Shown piece by piece: positions 1 to 64,000 of a stretch of 64,000 nt of DNA. The notes below the pieces were generated by a model that did not search any database, was not told the DNA's origin, and saw nothing but the letters and a program-made list of their open reading frames with translations. Source of the DNA: Mobula birostris (Eukaryota); assembly GCF_030028105.1 (NCBI RefSeq), contig NC_092383.1, positions 87,005,921 to 87,069,920 on the forward strand. The letters run 5' to 3'. The stretch's first letter is position 1. Every line of letters begins with the position of its first letter. The translations under genes were made by a program, and so were the position numbers.

Positions 1-214
1 CTGTTGTAACTATATGTTATAATCATGTGGTTTTTGTCAATTTTTTTTAGTCTTGGTTTGTTTTGTGTTTCTGTGATAATATTCTGGAGGAACAAATTGT
101 ATCATTTGTTAATGCATGCATTACTAAATGACAATAAAAGAGGACTGTGTGTCCTCATAATCTAATCTAACCTAATGTAATCTAATCCCAAATGTGCTAA
201 ATCTTTTTTACGCT

Positions 215-1895
215 CGGTTCAATGTCACCAACACTGAGCCCCCGAGGAGAGCTGCCATAGTGACTTACTCTTTAGTCATCTCTGAGGCTGAATTACGCAG
301 GTGTTTCCAATCAGTGGGCAGCTGCAAGGCTGCGGGACCGGACGGCATCCCAGGGCAGCTACTTGGGATGTGTGCAGCACAACTGGCAGGTGTGTTTACA
401 GAGATTTTTAATCTCTCTCTCTTCCAGTGTAGAGTGCCCTCCTGCTTCAAAACATCCACTAATGCAGGGGTCCCCAACCGTTTTTATGCCATTGACCAAT
501 ACTATTAAACAAGGGGTCCGTGGACCCTCAGATTGGGAATCCCTGCACTAATGCTCCTGCACCTAAAAAGATCAAGGTTAACATGTCTGAACAACTGGCA
601 TCCTGACACATTCACCGCAATATTAAGCAAATGGTTTGAAAGACTACCTCTGCAGCATATTAACACCCATACTGGACCACTGACAATTTGCCTACTGACA
701 CAACTGATTGACAGATGATGCAATAGCCACAGCTCTACATACTGTCCTTACACATCTGGAGAAGAAGGATGCTTATGTGAGAATGCTGTTCTTGGACTAC
801 AACATTCAATGCCATAATTTCCTCCAGGGTTGACAAGAAGCTCAGAGACCTCAGCCTTCACCCTGCCTTGTGCAGCTGGATTCTGGACTTCCTGTCAGGT
901 CCTGGGCAGGTGGCAAGAATGTTCTCTCTCACCTCTGCCCCTCTGCTCTCAAAACAGGATCCCCTCAGGACTGTGTCCTAAGCCCCTTTCTTTACTCCCT
1001 GTATATTCATGAATATGTCATCACCCACAGCTCCAATCTGCTAATTAAATTTGCTCACTACATTGCTTGGCCTTAACTCAATAATGAGGCAGCCTACAGA
1101 GAGGAAGTCATCACCCTGACACAGAGGTGTCAAGAGAAGAACCTTGCTCTCAATATCGCAAAAACAAAGGAGCTAGTTGTGGACTACAGGAGGAATGGAG
1201 ACAGGCTAACCTCAAGTGACACCAATGTATCTGGGGTTGAGAGGGAGAACAGCTTTAAGTTCGTCAGCATACACATTACCGAGGATATCACGTGGTCTGT
1301 ACATACCGGCTCTGTGGAGAAGAAAGCACAACAGCACCTTTTTCACTTCAGACGGTTGAAGAAATTTGTTATGGGTCCCCAAATCCTAAGAACTTTCTGC
1401 AGGGGCAAATTGAGAGCACCCTGACTGGCTGCATCACTGCCTGGTATGGGAACAGTACTTCCCTCAATTGCAGGACTCTGCAGAGAGTGGTGCGGACAGC
1501 CTAGTGCATCTGTAGATGTGATCTTCCTACTATTCAGGACATTTACAGAGACAGGTGCGTAAAAAGCACCTGAATCATCATTAGGGACCCGAGTTACCCC
1601 AACCACAAACTGCTCCATCTGCTACCATCTGGGAAACGGTACAGCATCATAAAAGCCAGGACCAACAAGCTCGGGGACAGCTTCCTCCACCAGGCCAACA
1701 GACTGATTAATTCACACTGATAAAATTGTATTTCTATGCTTAAATGATTGTCCTGTTGTAAATATTATTTACTACTGCTACTTATTACAAATTACTATAA
1801 ATTGCACATTGCACATTTAGACGGGTACATAACGCAAAGATTTTTACTCCACACGTATGTGAAGGATGTAAGATATAAATAAAGTCAATTCAAAG
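215..1895 (+). mobile_element. Rex1/Babar-type LINE, 5'-truncated and decayed
   Basis: KAAGPDGIPG...CAAQLAGVFTEIFNLSL RT motif, FCRGKIESTLTGCITAWYGN C-terminal motif, 3' UTR ending aataaagtcaattcaaagtc. Confidence 0.85.
465..545. mobile_element. 81-bp hAT-type MITE
   Basis: Imperfect TIRs CAGGGGTCCCCAACC / GATTGGGAATCCCTG with a perfect 8-bp TSD CACTAATG (457-464 and 546-553). Confidence 0.85.
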
Positions 1896-1964
1896 TCATT
1901 TCAATTCCTTCCACTATCTGAAGTACTCCCTGATTGATTAGTGTAATTTCCACCCATCTAGAGG

Positions 1965-3920
1965 TATCGGAGAGATGATCTTCACAGCATGCCAAATACA
2001 GGAAAATGCCATCAACAAAGGCAACCCTGTACTTGGCTTTCATAGATTTGACAAGGGCATTTGATACAGTAGACCGTAAAGCTGTCTAGTATGTGCTTTC
2101 AAGACATGGCTGTCCTGACACGTGCTTACAAATACCGAGGCTACTGCATGATGGTATGTCAGCCACAGTACTCAGCAATAGTGGTGATGAATCAGAACCC
2201 TTCAATGCCAACACGGGAGTCTAATAGGGCTGTGTCAGTGCACTCACTCTAACTGTCATTCTTATTCCGACCATCCTTCACCTCATTTTCAAGTCATAGA
2301 GAATACAACACAGAAACAGGTTGTTCGGCCCATCTAGTCCATGTTGAAACCATATAAACTGCCTACTCCCATCGACATACACAGGGACCGTAGACCTGTA
2401 TACCCCAAACATCCAAACTTCTCTTAAGTATTGATATCGAGCTCACATGCAGTACTTGTGCTGGGAGCTCATTTCACACTCTTACGGCCCTCTGAGTGAA
2501 GAAGTTTCCCCTTATGTTCCTGTACATCTTCTCTCCTTTTACTACTAACGCATGACCTCTGGTTGAAGTCCCACCCAACCTCAGTGGAAAGAATCTGCAT
2601 GCATTTACCCTATCTATACCCCTCATAATTTTGTATACCACTATCAAATCTCCTCTCAATCTTCTACGTTCTAAATAATATAGTCCTCACCTATTCATTC
2701 TTTCCTTATAACTCAGGCCATCCAGAACCAACCATGTCCTTGTAAATTTTCTTTGTACTTTTTGAAACTTGCTTACATCTTTCCTTAGGTACATGACCAA
2801 GTCTGTGAACAATATTCCAAATTCAGCCTCATGATTATCTTATACAATCTCAACATAACGTCCCATCTCCTGTACTAAATACATTGATTTAAGAAAGCCA
2901 ATATGCAAAAGCCTTTTTTAAGAACCTATCTACCTGTGATGCCATTTTCAATGAATTATGGACCTGTATTCCCAGATCCCTTTGTCTTCCACACTCCTCA
3001 GTGCCCTGCCATTCACTGTGTACCTACCCCGGTTGGTCCGACTGAAGCGCAAACCCACGCACTTGTCTGCATTAAATTCCATCTGCCTTTTTTCAGCCCA
3101 TTTTTCCAGCTATGCAAATCTCTCTGTAAGCCATGATAGCCTTCCACACCGTCCATTACACCCCCAGCCTTGGCTTCATCTGCAGATTTGCTGATCCAGT
3201 TAACCACATTTTCATCCAGATCATTGTAGATGACAAACAACACTAGTCACAGGCCTCTAATTAGAGAGGAATCACTTTAATACCACTCTCTGGCTTCTCC
3301 CACAAAGCCAATTTCTTATCCGCTTTACTACCTCATCCTGAATACCAAGGTCATTGGCTAAGGTCTGCCACAGTGAATCCCAATCATGTATAGAATGGGC
3401 AGAAGACTTTTCAACCTCAACCGGTTCAAGGCCAAGAAGACGGTCAGCACTATCACTATCATGGAGCTTTGGTATGCAGACGACAACACCATCATAGCAC
3501 ATTCTGAAGAAGACATCCAATGTTTCTTGAATGCCTTTGCCAGTGGCCTGTGTCTTGTTTTGAATATATAAAAAAGACACAGGTCCTATATCAGCCACCA
3601 CCTAACCAGCCATTTATCCAACCCTCCATAATAGTTGACAATATCACCATTGAAAATATAGATCACTTTCCTTACCTTGGCAGCAGTCTCTCCTGAAAAG
3701 CAGACATTGACTCAGAGGTTAACCACTGCTTGTGCAGTGCTAGTAGAGCCAATGAAAGATTAAGGAAAGGGTCTTTGAAAAACGTGACCTACAAAATGTT
3801 TTGTCAAGCATTCGTTCTTCCTACATTACTGTATGGAGCTGAATCATGGACACCTACAGTAGACACCCAAAGTCCCTGGAGCAACACCACCAAAGCACCT
3901 TATGACAAATCTTGGGGATC
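1965..3920 (+). mobile_element. RTE-type LINE fragments (about 1965-2285 and 3345-3920) split by a CR1
   Basis: LYLAFIDLTRAFDTV and ELWYADD...HSEEDIQ, LPTLLYGAESWT motifs. Confidence 0.75.
2295..3335 (-). mobile_element. CR1 LINE 3' fragment
   Basis: LFVIYNDLDE...ADEAK and RGDLIVVYKIMRGIDRV...TRGH...FFTQR motifs. Confidence 0.85.
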
Positions 3921-3927
3921 AGTAAGT

Positions 3928-5015
3928 GGAGATAGCACACACAAAATGCTGGAGGAACTCAACAAGTCAGGCAGCCTTTATGGAAAACAGCACAGTTGAT
4001 GTTTCCAGCCGAAACCCTTCAGCAGGACTGGAGATAAAAGGATGAAGAGTTGAGTTAAAAGGTGAGGGGAGAGGCTGGAGAGATACAAGGTGATAAGTGA
4101 AACCCGGGGGGGGGAGGGGTGAGGTAAAGAGCTGGGAAGTTGATTGGTGAAAAAGATACAGGCTTGGAGAAGGAGGAGTCTGCTAGGAGAGGAGAGAAGG
4201 CCATGGAAGAATGAAAAGTGAGGAGGAGAACCCAAGGCAGGTGATGGGCAGGCAAGGAGATAAACTGGATGGGGAATGGTGAAGCGGGGGTGCATTACCA
4301 GAAGTTCATGAAATCGATGTTCATGCCATCAGGTTGGAGGCTACCCCAATGGAATATAAGGTGTGGTACCTTCAACCTGAGTGTGGCCTTATGACAGTGG
4401 AGGAGGCCATGGATAAACATATCAGAATGGGAATGGGAAGTGGAATTAAAATGGGCGGCCACTGGGAGATCTCACTTTTTCTGGTGGATGGACCAGTCTC
4501 CCAACCTACTTTGGGTCTCACCGATAAACAGCAGGCTACACTAGAAGCACTGGGCACAGGATATGACCCAAACAGACTCACAGGTGAAGTATCACCTCAC
4601 ATGGAAAGACTGTTTAGGACCCTGAATGGTAGTGAGGGAGGAGGTGTAGGGGCAGGTGTAGCACTTGTTCCTCTTTCAAGGATATATGCCAGAAGGGAGA
4701 TCAGTGGGGAGGGACGAATGAACAAGGGAGCCGTGTAGACAGAGATTCCCTGCAGAAAGCAGAAAGTGGGGGAGAGGGAAAGATAGGATCCCATTGGAGA
4801 TGGCAGAAGCTGTGGAGAATTATGTGCTGGATGTGAAGGCTGGTGTGGTGGTAGGTGAGGACAAGAGGAACCCTATCCCTCGGGTGGCAGGAGAATAGGG
4901 TGAGAGCAGACGTGCATGAAATGGAAGAGATGTAGTTGAGGGCTGCACTGATGGTGGAAGAAGGGAAGCCCCTATCACTGAAGAAGGAAGACATCTCCTT
5001 CCTTCTGGAATAAAA
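3928..5015 (-). mobile_element. Penelope-like element 3' fragment (GIY-YIG region plus 3' UTR)
   Basis: RVPLVLTYH...QHIIL motif, homology to 37426-39185, degenerate hammerhead at 3993-4030. Confidence 0.8.
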
Positions 5016-5136
5016 AACCTCATTCCATTCTCCCCGTAACCTTAGACACCCTTACTAATCAAACACCTACAAAACTCCACTTTAAATGTACCCAATGACT
5101 TTGCCACCACAGCCACCTGTGACAATGAATTCCACG

Positions 5137-6345
5137 GAATGGCATAGAGCCTTTGGTCCAACTCGTCCTCATTATCTTCCACAATCTCCGGAGGAGTTTT
5201 AGGCATTTCTTATGCACCTGGTAGGGTATACCTCTCGGTCCTGGAGTGGCAGATGACTTTTCTCTCTTGATGATAGCTTGGACTTCTTGCCACATGGGTT
5301 CTGCCATGTTCAGCTCAGTTGCTGGGATTCTTGGTTTGGGGACATTTGTACTGAATTCTAGTCCCTGATTCCTACAGGGATCGCTGTGTGATTCCCACAG
5401 AAAATCTTCCACCTCCTGCTTTGAGCTGGTTAGGGGGCCAGAGTTTTGTTGGCTGAGAAAAGCCCTGGTAAACTTAAAGGGGTTTTTGACAAACTCTGTT
5501 TTCCTTCTCTCTTTCTCTCTTCTTCACTTTCACAGCAGCTCCACCTTCCTGAGCTTATGCAACCGTTCCCACAGTGTACTGGTTAGACCTTTGACACCTT
5601 CTTTTTCACCAGGTGAACTGTTTTTGAATAGTTTGTTCAGGGTTTTAATTTTGCTTCTCAGGTAGCAAATCTTCTTTTACCTCCTGTTTGGTTGCCGTGA
5701 TGGCTTAAGATCCCCTTTCTTCTCCATTGGGCCGAATTGCCTTTAGCAAAGTGGAACACCATGGCCGTGAGGGAGTCACTTTTCCTGCAGACAGGTCCTG
5801 CCAATGTAGCTTCCAAGATGCAATCCAGGTCGTTGTCGAACTGCTTTCAAGATGCATTGTCTGATGATCTAGGCCATCTGACCCTCTCTTTCCTTGATGA
5901 ATGAATATGGGTATCTGAGAGATCATTCACTTGCTCCATTTTTTGGCACTGGGTGGCTCAGGTGTGCAGAGATCTGTGGGGAGTTTCCTGGCTGGAATTC
6001 TCCATCATCTCACCGGAGCAAGTGAGTGATCTCTCGGATACCCAAATTCATTCATCAAAGAACGAGAGGGTCAGATGGCCTAGATCATCAGACAATGTAT
6101 CTTGAAAGCATTTCGAGTCAGCTTCATTCCACAACTGGACCTGCTTTGGTGTACCCTGGGACCCTTGAAGTTTTTGCATATTTTGCCACAGTGGCACTTT
6201 GCAAAGAATGTCTCCCCAGTCAGTGTTGTTTGCTTGAGCCTTCTCACTACCATACCTCCAGCCCTGGCCATTGCCTTTATGTCTGTCCTATTGATTGTCT
6301 GATTCTTCCCCCCACCCTTTCAGGAGACTCCGGGGTATAACATAT
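5137..6345 (-). mobile_element. HERO-type (RLE non-LTR) retrotransposon 5' portion, decayed
   Basis: N-terminal zinc-finger-like CHCGKICKNFKGPRVHQSRSSC, RVRWP...QFDNDLD and WQEVQAIIKREKSSATPGPRGIPYQV...LLRRLWKI motifs, recalled as typical of HERO/NeSL-group ORFs. Confidence 0.65.
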
Positions 6346-6593
6346 TTAGTTCATCCCTTACTTGTATGATGCCCTCATGTGAGTGCTGCACACATGAGGG
6401 CATCATACAAGGTTACTAGCCTTGTGTGTCCATGCCAGTCTTTTCTGGAGGTCAGTTGTCTTTCCAGAGTCAGTGACGTTTCTTGGTTGCTATCCAGTCT
6501 TTCCTGGAAGTCACTGGTGAACCAGAATGTGGAAACACACTGTGACATTAGTGGGCACTGACAATGATGACTACAATCAAATAAAAATCATTA

Positions 6594-7312
6594 GATAAGG
6601 TAGTTAAGAAAGCTTATGGGGTGTTAGCTTTCATAAGTCAAGGGATAGAGTTTAAGAATCGCGAGGTAATGATGCAGCTCTATGAAACTCTGGTTAGGCC
6701 ACATTTGAAGTACTGTATCCAGTTCTGGTCGCCTCACTATAGGAAGGATGTGGAAGCATTGGAGAGGGTACAGAGGAGATTTACCAGGATGCTGCCTGGT
6801 TTAGAGAGTATGCATTATGATCAGAGGTTAAGGGAGCTAGGGCTTTACTCTTTGGAAAGAAGGAGGATGAGAGGAGACATGATAGAGGTGTACAAGATAT
6901 TAAGAGGAATAAATAGGGTGGATAGACAGCGTCTCCTCCCCAGGGCACCACTGCTCAATACAAGAGGACATGGCTTTAAGGTAAGGGGTGGGAAGTTCAA
7001 GGGGGATATTAGAGGAAAGTTTTTTACTCAGAGAGTGGTTGGTGCATGGAGTGCACTGCCTGAGTCAGTGGTGGAGGCAGATACAGTAGTGAAATTTAAG
7101 AGACTGCTAGACAAGTAGTAGTCCCAGTGCACACCCGGTTCGTTGAACCAAGTGGTGTCGGACCACGATAATGAAAGGCATGGGCCAGATTAACCTGGCT
7201 TCACCACACGTGTATATGGAGGAATTTAAGTTGGGGGGTTATATGGGAGGCAGGCACAACATTGTGGGCTGAAGGACCTGTACTGTGCTGTACCATTCTA
7301 TGCTCTGTGTTC
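6594..7312 (+). mobile_element. CR1 LINE 3' fragment
   Basis: ORF 6621-7118 (RPHLKYCIQFWSPH...TRGH...FFTQRVV); absent from the paralogous intron at about 53475. Confidence 0.9.
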
Positions 7313-7623
7313 TACTTGTGAAGAGCTGTGAGGATGTGAGGAGGGACAATGCTGTGGTCTTCTCTGTCTGTGTGAAATTCAATTATACCAATTGACAGAG
7401 TGGGCAGTTTCCTCAGTTCACAACAACAGCTTTAAATAAAACATCTTTTTTGTTATTATTGTGTTCTTTATCTTTTCTGTAATTTTGTGTTGCACTGGAT
7501 CCAGAGTAACAATTATTTTGTTCTCCTTTACACTTGTGTGTAGGAAATGACATAAAACAATCTTGAATCTGTTTCATGAAACTTAGTTTTAGCTGTCTAT
7601 TTTCTGAAGAGCTTCTCCCTCAG

Positions 7624-7921
7624 TTTTATGGGCAGAAAGACATGTAAGAGGATTTGTGGGAAGAGCGATCACAATCAATTTTCTCTATGCACCACTGTAT
7701 GACTCAGATCCAAAGTTACCAATGCACATTGTTAGTGAATACAAATGGGCAAAACGAGCAGTATGGAAGAATGACAATCAGAGATATCACAACCCAGGGA
7801 ATATTTAGTGTGACTACAGAGAATTTTGTCTTTCAAGACATAGGACTTTACAGATATGACAATATGATTACAACATCTGACAATCACCCAGATTTTGATG
7901 TGCCTCTATAAATATCTGACA
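7624..7921 (+). pseudogene. IgV pseudo-exon, V2 type
   Basis: Acceptor ttctccctcag|. Matches V2 (TNGQNEQYGRMTIRD) and V1. About 20-nt deletion removes the YLC/YWC motif (frameshift); B-strand Cys is Phe, F-strand Cys lost, in-frame TAA, donor GT changed to AT. Confidence 0.85.
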
Positions 7922-8624
7922 ATAAATTTCTCATTGATTGACTTCATGTCTCCTTTGAAATATCTGATCCATATTTTCAGTGTGGGGGCTTGGGGCAGCA
8001 CTGATATTCTGAGGTTCTGTTGCAGTGCAGAGTCCTGTGGGAAGACAGCAGGGTTCAGAAGATCCCATTCATGTTGTTCTTACCCAGTGTTGGGTGTCTC
8101 CCACTGACGGGACACCGATTTCCAGTGGGAGGCTCCGCACGTTTTCCTACCTCTGAACTGTATGAAATGTCAATTTGTCAGAGGTTTACAATCAGACTAA
8201 AACTAATGATCCAACAATAATAGATCAGTGAGATACAGGTGTCTAAGTACTTCAAAAATTTTAAAATGGAATCTGTAAAGACAGGCCCATTCATTACTCA
8301 GGGATGATCCGTATAGACTGATTTGATCAGTTGCTAGGTAAAGCCCAGCCCACCAATGAGCACATCTACAAAGGAGGGCTGCCATAAGAAAGCAGAATCC
8401 ATCATCAAGGGCCCGTGTCTTCCAAACATGCTCTCTTCTCGCTGCTGCCATCGGGAAGGAGATACTGGAGCCTCAGGTCCCAAACCATCATGTTCAGGAA
8501 CAGTGCAGCTATCAGGCTCCTGAACCTGGGTGGATAACCTCAGGCACACCGACACTGAAATGATCACTGAACCCAACCAATGGATTCACCTTCAAGGACT
8601 CTACAACTCCTGTTCTCAGTATAA

Positions 8625-9995
8625 TATCTGGCCAATTAGTCTAACTTCAGTGGTTGGGAAAGTGTTGGAGTCCATTATTAAGGATGAAGTTTTGAGGTAT
8701 TTGTAGACTAATGATAAAATAATTCAAAGTCAGCATGGTTTCTGTGAAGGGAAGTCTTGCCTGACAAATCTGCTAGAGTTCTTCGAGGAAGTAACATGCA
8801 GGGTGAACAAAGGAGAGGCAGCGGATCTCATTTACTTGGATTTTCAGAAGGTGTTTGATGAGGCTTCTTAACAAGGTAAAATCCTATGGTGTTACAGGAA
8901 GGATACCGGCATGGATAGCAGAATGGCTGACAGGCAAGAGGCAGCAAGTGGGAATAAAAGAGGCCTTTTTTGGTTGGCTGCCGGTGACTAGAGGTGTTCC
9001 TCAGGGGTCAGTACTGGGACCATGGCTTTTCACATTGTTTATCAATGAATTAGATAATGGAATCGATGGCATTGTGGCAAAGTATGCAGATGATATGAAG
9101 ATAGGTAGAGGGGAAGGTAGTGCTGAGGAAGCAATGCAATTGCAGCAGGACTTAGACAAATTGGAAGAATGGGCAAAACAGTGACAGATGGAATACACTG
9201 TTGGGAAATATATGACAATGCATTTTGGTAAAAGGAACAATAGGGTGGACTATTATCCAAATGGGGAGAAGGTTCAAACATCAGAGGGACTATGGAATCC
9301 TCATGAAAGACTCCCAGAAGGTTAATTTACAGGTTGAGTCTGTGGTAAAGAAGGCAAATGCAGTGTTGGCATTTATATAAAGGGGATTAAAATATAAAAG
9401 CAAAGAGATAATGCTGAGTCTTAAGAAGATATCAGCCAGGCCGCAATTGAGGCATTGTGGGCCCCAGTTTGGGCTCCATGTCTCAGAAAGGATTGAAGAG
9501 AATCTAGAGGAAGTTCACAAGGATGATTACAGGAATGAAAGGGTTTACATATGAGAAGTGTTGGCTACTTTGGACTTGTACTCACTGGAATTTAGAGGAA
9601 TGCATGAGGATCGCATTGAAACCAACTGAATGCTGAAAGGACCAGAGAGAGTGGATGAGGAGAGGATGTTCCCTGTGGGAGGTGTGGTATCCAGAACTAG
9701 AGGGCACAACCTCAAAATTAAGGGGTGATCCTTTAAAGCAGAGGTAAGGAAGATTTTTTTTTAAGCCAGAGAGCAGTAAATGTGTGGAATGCTCTGCTAC
9801 AGACTGTGGTGGAGGCAAGCCCATGGTTAATTTAAGGCAGAAGTTAATCATTCGCTGATCGGTCAGGGCATCAAAGGATATGGTGAGAAGGTAGGTGTGT
9901 GGGCTTGAGTGAGATCCAGGATCAGCTATGACGGAATGGTGGAGCAGACTTGATGGGCTGAGTGGCGTAATTCTGCTCCTATGTCTTATGGTCTT
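8625..9995 (+). mobile_element. 5'-truncated CR1, shared with copy A'
   Basis: GVPQGSVLGP...YADD RT motifs; tail tcttatggtcttatag; same 5' junction as 29570. Confidence 0.85.
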
Positions 9996-11356
9996 ATAGT
10001 CTTTTATATACTTATTTATTTATTGTATTTGCAGAGTTTCTCTTCCTTTGCACATTGTTTGTTAATCCATATTTGTATGTCCTGTTTCATTGATTCTGTT
10101 GCATTTCTTTGTCCTACTATGAATGTCTGCAAGAAAATAAATGTCAAGGGAGGGTAGATCTGGTGGAATTAACATACTTTGATAATAAATTTACTATGTG
10201 CATTTTGATAAGGTGCATGATTACTGACCTTTTGTCACACATTTTGTAGAATTGGACTGAGAAAGGGACATAAGCATGAAATTTGCCAGTCACTGTACAG
10301 AGGTCTTAAAGGAGAACAAGCAATGGAAATAAAAGTTGGGTGCTGAATAAAATGTGTGAGCTGCAAATTATAGCAGCTTGCATTGTTCATCAGGGTGTGA
10401 ATCTGCAAACAGAAGGTGTGACTTTTCTCAGTACTGATCTGTGACTGTGACCCACGAATGTACAATAAAGGGTCTTGAAAATGAGAGAAGGTGAACTGCA
10501 TTATTGTCATTATTTTCAGTGTAGCTTATGGTGACATGTATGTACTGTACTTTGATAATCAACTTAATTTGAATTTTGAACTTTGAAATGCCTCTCTGAC
10601 AAGGAGGAATATGACATAATATCTTGCACTTGCTCTGTGAGGATCTGAAGCAGTAACACCAGACTCTGTTTGGAGCTTGTTACATCTTCAGGTCAACGTT
10701 ACCTGATGGGTGATGATTATCTGGAGATAATTCGAGATGCACTGGTCCGACTTGGAAGCCTCGACATGTTCATCCTGAGCTGCAAAGCAACAAATTTCAC
10801 ATTAGGAGATGGTGAAATTAATCTGATTCTGATTCTGAAAGGGACCCTTTCCCTTTCCAAGAACATCCCAAAACAAATCACAAAGGAGATGTTGGGAACA
10901 TATGTTCTCTTTACTTAGGGAAGGACCAATAGATGCCTTATGTAAACAAATCGTTCCATTTTCTTCCTGCATTGCTCCATTTCTTCCGGCCATAAGACAA
11001 AACGACACAGGAATATAATTAGGCCATTCAGTCTGCTCTGCCATTCTATAATGGCTGTTTTATTATCACCCTCAACCACATTCAGCTCATAACTTTTGAC
11101 ACCCTTACTAAGCATAAAACTATCAAACTCCGTTTTAGATATACGCAATGATCTGGCCTCTACAGTCATCTGTGGCAATTAATTCCACAGATTCAGCATC
11201 CTCTGGCTAAAAAAATCCCTCCTCATCTCTGTTCTAAAGGGGTGTTCTTTTATTCTTAGATTGACCCTCTGCTCTGGGACTGGCCCCACTATAGGAAACA
11301 TCCTTTCTGTCTGCATTCCATCCAGGTTTTGGGCCTTTACTATTGAAGCGGTTTCA

Positions 11357-13608
11357 TAGAAACATAGAAAACATAGAAAATAGGTGCAGGAGTAGGCCAT
11401 TCAGCCCTTTGAGCCTGCACCGCCATTTATTATGATCATGGCTGATCATCCAACTCAGAACCCCGCCCCAGCCTTCCCTCCATACCCCCTGACCCCCGTA
11501 GCCACAAGGGCCATATCTAACTCCCTCTTAAATATAGCCAATGAACTGGCCTCAACTGTTTCCTGTGGCAGAGAATTCCACAGATTCACCACTCTCTGTG
11601 TGAAGAAGTTTTTCCTAATCTCGGTCCTAAAAGGCTTCCCCTCTATCCTCAAACTGTGGCCCCTCGTTCTGGACTTCCCCAACATCGGGAACAATCTTCC
11701 TGCATCTAGCCTGTCCAATCCCTTTAGGATCTTATACGTTTCAATCAGATCCCCCCTCAATCTTCTAAATTCCAACGAGTACAAGCCCAGTTCATCCAGT
11801 CTTTCTTCATATGAAAGTCCTGCCATCCCAGGAATCAATCTGGTGAACCTTCTTTGTACTCCCTCTATGGCAAGGATGTCTTTCCTCAGATTAGGGGACC
11901 AAAACTGCACACAATACTCCAGGTGTGGTCTCACCAAGGCCTTGTACAACTGCAGTAGTACCTCCCCGCTCCTGTACTCGAATCCTCTCGCTATAAATGC
12001 CAGCATACCATTCACCTTTTTCACCGCCTGCTGTACCTGCATGCCCACTTTCAATGACTGGTGTATAATGACACCCAGGTCTCGTTGCACCTCCCCTTTT
12101 CCTAATCGGCCACCATTCAGATAATAATCTGTTTTCCTATTTTTGTCACCAAAGTGGATAACTTCACATTTATCCACATTAAATTGCATCTGCCATGAAT
12201 TTGCCCACTCACCCAACCTATCCAAGTCACCCTGCATCCTCTTAGCATCCTCCTCACAGCTAACACTGCCACCCAGCTTCGTGTCATCCGCAAACTTGGA
12301 GATGCTGCATTTAATTCCCTCATCCAAGTCATTAATATATATTGTAAACAACTGGGGTCCCAGCACTGAGCCTTGCGGTACCCCACTAGTCACTTCCTGC
12401 CATTCTGAAAAGGTCCCGTTTATTCCCACTCTTTGCTTCCTGTCTGCTAACCAACTCTCCACCCACACCAATACCTTACCCCCAATACCGTGTGCTTTAA
12501 GTTTGCACACTAATCTCCTGTGTGGGACCTTGTCAAAAGCCTTCTGAAAATCCAAATATACCACATCCACTAGTTCTCCCCTATCCACTCTACTAGTTAC
12601 ATCCTCAAAAAATTCTATGAGATTCGTCAGACATGATTTTCCTTTCACAAATCCATGCTGACTTTGTCCGATCATTTCACCACTTTCCAAATGTGCTGTT
12701 ATCACATCTTTGATAACTGACTCCAGCAGTTTCCCCACTACCAACGTTAGGCTAACCGGTCTATAATTCCCCGGTTTCTCTCTCCCTCCTTTTTTAAAAA
12801 GTGGAGTTACATTAGCCACCCTCCAATCCTCAGGAACTAGTCCAGAATCTAACGAGTTTTGAAAAATTATCACTAATGCATCCACTATTTCTTGGGCTAC
12901 TTCCTTAAGCACCCTGGGATGCAGACCATCTGGCCCTGGGGATTTATCTGCCTTCAATCCCTTCAATTTACCTAACACCACTTCCCTACTAACATGTATT
13001 TCGCTCAGTTCCTCCATCTCACTGGACCCTCTGTCCCCTACTATTTCTGGAAGATTATTTATGTCCTCCTTAGTGAAGACAGAACCAAAGTAATTATTCA
13101 ATTGGTCTGCCATGTCCTTGCTCCCCATAATCAATTCACCTGTTTCTGTCTGCAGGGGACCTACATTTGTCTTTACCAGTCTTTTCCTTTTTACATATCT
13201 ATAAAAGCTTTTACAGTCCGTTTTTATGTTTCCTGCCAGTTTTCCCTTATAATCTTTTTTCCCCTTCCTAATTAAGCCCTTTGTCCTCCTCTGCTGAACT
13301 CTGAATTTCTCCCAGTCCTCAGGTGATCCACTTTCTCTGGCTAATTTGCATGCTTCTTCTTTGGAATTGATACTATCCCTAATTTCTCTTGTCAGCCACG
13401 GGTGCACTACCTTCCTTGATTTATTCTTTTGCCAAACTGGGATGAACAATTGTTGCAGTTCATCCATGCAACCTTTAAATGCTTGCCATTGCATATCCAC
13501 CGTCAATCCTTTAAGTGTCATTTGCCAGTCTATCTTAGCTAATTCACGTCTCATACCTTCAAAGTTACCCCTCTTTAAGTTCAGAACCTTTGTTTTCAAT
13601 TACAACTC
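11357..13608 (-). mobile_element. Young 5'-truncated CR1 with an uninterrupted 714-aa RT reading frame
   Basis: ORF 11455-13599 with SPGPDG, YRPVSLT, YLDFQKAFDKV, GVPQGSVLGP, KFADD; short repeat tail (CATAGAAA)n. Confidence 0.95.
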
Positions 13609-13834
13609 TCCTGATTCTTCTAAACTCCAGTGAATACAAGCCCAGACCATCAAACACTCCTCATACATTTACCCTTTCACTCCTGGGACCCTCTCCAATT
13701 ACAGCAAATCCTTTAATAGATAACAGACCCAAAATTATTCACCATATTCCAAGTGTGGTCTGACTAATGCCTTATAAAGCCTGAGTCTCAATAACCAGAT
13801 GGAAAACGTTTTAAGATCCCACCATTGTAGGAAA

Positions 13835-16130
13835 GCAGGATCCGTCATCAAGGACCCCCATCATCCAGACCTGCTGCCATCAAGAAGGAAGTAAAGGAGA
13901 CCTAGGCTCCAAACCACCAGGTTCAGGAAGTTTAGTCGTCAGGCTCCTGAACCAGTGTGGGTAACTTCAGTCTACTCAATACTGAACTGCTCACTGAACA
14001 TATCTTACGGGCTCACATTAAAGCTCTCCACAGCTAATATCTCAAGCTTATTTATTTACTTACGCCTTTTTTTGTGTATTTGCACCATTTTCCTTCCTTT
14101 GTAGATAGTTAGTTTGTCAGTCTTTGTGTGTAGTTTTGATTGTTTACATTTGTATTTTTCTACTCTGCTGGGAATGCCTGTAGGAAAATGTATCTCAGGA
14201 TAGTATATCGTGATACAGACATACTTTGATAATAATTTTTTTCAAGTTTGGTAAGGTGCATGATTATTGGCTTTTTATAACACATTTTGCAGAAATAGAC
14301 TGAGAAAGAGACACAGCGTGAATATTTCCAACACTGTACAAAGGTCTTAAATGAGAATGCGCAATGGAAATAACAGTTGGTTCCTCTAACTCTGTTTGCA
14401 TTAAAGTCTGTGAACTATCGACCCGCGTCAGTGTCTCTGGCTCCTCACATGGGCCATATCTGAATGTAGTGACAGGAATGATCTGTCAATGTTCAGCATC
14501 CATTTGTACTTCTCTAGATTCTGTTTGGTAAGAGAATTAAAGAAGACAAAAGTTTTAACCACATCCTTCAATGAGGGTGAACATGACACAGATGACAGCA
14601 GTGACTGATGCAACACAGTCAGCACTCATACTGTACAACGTACAGAATTTAAGCAGATTTACAACTAATATACTGCACTGTTTTCCTCTAAGATAAATGT
14701 AACAAAACCAAAGTAACAAAAGCTTTCTGTGTATACTGAATTATTTTGTCATTTATCTATTTACAATGTGAAAATAAGTGTTTATAAACAATTGCAAAGT
14801 CAGCAACTCAAATTCAGGAAAATATAAATCAGCCACATTCTCGGATCACCTCAACCCTCACACTACAATGAAATCAAAAGCAACACACACAAGATGCTGG
14901 AGGAACTCAGCAGGTCAGGCAGCATCTATGGAAATGATTAGTTAGTCAAGGATTCATACAACTACAGTTCAATTTCATGACATACAGTATGCTGGTGATA
15001 TTAAAACTGACTCTGATTCTGATTCTGAATTACTTCTACAATATGTGTGACACATGAGAATTGTTATCCCTTGTACTGAAGCTCTCCTCAGACTTCATCT
15101 GCCCCAGGGAATCGCACAGCATTTATCTGGATAGATCATACTTTGAAACATAGAAACATAGAAAATTAACAGCACAATACAGGCCCTGCGGCCCACAAAG
15201 CTGTGCCAAACATGTCCTTACCTTAGAAATTACCTAATGTTACCCATAGTCCTCTATTTTCCTAAACTCCATGTACCTATTCAGGAGACTCTTAAAAGAC
15301 TCTATCATATCTGCCTCCATCACCGTTGCCGGCAGCCCATTCCACGCACTCACCACTCTCTGCATAAAAAACTTACCCCTGACATCTCTTCTGTACCTAC
15401 TTCCAAGCACCTTAAAACTGTGCCCTCTCATGCTAGCCATTTCAGCCCTGGGAAAAAGCCTCTGACTACCCACATGATCAATGCCTCTCATCATCTTATA
15501 CACCTCTATCAGATCACCTCTCATCCTCCATCTCTCCAAGGAGAAAAGGCCAAGTTCACTCAACCTGTTTTCATAAGGCATGTTCCCCAATCCAGGCAAC
15601 ATCCTTTTAAATCTCCTCGGCACCCTTTCTATGGTTTCCACATCCTTCCTGTAGTGAGGTGACCAGAACTGAGCACAGTGCTCCACCTGGGGTCTGACCA
15701 GAGTTCTGTATAGCTGCAACATTACTTCTCGGCTCCTAAACTCAATCCCACGATTGATAAAGGCTAATGCACCGTCTGCCTTCTTAACCACAGTGTAACT
15801 TTGAAAGATCTAATAGAGATATCGGGAAGCTAGCTACTGAGAAGGTGAGCAAAGCTATGTAGTTTCAGAGGTCAGAGAGACCATGGGAGTGAGGTCGGAA
15901 AGATAGAAATGTCTTCTCCTTAGACAAGTGTGAACTGTCCATTTACTGTGCACTATTATTCTGTGGGAAATACAAACTGTAGGGGTTGTCTGCTCACACA
16001 GATTATTTACTGTCAAATGGAGTTGATTTGGTTTAAGAAAGCATCTGACATGGCTTTTACCCATTGTGAAGGTTTCCCCTCACATCTAACTGAAGCAAAC
16101 TGAAATCCCCCCAGAGCTCTTGAATTGCAC
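13835..16130 (+). repeat. Tandem unit copy B (internally deleted paralog of 41500-45010)
   Basis: Shares the LTR-like end aaagtctgtgaactatc...ctcctcacatgggccatatc and the block cagacttcatct...cagggaatcgcacagc with 43945-44630. Confidence 0.8.
15147..15795 (-). mobile_element. CR1 3' fragment
   Basis: ORF 15240-15791; tail catagaaacatagaaa; absent from the paralog at about 44635. Confidence 0.9.
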
Positions 16131-16134
16131 CGAC

Positions 16135-16400
16135 AGATAGAATAGAATTCAAATTGAATTGAATTGACTTTTTTTCTTACATCCTTCATATACATGAGGA
16201 GTAAAAAACTTTGTTACGTCTCCAACTAAATGTGCAATGTGCAATCATAGTAATTTACAGTAATTTATAATAAGCAGAACAGCCAATGTAATATAGATTA
16301 CACTCAAGTCAGCGTGAGTTCATCAGTCTGATGGGCTGATGGAAGAAGCTGTCCCAGAGCCTGTTGGTCCTGGCTGTTATGCTGCAGTACAGATGCTCCA
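16135..16400 (-). mobile_element. Rex1-type 3' end
   Basis: Reverse complement of the 3' UTR and tail seen at 1790-1895 (aattgaattgaattgact). Confidence 0.7.
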
Positions 16401-16659
16401 AGAGATGATCTGTACGAGCTGTGTAAGATGATGAGAGGCATTGATCGTGTGGATAGCCGGAGGCTATTTCCCAGGGACCATAGCTTTTTCCCCAAGGATC
16501 ATAGGTTCAAGGTGTTTGGAAGTAGGTACAAGGTCTAATTGAGAGGTAAGTTTTTCACACAGAGCTGTTGTTGCATGGTATGCACTGCTGGCAATGGTGG
16601 TGGAGGTGGGATTCAATAGGGTCTTTTAAGAGACTTGTAGATAGGTAAATGGAGCTCAG

Positions 16660-19600
16660 AAAAACAAGGTCAGCACCATCTCTATCATGGAACTCGGGTA
16701 TGATGGTGACAACACCATCACAAGACACTCTGAAGACGACTTCCAATTTATCTGGAATGCCTTTGCCAAGGCATTTAGCGCCCTGAGTCTTGATTTCAAT
16801 ATAAAAAACACAGATCCCATGTCAGGCACCACCTAACCAGCCATTTATCCAACCCTCCATAAATGTTGACAACCTCAGTTATGAAAATATAGAGCACTTT
16901 CTCTACACTGACAGCACTCTCTCCACAAAAGCAGATATTGACTCAGAGATCAACCACTGCCTAAGTAGTGCTGAGCAGTGGTTATGAAAGATTAAGGACA
17001 TGGGTCTTTGATGACCTACCTGAGAGAAGCATAGCAGCCGTGCCTCTGACGCTGAGTCTGCCACTGTGGCTCAGAAGGGTAGGGAATTGAACAGGATGGT
17101 AACATTAACAGCGGACTCTATATTCAGTGGGGCAGATAGACGATTCTGTGGACGCAAAAGGAAACATGGATGGTAGTTTGCCTCTCAGGTGCCAGGGTTC
17201 AAGATGTTTCTGGACGTGTCCACAATATCCTGAAATGGGAGGGTGAGCAGCCAAAAGGCATGGCACATATTGGTACCAATATCATAGGAAAAAAAGGGAG
17301 GAGGACCGGGAAAAAGAATACAGAGAGTTAGGAAGGAGGCCAAGAAGCCGAGAAGGACTTCAAATGTAGTAATCTTGAGATTGCTGCCTGCGCCATGCAG
17401 ATATCAATGGAATGAGGTGGCAGATAAATATGTTGCTGAAGAATCGGAGCAGGAGGTGAGGACTCAGAATTCTGGATAATTGGGACCACTTCTCGGGCAG
17501 GTGTGACCAGTACAAAAGGGACATGTTGAACTTGAATCCTCGGAGGATCAGCCTTCTTGTGGGCAGATTTACTATAGCTGTTGGGAATGGTTTAAATTAA
17601 TATGTCAGCGGGATGGAATCCAATATGACTACATCCCAGATTCCTGAGAGAATTTGCTGAAGAGATAACAAATGCATCAGTTATGACCTTTCAAGAATCA
17701 CTTGATCTGGCATGGTCCCAGAGGATTGGAAGATTGCAAATGTAACTCCACTTTAAGAATGAAGGAGGCAAAAGAAGGAAATTAAAGACCAGTTAGTCTA
17801 ACTTCAGTGGTTGGCAATGTGTTGGAATCTATTATTAAGCATGGCATTTTGGGGTACATGGAGACTAATGAAAAAATAAGCCAAAGTCAGCATGGTTTCT
17901 GTGAAGGGAAATCTTGTCTGACAAATCTGTTAGAGTTCTTCAAGGAAGTAAGAAGCAGAGTGGACAAAGGAGCAGCAGTGGACGTCATTTACTTGGATCT
18001 TCAGAGGGTGTTTATTAAGGTGCCTCACATGAGGCTGTATAAAAAAAATAAAATCCTATGGCATTACAGGAAAGTTATTGGTGTGGATGGCGGATTGGCT
18101 GACAGGCAGGAGGCAGTGAGTGGGAAAAAAGGGAGGATTTTGTGGTTGGGGGCCAGTGACTAGTGGTGATCCTCACTAGTCAGTATTGGGACTGCTACTT
18201 TTCACATTGCATGTCAATGATTTAGATAGTGGAATTGATGACATTGTAGCAAAGTCTGCATGGGATACGAAGATAGGCAGAGGGGTGGGTAGTGTTGAGG
18301 AAGCAATACGATTGCAGGAGGACTTAGATAAATTGGAAGAATGGACAAAAAAGTGGCAGATGGAATACATCTTGGTAAAAGGAAAAACAGTGCAGACTTT
18401 TGTCCAAATGGCGAAAAAGTTCAAACATTAGAGGCGTAGAGGGACTTGGGAGTCCTTCTGCAAGACTCCTAGAAGGTTAGTTTGCAGGATGAATCTGTGG
18501 TAAAGAAGGCAAAGGCAATATTGACATTTATTTCAAGGGGAATAAAATGTAAAAGCAAGGAGATAATGCTGAGCCCTTACAAGACACTAGTTAGGCCGCA
18601 CTTGGAGAATTGACAACAGTTTTGGGCCCCATATCTCAGAAAGGATATATTGTTATTGGATAGAGTCCAGAGGACGTTCACAAGGATGATTCCTGGAACG
18701 AATGGTTAAATATGAGGAAGAATGTTGGGGGATCTTAATGAAACCTACTGAATATTGAAGGATAGATAGGGTGGATGTGGAGAGCATGTTTCTTTTAGTT
18801 CAAGTATCCAGAACTAGAGGGCATAGCCTCAAAATTGAGGGGTGACCCTTTAGAACTGAGATAAGGAGGAATTTTTTTTTTCACCAGAGTAGCGAATCTG
18901 TGGAATATTCTGCCAAAGACTGTGGTGAAGGCCAAGTCCATGGGTATATTTAAGGTTTGTTTCCTGATCGGTCAGGGCATCAAAGGATATGGCGAGAAAG
19001 CAGGTATATGCAGTTGACAGGTATCCGGGATGAGCCGTAATAGAATGGCAGAGCAGACTAAATGGGCTGAAAGGCCAAATTTTGCTCCTATGTCTTTTGG
19101 TCTTCTGGTTTCAAAAAGGTGACCTACAGGTCTAAGCAAAACTTTTGGCCTTCCTATATTACTGTATGGAGCTGAATGATGGACCACCTACAATAGACAC
19201 CTGAAAATCCTGGAACAATGACACCAAAGAACCTGATAACAGATTCTGAGGATCAGCTGGGTGTACAGACACACTAACACCAGCATACTGGAAGCGCCAG
19301 CACAAACAGCATCTCCACCACGATAAAGCAACATCAACTCTGATGGATAGGTCAAGTTATTCAGATGCCTAAACATCTCCCAAAACAAATAGATCATTTA
19401 ATCCCAGTCGAAGGAAAGTCAGCTTTAAAGATAATATTAAAATCAGCCTGAATAAATTCAAGATTACATCTAAAAACTGGGAAGACAAAGCACGGAACAG
19501 ATTCACTTGGAGGAAATCTGTTCAAGAGGGAAATGCATTATATGAGAGTAAACCTCCACTGTGCTGCAGAGAACAAGCTGCAGCTGGGAAAGGAGAGAAT

Positions 19601-19750
19601 GAGCAACCACAAGACCCAACAGCTAACCATAGCCACCACTTACTCTTGCCCACACTGCACCAGAATATGTGAAGCCTGGATCAGCCTCGACAGCCACCAA
19701 TAGACAACCCCTTTGGAGAACATGTAACTCGACTCGAGTGATTGCAGTAC
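16660..19750 (+). mobile_element. RTE fragment (about 16660-17010 and 19110-19750) hosting a CR1
   Basis: Homologous to 3400-3900; ends in a gtgagtgagt-like tail. Confidence 0.7.
17015..19105 (+). mobile_element. Internally deleted CR1 (ORF1 esterase remnant fused to RT 3' half)
   Basis: VCLSGARVQDVSG...WEGEQP...HIGTN (SGNH-like ORF1) at about 17170-17280, then RT motifs at 17800-18900. Confidence 0.75.
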
Positions 19751-20599
19751 TAAAATGAGTGAGTTGTATCTTGTTGTGAGTTGCAATGGTCAAGTCACAG
19801 GTGGATGAATCTACAAATCATAGGAGATACTTTTCTCAATGCTGACCTGTAACTGGAACTCGAATGCACAATAGAGTGGAGTACAGTACAGCACAGAAAT
19901 AAGCCCTTCATCCCAACTCCACCATGCTGAGAGAGATGTTGATTTAAGCCAGACACATTCACCTGCACTTGGCCCATATCCCACTAAACCTTCCCTGTCC
20001 AGAGAGCTGTCCAAGTGTCATTTAAGTGTTGCTATTGTGCCTGACTCAACCACTCCCTCTGACAGCATATTCAATAAATGTATAAACTTCTACATGAAGA
20101 GGTAGCTCATTTTAAATATTTCTCATTCTCATATTGCATCTAGATTTTTAAAAATCTAGGTGGATAGACACAATCTTTTTCTCAAGGAAAGATAATTTTA
20201 AAAAATCTTGGTTTTTAAAAAAAATTCTCATGATTGCTTTATATTAGATGCAGGTATTGCCCTGATGAGGACTGGTTCAAGGACTTCTAGATAACTCCTT
20301 GTCACAATGGGGGCATTGGGAACGGACCCAAATGCAAGACACAGACACTGAAGTACAAGGAGCAGGACTTGACTAGAGTAGGGACGTGACAGGATACAGA
20401 CAAGGAGTAGGGCCAAGGACGCAGACTTGGGCTAGGACATGGACAATAAACAGGGAACCCAGACAAGGAACTATGAACTAGGAGCCTGGGCTTGGGCTTC
20501 GAGCTAGAGACTGGACAAGGACACAGAACCTGGGTCTTGCCTCGGGCTCAGGCCCCAGAACCACGCAAGGACATGACATGACTACAGGACAGAACTTGG

Positions 20600-20830
20600 C
20601 TGGAGTCTTGAGTCTTGGTGCTGCAGTCTGGGGTCTTGGGTCTTGAGGTTTGGGGCTGCAGGCTGGGGTCTTGGTCTTGAGGTGTGAGGCTTGAGGCTGG
20701 GGTCTTGGTCTTGGGGCTGGAGGCTTGAGGCTGGGGTCTTGGTCTTGAGGCTTCAGGCTTGGGGCTGGGGTCTTGGGGCTTGAGGCTGGGGTCTTGGTCT
20801 TGAGGCTTGAGGCTGGAGTCTTGAGATGCG
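20600..20830. repeat. GGGGTCT/TGGTCT/TGAGGCT composite minisatellite
   Basis: Direct reading: reiterated ggggtcttggtcttgaggcttgaggct units. Confidence 0.9.
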
Positions 20831-21064
20831 GAGGCTGATAATTCGAAGGCTGGAACTTGGAGACAGACTGGGATCTGTACATCAACATAGAGCCGGAATT
20901 TATCCTTCAAAAAGCCAGAACTCATCTTTAACACGACACTAACACGAGACTGGACAGTATATAGATATAGAGCCAGGACCTATCCTTAGACAAGCCGGGA
21001 CTCAACTTTATCTCCACACCAAGGTGGAACAGGTTCCTCTGTCGGGTAACAGCAGAACGGCTGG

Positions 21065-21300
21065 ACCTACCCAACAGAGGCGAGGACCAGACAAGACAGA
21101 TACCCCTGCAGTACAACAGCAGAATGGCCTGACTTACCCCACGGAGGTGAGGACAAGACAAGACAGATCCCCCGGCAGGGCAACGGCAGAATGGCCTGAC
21201 TTACCCATGGAGGCGAGGACAAGACAAGACAGAATCCCCTACAGGGCAACGGCTGAACAGCCTGACCCACCCCACAGAGGCGAGGAGAAGAAGAGACAAA
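21065..21300. repeat. About 3.5 copies of a 66-67 bp tandem repeat
   Basis: g(c/t)gaggac...agacaga...cagaatggcctgacttaccc units starting at 21080, 21147, 21213 and 21280. Confidence 0.85.
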
Positions 21301-21949
21301 CACCGAAGAACAACAGAGAGTTCCATCTCTGCATCAGGGTTGTACCGAGTCGCAGTTCGGTCAGCAACCTCAGCTGGCTACAGAAACAGCTGGATCCCTA
21401 CCTAGCACAGAGTGGCTGGCAGCCACTCAGCTGGCCTAGGAAACAGCTGAATCCATACCGCAAAGACAGCTCCATCTACTGACAGCAAGGCTCCATGAGG
21501 GGATGGTTCCCCAACACGGCCTAAAGATGGCAAGTGGCCGCTCTATCCTTCCACCAGCAGGTTGCTCCCAGGGGATCTGGACAAGACAAACCAGCTGCTC
21601 ACACTCGACCACAAGGCTACTTATATTCCAAGCTCCAAGATGGGAATCAGTTGCCTATGATTAACTCAACCGAAACAAGGGACAGCTGGAAGACCCGGAG
21701 TCCTGTGTCCACGGACCGGACAGTGGACGGGAATGCAGACCTCACTGACCGGACCATGACACTCCTCCTGTGGTCAATAATCAACAGTATGGTTTTGCTG
21801 ATGTTGAGTGGGAGATAGCTGTGAAACCATACAGCCATATTTTCTACCTTCCACCTATATGCTGATGGGACACACACAATTGATAGAGGTCTCAGCAGAT
21901 CAGGCAGTATCTATGGACAGCAATATGCAGTTGATGTTTCATGCCGAGA

Positions 21950-24900
21950 CCTATCATTGAACCCAGTTTCAGGGCAGGGACTTCTCCTCAGATCTGGAAT
22001 AAAAGTGGGAGAGGGTCAGTTTAGAAAGCAGGTCTGGTCAGAAGAGTGATGTGTAAGATAGAAATCTATACAGTTCATTCCCAAGATAGAGACAGGATGC
22101 AGTGCTGGATGGAGAACTGGTAGATGGAGTTTAACACTGAAATATGTGAAGTGATACACTTTGGATGATTGAACTTAAACAAAGATTACAAGGTTAATGG
22201 CAGGATTCTTAACAATGTAGAGGTACAGAGGTTTATTGGGGTCCAAGTCTGTAGATTCCTCAAAGTTGCTGCTCAAGTTGAAAGGATGTATGTTGTGCTG
22301 AACTTCACTAGTTGAAGGGATTGAGTTCAAGAACCACAATGTAATTTTACAGCTCAGTGAAACTCCATTCCAATCAGTACTGTCCAGTGTAAGGCATAGG
22401 TTGAGTGAACACCAGCACCTCTTCCTCATAGATTAAGTGGACACTAGCACCTCTTCCTCATGGTGGCAGTGACCAATCCTAGAGGATATTGATTTAAGGT
22501 GAGTGGAAGTACATCTAGGGGAGATGTAAGAGGTAGTTTTTCTTTACACAGTGAGTGGGGTGTCCCTTGAATACAATGCAGGCATGGTGGTAGAGGCTGA
22601 TGCAAAACGGACAACGAAGAGGCTCTCGGATAGACATACACATGGAAGTACAAAAAATAGAGTATTACGGGCTACATATGATGGACGGATTAGATTGATC
22701 ATGGAGTATACATTGGCACAATATTTTGTGCCAAAGTGCCTGAACTGTGCAGAACTTTTCTATTTTCTATGTTCCTACAAATAACAGAACTAGTTTTCTT
22801 CCTCTCCACTTTTCAGAGTTACTCTTTCTTCTCAGTTTTATGTGCAGTTGATACCTTTCATTATAAAACCAATGGAGATATGGATACCATACTCAGTGAT
22901 ATTAGTCATGTTTTCTGACATACGGGTAAAATTGACATGTAGGCATCTGTAACAACAGAGCCATTCATTACTCAGGGATGGTCAGTATCGAGATTGGTTA
23001 AGACTGATTTGAACAATTGTTAGGTAAAACCCAGCTCACCGGTGAGCACACCTACAGAGGAGTAATGCCATAAGAAAGCTGGATTCATTATCAATGACCG
23101 CCATCATCCAGACATACTCTCTTCTTGCCGCTGCCGATGGAAGGAGGTACTCTACCAAACCACCAGGTTCAGGAACAGTTCAGCCATTAGGCCCCTGAAG
23201 CAGTGTGGATAACTTCAGTCACCTCAACAGTGAAATAATCACTGAACACAGCCTATGGATTCACTTTCAAGGATTCTACAATTCATATTCACAGTGTTAT
23301 TTATTTATTTATTTATTTATTTATTGGTTGATTTGTTTGTTTGTTTATCTATCAATTGATTGATTGTAGTTTCACATTTTGTCTTCCTTTGCAAATTGTT
23401 TGTTTGTGCATATTTGTGTGTCATTTTTCATTGATTCTATTGTACTTCTTTGATCTACTGTGAATTGTATTTGATCCTTTGTATTTCTTTGACCTACTGT
23501 GAGAAAATGAATCTCAGGGTTGTATATGGCGAACTAAATGGACTTTGATAACAAATTTAGCACATATATGTTGAAATTTGAAAAGGTGTGTGATTACAGA
23601 CATTTCAAAACATATCTTGTAGAAATGGAGTGAGAAAGAGACACATCATGAATATTTCCAGTCACTGTACAAAGATCTTAAAGGAGAACAAACAATGGAA
23701 ATGAACTTGGCGGCTGAATAAAATGTGTGAGCTGCTAATTATTGCAACTTGAATCGGTCATCAAGGTGTGAATTTGCAAACAGAAGGCGTGACTTTTCTC
23801 AGTACAGTATTGATCTGTAACTGTAATCCATGAGTGTACAATAAAGGGTCTCGCAAATGAGAGAAGGTGAACTGCATGATTGTCATTATAATCAGGGTAG
23901 TATATGCTGACATGCACATGTTTAGTAATAAATTTAATTTGAATTTTGAACTTTGAAATGCCTCACTAACAAAGAGGAATATCACATAATATCCTTTACC
24001 TGCTGTGTGAGGATGTGAAGCAGTAACACCAGAGTCTGTTTGGAGCTCATTACATCTTCAGCTCAGGGTTATCTGATGGATGTTGATGAGCCGGAGATAA
24101 TTCCAGATGCAGTGGCCCCACTTGTGAATCTGGACCTGTTAAACCTGAGTCCATTCAGCCCATTGAGTCTGTTCCTCATTTTATTATGGCTGAACTATTT
24201 TCCCCATAACCTTTCACTCACTTACTAATCAGAACCCTATCAAACCCCGCTTTAAATATATCCAATGATTTGTCCTCCACAGCTTCTGTGACAATGAAAT
24301 CCAAAGAATCAGCACCCTCTGGTCAGGAAATCTCCCACCATGGGAAACATCCTCTCCACATACACTCCACCTAGGTTCTTGGCCCTTCACTATACGAGAG
24401 AATTAATGAAAACCCCTATCCTCACCTCCGCCATTCTTCTAAACTCCATTGAGTACTGGTCAACAGCCATCAAACGTTCCTTGTACATTAACCCTTTCAT
24501 TGCTGGATCTTTCCCTGGAATCTCCTTTGGACACCTTTCCAATTAGAACACATCCTTTTGAAGATAAAGGGCCCAAAACTGTTCACCATATTCCAAGTGC
24601 GGTCTGACCAAAAACCTAGAAAGCTGCAGTTCTTGGATAACATAACAGCAACAGAGTGGTAAACATTTTACAATCCTACCATTGTATTTATAAGTGTGCA
24701 CACGATTGGTATTAGGTTTAAACACAAGGGTAAAACAGCCATTTCACTTTTCTTCACCAAATTCTTATTGTTGGTCAGTGATCTAGTTGCTGAAACAGAG
24801 ATGTTTTGCTAAAGATGTTCTGTATGTCTACATTTGTTCTCATCAGCATATTGAACCATGGTTATTGAGAAGTTTTCCAAGAAGTGATGGGGAAATGCAA

Positions 24901-25600
24901 GAAGTGGTCAGAACAATTTAGTTACATGTAGCATCCATTGGCACTTCTCTATATTTTGTTTGGTAAGATAAATAAAGAAGACTGAAGTTCTCACCACATC
25001 CTTTGCTGAAGTTGAACATTACACAGATGACCGGAGTAACTGATGCAATACAATCAGCACTCATAGCATACAATATACAGAATTTAAGCAGATAAACATT
25101 AACCGCTAATATATTGCACTGTTTTCTCCTAAAACAACTGTAAAAAGAACCCAAAGTAACAAAACCTCTCTGTGTACACAGAATTATGTTATCATTTATC
25201 CATTTATAAACAATGTGAAATTAAGTGTTTATAAGTAAATGCAAAGTCAGCAAGCCAATTAAGAACTGTAGCAAGTTCTCTGTGATGCTTGGAACAAACT
25301 ACATGAAAATTTTCTTGTACCACTTCTCAACAGTGTACTTAAGCAAATTGATGCAGATTTAAAGGCAACGTGTTCTCATACCCAATATTGAATTTATTTA
25401 GTTTTTTACTATTTCTGCTCTTTATAGAATTTTTTTGATATTTAGGAACTTCTCCTTTCATTATTTTTGAAAGCATCTTCATCTTACAGCATTATTTTAC
25501 ATGTGCTAAAGACGTTTACACAGCACTGTATATAAACCCTATCTTCCCACACATGGCCCAAAGCCTTCTATGTAGATGTCACTGAAGATGTCATTCTGTA
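21950..25600 (+). repeat. Tandem unit copy C
   Basis: Same landmark order: gaacccagtttcagg (21960), cattcattactcagggatg (22963), cagtcactgtac (23660), gcagtaacaccagag (24020), cttttcttcaccaaatt (24748). Confidence 0.85.
25280..25530 (+). mobile_element. Tc1/mariner 3' end remnant (paralog at about 33420-33668)
   Basis: ttaaaggcaa...aatattga motif and terminal ...acacagcactgTA resembling a Tc1 TIR. Confidence 0.65.
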
Positions 25601-25991
25601 CCTCACAAGCACTGAATTGACTCTGTTTCCACAACTCCCTGGGTAAAAATAATTCATTCAAATCCCTTCCAAATCTATGTCATCTCTGACAATCTATGTC
25701 ACCTCTAATCATCTCTCAGAATGGGAAAGTTTCTTGTCGTCCATCCAACCTGTACATGTCATAATATTACACCCCTCAATCATATCCACTCTTAACCCCT
25801 TATGCTCCAAGAAGAGCAAGTCCTAGTTTCTTCTTATCATGTTTATTCTTAGAATATTAGATTCATTTTCTACACCGAAAGGATTGTCATGCTGTATTCT
25901 CCATGACTGCTCCATCATTAATCTCATCCCATACTCTGAAATGTGTTATGCTTGTGTATTTGCCAAACCCCAAGATACTGCTTCCCCTTGC

Positions 25992-26295
25992 TGTGATATT
26001 CACTGATGTACACTGTCCTGAGTTATTCATTACGGACTGTGCTTTTAAAAAGAGAGAGAGAGCGTGCAGTTGTACAGCACAAACAACTTGTTATTGAGAG
26101 AGAGGTGAAGACTGCTCACAGTTTGTTTGGGAATTCTGCAAGGACACTGCCAGCTTCTGAGTTCCTACAGAGAGAGAAGGGAGCAGCTACTTGCGTAGTT
26201 ACTAATAAAACAGTGTTAGTTAACAGCAGTACCAGACTCCAAGGTGTTTTCCATTTCTACTGTTTCTTTAACCCGTCACGGGATACGTGACAACA
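25992..26295 (+). mobile_element. Solo LTR-like sequence
   Basis: TG...CA ends and an AATAAA in the 3' third; no TSD confirmed. Confidence 0.4.
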
Positions 26296-26779
26296 CTGAA
26301 TCACAGATTGCTGCTACAGCAATTAGCAGAATGTAACAAGCTGTTGGTTTGACCAAAGGTTCAATGAAAAAAATGTATCATTTGCAGATGACACTCAGAC
26401 ACGTAGCTTTTCAGACAGGAAACAGAATTTTGAAGAACTACACAGGATCTTGATCAGCTGGCTATTTGGTCTGTGGAATAGCAAAAAGAGTTCAGTTCAG
26501 ATATGTGCTGAGTTTTCCATTTCCAAAATCAAATCAAGTAAGACTTTCACAGAGCTTGGTCAGGCCCTTGGAAGTGTTAAAGAACGATGGGATCTTTGAA
26601 TTCAGGTACAGTACATGATTCCTGGAAAGTGTAGTCAGAGGTAGAAAGGGTAGTAAAAAAGACTTTAGGCATCAGTCAGAACAGAGAAGTTGGAATGTGA
26701 TGTTTCAGTTGTACAAGACAATTGGTGAGATGACACCTGGAGTATTGTGTTCAGTTTTGGTACTCTGCTAAAGAAGAGA

Positions 26780-27355
26780 TAACACCATAAGTCCATAAGA
26801 CATAGGGGCAGAATTAGGCCATTCGGCTCATCGAGTCTGCTTTGCCATTCCATCATGGCTGATCCCAGATCCCACTCAACCCCATACACCTGCCTTCTCA
26901 CCATATCCTTTGATGCACTGACCGATCAGGAACCTCTCAAAATCCGCCTTAAGTATACCCACGGATTTGGCCTCCACGGCTGTCTGTGGCAGCAAATTCC
27001 GCAGATTCACGACTCTCTAGGTAAAAGGAATTCCTCCTTACCTCTGTTCTAAAAGGACAACCCTCGATTTTGAGGTTATGCCCTTGAGTTATAGATAACC
27101 CCACCATAGCAAACACCCTCTCCACATCCACCCTATCTAGTCCCTTCGACATTCGGTAGGTTTCAATGAGAGCCCCATGCATTGTTTTAAGATCCATTGA
27201 CTACAGGTCCAACCTGCAAAATGCTTCTCATATATTAACCCCTTCATTCCCAGAATCATTCTTGAGAAACTGCTCTGGTCTGTCTCCAATGACAACACAT
27301 CCTTTCTGGGATATGGGCTCGAAATTGTTGATATACACTAGGTGCGGCGTGACCA
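26780..27355 (-). mobile_element. CR1 3' fragment
   Basis: LIETYRMSKGLDRVDVER...GHNLKIEG motif; tail ccataagtccataag. Confidence 0.8.
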
Positions 27356-28104
27356 GTGTAATATTTGAATAATATTGTAAATATTGATTATGCATTCTTG
27401 TTTGTTGCAATAATTCATTACGGTTTATAAATAAAAGACGTGAATTGCATATTTCAGGACACTACCACATGATATGTGCACACCTCACTTAAATTAAAAA
27501 TACAAACTAAGATTTACATTTCTTAGCTCTCCTTTATTCCGTTGAAGTTCTTTACAGTTTGGAGCCACGAAACATAACAGGGACCTTCCATCGAACCCAG
27601 TTTCAGGTCAGGGACCACTCCTCAGATCTGGGTTCAAAGTGGAAGAGTGTCAGTTTAGAAAGCAGATCTGGTGGGAGGAGTGACGTGTAGGATAAAAGAC
27701 TGTAGAGTTCATTCCCAAGTTGAGAATTCCTGACGTGTAGACCCTTCTACATATGAACAAGAATGAGCCACAAGGTAACATTAGAGCTCTATAAAACTCT
27801 GCTTCGATCACACTTGGAGAATTTAGTTCAGTTCTGTTTGTCTCATCATTAGAAGGTTGTGGAAGCTTTAGAGAGGGTGCAGAGGAGGTTTACCAAGATG
27901 CTGCCTGGATCAGAGAACATCTTACGAGGAAAAGTAAATGTTGAGTGGGCCAGTGATTTTCTCTTTGGAGCAAAGGAGGGTGAGAGGTAACTTGGTAGAG
28001 TGCTGTTGAAGAGGTGTATAAGGCATAGATTGAGTGGACAGCCAGCACTTCTTTCACATGGTGACAATGACCAATACCAGAGGACATTCATTTAAGGTGA
28101 GAGG

Positions 28105-28790
28105 AGGGAAGTTTAGACATAGAACGTAGAAAACCTACAGCACAATACAGGCCCTTCGGCCCACAATGCTGTGCCGAACATGTATGTGTTTTAGAAATTA
28201 CCGAGAGTTACCCATAGCCCTCTATTTTTCTAAGCTCCATTTACCTATCCAGGAGTCTCTTAGAAGACCCTATTATAACTCCCTGCACCAGCGTTGCTGG
28301 CAGCCCATTCCACGCATTCAGGACTCTGCGTAAAAAACTTACCCTGACAGCTCCTCTGTACCTATTTCCAAGTCCCGTCAAACTGTGCCCTCTCATGTTA
28401 ACTATTTCAGCCCTGGGAAAAAGTCTCTGATAATTCACATGATTAATGCCACTCATCATCTTATACACCTCTGTCAGGTCATCTCTCATCCTCCGCCGCT
28501 CCAAGGAGAAAAGGCTAAGTTCACTCAACCTATTCTCATAAGGCATGCTCCCCAATCCAGGCAGCATCCTTGTAAAACTCCTCTGCACCCTTTCTATAGT
28601 TTCCACATCCTTCCTGTAGTGAGGTGACCAGAACTGAGCACAATACTCCAAGTGGGGTCTGACCAGGGTCCTATTTAGCTGTAACATTACCCCTCAGCTC
28701 TCCAACTCAGTCCCATGGTTGATGAAGGCCAATGAACCATATGCCTTCTGAATCAGAGTCAACCTGTGCAGCAGCTTTGAGTGTCCTATG
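28105..28790 (-). mobile_element. CR1 3' fragment nested in an older + strand CR1
   Basis: ORF 28241-28687; tail catagaacgtagaaaa. Confidence 0.85.
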
Positions 28791-29569
28791 TCCTAGGGGA
28801 GATGTAAGATGCAAGTTTTTTTAGACAGAGTGTGCTGAGTTGTGGGATGCACTCCTGGCATGGTGTCAGAGGCTGATACAGTCTGGACATTTAGAGGTTC
28901 TTAGATTGGCACATACATTTATGTATGTAAACAGACTGTTACAGGCTTTGTAGGATGGAAGGATTAGATTGATCATGGAGTACAGATTGGCACAACATTG
29001 TGGGCCGAAAGCCCCAAACTGTGCTGTACAGTTCTATGTCCCTACAAATAGCAGAACTGCTTTGCCTTCTCTCCACTTTTCAGAATAACTCCTTTGTTCC
29101 AGTTTTAAATGTACTTGATGCCTACCATTACAATACCATGAAGGTATGGATAACATATTCAATGATAATGGTGTGTTTTCTGCTTTAAGGGCAATAGTGA
29201 TGAAGAGGTCTCTGTAAAAACAGACCCATTCATTACTCAGGGATGCTCTGTATGGAGATTGGTTTAGAGTGATCTGTTCAGTAGATAGGTAAAGCTCAGC
29301 CTATGAGCACATCTACAAAGGAATACTATTACAAGAGGGCAGAATCCATCATAAAGGACCAACATCATCCAAGCATGCTCTCTTCTCGCTGCTGCCATCG
29401 GGAAGGACGTACTGGAGCCTCAAGTCTCAAACCATCAGGTTCAGGAACAGTGCAGCCATCAGGCTCCTGAACCTGGGTGGATAACCTCAGGCACCCCAAC
29501 ACTGAAATGATCACTGAACACAACCGATGGACTCACCTTCAAGGACTCTACAACTCCTGTTCTCAGTAT

Positions 29570-30915
29570 AATATCTGGCCAATTAGCAGTGGCTGGGAAA
29601 GTGCTGGAGTCAATTATTAGGGATGATGTTTTGACATATTTGGAGACTAATGATAAAATAAGTCAAACAGCACGGTTTCTGTGAAGGAAACTCTTGCCTG
29701 ACAAGGTTTCTGTGAGGGTGGACAGAGGAGAGGCAGTGAATGTCATTTATTTGGATTTTCAGAGAGCATTTGATAAGATGCCACACGTGAGGCTGATTAA
29801 CAAGGTAAAACCCTGTGGCGTTACAGTTAAGATGCTGGCATGGCTAGCTAAATGGCTGACAGGCAGGAGGCAGCAAGTGTGAATAAAAGGGGGCTTTTCT
29901 GGTTGGCTGCCGGTGACTCGTGGTGTTTTTCAGGGGTCAGTATTGGGACCACTGCTGTTCACATTGTTTATCATCAATGATTTAGATAATGCAATTGCTG
30001 GCTTTGTATGTGGATGGTATGAAGATAGGTGGAGGGGAAGGTTGTGCTGAAGAAGCAACGTGATTACAGCAGGACTCAGACAAATAGGAAGAATGGGGAA
30101 AACAATGGCAAGTGGAATGCAAAGTTAGGAAATGTATGATAATGCATTTTGGAAAAGTAACAATATGGCACACTACTATCTAAATGGGGAGAAGTTTCAA
30201 ACATCAGAGGGGCTAAGGAGTCCTTATGCAAGACTCCCAGAAGGTTAATTTACAGGTTGAGTCTGTGGTAAAGAAGGAAAATGCAATGTTGACATTTATA
30301 TCCAGGGGATTCGAATATAAAAGCAAGGAGATAATGCGGAGCCTTTAGTCGGGTCACACTTCAGGTATTGTTAACAGCTTGGGTCCCATATCTCAGAAAG
30401 TATGTGTTGTCATTGGAGAGAGTCCAGAGGTGGTTCACAAGGATGATTTCGGGAATGAAGGGGTTAACAGAGGAGAAGTGTTTGGCCGCTTTGCACCTGT
30501 ACTCACTGGAATTCAGAAGAATGTGTGGGGATCTCATTGAAACCAATCGAATGCTAAAAAGGACGAAGGGTGGAAGAGGAAAGGATATTTCCCATGGGGT
30601 GGGTGTAACCATACGTAGAGGGCACAGCCTCAAAACTGAGGTGTGACTCTTTAGGTCAGACGTAAGGAAGAGTTTTTTTTAGCCAGAGAGCAGTTAATCT
30701 GTGGAATGCTCTGCCACAGACTGTGGTGGAAGCAAATTCATGGTTATATTTAAGGTGGAAGTTGAGAGCTTCCTGACTGGTCAGGGCATGAAAGGATTTG
30801 GCAAGAAGGCAGGTGTGTGGGGTTGGGTGGGATATGGGATCCGGGATCAACCATGATGGAATGGTGGAGCAGACTCGATTAACTGAAAGGCTCCTTTGAC
30901 TTATCGTCTTTTGGT
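29570..30915 (+). mobile_element. 5'-truncated CR1, shared with copy A
   Basis: RT motifs; 5' junction ttctcagtataatatctggccaattag identical to 8613-8639. Confidence 0.85.
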
Positions 30916-32191
30916 CCGACATATATTTATTTATTTACTGTATTTGCGCAGTTTGTCTTTCTCTATACGTCATTTGTTTATCCATATTTGTGTGTCCTCT
31001 TTCATTGAATCTGTTGTATTTCTTGGTCCTACTATGAATGCCTGCAAGAAAATGAATGTCAGGGTAAGATAGATATGGTCACATTAGCATATTTTGATAA
31101 TAAATTTACAATGTATATTTTGAAATTTGATAATGTGCATGATCACTGACCTTTCATAACACATTTTACAGAAATGGAATGAGAAAGAGACACAGCATGA
31201 ACATTTCCAGTCACTGTACAAAGGTGTTAAAGGAGAGTGAGCTATGGAAATAAAAGTTGGGTGCTGACTAAAATGAGTGAGATGCAAATTATAGCAGCTT
31301 GCATTGTTCATCAGGGTGTGAATCTGCAAATAGAAGGTGTAACTTTTCTCAGTACTGATCTGTGACTGTGACCCATGAATGTACAATAAGGGGTCTTGAA
31401 AATGAGAGAAGTGAACCGCACTTTATGTACCATACTTTGATAATCAACTTAAATTGAATTTTGAACTTTGAAATGCCTCACTGACAAGGAAGAATATGAC
31501 ACAATAAGGGAGGAAAACATTTTAAGATCCCACCATAGTATTTACGGGTATGCACAGGATTGGGATTAGGATTTAACACAATGGCTAAATGGCCTCTTCA
31601 CCTGCTGTGTGAGGAGGTGAAGCAGTAACAGCAGACTCTGTTTGGAGTTTGTTACATCTTCAAGTCAGTGTTACCTGAAGGCTGAATTGATTATCTGGAG
31701 GTACACTGGTCAGATTTGCAAATCTCAACATGTTAATCCTGAGCTCCTTAATGGTCTGAGAGAACAAACTTGCTTTGTTTTTTCTGCTGCAAAAAAGACA
31801 TTTCACATCAGAAGACAATGAAAGTAGTCTGATTCTGAAAGTACTCTGTCCCTTTCCAAGAACATCCCAAAGCAAATCACAAAGGAGATGCTTGGAATTT
31901 GTATTCTTTTTACTTCTCTTACAAAACAGAATTTAGGGAAGAGCTGATGGATGCCTCATGTAAACAAATTGTACCAACCTCTTCCTGCATTATTCTATCT
32001 CTTAAGACAATAGACCAGAAGACCGTAAAACAAAATGACATAGGAGTAGTATTAGGCCATTCAGCCCATTCAGTCTGCTCTGCCATTCTATAATGGCTGT
32101 TTTATTACCACCCTCAACCACATTCAGCTCGTAACTTTTGACACCCTTACGAATCAAAAACCTATCAAACTCCATTTCAAATATATGCAAT

Positions 32192-32420
32192 TGTGGTAAA
32201 CCATGTATCTATGTTGTAACTCGGTTGCCTGTCTGGACACACCCCTCTGTTGACTGCCCCTGTGGCTCCTCCCACAGAGTCCTGTATAAAGGTGTTCGCC
32301 TTGCCCCTCCCCCTCAGTGTGGGGGCAGACACGCACTCTGGAGGTCGTATTGTACAGCGAATAAAAGCCTTTCAGTATTTTACCAAACCTCAGTCTTTTG
32401 GAGTAATTGAAGGTGCTTCA
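32192..32420 (+). mobile_element. 229-bp solo LTR
   Basis: TGTGGT...GCTTCA ends, TATAAA box, AATAAA, 5-bp TSD GCAAT (32187-32191 and 32421-32425); absent from paralogous copies. Confidence 0.85.
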
Positions 32421-33683
32421 GCAATGACTTGGCCTCCACAGCTGTCTGTGGCAATGAATTCCACAGATTCAGCATCCTCTGGCTAAATTAATTCTTTCTC
32501 ACCCTTGTTATAAAGGGATGTCTTTTATTCTGAGGCTTTGCCCTCTGCTCTGAAACACCAATATTTCAGGGAACATCCTAACCACATACATGCCATCCAG
32601 GTTTTGGGCCTTCACTATTGACAACTCCCCTCATTCTTCTAAACTCCAGTGAGTACAAGCCCAGACCATCAAACACTCCTCATACATTGACCCTTTCACT
32701 CCTGGGAACCTCTCCAATTATAGCACATCCTTTAATACATAAGAGGCCTAAAATTGTTCACTCTATTCCAAGTGTGGTCTGACTAATGCCTTATAAAGCT
32801 TCAGTTCTTAGATATCATCTCAATAACCAAATGGAAAACATTTTAATATCCCACCATTGTATTTACAGTTATGCACAGGACTGGGATTAGCATTAAAAAC
32901 AATCATAAAAGGCCTTTTCACTTTTCTTCACCAAATTGTTATTGTTGTTCAGTGATCTCTTTGCTGAAACAAAACTGCTTTGCTGAATATGTTTTGTATC
33001 TCTGCACATTTTCTCATCGGCATACTGCACCATGGTTGTTGAGAAGTTTTCAAGAATTGATGGCGCAATGCAGGAACGACTGGAGCAATGGGTCAATGTG
33101 TAGCATCCATTGTAACTTCTCTATATTCTGTTTGGTAGGACAAGTAAAGAACAGAGATGCGGAGAAATCACTTCAGTCAGAGGGTGGTAAATCTGTGTAA
33201 ATTGTTGCCACAAGTGGCTGTGGAGGCCAAGTCATTGGGTGTATTTAAGGCAGAGATAGATAGGTTCTTGATTAGCCAGGGCATCAAAGGGTATGGGGTG
33301 AAATCAGGGGAGAGGGCATGATTGGAAAAATTGGATCAGCCCATTATTGAATGGTGGAGCAGACTTGATGGGCCAAATGGCCTACTTCTGCTCCTATATC
33401 TTATGGTTTTATGGTCTTGAGATGCTTGGAACAACCAACCAGACAATTTTCTTATACAACCTCACGACAGTGTACCTAAGAGTATAGATGCAGTTTTAAA
33501 GGCAAAGTGTAGTCACACTTAATATTGATTTGATTTAGCTTTTTGCTATTTGCTGCTCTTTATAGCATATTTTTTGATATTTAAAAACTTTTCACTTCAT
33601 TATTTTTGAAAGCATCTTCATTATACAGAATTATTCTACATGTGCTGAAGATTTTTGCAGATTGCTGTATGTAAACTCAATCT

Positions 33684-36575
33684 TAGACCATAAGACCATA
33701 AGACAAAGGAGCAGAAGTAGGCCATTCGGCCCATCAAGTCTGCTCCGCCATTTTATCATGAGCTGATCCATTTTCTCCTATTTAGTCCCACTCCCCCGCC
33801 TTCTCACCATAACCTTTGATGCCCTGGCTACTCAGATACCTATCAATCTCTGCCTTAAATACACCCAATGACTTGGCCTCCACTGCTGCCCGTGGCAACA
33901 AATTCCATAGATTCACCACCCTCTGGCTAAAAAAATTTCTTCACATCTCTGTTCTGAATGGGCACCCTTCAATCCTTAAGTCATGCCCTCTCGTACTAGA
34001 CTCCCCCATCATGGGAAAAAACTTTGCCACATCCGCTCTGTCCATGCCTCTTAATATTCGAAATGTTTCTATGAGGTCTCCCCTCATTCTTCTAAACTCC
34101 AAGGAATACAGTCCAAGAGCGGACAAACGTTCCTCATATGTTAACCCTCTCATTCCCAGAATCATTCTAGTGAATCTTCTCTGTACCCTCTCCAACGTCA
34201 GCACATCCTTTCTTAAATAAGGAGACCAAAACTGCCCACAGTACTCCAAGTGAGGTCTCACCAGTGCATTATAGAGCCTCAACATCACATCCCTGCTCCT
34301 ATACTCTATTCCTCTAGAAATGAATGCCAACATTGCATTTGCCTTCTTCACTACTGACTCAACCTGGAGGTTAACTTTAAGGGTATCCTGTACGAGGACT
34401 CCCAAGTCCCGTTGCATCTCAGAACTTTGAATTCTTTCTCCATTTAAATAATAGTCTGCCCGTTTATTTTTTCTGCCAAAGTGCATAACCATACACTTTC
34501 CAACATTGTACTTCATTTGCCACTTCTCTGCCCATTCTTCCAATCTATCCAAGTCTCTCTGCAGACTCCGTTTCCTCAGCACTACCGGCCCCTCCACCTA
34601 TCTTTGTATCGTCAGCAAACTTAGCCACAAAGCCATCTATTCCATAATCTAAATCGTTGATGTACAATGTAAAAAGAAGCAGCCCCAACACTGATCCCTG
34701 CGGAATACCACTGGTAACCGGCAGCCAACCAGAATAGGATCCCTTTATTCCCACTCTCTGTTTCCTGCTAATCAGCCAACGCTCTATCCACGTATGTAGC
34801 TTTCCCATAATTCCATGGGCTCTTATCTTGTTAAGTAGCCTCATGTGTGGCACCTTGTCAAAGGCCTTCTGAAAATCCAAATATACAACATCCACTGCAT
34901 CTCCTTTCTCTAGCCTGCTGGTAATTTCCTCAAAAAATTGTAATAGGTCTGTCAGGCAGGATTTTCCTTTAAGGAATCCATGCTGAGTTCTGCCTATCTT
35001 ATCATATGCCTCCAGGTACTCTATAACCTCATCCATGACAATCGACTCCAACAACTTCCCAACCACCGATGTCAAGCTAACAGGTCTATAATTTCCTTTT
35101 TGCTTCCTTGCCCCCTTCTTAAATAGCAGAGTGACATTTGCAATCTTCCAGTCCTCCGGAACCATGCCAGAATCTATCGACTTTCGAAAGATCATCGCTA
35201 ATGCCTCCGCAATCTCCACAGCTACTTCCTTCAGAACAGAAGGTTGCATTCCATCTGGTCCAGGAGATTTATCTACCTTTAGCCTATTCAGCTTCTTGAG
35301 TACGTTCTCTGTCATAGTTGTGACTGTGCACACTTCTCTTCCCTGTCACCCTTGAGTGTCCGGTATACTGCTGATGTCTTCCTCAGTGAAGACTGATGCA
35401 AAATACTCGTTCGGTTCCTCTGCCATCTGCTTATCTCCCATTACAATTTCTCCAGCATCATTTTCTATCGGTCCTATATCTACTGTCACCTGTCGTTTAC
35501 TCTTTAAATACTTGAAAAAGCTTTTAGTATGCTCTTTGATATTATTTGCTAGCTTCCTTTCATAGTTAATCATTTCTCTCTTAATGACCTTCTTGGTTTC
35601 CTTTTGTAAGCTTTTAAAAACTTCTCAATACTCTGTCTTCCCACTAATTTTTGCTCCCTTGTATGCCCTCTCCTTTGCTTTAACTTTGGCTTTGACTTCT
35701 CTTGTCAACCACGGTTGCATCCTTTTTCAACTCGAAAATTTCTTCTTTTTTGGAATATACCTGTCTTGCACATTCCTCATTTCTCGCATAAACCCCAGCC
35801 ACTGCTGCTCTGCTGTTTGTCCCGCCAGTGTCCCTTTCCAGTCAACTTTGGCCAGTTACTCTCTCATGCCACTGTAATTTCCTTTACTCCGCTGAAATAC
35901 CGACACATCAGATTTCGGCTTCTCTTTTTCTAATTTCACAGGGAACTCAATCATGTTATGATCACTGTCTCCTAAGGGTTCCTTCACCTCAATCTCTCCA
36001 ATCATCTCCGGTTCATTACACAATACCCAATCCAGTACAGCCGATCCCCTAGTAGGCTCAACAACAAGCTGTTCTAAAAAGCCATCTCGCAGACATTCTA
36101 CAAATTCTCTCTCTTGAGATCCAGTGCTGACCTGATTTTCCCAATCCACTCGCATGTTAAAACCCCCCACAATTATCATAACACTGTCCTTCTGACAAGC
36201 CTTTTCTATTTCCAGTTGTAATTTGTGGTCCACATCCCTGCAGCTGTTTGGAGGCCTATAAATAACTGCCATCAGGGTCCTTTTACCCCTGCTATTTCTT
36301 AGCTGAGCCCATAAAAATTCTGCACCTTCCGATCCGTTATCACCTCTTTCTAATGATTTAATATAATTTCTTACCAATAAAGCCACGCCTCCCCCTCTGC
36401 CTACCTTCCTGTCCTTCCGATACACCGTGTATCCTTGGACGTTCAGCTCCCAGAGACATGCATCCTTTAGCCAGGTCTCAGTGATGGCCACAATATCATA
36501 CCTGCCAATCTGTAGCTGTACAACAAGATCATCCACCTTATTCCTTATGCTGCATGCATTTAAGTACAACACATT
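33684..36575 (-). mobile_element. CR1 with nearly complete, frameshifted ORF2 (APE endonuclease + RT)
   Basis: LYLNACSIRNK...ITETWL...YRPP...DHNMI endonuclease (35856-36587), RT (34545-35333, 33941-34597), (GACCATAA)n tail; empty site in copy C at about 25543. Confidence 0.92.
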
Positions 36576-36851
36576 CTTCCAGCACAATGGCCCAAAGCTT
36601 TCTATGAAGACGTGACTGAAGGGCTACACACTATAACAGGGACCTTTCATTGAATCCAGTTTCAGGTCAGGGACCCCTCCTTAAATCTGGGTTAAAAGTG
36701 GAAGAGTGTCAGTGTAGAAAGCAGATCTGGTGGGAGATGTGATATGTAAGATAAAAGACTATACAGTTCATTCCCAGGTTTTGAATTCCTGACTTGTGTT
36801 CGACATATGAACAAACCTCTGTAATGTTACTTAATTTAAAAGTCCAGTGTA

Positions 36852-37242
36852 CAATACTGTGCAAAAGTTTTAGGCACACAAGAGTTTTTATATGGTTTCA
36901 GATGGTATGACCTCCACAGAGCCATGATCTCAACATCACTGCGGCTGTCTGGGATTACCTGGAGAATCAGAAGCAAGTGTGGCAGCCAAAGTCTGGAGAA
37001 GAACTGTGGCAACCTACCAGACAATTTTCTTATAAAACTACACACTAATGCACCTAAGAGAATTGTTGCAGTTTTAAAGACAAAGGATCATCACACCAAA
37101 TATTGATTTGATTTTTTATTACTACTTACTGCTCTTTACAGTAAATATTTGATATTTATAAACTTCACATTTCATTATTTTTGATAGCATCTCTACTTTA
37201 CAGAATATTTTTACATACGCCTACAACTTTTGCACAGTTCCA
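36852..37242. mobile_element. Tc1-type non-autonomous element
   Basis: TIRs caatactgtgcaaaagttttaggca / cgcctacaacttttgcacagtt flanked by TA. Confidence 0.8.
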
Positions 37243-37425
37243 TATGTACATAAGTTTGCATATGACGCAAAGTTTGTTGGTGCTGTGGATGGTGCAGAGC
37301 CTTTACAACAGGGTTAAGACAGGATGCAGTGCTGGGTGGAGAAGTGGTCGATGGAGCTTAACACTGAAAAATATGAAATGACACACTTTTTATGATCAAA
37401 CTTGAAGGCAGAATACAAGGTTAAT

Positions 37426-39185
37426 CAGGACTAAATGAAGGAAGAGTGAGTAAGGGATTTGAAAGTTGGAGGGGGAGGGGGAGATCCAAAATGATAGGAG
37501 AAGACAGGAGGGGGAGGGATAGAGCCAAGAGCTGGACAGGTGATAGGCAAAAGGGGATACGAGAGGATCATGGGACAGGAGGTCCGGGAAGAAAGACAAG
37601 TGGGGGGGGACCCAGAGGATGGACAAGAGGTACATTCAGAGGGACAGAGGGAGAAAAAGGAGAGTGAGAGAAAGAATGTGTGCATAAAATAAGTAACAGA
37701 TGGGGTACGAGGGGGAGGTGGGACCTTAGCGGAAGCTAGAGAAGTCGATGTTCATGCCATCAGGTTGGAGGCTACCCAGACGGAATATAAGGTGTTGTTC
37801 CTCCAACCTGAGTGTGGCTTCATCTTTACAGTAGAGGAGGCCGTGGATAGACATGTCAGAATGGGAATGGGATGTGGAATTAAAATGTGTGGCCACTGGG
37901 AGATCCTGCTTTCTCTGGCGGACAGAGCGTAGATGTTCAGCAAAGCGGTCTCCCAGTCTGCGTTGGGTCTCGCCAATATATAAAAGCCCACATCGGGAGC
38001 ACCGGACGCAGTATATCACCCCAGTCGACTCACAAGTGAAGTGTTGCCTCACCTGGAAGGACTGTTTGGGGCCCTGAATGGTGGTAAGGGAGGAAGTGTA
38101 AGGGCATGTGTAGCACTTGTTCCGCTTACACGGATAAGTGCCAGGAGGGAGATCAGTGGGGAGGGATGGGGGGGACAAATGGACAAGGGAGTTGCATAGG
38201 GAGCGATCCCTGTGGAATGCAGAGAGAGGGGGGTAGGGAAAGATGTGCTTAGTGGTGGGATCCCGTTGGAGGTGGCGGAAGTTACGGAGAATAATATGTT
38301 GGACCCGGAGGCTGGTGGAGTGGTAGGTGAGGACCAGGGGAACCCTATTCTCAGTGGGGTGGCGGGAGGATGGAGTGAGAGCAGATGTACGTGAAATGGG
38401 GGAGATGCGTTTAAGAGCAGAGTTGATAGTGGAGGAAGGAAAGCCCCTTTCTTTAAAAAAGGAAGACATCTTCCTCGTCCTAGAATGAAAAGCCTCATCC
38501 TGAGAGCAGATGCGGCGGAGATGGAGGAATTGCGAGAAGGGGATGACGTTTTTGCAAGAGACAGGATGAGAAGAGGAATAGTCCAGATAGCTGTGAGAGT
38601 CAGTAGGCTTATAGTAGACATCAGTGGATAAGCTGTCTCCAGAGACAGAGACAGAAAGATCTAGAAAGGGGAGGGAGGTGTCGGAAATGGACCAAGGAAA
38701 CTTGAGGGCAGGGTGAAAGTTGGAGGCAAAGTTAATAAAGTCAACGAGCTCTGCATGCGTGCAGGAAGCAGCGCCAATGCAGTCGTCGATGTCGTGAAGG
38801 AAAAGTGGGGGACAGATACCAGAATAGGCACGGAACATAGATTGTTCCACAAACCCAACAAAAAGGCAGGCATAGCTAGGACCCATACGGGTGCCCATAG
38901 CTACACCTTTAGTTTGGAGGAAGTGGGAGGAGCCAAAGGAGAAATTATTAAGAGTAAGGACTAATTCCTCTAGACGGAGCATAGTGGTGGTAGAGGGGAA
39001 CTGATTAGGTCTGGAATCCCTTTCAAATCCCTTACTCACTCTTCCTTCAGTTAGTCCTGACGAAGGGTCTCGGCCTGAAACGTCGACTGCACCTCTTCCT
39101 ACAGATGCTGCCTGGCCTGCTGCGTTCACCAGCAACTTTGATGTGTGTTGCTTGAATTTCCAGCATCTGCAGAATTCCTGTTGTT
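37426..39185 (-). mobile_element. Penelope-like element (Neptune type): 5'-truncated RT + GIY-YIG with an inverted pseudo-LTR
   Basis: GVAMGTRMGPSYA, (H)DIDD, Cys linker CKRNKCYTC, GVIYC...YIGET..R GIY-YIG motif; 12-bp TSD TACAAGGTTAAT (37414-37425 and 39186-39197); 39020-39185 is the element's 3' end inverted. Confidence 0.92.
39052..39089 (+). ncRNA. Minimal type I hammerhead ribozyme motif
   Basis: Stem I UAGUC/GACUG, core CUGACGA (39057-39063), short stem II AGG...CCU, GAAA (39077-39080), palindromic ACGU stem III, GUC cleavage triplet ending at 39084. Confidence 0.75.
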
Positions 39186-39300
39186 TACAAGGTTAATGGC
39201 AGGATTCTGCGCAAAGTGGAGGTACGGAGGGATATTAAGGTGCAAGTCCATAGATTCCTCAAAGTTACTGCACAAGTTGAAAAGGTGTTAAAGCAAGTGC

Positions 39301-40590
39301 ATAGAAACATAGAAACATAGAAAATAGGTGCAGCAGTAGGCTATTCGGCCCTTCGGACCTACTCCACCATTCAGTATGATCATGGCTGATAATCCAACTC
39401 AGAACCCTGTACCTGCCTTCTCTCCATACCCCCTGATCCCTTTAGCCACAAGGGCCATATCTAACTCCCTCTTAAATATAGCCAATGAACTGGTCTCAAC
39501 TGTTTCCTGTGGCAGAGAATTCCACAGATTCACCACTTTCTGTGTGAAGAAGTTTTTCCTCATCTCGGTCCTAAAAGGCTTCCCCTTTATCCTCAAACTG
39601 TGGCCCCTCGTTCTGAACTTCCCCAACATCGGGAACAATCTTCCTGCATCTAGCCTGTTCAATCCCTTTAGGATTTTATACGTTTCAATATAGATCACCC
39701 CTCAATCTTCTAAATTCCAACGAATATAAGCCGAGCAGATCTGGTCTTTCATCATATGAAAGTCCTGACATCCCAGGAATCAATCTGGTGAACCTTCTTT
39801 GTACTCCCTCTATGGCAAGAATGTCTTTCCTCAGATTAGGGGAGCAAAACTGCACACAATACTCCAGGTGTGGTCTCACCAAGGCCTCGTACAACTGCAG
39901 TAGTACCTCCCTGCTCCTGTACTCGAGTCCTCTTGCTATATGCCAGCATACCATTCACCTTTTTCACATCTGCTGTACCTGCATGCCCACTTTCAATGAC
40001 TGGTGTACAATGACACCCAAGTCTCGTTGCACCTCCCATTTTCCTAATCGGCCACCATTCAGATAATAATCTGTTTTCCTGTTTTTGCCACCAAAGTGGA
40101 TAACCTCACATATATCCACATTAAATTGCATCTGCCATGAAATTGCCCACTCACCTAACCTATCCTGCATCCTCTTAGCATCCTCCTCACAGCTAACACT
40201 GCCGCCCAGCTTCATGTCATCGGCAAACTTGGAGATGCTGCATTTAATTCCCTCGTCTAAATCTTTAATATATATTGTAAACAACTGGGGTCCCAGCACT
40301 GAGCCTTGCGGTACCCCACTAGTCACTGCCTGCCATTCTGAAAAGGTCCCGTTTATTCCCACTCTTTGCTTCCTGTCTGCCAACCACATCAATACCATAC
40401 CCCCATCTATCCACCTCTATCCACATCAATACCATACCCCCAATACCATGTACTTTAAGTTTGCACACTAATCTCCTGTGTGGGACCTTATCAAAAGCCT
40501 TTTGAAAATCCAAATATACCACATCCACTGGTTCTCCCCTATCCACTCTACTAGTTACATCCTCAAAAAATTCTATGAGATTCGTCAGAC
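39301..40590 (-). mobile_element. CR1 3' fragment, same young subfamily as 11357-13608
   Basis: Near-identical 3' region and (CATAGAAA)n tail; frameshifts and a small internal duplication at about 40383-40447. Confidence 0.92.
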
Positions 40591-43500
40591 CTGCTGGACT
40601 TCACTAGTCGAGGTATTGAGTTCATGAGCCACAAGGTAATGCTACACTCTGTAAAACTCTGGTTCAATCACACTTGGAGAACTTAGTTCAGTTCTGATTG
40701 CCTCATTGTCAGAAGGTTGTGGAAGCTTTAGAGAGGGTGCAATGGAGGTTCACCAAGAGACTTCCTTGATCAGAGAACATGTCTTATGAGGAAATGTAAG
40801 TGTTGAGCAAGCCAGGGATTTTCTTTTTAGAGCATAGGAGGGTGGGGGGTAATTTGATACAGTGATATAGAAGAGGTGTATAAGGCATAGATTGAGTGGA
40901 CAGGCAGCACTTCTTTCTCATGGTGACAATGACCAATGCCAGAGGACATCCATTTAAGGTGAGTGGAAGAAAGTTTAGGGGGAGATGTAAGAGGTAGGTT
41001 TTTTACACAAGGAGTGGTGAGTTCCTGGAACACACTGCATGCATAGTGGTAGAGGCTGATACAATAAGGACATTTCGAGACTACTAGATATGCACCTACA
41101 TATATGTATGAAAATAGAGGATCATGTGCTGTGTAGGAGGGAAGAACTAGACTGATCATGGCGTTAGATTAGCACAACACTGTGGGCTGAAGGGCATGTA
41201 CTGTGCTGTACTGCTCTAGGTTCTATGTTCCTACAAATAACAGAACTAGTGTTTTTTTCTCTCTACTTTTCAGAATTACTCTTTCCTCTCAGTTTTATAT
41301 GCAGTTGATGCCTTTCATTATAATACCATGTGGGGTATGAATAATATATAGAGTAATATTCATTGTTTTTGCTGATTTACGGGCAAAAATTGACTTGTAG
41401 GTATCTATAAAAACAGACCTATTCATTACTCAGGGATGGTCTGTATGGAGTTTGGATAAGACTGATCTGATCAAATGATAGGCAAAGCTCTGCCCACCAG
41501 TGAGCACAAGGAGTCCTGCCACAAGAGAGCAGAATCCATCATCGAGGACCCACATTCTCCAAACATGCTCTCCTGTCAGTGCTGCCAATGGGAAGGAGCT
41601 ACAGGATGCTCAGGTCCCATGCCAATAAGTTCAGGATCATCAAGCTCCAGCACTAAGGTGGATAAATTCAGTCACCCCAACACTGAAATGATCACTGAAC
41701 ACAACCTCTGGACTCACCTTCAAGGATTCTACAACTCATGTTCTCAGTGTTATATATTTATTTAATTATTGTATTTGCACAGTTTGTCTTCTGTTGCACA
41801 TTGTCTGTTTATCCATATCTGTGTGTCGTTTTTCATTGATTCTGTTGTATTTCATTGTCCCACTGTGAATGCCTACAAGGAAATGACTTTCAGGGGAGGA
41901 TATGGTGACATTAATGTAGCTGATCATAAATTTACCAGGTACATTTTGAACATTGATAAGGTGCATGATTACTGACCTAGCACAATGCATTTTGTAGAAA
42001 TGAAGTGAGAAAGAGACACAAGCATGAAATTTTCCAGTCACTGTACAAAGGTCTTAAAGGAGAATGAGCATTGGAAATAAAAGCTGGCTGCTGAATAAAA
42101 TGAGTGAGCTGCAAATTACTGCAGCCTGCTTCGGTCCTTCGGGTGTGAATCTGCAAATAGAAGGTCTAACTTTTCTCATTACTGATCTGTGACTGTGACC
42201 CATGAAAGTTCAACAAAGGGTCTTGAAAATGAGAGAAGGTGAACAGCATTTTTGCAATTTAAATCAGGGTTGTATATGGCGACAAATATAGATTTTGATA
42301 ACAAATTTAATTTCAATTTTGAATTTTGAAATGCCCCATTCACAAGGAGGAATATCACATTATATCCTTCACTTCCTATGTGAGGATGTGAAATAGTAAC
42401 ACCAGAGTCTGTTTGGAGCTCTTGATCTCTTCAGCTCAGGCTTATCTGATGGGTGTTGATTAGCTGCAGATAATTCCAGAATCAGTGATCCCACTTGTGA
42501 ATCTTGGCCTGTTGAACCTGAGCTCGTTAATGTTCTGAGGGAAGGATCTTGCTTTGTTTTTTTCCGCTACAAAGTAACAAATTTCACATCAGAAGTCAGT
42601 AAAAATAAACCTGATTCTAATTCTGAAAGAGAAACTTTCCCTGTATCAGGGAATCCCAAAGCAATTCTCAAAGGGTACCATAAGAACTTCTGTGCTCTTT
42701 ACTTGTCTTACAAAACAGAATAAATGGAAGTACCAATGTATTCCTCACATAAACAAACTGCTCCACTCTCGCCCTGCATTGCCCAATCACTTCAGACCAT
42801 AAGATATTGAGGGAGAATTAGGCTATTCAGCCCACTGAGTCTGTTCCTCATTCGACAATAGCTGATTTATTATCCCCCTCAATCCTATTGTCCCTGTAAC
42901 TTTGACACGCCCTTTCTCATCAAAAACCTATAAACCTGCACTTTCAATGTACCAAATGACTTGCCCCCTACCCTCCACAACTGTCTGTGACAATGAATTC
43001 CTCATATCAGCAACCTCCTGTCAGTGACTTCCCAATTATAGGAAACATCTTCTCCCTACACTCCATCTGGGTTCTTGGCCCTTTACTACTCAAGCGGTTT
43101 TAATGAGAACCCTCCCCTCCCTGCCATTCTTCTAAACTTCAGCTAATACAGGCCCAGAGCCATCAAACACTCCTGATACATTAACCCTTTCTGGGATTGT
43201 TCTTAGGAAACTCCTCTGGACCCTCTCCTATTACAGCACATCCTTTCGAAGAGAAGGGGCTCAATACTGTTCACCATATCCCAAGTCCAGTCCGACAAAT
43301 AACTTCGAATGCTACAACTCTTGGATAACTTCTCAACAACAGAATAGAAAACGTTTTTCAATCCCACCATTGTATTTACGGGTGTGCAGAGGATTGGGAT
43401 TAGGATTAAACACAATTTCCTTTTCACTTTTCTTCACCGAATTGTTATTGTTGTTCAGTGATCTAGTTGCTGAAACAAAAATGCTTTGCTGAAGATGCTT

Positions 43501-43594
43501 TGTATCTCTGCACTTGTTCTCATCAACATACTGAACCACGGTTGTTGAGAAGCTTTCCAAGATGTGTTGAGGCAATGCAGGAAGAGACCAGAGC

Positions 43595-43992
43595 TGTCAC
43601 AACCACAGATTCGGCATCGCAGCAAAGACGGCAGTTGTGCTCATTAATATGCATGTGTCACTTCATTATTATTTAATTGTGATGGTATTTAAATCCATTC
43701 TTTTCATCGTTGTGCTTGTTAGACTTGAGCAAAGCACAGCAACTTTTCTTTGCTTGCTTGCATTCGGCCTAGCCTGAGAAATTGGACTATCGAGTCAACT
43801 GACTCTGAAGACAAGCAGTGTACGTTTTACATTCAGTTATTCCTTTCAGCACAGTGTTGTCTTTGTTTCTCATTTGGGTGTTTTTAGTTAACAACCCTGT
43901 TTGGCTTAGCAATTATTGTTTTTTCCCTCTATCTCTGTTCACATAAAAGTCTGTGAACTATCAACCCACTTCAGTGTCTCTCACTCCTCACA
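43595..43992 (+). mobile_element. Solo LTR-like insertion shared with copy B
   Basis: TGTCACAA...CTCACA ends; absent at the orthologous point in copies C and A'; TSD not confirmed. Confidence 0.55.
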
Positions 43993-46147
43993 TGGGCCAT
44001 ATCTCAACGTAGAGACTGGAATGATCTCTTAAACTGTAACATCCATTCATACTTCTCTATATTCTTTTCGGTAAGACAAACAAAGAAGACAGAAGTTCTA
44101 ACCGCATCCTTTGCTCAGGGTGAACATTACACAGATGGCAGCAGTGACTAATACAATAGAGTCAGCACTCATACTATACATGTACAGAATTTAAGAAGAA
44201 ATACATTCACAGCTAATATACTGCACTGTTTTCCTCTAAAACAAATGTAACAAAAGCTCTCTATGCATACTGAATTATTTTATCATTTATCTATTTTATA
44301 CAAAGTGAAATTAAGTGTTTATAAACAAAAGCAAAGTCAGCAACTAAAATTCAGGTAAATATAAATCATCCACATTCTTGGATCACTTCAATGCTCACAT
44401 TGCAATGAAATCAAAAGCAACACACAGAAACTGCTGGAGAAAATCAGCAGGTCAGGCAGCATCTAAGGAAATGAAGAAGATAGTCAAGGTTTCATAGATC
44501 TGATTCTGAAATACTTCTGAATTACGTCTCCAATACGTGTGACATGTCAGAATTGTTATCCCTGATACTGAAACTCTACTCAGACTTCATCTACCCCAGG
44601 GAATCGCACAGCATGAATCTGGATAGATCACACTTTGAGTAACAATGAAAGATCTAACCAGGTGGACAGAGATATTGGGAAGCCAGCTAATGAGAAGGTG
44701 AGCAAAGGTATGCAGTTTCAGGGATCAGGGAGACCATGGGAGTGGGATAGGAAAGATAGAAATGTTCTCTCCTTTGTCAAGTCTGAACTGTCCATTTACT
44801 GTGCTCTATTATTCTGTGGGAAATAGAAACTACAAGGGTTGGCTACTCACACAGATCATTTACTGTCAAATAGATTTCATTTGCTTTAAGAATGGATCAG
44901 ATGTGGATTTTACCCCATTGTGATTGTGCAACTCCATTCTGAAGGATTCCCATCACATCTAACTGAAGCAAAGTGAAATTCCATCAGAGGTCTCGATATT
45001 ACACTGACAGATGGGATAGAGTTCAGAAGAGATGAGCTTTCAAGGTTCAAAGAGGAGAGAGATGAAGTCAAATATGAATGTTGAGTTTGCATGAAAAGCC
45101 CCTTCTACATCACACCCATTTCCCACTTTGCTCCCTCCTCAGCAGCAAATTCCCAAAAATTATGGCAACACAGGGAAAAAGCTGGTGGATCTCAACCGAC
45201 CAGGCAGAGCCTGTAGAAAAGAGTAAACAACCGACCTTTCAGGCTGAGTCACTTCTTCAGGACTCATGTCATGTCTTCCTCGTGTGTCGTGTTTGATTGA
45301 ATTATCAAGGCAAGTCCAGAACGATGTACAAATCGTAGGGTGCAAGTCCATAACTCCCCGAGATTCAGAACAGTGGGACATGGTAAAGTAGGTGTTAAAG
45401 AGGGCGCCTGACACTGTATGATCAGTGAGCATTCAAGAATTCATGTTGCAGAAGAGATTCACCAGACTGGTGCCTGTATTAGAAGACCATAAGACCCAAA
45501 AGGCATTGGAGCAGAATTAGACCTTCTCGACCCCATTCTCCTGCCTTCCCCCGTAACCTTTGATGCCTTTACGAATCAAGAACCTATCAACCTCCACTTT
45601 AAATATACCCAATGACTTGGCCTTCACAGCCTCTGTGACAGTGAATTCCACAGATTCACCACCCTATGTTCAAAGAAATTCTTCCTCACTTCTATTCTAT
45701 AGGAAAGTTCCTGTACTCTGAGGCTGTGCCGTCTGGTTGTAGACTCACTTACTGTAGGAATCATCCTCTTCACATCCACTCACTCGAGGCCTTTCAATAT
45801 TCAGTCCGTTCAATAAGATCCCACCTCATTCTGCTAAACTCCAGTGAGTATATTTTAAGTCAAGCAAAAAATAAAACTTCCGGAGGAACTTCGGGAGTCA
45901 TGTCGGATCTGCGGAGGCAGAGTGGTCAACATTTCAGATTAATTCCCTGTTTCAGGACACCTCCAGCCATTTACTGTTCTTTCAGATTAGAACATCTGCT
46001 GTTGCTTGTGTCCAATATTTCAACTCTTTTCACCATTTCATTCAGTCTTTAGGAATTGTTTAAGTATTTCTGTCTTGCTAAATATACCTAAGTGCTTTCC
46101 AGATTGTCACGTATCACACACCGGCTGTGTCACCCTTGGTTTTTGAT

Positions 46148-46180
46148 CAAACTTCCTGCTGCCTTCTTCCTCACTTTTAT
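46148..46180 (+). promoter_or_regulatory. Candidate ETS/PU.1 sites upstream of the leader ATG
   Basis: AAACTTCCTGC and CTTCCTCACTTT (reverse strand GGAAG cores) 60-95 nt before the ATG; short motifs, inference only. Confidence 0.3.
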
Positions 46181-46240
46181 TTCATAGTTATTTCTCTCTG
46201 AGGACAGACAGGTCCTGGCTGGGTCTCTGCGAACAAAACA

Positions 46241-46277
46241 ATGTGGGCTTCAATTCTTCTGATTGTTTTCCTACCTG
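46241..46277 (+). CDS. Leader (signal peptide) exon MWASILLIVFLP
   Basis: ATG at 46241, hydrophobic peptide, donor G|GTAAGT at 46277/46278 in phase 1; joins the V exon to give ...FLPVSGELWAEK. Confidence 0.85.
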
Positions 46278-49200
46278 GTAAGTGACAAATTGTGCTGGAC
46301 GTTTGCATAATCAGCGTTGGTTTAGGGGTTGTACACCGTTTTCAGAACAGTACTTGAATATCTGTAGATACGAAAGATGTCAGAAACTGGATTTCAGAGT
46401 TCACTCTCGGAGGAACTCAGTGGATCAACCAGCATCTGTCAGGGGGAGGGAAAATGTAAACAGTTTGGGTCAAGACCCTGTATCAAGTGTGAATGGAGGG
46501 GGAGATAGTGTACATAGGAGAGGGGGACATGTGAGACTGGGTTCAGGGACTCAGGAGGGGTGAAGCACAACAGACGAATGGAATGGGGAGGAAAAGGGGG
46601 GGAGTTTGGAGATGGGTGAGAGGTGGAAGCAGATAAGGAGAAAAGGGGAATAGTGTGGAGCCACTTGGGGGGAGAATATGTCCAGTTGGAGAAAAGTCCT
46701 GGAGGCTGTTAAGCAGAAACATCAGGTCTACCATTGCCGGAATCTGATCTCACTCTGCAGGCATCACTATGACAAACAACATTATTCTCTTGATATCAGT
46801 GTCTTTCCTTGGCCATTTTAGTGGGGCAATTAGTAAAGGACATTACTAGATGTGCAGTCCAAGGTACAGAGGATGTATCGACAGCATCCTGAGCAGCTGC
46901 ATTGCTGCCTGGTTCGGGAATTGCACCGTCTCGGATCGCAAGACCATGCAGCGGATAGTGAGGTCAGCTGAGAAGATCATCGGGGTCTCTCTTCCCGCCA
47001 TTACAGACATTTACACCACACGCCGCACCCGTAAAGCCAACAGCATTGTGAAGGAACCCACGCACCCCTCATACAAACTCTTCTCCCTCCTGCCATCTGG
47101 CAAAAGGTACCGAAGCATTCGGGCTCTCACGACCAGACTGTGCAACAGTTTCTTCCCCCAAGCCATCGACTCCTTAGTACCCAGAGTCTAGACTGACATC
47201 TACATCATTTATTATTATATTGTAGTTTGTCCTCTACTGTGCCTATAGCCTTGTTTATTAATTATTGTACTGCCCTGCACTGTTTTGTGCACTTTATGTA
47301 GTCCTGTGTAGGACTGTAGACCAGTGTAGTTTTCGTGTTGTTACATGTAGCATCATGGTCCTGGAGAAACGTTGTTTCGTTTTTACTGTGTACCAACAGT
47401 TTGTGGTCGAAATGACAATAAAAAGCGACTTGACTTGACTTGACTTGACTTGAGAGGTCTGTCCCTAAAGGCCTTTCTGATCTTGTTGGGATTTTGACAG
47501 CCTGGTAGTTGCTCATTATTATTGACATGTGGTTTTTAATTCCAGAAATAATTAATTAGATATAAACTCTCAATGTATCTTTACAGAAACTGAAGTCACA
47601 CCTGGATTTCTAGACACTAAAGTGGTAACGACTGCTATTGCACCACTTTCTAACTACACATAGAAATACTGGTCAGGTACAAAATATAAAATTTCCATCA
47701 GAACCAGAGGGCACAGTTTCAGACATCATGAGAGGTTTCCTTCTGCAATTTATAAACTTGTCCGTAAGCGAGGAGGAAGTCAGGTCATTGGCATCATGGA
47801 GAGAATTGAAACATAACCTCAAATGATCCTACCAACCCCCGACTCAACCCTGGAATACAAGAAACATATGCACACAAATCTCTATGTACAGCAGCTCTAT
47901 CTATCCCAAATAAACTAACTGGTATCTTTGTGTACATTTGAAAGGCTGAGATGATCTGTGTTAACTGAAAGCTCAAAATTGTGGCTCTTCCTCAGTGCTA
48001 CCTGAAAGGTCAGCCCTGGGTTTCTGCTCAGGACCCTGGAGTGGGAAGTGCACCCACAATGTACTGACACAGGGGAGAGAGCACTGACACAGTAACAGCA
48101 CTGACTGCACTTCACACCAAAATCATTGGCTGTGGTGTCATGGACCACATGCTGGATGTGACATGGACATGTATTTACCGTCATGTTCAAAGATATCTGT
48201 TTGCCTAAGTTGTCCCTTTTACCTCAAATCTGAAAGTGCTTCCCTCAGTTTCAGGTGAATTGTGGGCAGAGAAATATGTAAAAGGAATTGTGGGAAGAGC
48301 GATCACAATCGATTGTCACTACGAAGAAAAGTACCGCTCATACACAAAGTATTGGTGCCGTGGATGGACTCGTTACTGTTCAGTTTTAGTGGAAACAAAC
48401 TGGCAACACGGACAGGGTGGACGAGTGCCAATCACAGATAACCCAAAACAGAGAATATTTACTGTTACTATGGAGGATCTTCGCTCTAGTGATACAGGAT
48501 GGTACAGCTGTGGAATTACAACACCTGGTAATGATCCGGTGTTTAACGTACATCTACAAGTATCTGATGGTAGGTTTCTCAGTGATTGACTTTCTGCCTT
48601 CCAGAAAGTAAATGTCTCATCCATGTTTCCCCTGGGAAGGGTCAGTGCAGTAGATGTCCTGGGGAGTGATGATGTGCAGATCCCAGGGTTAAGCTTGTAG
48701 AATGGAGAACTGCCTGTGGATGTGTTTGAAGAACAACAATCTCCTCCTCCTCCTGCTCAGCTTCTGCACAGATTACAAGGTCTTTGTCCAGAGCCTGTCC
48801 ATCCCTCACTATCTCTGCATTAATATCAATGACACATGTTTCCCTGTCTATGGCAGGTCACTGAACCCAGTCACAATTTCATTTTCTCCTGAAAGCCTCT
48901 ATACATGTGACGGATATCTCACAAGTTGTGTCTCTAAACACTCAATGGCCACTTCATTAGGAACCTCCTATGCCTAATAAAGTGGCCATTGAGTTTATCT
49001 TTATGGTCTTCTGCTGCTATGGCCGATTCTTTACAAGGTTCAATGTGTTGTGTGTTCAGATGCTCTTCTGCACACCACTGTCATAAAATGTGGTTATTTG
49101 CATTCCTGTCATCTTTCTGTCCGCTTGAACCAGTCTGGCCATTCTTCTCTGACCTCTCACATTAACAAGGCATTTTGCTCACATAATTGCTGCTCACTGA

Positions 49201-52200
49201 ATATTTCTTGTTTTTCACATCATTCTTTGTAAACTCTAGTACTGTTGTCCATGAAAATCCCAGGACATCAACAGTTTCTGAGATACTCAAACCTCCCCTT
49301 CTGGCACCAACTATCATTCTATGGTCAAAGTCCCTAAGGTCACATTTCCTCCCAATTCTGATGTTTGGTCTGAACAACAACTGAACTATTGACCATGTCT
49401 GCATGTTTTTATGTACTGTGTTGCTGCCAGGTGATAGACTAAATAGATATTTGCTTTAACAAGCAGATGCACAGGTGTACCTAATAAAGTGGCAGAGTGT
49501 TTGATTTTCAGATGTTCATTCAGTGTCTGATTGTTGAATTCCTTTCCACAGAACCTGTGTCTGTTCCTGTGCTTCGATATCTGTCACAAGCAAATGTCTC
49601 ACATCTCGGGGGCTCCGTGTTAGTGTCCTGTGAGTCTCTTCATGGATCCCTTCCAATTCAGTACACATGGCATAAAAAAAACTCAACTGTGGATCAAAAG
49701 ATCTCAGACACCAATGAACTGGTTCTACCTCGTCAATCCTCAGATCTCCAGGCCCATCAATATTATTGCAATGCCTCAAATAGGCTTGGAATAAAATCCA
49801 GTGGAGTAGTAAATGTGACAATCTTCAACAATGGAGAGTTCTGTTGTTATGAACAGAAAAATAATGGCACCAGTAAGTTCTACTTTCAAGAGAGGATACA
49901 TGTAAATATTTATTTTGTTACTTTGTTATTGCTGCTCTTATACTTCTCGTGAGGGTAAGGAATTTCTTTGCATTTGTAGAAGCTACGAATTGCAGCCATC
50001 ATGGGGTAGAAATAAAGTGTAGTGAACAGTTAAGTCTGTCACTTCCTCCTGGAACATGTAGAGCATCACAAAGATAGTTGGACTTGCACATCCAGACATA
50101 TTGAGAGCCTTTCATTCATACTTCCAGCTTCTGCATAGAAGCTGCTCGAATGAGTGTTGAGCTGTGAGACAGGTGACACTGCCATAAAAACAAAAGGAAG
50201 GATATATCATAGAGCAAAAAATTATGGTGAGTTAGAGAATTGGGGAGCTTTTAAAAAGCAGAAGAAGGCAACAAGAAAATTATAAAGAGAGAAAAGATGA
50301 AATAAGAAGGAAAATGGAGACCAAGAGAATTACAGATATTTGAAGAGTAAAGAGAAACAAGATTGGATATCAGATCACTGGATAATGATGCTGAAGAAGT
50401 AATTTTGAGGGACGAAGAAATGGAGGATGAACTTATTCAGTATTTTGCATAATTTAAAGTAAAGCTCATTAATTTGTTAATTAGCAAGGGCATGAATGGT
50501 TATGGGAGAATGCAGGTGTGTTGGATTGAGAGGGATAATAAACCAGCCATGATGGAATGATGGAGTGGTAAGATTGTATGGGCCGAATGGCCTAATTCTT
50601 CTCCAATGTCTAATGGTCCCATTGTCTTATGGTCATCATTAGCTTTAGAATTTCCTGAGTACAGGAATGCCTGTCGTAGGTGAGAAACAGGCCGATGTTC
50701 AGCTTGACGCTCCGCAAGGCTGATTTATCTCTGTGCTGAACTAAGGCTGTGACCTGCAATTAACGGGCTCCTGAATCGTCTGAAGTGATGACTGGCATTG
50801 TGTCTGTGACTCACTTTTGTGAATTTCAGTTCTGAATATAATTTGCTTACTTTTATGGTTTGCATGAGTTTTTTTTCTGCACATTGTGTTTTTGGCAGTT
50901 TATTTTTCATGTATTCTATTTGGTTTCATTGTTTTGTGGCTGTCTGTGAGGGGACAAATCTTAAGGCTGTACATAGTATAAATACTATGTATCTATGTAT
51001 TAAATGTACTTTGAACTTTGAAGTTTGAAAGGTCACACCAATGCAATGGCATAGAATTCTGAATTTAACCTTTCAAAAGTGTGGTCCAGTTCAGAGAGGA
51101 TGCAGCAGAGTCACAGAGTTACAGGTTATGGAAACAGGGGCTTTGGCCCAAGTCCACAATGTCTTCCTGAGCGTCTCCCATTTCCCTACATTTGGCCCAT
51201 ATCCTTCTAAAGCTTTTCTGTAAATGAACTTGTCCAAATGAATTTTAGATAGTGTATTTGTACCCACCTCGAGCACTTCCTCTGGCAGCCTTTTCCACGT
51301 ACAAACTGCCCTGTGTGGAAGACACTGCCCCTCCAGGCCCTCTAAAACAGGAGAGTTCAATTCCATCAGCCATTCCTTTGACCACTTTCCTAGTTCAAAG
51401 TTCAAAGTAAAGTTATTGTCAAGAGATGTGCACTAAAAACAAGCTAGAGAATCATTTTTTGCAGTTGCCTAGAAAACAAAGAAACAAAATAGAATGCATG
51501 ACAAACCATACCATATAACCATATAAAAATTACAGCACGGAAACAGGCCATCTTGGCTCTTCTAGTCTGTGCCGAACTCTTACTCTCACCTAGTCCCACT
51601 GAACTGCACTCAGCCCACAACCCTCCATTCCTTTTCTGTCCAGACAGCTTTCCAATTTAACTTTAAATGACATCGAACCTGCCTCAACCACTTCTGCTGG
51701 AAGCTCGTTCCACACAGCTACCACTCTCTGATTAAAGAAGTTCCCCCTCATGTTACCCCTAAACTTTTGCCCTTTAACTCTCAACTCATGTCCTCTTGTT
51801 TGAATCTCCCCCACTCTCAACAGAAAAAGCCTATCCACGTCAACGCTATCTATCCCCCCTCATAATTTTAAACACCTCTATCAAGTCCTACCTCAACCTT
51901 CTACACTTCAAAGAATAAAAGACCAAACTTGTTCAACCTTTCTCTGTAACTTAGGAGATGAAACCCAGGTAACATTCTAGCAAATCTTCTCTGTACTATC
52001 TCAATTTTATTGACATCTTTCCTATAATTCGGTGACCAGAACTGTGCACAATACTCCAAATTTGGCCTTACTAATGCCTTGTACAATTTCAACATTACAT
52101 CCCAACTCCTATACTCAATGCTCTGATTTATAAAGGCCAGCATACCAAAAGCTTTCTTCACCACCCTATCCACATGAGATTCCACCTTCAGGGAACTATG

Positions 52201-55200
52201 CACTATTAATCCTAGCTCCCTCTGTTCTACTGCATTCTTCAATGCCCTACCATTTACCATGTATGTCCTATTTTGATTAGTTGTACCAAAATGTAGCACC
52301 TCACATTTATCAGCATTAAACTCCATCTGCCATCTTTCAGCCCACTCTTCTAACTGGCCTAAATCTCTCTGCAAGTTTTGAAAACCTACTTCATTATCCA
52401 CAACTCCACCTATCTTAGCATCAGCTGCATACTTACTCATCCAATTTACCACCCCATCATCCAGATCATTAATATATATGACAAACAACATTGGACCCAG
52501 TACAGATCCCTGAGGCACACCACTAGACACCGGCCTCCAATCTGACAAAGACTGACAAACATTTAATGTGCAAAGGAGGATGAATCATTCAAGTAATAAA
52601 AATATATAAACAAACAATACATGGAACATGAGACACAGAGTCCCTGAAAGTGAGTCCACAGCTGCGGTGTCAGTTCAGTGCAGAGGAGAGTGACACTGGT
52701 CCTGGCATAGGACCCAGGATCCTGCTCCTCCCTCTCAATGGTAGTACTGTGAAGAGAGGGAGATGGGACAAATACAGGCAGATGAGTTGGGCTCAGGTGG
52801 GGGAATCGTGCTGGCAAAGAGAAATGGGGCTGAACACTGGTTTGTTTTCCAGATCTCTTTGTAGACTTGGACAACACTTTCCACTGTCCATCACATTGCA
52901 GTGACATCAACAACCAATCGTGTCACCTACATTATCATTACAAATTATTATTATTGATGACAAATAACAGTGGTTAACAGATAACAACACTGATCCTGCC
53001 TGATGGTACTCTCACTGGTGATAAAGTCTGATGTTGTCATAAAACCAACACCTCATTACCACAATCTGATTCCTTCCACTAAGCCTATTCAGTATCCATC
53101 CAGCTACAGTAGTTTACCATGTAATCTCACAAATAGATCAGTCTACTATGCAAGACCTTGTCAAAGGCTATGCTAAACTCTATTGCCCTGTCCTCATCAG
53201 ACCCTTTGATCATTGCTTCAAAATTCTCAATCATATTTTTTTCAATGATTTCCCATGCACAAAATTATGTTAACTATCCAAAATCAAATCGTGCCTTTGC
53301 AAATTCAAGTAGATCCTGTCCTATATAATCACCGCCTGTAATTTACCTGCCACTGATCTTATGCTCACCTGCCTGGAATGGGACTGGATCAGTAATCTAT
53401 TGACTCAGAATTGTGGAAGCACACTGGGACATTAGTGGGCAGTGACAATGATGACTCCAATCAAATAAAAATCATTACTTCTGAAGAGCTGGGAGCAAGT
53501 GATGAGGGACGATGCTGTTTTCTTCTCAGTCAATGTGGAATTCAATTACACCATTTGACAGTGTGGCAGATTCCATAGAACACAGCGACAAATTTAAATA
53601 AAATGTCCTTTCTTATTATTTTTGTGTTCCTTATCTTATTGTGTTTATTTTTGTGTTACAAGGGACCAGAGTACAAAAATTTCATTCTCCTTTACACTTT
53701 TGTACAGGAAATGACAGTAAACAACATAGAATCTTGAATCTGCTTGTGTGAATTTGATTTTACCTGTCCATTTCCCCCAGTTTTACGTGCTTTACGGGCA
53801 AAAGATAAAGTAAGAGGATATGTGGGAAGAGCAGTCACAATCAACTGTCACTATGCACCAGTGTACCGTTCACACACAAAGTATTTGTGCTTCATGTGGG
53901 GTCACCAATGCACATCGTTAGTGAATACAAATGGGCAAAATGAGCAGTGTGGAAGAATGTCAATCAGAGATAATACATACCAGGGAAAAAGTGAATAATT
54001 TCCCAGAGCTAAAATATTGTTATGATCTCCCATTCCACCAGCTGGTCTGACCGTGTGTTCCATGCAGTTACTACCTCATTGTAAAAAAAAACTTGTTTCT
54101 CAAACATCATTTAAACTTGCCCCTAATCATCTTAAAACTATGCTCACAATTATTTGATATTTCAACCCTGGGAAAAAGATTCTGACCATCTATCTATGAC
54201 TTCTATAACTTTATAAACTTCTACCACATCTCTTCTCAGCCTCTGACTCTCCAACGAAAACACACCAAGATTGTCCAAATACTGCCCACAGCTTATACAC
54301 TCCAGCGCTGGTAACATTTATTTAGTCATTCATTTATTAATTCATCATCTATCAATCTATCCAGCTAGCTCACTATTTATTTATTTATCTATCTATTTAT
54401 CGGTTTTGTTTATTTATTGAGGAAGAGCGCGGAATAGGCCTTTCTAGCCCTTCAAGTCCTGTCACCCAGCTTCTCCAGATTTAACTCAAGCCAAAACACT
54501 GGACAATTTTCAATGACTAATTAACCCACTAACCGGTACTTCTTTAGACTGTGGGATGAAACCGGAGCACCGAGAGTAAACGCCTGCAGTCACGGGGAGA
54601 ATGTACAAACACCTTACAGCCAGTGGCAGGAATTGAACCCGGGTTGCTGGGACTGTAAAACATTGTGGTAACCATCGTGTTACCATGCCAACCCTGGTGA
54701 CATCATGGTGAGCCTCCTTACCCTCTCCAAAACCTCAACATCCTTCCTATAGTGTTGCAACCAGAAATACATATTATGATCCTAATGTGACCTAATCAAT
54801 GTTTTATGAAGCTACAAAATGCCTTGTCAGCTTTAGTCTCCAACATGTAGAATGAAGAAGGCAAATGTGCAGAATGCTTTCATTACCATTATGTCCACTT
54901 GTGTTGCCACTTTCAGGGAGCAATTGACTTGAACCCCAAGAACTCTCTGTACATCAATTCTAAAGGGATCCCGATATTAAATTCCAGGTGACATCAAACT
55001 TCCCTAATGTATGAGGAGTGTTTGAAGGCTCTGGGCCTGTACTTGCTGGAGTTTAGAAGAATGAGGGAGGATCTCATTGAAACCTATCAAGAATTGAAAA
55101 TTTCAGTGGATGTAGAGAGGATGTTTCCAATAGTGCGAGCATCTAGGTCTAGAGGGCACAGACTCAGAATAGATGAACGTCCTTTAAAAGAGAGTTAAGG

Positions 55201-58200
55201 AGGAATTTTGTGAGGCAGAAGCTGATGAATATGTGGAATTCATTGCCAAAGTAAACTGTGGGTATATTTAAAGTGGAGTTTGATAGGTTATTGATTATAG
55301 GGTGTCAAAGGTTACAGAGAGAAAGAAGGAGAATAGATTTAGAGGGATAATAAATCAGCCATGATGGAATGGTGGAGCAGACTCAATGGGCTGAATGGCC
55401 TAATTCTGCTCCTACGTACTAACAGGTTCCCTTCCTGCTGTAGGCCACTGAAACAATTACAATTATACTCTCTCCCTCAAGTCGCCACTCAGTTTGTATT
55501 TATCTAACAATTTTCTGCTTTCACATAATGGGGAGTTTTCCTGGACACCCACAAATGCTGCCTTTGCAGAGTCAAGCTGTTAGGTGCCACTTTTAGACTG
55601 TCTCCTTACTGCTGAGAGAGAGTGACTGACATAGTGTCTTCACTGCTGTTCTGTTCTGGAGCTATGTTGTGTTCTGGAATAATGCCAGACATGGCAGTTC
55701 AGGCAGCTCTGAGGATGCAGAGACCCAGTGGAGTAGATGAGCTGCTGAGGTTCCAAACTGGTGGGTCCTGCTTGAGATACAGAACTGCTGAAATCTTTTG
55801 TGTGCTTGATTTTCAGATGTCACTGATTCTTTTCCACAGAAAATATGTCTGTTCCTTTGCTTCGATTTTCACCACAAACAAATGGCTCAAGTTGTGGGGA
55901 CTCCGTGTCAGTGTCCTGTGAGTCTGCCAATGGATCCCTTCCCATTCAGTACTCATGGTATGAAAAGACCCCATCCATGGATTTAAATATATCTAATACC
56001 AATAAACTGGATCTACTTTGCCAATCCTTAAAATACAACACCCATCTGTATTATTGCAAAGCCTCAAATGCTAATGGAGAGAAGTCCAGTGACGTATTCA
56101 ATGTATCCATCTCCAACAGTGTCAGCACCTGCAGATATGTGATTGAAGTCAACAGCATGGGTAAGTGGTGCATGGTTTGATTCTTTCTGATGGCCAATGG
56201 AGTACAACTGAATGACTGATTTGTGCTGGATATTGTGTTGTTGGAACTTCACTCAGGAGCATGGAGTGTCTGTTGTCACCACCTTTCAGAGAATGAAAAG
56301 CCTTTCGACACAGCAGTCCAAACGTAAGCCTCTCAGCACAGGGTCTCGTGCCACTGATCTGCTCTCATTGGCTGGGTGTGAATGTGTCTCGTCTGGTAAT
56401 ATTTATGTCATTAATTAAGATAGTACTTGTAAGGTAACCCACTTCAAAGCTCAAAGTAAATTTAAATTATGTGTATATATCACCATGTACTACCCTGAGA
56501 TCCATTTTCCTGAAGACATTCACAGTAGGAACTTTTGCAATAGATACAAATAAATAAGACAGAATCAATTAAAAACTACACACATCAAAGATGGACAAAC
56601 AACCAATGTACAAAAGAAGACAAACTGTACAAATACAAATGAAAGAAATTACTAACAAGCAAATAAATAAATAATATTGAGAACATAAGTTGCAGAGTCC
56701 TTGAAAATGAGTCCATTGGTTGTGGAATCAGTACAGTGCTGAAGTGAGCAAAGTTATCCGCATTGGTTCAGGAGCCTGATTGTTGAAGGATAATAACTGT
56801 TTCTCAACCTGGTGGTGCGAGACCTCCTTCTCAATGGCAGCAGTGAGAGGAAACATGGCCTGGATTGCAGCAGTCCTCGATGGTGGGTGCTGTTTTCTCA
56901 TGGCAGGGCTCCTTGTAGACTTTTACCCATATTTGCTCATACTGTAATGAGTCATAAAATCAAAGCAGTTGTATCTTGCAAATAGTAAGAGTACGCAAAT
57001 AACATTCAGGGCTGAAGTTTATGAAAGTGAGTCCACAGCCATGAAGCCAGTCACAGCTGGTCGAGGACCCATCAGTTGCAGGCCACAGCCTCAGTTCAGC
57101 ACAGAGATGAGTAAACCTTGCACAGCAGTTAGCCCCAGATCAGACTGTCCCTCTTGTCCAGCCCTGACACCCTGACCTTTTCAATCTGTCCAGATGCTGA
57201 ACTCGGCCAAACAGCAGGTCATTCCTTGTTCTCGGACCCAGTCTCTACCTCTCAATACACTCTCATGCCTGGGTCCCGCTGCCCCAATTCAGCTCGTACG
57301 AGAACTTTCCATTCTGGACCGAAGGTTAAATCGACCAGACTTTGACTTGTTCCTTGCTCTCGGGCCACTGATATGGTGTGCAGATTTGGTCTGATGAAAG
57401 ATTTTATTGTTATGGAAGGAGGCAAGCAAAGGATCAGCAAACTGATTTCTGGAGATCATAGGGTTTATTGCAAGGCAGAAAGTAGGCAATCACCAATAAT
57501 AGAGGAATGGTGATGGAAAATTGATGTGATTGAAAACCAATAAATCTCCAGGTTCTGATACTCTATGTCCCAGAGAACATAAGGAATTAGCGAGAAAAAT
57601 ATAGATGTGTTGCTGGCCATTTCTCCCCAATGGATTGGAGAGAAGTTAACCACTCTATTTTAAAAAGTATGTACAGAGAAAAGAGAGAATGATAGAGCAA
57701 TTAGCCTGACATTGGTATCAGGAAATGTGGTGAAGAGAACAAAAGACAAAACCAATGTACTGGATTGGCCTTGTGTTTCTTTGTGCCCATTATAAATTCC
57801 CCCATTTCTGTCTGTTAGATATCCTATATTTTAATTAATCTTCTCTTCACATGCCTATTGAAGTTTTCATGCAGGTATACATGTTCCCTACAAACTTGCT
57901 CACGTTCTATGTTTTCAATGTTTTAATCGATTACTTTGTTTTGCTTTGAATTCTAAACTACTTCAAATACTCAGCTTTGTTGCTTTTGCAGAACATGACG
58001 CATTTCGTTGGATCTAATTGATTCACAGATATGTTTTGAGTGTTGTGTTTGATCATCTAAAAGCTTCTGAGGGGATCACTTTAATGCATGAAATATTCCC
58101 TGAGGGATGATGGAGTTCATGTTGAAAGGGATGTTTCATAGTCTGCAGGGTCCGGAATGGGGACAATTCCAGGAGAATATTGATCATCAGTTTTTTCTTG

Positions 58201-59639
58201 TACATAAGTGTATTTCACTGTGCAGTTTGAACAGATCTTTCAAAAATGAAGAGCTTTATTCAAATATCTGAGTGCTCACTGGAGGGGTAGAAACTGTCCC
58301 ACCAGCTAGAAAATTAAAGAAGTTATATGCATAAAAGATTGTTGCCAGGATTTTTTGACAGCTTCTGAGAATGATGTATCTGTCACAAGTGCAAACGCAA
58401 AATGCCGGACATACATTTTACACACATGTTCTCCCAGTTACTATGTGGGTTCCTCCAGGTGCTCCGGTTTCCTCCCATGCTCCAAAAACACACGTGTTAG
58501 TATTAGTAATGCGTAGGTAAGATACTTTGGCACTGGAAGCATGGAACATTTGCAGCTGCCCCCAGAACAAATTCTGTGTTGGTCTTTGATGCAATTGATG
58601 CATTTCACTGTAAGTTCTGATGTACATGTGGCAAATAAATCTCATTTTAATCTTTATATGTCGCATTGGGTAATAGATCACTTTTGGTCCACCATGATCA
58701 AGTACCCATTGGTCTAACAATTGTGCTCTTTTGATCTTGCAAGTACAAAGCAAGAAACTGAATTTTACTGTCTTTCAACAGGGCCGATTCATTTCTGTGA
58801 AAATACTGGGAAAGAAACGACGACAACTGATTCAACAAATAAAATGTAAAGTACAAGCTTCTCTCTACAGGTGGTTTCAAACAGGCCCACCTGGGAGAGA
58901 AATTTGTTTCTCTATAACTGGTGATAAACATGCTTGGCATAATTAACTTCAATGAAATCATGTATTGGAAACTGAGTATTCCTGATTTTCTTGTCCAGAT
59001 GTCAAAGATAATTTTCTTACACTAAATATTTAATAATTTAATTATAGAAGTTGAAGCTCATGTCCTGAGCCATAAAGTCATTGTTATATATTAGAACAAC
59101 AGGCTCTTCAGCCTGACTCGTCCAAGCCAAACAAGAGTCCAGACAGCCACGAAACAAAGAAAACCATGGGGGCCGTTCTAAGATCGGGTTCGGCTACATG
59201 GTCAGCAATGGTGTCTGTCAGAGAAGAAACCGCCAATCAATCCTTTTATGCAAGAGTTCTGATGAAATGTTTGTAAAGGAACATGGTAGGATTCCTGAAT
59301 GGCCTGGACAGTAGTTATTCTCTAACCTACATCTCTATCATTGGTCATGATCGCATTTCTACTTGTGAGACTTTGGAGTGAACAGATTAGCTGTTGTAAG
59401 TTCCCACACAGTCAACAGTGTGTAATGATAATTTTCTGAGCCGCAGACAACCTGAGCTCATGAAAAATGCTGTGTAAATGTCAGACTTTACAAATGGCCA
59501 AGAATACATGGTGACCCAGGACTGACCCTTTCCTTTTCTTTACCGCAGATACACTTACACACCTATGATCAGTGTCATTGGGATTCTTCTCATACTACTT
59601 GCCGTTTGTCTACTTTGCTACCTGAAGAGAAAAACAGGG
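46241..59639 (+). CDS. Multi-exon CD300/pIgR-like (MDIR-like) Ig-superfamily receptor: L-V-C2-(half V)-C2-stalk-TM; 3' cytoplasmic part unresolved
   Basis: Seven exons with canonical AG/GT sites and matching phases (1,1,1,1,1,2; TM exon ends phase 0). The joined frame is open: 1155 nt without the half-V exon, 1365 nt with it. Family call rests on the V-domain motifs. Confidence 0.8.
46845..47455 (+). mobile_element. Rex1-type 3' fragment in the leader-V intron
   Basis: YRGCIDSILSSCIAAWFGN...CNSFFPQAI; AATAAA followed by a (GACTT)n tail. Confidence 0.85.
48249..48569 (+). CDS. IgV-set exon V1, CD300/pIgR type
   Basis: Acceptor ttccctcag|, donor G|GTAGGT, 321 nt, phase 1-1. Protein has IDCHY...KYWCRGWTRYCSVLV...FTVTMEDL...DTGWYSCGI: the canonical B-F cysteines plus the extra C-C' pair typical of CD300/pIgR/TREM domains. 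Confidence 0.95.
49552..49872 (+). CDS. IgC2-type exon C2a
   Basis: Acceptor tttccacag|, donor A|GTAAGT, 321 nt, phase 1-1; EPVSVPVL...VSCESLHGSLPIQYTW...YYCNASNRLG. Confidence 0.9.
51505..52548 (-). mobile_element. CR1 3' fragment
   Basis: ORFs 51901-52548 and 51590-51838; (accatat)n tail. Confidence 0.9.
53781..53990 (+). pseudogene. Truncated IgV exon V2 (N-terminal half only), possibly still spliced via a cryptic donor
   Basis: Acceptor tttcccccag|; VLRALRAKDKVRGYVGRAVTINCHY...KYLC...CTSLVNTNG...IRDNTYQG, after which V homology stops, with a stop at 53996-53998. Candidate phase-1 donor A|GTGAAT at 53990/53991. Confidence 0.8.
54420..54690 (-). mobile_element. tRNA-derived SINE (V-SINE-like)
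   Basis: Reverse strand reads B-box-like gggttcaattcc, then the core gtgctccggtttcatcccacagtctaaaga. Confidence 0.7.
55840..56160 (+). CDS. IgC2-type exon C2b
   Basis: Acceptor ttttccacag|, donor G|GTAAGT, 321 nt, phase 1-1; paralog of C2a (VSCESANGSLPIQYSW...YYCKASN); several N-x-S/T sites. Confidence 0.9.
58410..58655 (+). mobile_element. SINE (V-SINE-like) 3' part
   Basis: Core gtgggttcctccaggtgctccggtttcctcccatgctccaaa; tail aataaatctcattttaatct. Confidence 0.65.
58782..58845 (+). CDS. Thr-rich stalk exon GPIHFCENTGKETTTTDSTNK
   Basis: Acceptor ttttactgtctttcaacag| (phase 1) and donor AT|GTAAAG (phase 2), matching the phase-2 acceptor of the TM exon. Confidence 0.65.
59549..59639 (+). 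CDS. Transmembrane exon (I)YTYTPMISVIGILLILLAVCLLCYLKRKTG
   Basis: Acceptor tttccttttctttaccgcag|, about 20 uncharged hydrophobic residues then a KRK stop-transfer motif, donor GGG|GTAGGT (phase 0). Confidence 0.8.
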
Positions 59640-60167
59640 GTAGGTTTTGTTTTTCCTTTTTATTTCATGATGGATATGTTAGCTAGCTGCTGAATCTTTA
59701 ACGAACTTGATTTGGCCACAGTCAACAAGAAGCCAGGATTAGAGTGCTGATGTGTTGGTTCACAACACATGAATGAATGGTGTGGTTTCCACTGTAACCT
59801 GGTGACTCCATTATTCTCGAAACGTCGGGCAATGGAATCTCACCTCAAGTGTGGAATAGCAGAGAACCAAGAGGCTGGGTAGAAGAAAGATTTAGATTGT
59901 GTCACCTGTTGTACTCAGTTTTGGGGAATTAGCTGTTGTATTTGAAAATATATTCAATAAGCTGTTCCTCAGTACAAACTCCAATTAAATGCAATCATTT
60001 GGCCGATATATATGTAAAAACATACTCTCGTGGAATTCTCAAAACAAAGGGTGCATCTTTTACCAATCTACCACTCACTGTATATCACTGAATAAAATTC
60101 CATGCTCTCATCGTACAAACTTGTGGTAGATTATGTCATGGGTCGCTTTATTGAGATGATCCTGAGT

Positions 60168-62990
60168 TGGGCATCACAGTAGTGTAGCAGTTAGTGTGAC
60201 ATTATTACACCTCTGAGCATTTTGGAGTTATACTTTATACTCTATAGTCGCCAAGCAATTGATACTAGAATGTATAAGCATCATAGCGATATTTGATTCT
60301 GCGCTTCCTGCTCCCTGGATTACAAATTGATAGTAAATATTAAAAATTTAAATTATAAATCATAAACAGAAAATAGAAGAATGGAAGTAAGGTAGTGCAA
60401 AAAAACCCGAGAGGGAGGTCCAGATATTTGGAGGGTATGGCCCAGATTCGGGTCAGGATCCGTTCAGCAGTCTTATCACAGTTGGAAAGAAGCTGTTCCC
60501 ACAGCTGGCCGTACGAGTCTTCAAGCTCCTGAGCCTTCTCCCGGAGGGAAGAGGGATGAAAAGTGTGTTGGTTGGGTGGGTCGTGTCCTTGATTATCCTG
60601 GCAGCACTGCTCCAACAGCGTGCGGTGTAAAGTGAGTCTAAGGATGGAAGATTGGTTTGTGTGATGTGCTGCGCCGTGTTCACGATCTTCTGCAGCTTCT
60701 TCCAGTCTTGGACAGGACAACTTCCATATCAGGTTGTGATACACCCTAGAAGAATGCTTTCTACAGTGCATCTATAAAAATTAGTGAGGGTTTTAGGGGA
60801 CAGGCCAAATTTCTTCAATTTTCTCAGGAAGTAAAGGCACTGCTGGGCCTTCTTGGCAGTGGACTTTGCTTGGTTAGACCAAGTCAGGTCATTTGTGATA
60901 TTGACCCCGAGGAACTTAAATCTTCTGACTTGTTCCACTTGCACACCACCGATGTAAATTGGGTCGTGCGGTCCGCTACTCCTGCTGAAGTCAACAACCA
61001 ATTCCTTCATCTTGCTGACGTTGAGGGAAAGGTTATTGTCTTTGCACCATGCCACCAAGTTCTTAATTTCCTCTCTGTACTCAGACTCATCATTACTCGA
61101 GATACGGCCTACAATTGTTGTGTCATCAGCAAACTTATATATTGAATTTGATGGAAACTTGGCTACACAATCATGGGTGTACAGTGAGTACAGCAGGGGG
61201 CTGAGTACACAGCATTGTGGGGCACCGGTGCTCAGAGTGATTGTAGAGGAGAGCTTGTCCCCTATTTTTACAGCCTGTCTGTGACGAAATTGAAGATCCA
61301 GCTGCAGATCTGAGTGCTAAGGCCCAGGTTCCAGAGCTTAGGAATCAGTTTATTTGGAATAATGGTATTAAAGGCAGAGCTGTAGTCAATGAAAAAGAGC
61401 CTTACGTATGCGTCTTTATTCTCCAGGTGTTCTAAGGAGGAATGTAGGGCCAGAGAGATGGCATCTGTTGCTCCGGTAGGCAAATTGCAAAGTGTCGAGG
61501 TTGACCGGTAGGCTGTGGTTGATGTGTGCCATCACCAATCGCTCGAAGCACTTCATAGCAATTGATGTCAGAGCCACAAGTCTATAGTCATTCAGGCATG
61601 CCACCTTGCTCTTCTTCAGCACTGGGATTATCGTTGCTTTCTTAAAGCACGAGGGGATCTTAGACTGAAGCAAGGAGCAGTTGAAGAAGTCAGCAAACAC
61701 TCCAGCTAGCTTGCTTGCACAGGCCCGGAGAACCCATCCTGGACGCCATCTGGGCCCATTGCCTTCCATGGATTTATCTTCAGGAAGGCCCTTCTAACAT
61801 CCTCCTCGGTGACGATGAATCTCGATGCCACCAGGTCCGGTTCATCCGGAGGGAGTGGGACGCCCCTCTTCTGTTGGAATCTTGCGTAGAATACGTTAAG
61901 TTCGTCAGGAAGCGAAGCGCCACAGTTATTGATATTCCCAGCCTTTTCTTTACGCCCAGTGATCTCATTTAGACCCTGCCATAGTCTACTGGCATCCCTC
62001 TGGTTAGCCTGGACTTCTAACTTGGCTCGATATTGCCTCTTGGCGCCCTTAATGGCTTTCCGGAGTTCACGCCTGGATTCCGTGTTGCGACTGGTATTCC
62101 CGGACCTAAAAGCTGCAGCTCTAGGCTTCAAAAGGGACTTGACCTCATAATTCATCCAAGGTTTCCGGTTAGGGAATACCCAGATCATCTTGCGAGACGC
62201 ACAGCCCTCCGTGTATTTCCAAATAAAGTCCGTGACAGCTGAGGCATACTCATCGAAGTTAGCTGCCGAGTCTTTGAATAGTAACCAGTCCACCGATTCA
62301 AAGCGGTCACGGAGGACCTCATCCATTTCCTCCGTCCAACGTAACACTACTTTTGACACCGTGACCTCCCGCTTCAGTTTCTGTTTGTAAGCCGGGAAGA
62401 GGAGTACGGCCTGATGGTCCGATTTTCTGAAGTGAGGTTGTGGGATGGAACGGTAGGCATCCTTGACTGCTGTGTACCAGTGGTCAAGTATATTCAGGCC
62501 TCCAGTGGGGCAGGAGACATGTTGGTATAACTTTGTCAGCACCTTTCTGAGGTTGGCCTGGTTAAAGTCCCCAGCTGTAGTGAGCAAAGCCTCCGGATAC
62601 CTGGTCTCAAGTTCACTGATGTTGGCATACAGTATGTTTAGAGCACACTCCACGTCCACCTGGCGGGGAATGTAGACCGCTGTCAGTATGACCAAGGTGA
62701 ATTCCCGTGGCAGATAGTAGGGACGACACTTCACCGATAGGTGTTCCTGGTCTGGGCTGCAGGAGCTTGTCAGTGCCAGTGTCCGAGCACCACGCAGATT
62801 TCGGAGTTCAATTCTGGTGTCATTCTGTAAGGACTCTCCACGTCCTCCCCATTGGATGTGTGGGTTTTTCTGGGGTGCTCCAGTTTTCTCTCACAGTATA
62901 GAGACATACCAGGTATGGTATTTGATCATTGCAAATTGTCTCATGATTAGGTTAAGGTTAATCAGGTTTGTCAGGATTAATAAGTTGACA
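60168..62990 (+). mobile_element. tRNA-derived SINE split in two (60168-60229 and 62798-about 62990)
   Basis: A-box-like gtagtgtagcagttag left of the LINE; B-box-like ggagttcaattc and V-SINE core to the right. Confidence 0.7.
60230..62797 (-). mobile_element. Rex1/Babar-type LINE (endonuclease + RT, frameshifted) inserted in a SINE
   Basis: CRPYYLPREFT...SDH endonuclease motif, GPDGV...[13 protein letters not shown] motif; 11-bp TSD with one mismatch ATTTTGGAGTT (60219-60229) / ATTTCGGAGTT (62798-62808). Confidence 0.9.
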
Positions 62991-64000
62991 TGGGTCAAAG
63001 GGCCAGTAGGGCCTACTCCACAATGATCACCAAATAAATAAATAATCTTCTGTCCCTGAAACAGACTTTGTAACCAGTGAAGAGAACTGTGCATACAATG
63101 ATCTTCTGTGTGTTATTATCAAATGGGGAAATGGAGTTGATCACTGGAAAATAAACCCCCTGCAACCTTCAACTCATTGGCTGACAGAATATAACTCATT
63201 GGCTGAATATTATAACTAATAATTCAACTGCTCTCCGTAATGTAGTTCTAGGCCTCTCTCTCCCTCCCCCAACAAACCAGACAGTTGCTTTCAGCGTAGT
63301 ATTATTCCCCAGTCACTGCTTGTTGCAAAGATCTGAACAAAAGGAGTGCATTCTTTTCCAAAGAGAAATTCCCTAAATGATCAATACCTGAGATATAGGC
63401 AGAAAAAGTGCTAGGAACACTCAGCATGTTCGTTGAGGGTAGGACATTTGGATTCTGTATGAAATTGTTGATCTCAATGTTGAATTCAAAAGGTGGTTTT
63501 AATGGTCTGTTGGATAATAAGGTGATTTTTATTTTGGGCAGTTTGTTCCTTCCGCCTGAGGGACAATCTGCCACAGAGTCCTGGAGAGATCTGTGAAATG
63601 TTCATCGGACAGTGTGAATATTGTCAGGTAATCTGTTCCACCATACTGTGAAGGAGATATATTATCTGAAAGCACACACAGACATTGCAGGAAATGCTCA
63701 GTAGATCAGACAGAATTTGTAGTAATAAAAAGAAAAATAAAATTTCAAATCCATATCCTTCATTACAATGTTCAAAGATGGAAAAACTCCGTTTTCAGTA
63801 GCACAGAAGGCAGGGTATAAAACAATACGATCCTTTCTGAATACTGTGGAGTAACCAGAGCAGAGGTTTGCTCTGTGTGGAGAATCATTATTGTGTTACA
63901 GCTGGGATTGCCGTGGACGGTAGTTCTGAGATTGTTTGGGTGCCATGGTAGCTCAAAGGGCTATATATATATAAATGAATGTTTCTATCTGTTCCTGACA

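Follow-up and report, generated by a model that had tools for sequence, protein, structure and literature searches.

We describe here a gene in the ray Mobula birostris that probably encodes a type I V-C2-C2 receptor of the MDIR family, with a decayed internal V exon (V2) and an ITIM-like tail encoded further downstream. It is a real gene and a further member of an already known family. The stretch of DNA analysed, referred to here as the window, comprises 64,000 nt of assembly GCF_030028105.1 (NC_092383.1:87,005,921-87,069,920, forward strand), and all positions are given relative to its first base. The mature product would be a type I membrane protein with a signal peptide, a V domain, a membrane-distal C2 domain (C2a), a membrane-proximal C2 domain (C2b), a cysteine-containing stalk, and an uncharged transmembrane (TM) segment. 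The ancestral domain order was V-C2-V-C2, and the internal V exon decayed in place in this copy. C2a would then be spliced straight to C2b with the frame kept; Mobula annotation lists this V-less form among its alternative isoforms. Judging from its relatives, the V domain may act as a ligand-binding head held away from the membrane by the C2 domains, and ITIM-like tyrosines in the tail may recruit SH2 phosphatases and dampen the activation of leukocytes. To our knowledge, no ligand or function has been assigned to any MDIR.

Exon structure of the predicted gene

Six core exons, all on the forward strand, were found exactly where a reading of the sequence alone had placed them. On inspection of the sequence their borders are canonical AG/GT throughout, and the junctions are predicted ones. 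The leader exon (46241-46277) encodes MWASILLIVFLP plus one base and ends in a phase 1 donor (ctg/gtaagt); its ATG has an A at -3 and a G at +4. The encoded peptide resembles the leaders of relatives, for example, MWLSIILFGFLPVSG in a Hemitrygon akajei protein, P0014, and the region immediately upstream (46136-46240) aligns with the N-terminal extension of Hemitrygon P0040. The leader is followed by the V1 exon (48249-48569), which encodes a CD300/pIgR-type V domain with a C-C' cysteine pair, and by two exons for FCRL-like C2 domains, C2a (49552-49872) and C2b (55840-56160). Each of these three exons is 321 nt long and of phase 1-1, as had been claimed. The stalk exon (58782-58845; 64 nt, AG/GT borders) encodes GPIHFCENTGKETTTTDSTNK, of which GPIHFCENT is also present in Hemitrygon and Hypanus relatives. 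The TM exon (59549-59639), likewise with AG/GT borders, encodes the segment MISVIGILLILLAVCLLCYL, which bears out the earlier statement that it contains no charged residue, and ends in KRKTG at the donor ggg/gtaggt. The TM segments of P0014, P0153, P0154, and P0159 share 70-79% identity with it.

Joined in the order leader, V, C2, C2, stalk, and uncharged TM, the six exons give 1155 nt (385 amino acids) free of stops, with the frame still open at the TM donor. The sequence-only reading had proposed a seven-exon open frame; this stands for the six exons above and fails for V2, which has a stop, indels, and a lost donor. At family-conserved positions, V1 deviates at 1 of 30, C2a at 2 of 35, and C2b at none of 34. 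These counts fall within the range of annotated relatives and may be taken as signs of gene maintenance.

The introns of the gene are filled by TE insertions, and the intron between C2a and C2b, of approximately 6 kb, contains a reverse-transcriptase fragment. Read-through of the C2a donor yields a hydrophobic C terminus (ORF 49497-49952), and an AATAAA is located at 50011. Elsewhere in the window, a dead V exon of the internal type with its own upstream intron is present at 7313-7920.

That these exons belong to a single gene, as had been supposed, is indicated by the fact that the whole window contains a single leader-like exon and a single stalk/TM. A second leader exon was not found between C2a and V2 or elsewhere in the window, and each domain has its match at the equivalent position in P0014, which is organized as leader-V-C2-V-C2-stalk-TM-tail. 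It is conceivable, but in our view very unlikely, that there are instead two transcription units, namely a secreted or lipid-anchored leader-V1-C2a protein formed by read-through of the C2a donor and a leaderless remnant of a second gene extending from V2 to the TM. The hydrophobic C terminus after C2a, the AATAAA, the intron of nearly 6 kb with its reverse-transcriptase fragment, and the existence of V-C2-only relatives would all fit such a split. Against it, besides the single leader and stalk/TM, several rays have individual proteins in which the four domain types follow one another in this order, and the annotation of Mobula and Hypanus includes V-C2a-C2b proteins. In addition, C2b shows no deviation at the family-conserved positions, as would not be expected of a remnant out of use. 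A short form could, moreover, coexist as an isoform of an unsplit gene.

The internal V exon

V2 (53781-54100) is a decayed, dead exon that is unusable as an optional domain, the role previously suggested for it. The acceptor at 53781 has remained intact, and about 70-71 codons (210-213 nt) beyond it are open, the open stretch being confined to 53781-53995. A stop follows at 53996-53998, and the 3' third contains several indels as well as stops in all frames. The F-strand motif DxGxYxC, with its cysteine, and a normal donor are gone. The origin of the exon is nevertheless recognizable: over 66 amino acids it shares 74-79% identity with the internal V domains of P0014 and P0009, and it groups in a 21-row clade composed exclusively of internal V domains (SH-aLRT 99). 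Some annotated relatives also lack single cysteine residues in their internal V domains.

A weak cryptic in-frame donor, aaa/GTGAAT, at 53990 would reduce V2 to 210 nt, and it is only via this donor that a seven-exon frame, of 1365 nt, can be recovered. V2 cut at this position would encode a truncated V domain without the second canonical cysteine. Inclusion of V2 through its intact acceptor could thus lead to a premature stop or, via the weak cryptic donor, to an in-frame half-domain. Because the Ig exons are symmetric (phase 1-1), C2a can be spliced directly to C2b with the frame kept. Two pairs of annotated Mobula isoforms, P0196/P0042 and P0202/P0223, differ by exactly a 107-amino-acid internal V block. 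From the state of the exon, we predict that skipping of V2 must be obligatory or nearly so in the window gene.

Domain types and relatives

V1 is recognized as a Pfam V-set domain (E 3e-13), and both C2 exons match Pfam Ig_2 / Ig_C17orf99 (Ig_2: E 2.9e-8 for C2a and 5.6e-6 for C2b); these assignments are far above chance. In searches against PDB sequences, V1 scored 82 bits with CLM-1/CD300LF and 47 bits with pIgR D1. The extra cysteine pair of pIgR D1 has its counterpart in Cys36 and Cys43 of V1. Among 30 family V domains these two residues are kept in at least 90%, and we infer a C-C' disulfide bond between them. An AF2 model of V1 (pLDDT 91) superposes on CD300lf with a TM score of 0.92, and its best structural matches are CD300lf, CD300a, pIgR D1, NKp44, and TREM2. 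V1 thus combines the V-set fold with the second cysteine pair, from the C to the C' strand, that defines the CD300/pIgR/TREM group, in which it had already been placed. Among ray relatives, N-terminal V domains are 75-79% identical to V1.

The C2 domains appear by sequence to be specifically FCRL5-like. Among solved relatives, C2a is closest to human FCRL5 (E 7e-6 for the best single domain), and the repeats of FCRL5 share the pattern CE..GS.PI.Y..Y / YYC..N with the C2 domains of the window. A fold search with the C2a model gave generic Ig matches only (E about 1e-3, TM score 0.4-0.6), so that the link to FCRL is one of sequence, not of modelled structure. C2a falls into a 26-row clade of distal C2 domains (SH-aLRT 99), nearest to the second domains of Hemitrygon P0163 and Mobula hypostoma P0042/P0196 (77-78%). 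It carries an arginine at position 60 (C60R), where a cysteine is invariant across 30 other family domains, and a new cysteine at position 98. C2b groups in a 15-row C2 clade (SH-aLRT 98); in ray proteins, most members of this clade lie immediately before the stalk/TM, and the identity of C2b to these relatives reaches 84%.

The gene had been interpreted as built by duplication of a V-C2 cassette. C2b is 75.5% identical to C2a in DNA and 53% in protein. The cassette duplication did not, however, occur within this gene. Domain trees resolve four separate domain-type clades, with each window domain in its matching clade; these types are older than the divergence of Mobula, Hemitrygon, and Hypanus, and the V-C2 duplication is accordingly ancient. 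We rejected a recent local duplication of the cassette, given that only exons align between the two cassettes, at 71-75% DNA identity, and that in the trees the four domains belong to old clades distinct from one another.

At E <= 0.001, 2623 proteins match V1. The closest of them consist of alternating V and C2 modules, 2 to 11 per relative, and matches named pIgR-like or FCRL5-like come from Hemitrygon, Hypanus, Mobula, Pristis, skates, sharks, and Callorhinchus. Rostroraja MDIR2, MDIR3, and MDIR5 are also among the proteins matched by V1. In BLASTP searches, the joined model is 58% identical to MDIR2 of Rostroraja eglanteria over 250 amino acids (E 3e-97), 61.5% to MDIR5 (E 3e-88), and 62% to MDIR3 (E 2e-86), these names being taken from UniRef. 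The proposed MDIR-like identity is confirmed by this homology of 58-62% and agrees with an ectodomain built from few Ig subfamilies in variable number and order. Compared domain by domain, the window gene shows 75-84% identity with Mobula, Hemitrygon, and Hypanus proteins annotated as "pIgR-like" or "FCRL5-like". The description as a batoid member also holds, the closest relatives being myliobatiform rays.

The MDIR family is said to have been first described from skate cDNAs, by Cannon et al. in 2006 in Immunogenetics 58:362 (cited in PMC3031540). In the literature searched, we found little work on the family after 2006. MDIR2, MDIR3, and MDIR5 of the clearnose skate (Rostroraja eglanteria) are composed of blocks homologous to those of the window gene, CD300/pIgR-like V and C2 domains in variable numbers, and MDIR2 and MDIR3 share its uncharged TM type. 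The window gene differs from them in its host, a ray, in a V-C2-C2 form that arises from a decayed internal V, and in a tail unseen in the window. P0014 (XP_072886821.1, "polymeric immunoglobulin receptor-like") has the same four-domain order, stalk, and TM, with identities of 71% for V1, 66% for C2a, 74% for V2, and 80% for C2b; unlike the window gene, it possesses an intact V2 and a tail of 100 amino acids that contains three ITIM-like motifs. Over its whole length, the window protein is best matched by Mobula hypostoma P0042 (XP_062921369.1, "Fc receptor-like protein 5 isoform X3"), at 65% over 379 amino acids; P0042 is itself a V-C2-C2 form, but ends in the other TM type. In sequence, the window gene looks like a mosaic of P0014 and P0042, with no simple one-to-one orthology.

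The gene does not belong to any of the better known mammalian-type groups. Mammalian CD300lf is 40-41% identical to V1, and CD300 and pIgR domain 1 share the extra C-C' cysteines. CD300 proteins, however, have a single V and no C2, whereas the window gene adds two FCRL-like C2 domains. pIgR consists of V-type domains only and lacks the FCRL-type C2 domains found here, and FCRL ectodomains are without a CD300/pIgR-type V such as the N-terminal one of the window gene.

Signalling type and place of the gene in its family

The TM of the window gene is uncharged and of the MDIR2/MDIR3 type, and no tail was found for it within the window. Relatives with the same TM type, together with MDIR2 and MDIR3, carry ITIM-like tails (IVYADL, IVYANV, VTYADI), into which P0014, P0153, P0154, and P0159 continue from the TM. 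By analogy, we infer an inhibitory, ITIM-like tail for the window gene, consistent with the earlier view that an activating form is unlikely. The family has a second TM type with an arginine at its start (KVGRW...), in MDIR5 and Mobula P0042, so that paired activating and inhibitory forms are plausible in the cluster. An activating or adaptor-coupled receptor at this position is nonetheless extremely improbable, as the uncharged type precedes ITIM-like tails in all full-length relatives inspected.

A tail exon of the ESKH...TQE type was not found in 59640-64000 with a small HMM (best E 1.5). With the tails of 14 relatives as tblastn queries, there was one weak match only, at 63064-63105, to the P0014 tail motif EMATSEENIVYADL (E 0.04). 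It marks an uncertain candidate, a tail-like open frame at 63065-63219 on the forward strand (xFVTSEENCAYNDL...LTEYNSL...stop), which follows a good acceptor, tcttctgtccctgaaacag, cut at its 3' end, and is unique within the window. This frame is in phase only with a weak donor at 59643; spliced to the strong donor at 59639, it stops after two codons. A look-alike at 59814-59873 was rejected, as it lacks an acceptor. Most or all of the tail is probably located beyond the window end.

These observations also bear on whether the locus is a decaying copy, that is, a unitary pseudogene or non-signalling remnant in a large multigene cluster whose Ig exons still look intact. The dead V2 exon, the C60R replacement of an otherwise invariant cysteine in C2a, the TE-filled introns, and the dead V exon of the same type at 7.6 kb are all compatible with decay, as are the failure to find a membrane-proximal tail exon in the 4.4 kb downstream and the stop after two codons when the strong TM donor is joined to the only tail-like frame. 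We nevertheless consider decay of the whole gene unlikely, though of more weight than the other alternatives. Six exons have stayed open, with lengths of exactly 321 nt for the Ig exons and splice sites that follow the consensus; at family-conserved positions, the deviations do not leave the range of annotated relatives, single cysteine losses occur also in the internal V domains of the latter, and the tail may lie beyond the window. A maintained MDIR-family gene with a decayed V2 is thus the reading we prefer.

No established view is changed by this gene, which adds one well-resolved genomic example to the MDIR family. Its close relatives are already publicly annotated, under the misleading names "pIgR-like" and "FCRL5-like", and unusual in the window gene are only the decay of one internal domain exon and the probable location of the signalling tail outside the window. 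The presence of CD300/pIgR- and FCRL-like domains together in one cartilaginous-fish receptor bears on the timing of Fc-receptor-like origins. It has been concluded that bony fish were the first to possess pIgR and FcRL (PMC4016189). It is a tentative and rather improbable suggestion that this family with a V head and FCRL-type C2 domains represents the missing Fc or polymeric-Ig receptors of cartilaginous fish, or the state before the split of pIgR/CD300 and FCRL; if true, either would contradict that conclusion. As the Ig exons are 321 nt long and of phase 1-1, domains can be lost by splicing, as in Mobula isoforms, or by permanent exon decay, as in the window gene. In the tentative reading above, a copy with its internal V dead in place would show a route by which domain number changes in the family.

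Exon structure and the internal V exon

The sequence-only reading had proposed a receptor with seven exons in one open frame at this MDIR-family (modular domain immune-type receptor) locus. Its six core exons were reproduced in the sequence at all coordinates on the forward strand: a leader exon of 37 nt (46241-46277), three Ig exons of 321 nt each, namely V1 (48249-48569), C2a (49552-49872) and C2b (55840-56160), a stalk exon of 64 nt (58782-58845), and a transmembrane (TM) exon of 91 nt (59549-59639). Every core exon has a polypyrimidine tract and an AG on its 5' side and GT(A/R)(A/G)G directly 3', and V1, C2a and C2b are all of phase 1-1, which permits the loss of any Ig domain in frame, as had been suggested. 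Joined at the predicted junctions, the exons comprise 1155 nt (385 aa) without a stop and encode an IgSF protein of type I, in which a CD300/pIgR-type V head is followed by two FCRL-like C2 domains and, as in the earlier reading, an uncharged TM. The frame is not yet closed at the TM donor, and the gene is thus incomplete in the exons found.

The seventh exon, V2, fits this frame only if splicing uses the cryptic donor aaa|GTGAAT at 53990, which is weak; this restores a seven-exon open frame of 1365 nt and leaves 70 V-domain residues lacking the second canonical cysteine. The V2 acceptor at 53781 is intact and the first 71 codons are readable, up to a stop at 53996. Over the 3' third of the exon, several indels are needed for an alignment to V1 and every frame contains stops; the DxGxYxC F-strand motif is missing, and CTTG stands in place of GGTAGG at the normal donor site. 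Another dead V exon of this internal type, recognized by alignment to the V2 region, lies at 7313-7920 (+). Positions 7313-7801 are 75% identical to 53476-53987, a match that takes in some 300 nt of the intron upstream, and 6523-6593 are 93% identical to 53406-53477. In this exon the first Cys has been replaced (TINFLY), a deletion has removed about 20 nt, and a frameshift occurs near 7715. The surroundings of 7313-7920 contain no C2, stalk or TM exon, and this V exon appears to be a remnant of a different member of the family.

Retroelements are abundant in the window. On the reverse strand, long ORFs with domain matches (11455-13599, 34545-36587, 37726-39135 and 51901-52548) contain reverse transcriptase (E 1e-32, 5e-24), a domain of the endonuclease/exonuclease/phosphatase type and, as a weak match, GIY-YIG, possibly from a Penelope-like element. 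The C2a-V2 intron contains a reverse-transcriptase fragment, and sequence that matches other sites in the window makes up about 30% of the gene span.

A probable single gene with old domain types

The Hemitrygon akajei relative P0014 (XP_072886821.1, 597 aa) has the order leader-V-C2-V-C2-stalk-TM-tail, and the best P0014 match of each window exon is its positional counterpart, with identities of 66% for C2a, 74% for V2 over 66 surviving residues and 74-80% for C2b. The stalk motif GPIHxCENT is common to both. Among the 75 C2 domains of one tree, C2b falls in a 15-member clade (SH-aLRT 98), most members of which directly precede a stalk/TM, and C2a groups with distal C2 domains in a 26-member clade (SH-aLRT 99). 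In the V-domain tree (74 domains), the V2 remnant belongs to a 21-member clade composed entirely of internal V domains (SH-aLRT 99), and V1 groups among N-terminal V domains. These clades indicate four old domain types. The proposed duplication of a V-C2 cassette is older than the split between Mobula, Hemitrygon and Hypanus; the two cassettes, V1-C2a and V2-C2b, align in exons only, at 71-75% DNA identity.

The window holds one leader-like exon and one stalk/TM. The V-C2-C2 arrangement also occurs in existing annotation: isoforms P0196 and P0042 (XP_062921369.1) of Mobula hypostoma differ by exactly a 107-residue internal V block, as do P0202 and P0223 of M. birostris. Based on the positional matches, the tree clades, the single leader and stalk/TM and these isoforms, we favour a single gene at this locus, where skipping of the internal V, optional in relatives, has become obligatory or nearly so because the V2 exon died.

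Read-through of two donors gives other possible products. Beyond the stalk donor (58782-58851, +) the protein ends ...TDSTNKM-stop, and the annotated Hemitrygon protein P0040 (XP_072886306.1) has the same kind of end, ...TPNKM; given these matching ends, intron retention may produce a soluble isoform that is conserved. The 600 nt downstream contain neither AATAAA nor ATTAAA. Beyond the C2a donor (49873-50030, +) a hydrophobic C terminus is added, ...IYFVTLLLLLLYFS-stop, with an AATAAA at 50011 inside the region, which could yield a short V-C2 isoform.

Domain identity and state of the gene

V1 is a Pfam V-set domain (E 3e-13), and both C2 exons match Ig_2/Ig_C17orf99. Among solved structures, the top single-domain sequence match of V1 is mouse CLM-1/CD300LF (82 bits, E 2e-22), followed by CD300A, CD300C, pIgR D1 (47 bits), NKp44, FCMR and TREM, and its extra cysteines (KYWC ... 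RYC) align onto the extra pair of pIgR D1. An AlphaFold model of V1 built from an alignment of 30 family V domains (mean pLDDT 91) superimposes on CD300lf with a TM score of 0.91-0.92, an rmsd of 1.5 Å and 40-41% identity, ranking above pIgR D1, NKp44 and TREM2. C2a matches human FCRL5 (summed E 8e-28, best single repeat E 7e-6) far above CAR, titin and JAM. The C2a model (pLDDT 81) matches generic Ig folds only, and the FCRL resemblance is therefore one of primary sequence.

Where 90% or more of the family domains share a residue, the gene deviates at 1 of 30 positions in V1, 2 of 35 in C2a and 0 of 34 in C2b, within the range of annotated relatives. C2a codon 60 (49729-49731, +) reads CGT and encodes Arg; the 30 other C2 domains of the family all have Cys there, C2b (TGC) among them. 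Position 98, beside the conserved Cys97, is changed to Cys (49843-49848, +). C60R may break an intradomain disulfide of C2a. Particular to this gene are C60R, the internal V exon dead in place and a tail not placed in the window.

Tail, relatives and family

Relatives with the same TM type continue KRKNR-ESKH..TQE-MAT.EENIVYADL...VYANV/M...TYADI, a tail with three ITIM-like or YxNM motifs that MDIR2 and MDIR3 share in type. The ESKH..TQE exon was not found in the window. A candidate frame at 63065-63219 (+) weakly matches the beginning of the ITIM tail in relatives (E 0.04) and reads xFVTSEENCAYNDL ... LTEYNSL ... stop, which includes two tyrosine motifs, CAYNDL and TEYNSL. This frame occurs nowhere else in the window and has a good acceptor upstream, but only the weak donor at 59643 shares its phase; joined to the strong TM donor at 59639 it gives KRKTG-TL-stop. 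The frame may represent a tail exon that has diverged or been duplicated. By homology to CD300, FCRL and MDIR2/MDIR3, the receptor would sit on the leukocyte surface and bind a ligand through V1, and phosphorylated ITIM-like tyrosines would recruit SH2 phosphatases; by this analogy its function would be inhibitory. To our knowledge, a ligand is known for no MDIR. A second family TM cassette, ..W[KN][VM]GRW[LF]LF..., begins with Arg and has a short tail without tyrosine motifs in P0042, P0232 and P0204 (MDIR5), which suggests paired receptor types in the MDIR family; this GRW type is absent from the window.

A full HMMER scan with V1 returned 2623 proteins at E <= 0.001. The closest matches (57-79% identity) alternate V and C2 modules, with up to 11 domains, and come from Hemitrygon akajei, Hypanus sabinus, Mobula hypostoma, M. 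birostris, Pristis pectinata, skates, several sharks and Callorhinchus, under names such as 'polymeric immunoglobulin receptor-like', 'Fc receptor-like protein 5', 'A33 antigen-like' and 'uncharacterized'. The matches include the UniRef Modular domain immune-type receptors 2, 3 and 5 of Rostroraja eglanteria, to which the joined model is 58%, 62% and 61.5% identical (E 3e-97 to 2e-86), bearing out the MDIR-like identity first proposed. The sequences nearest to the gene are myliobatiform. MDIRs were reportedly first described by Cannon et al. in 2006, and that work is said to have already implied pIgR/FcRL-like domains in cartilaginous fish. The receptor family is already known, and close relatives are publicly annotated. 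Cartilaginous fish have been described as lacking pIgR or FcRL homologs (Akula et al. 2014, PMC4016189); the domain matches reported here show it to be too strong at the domain level.
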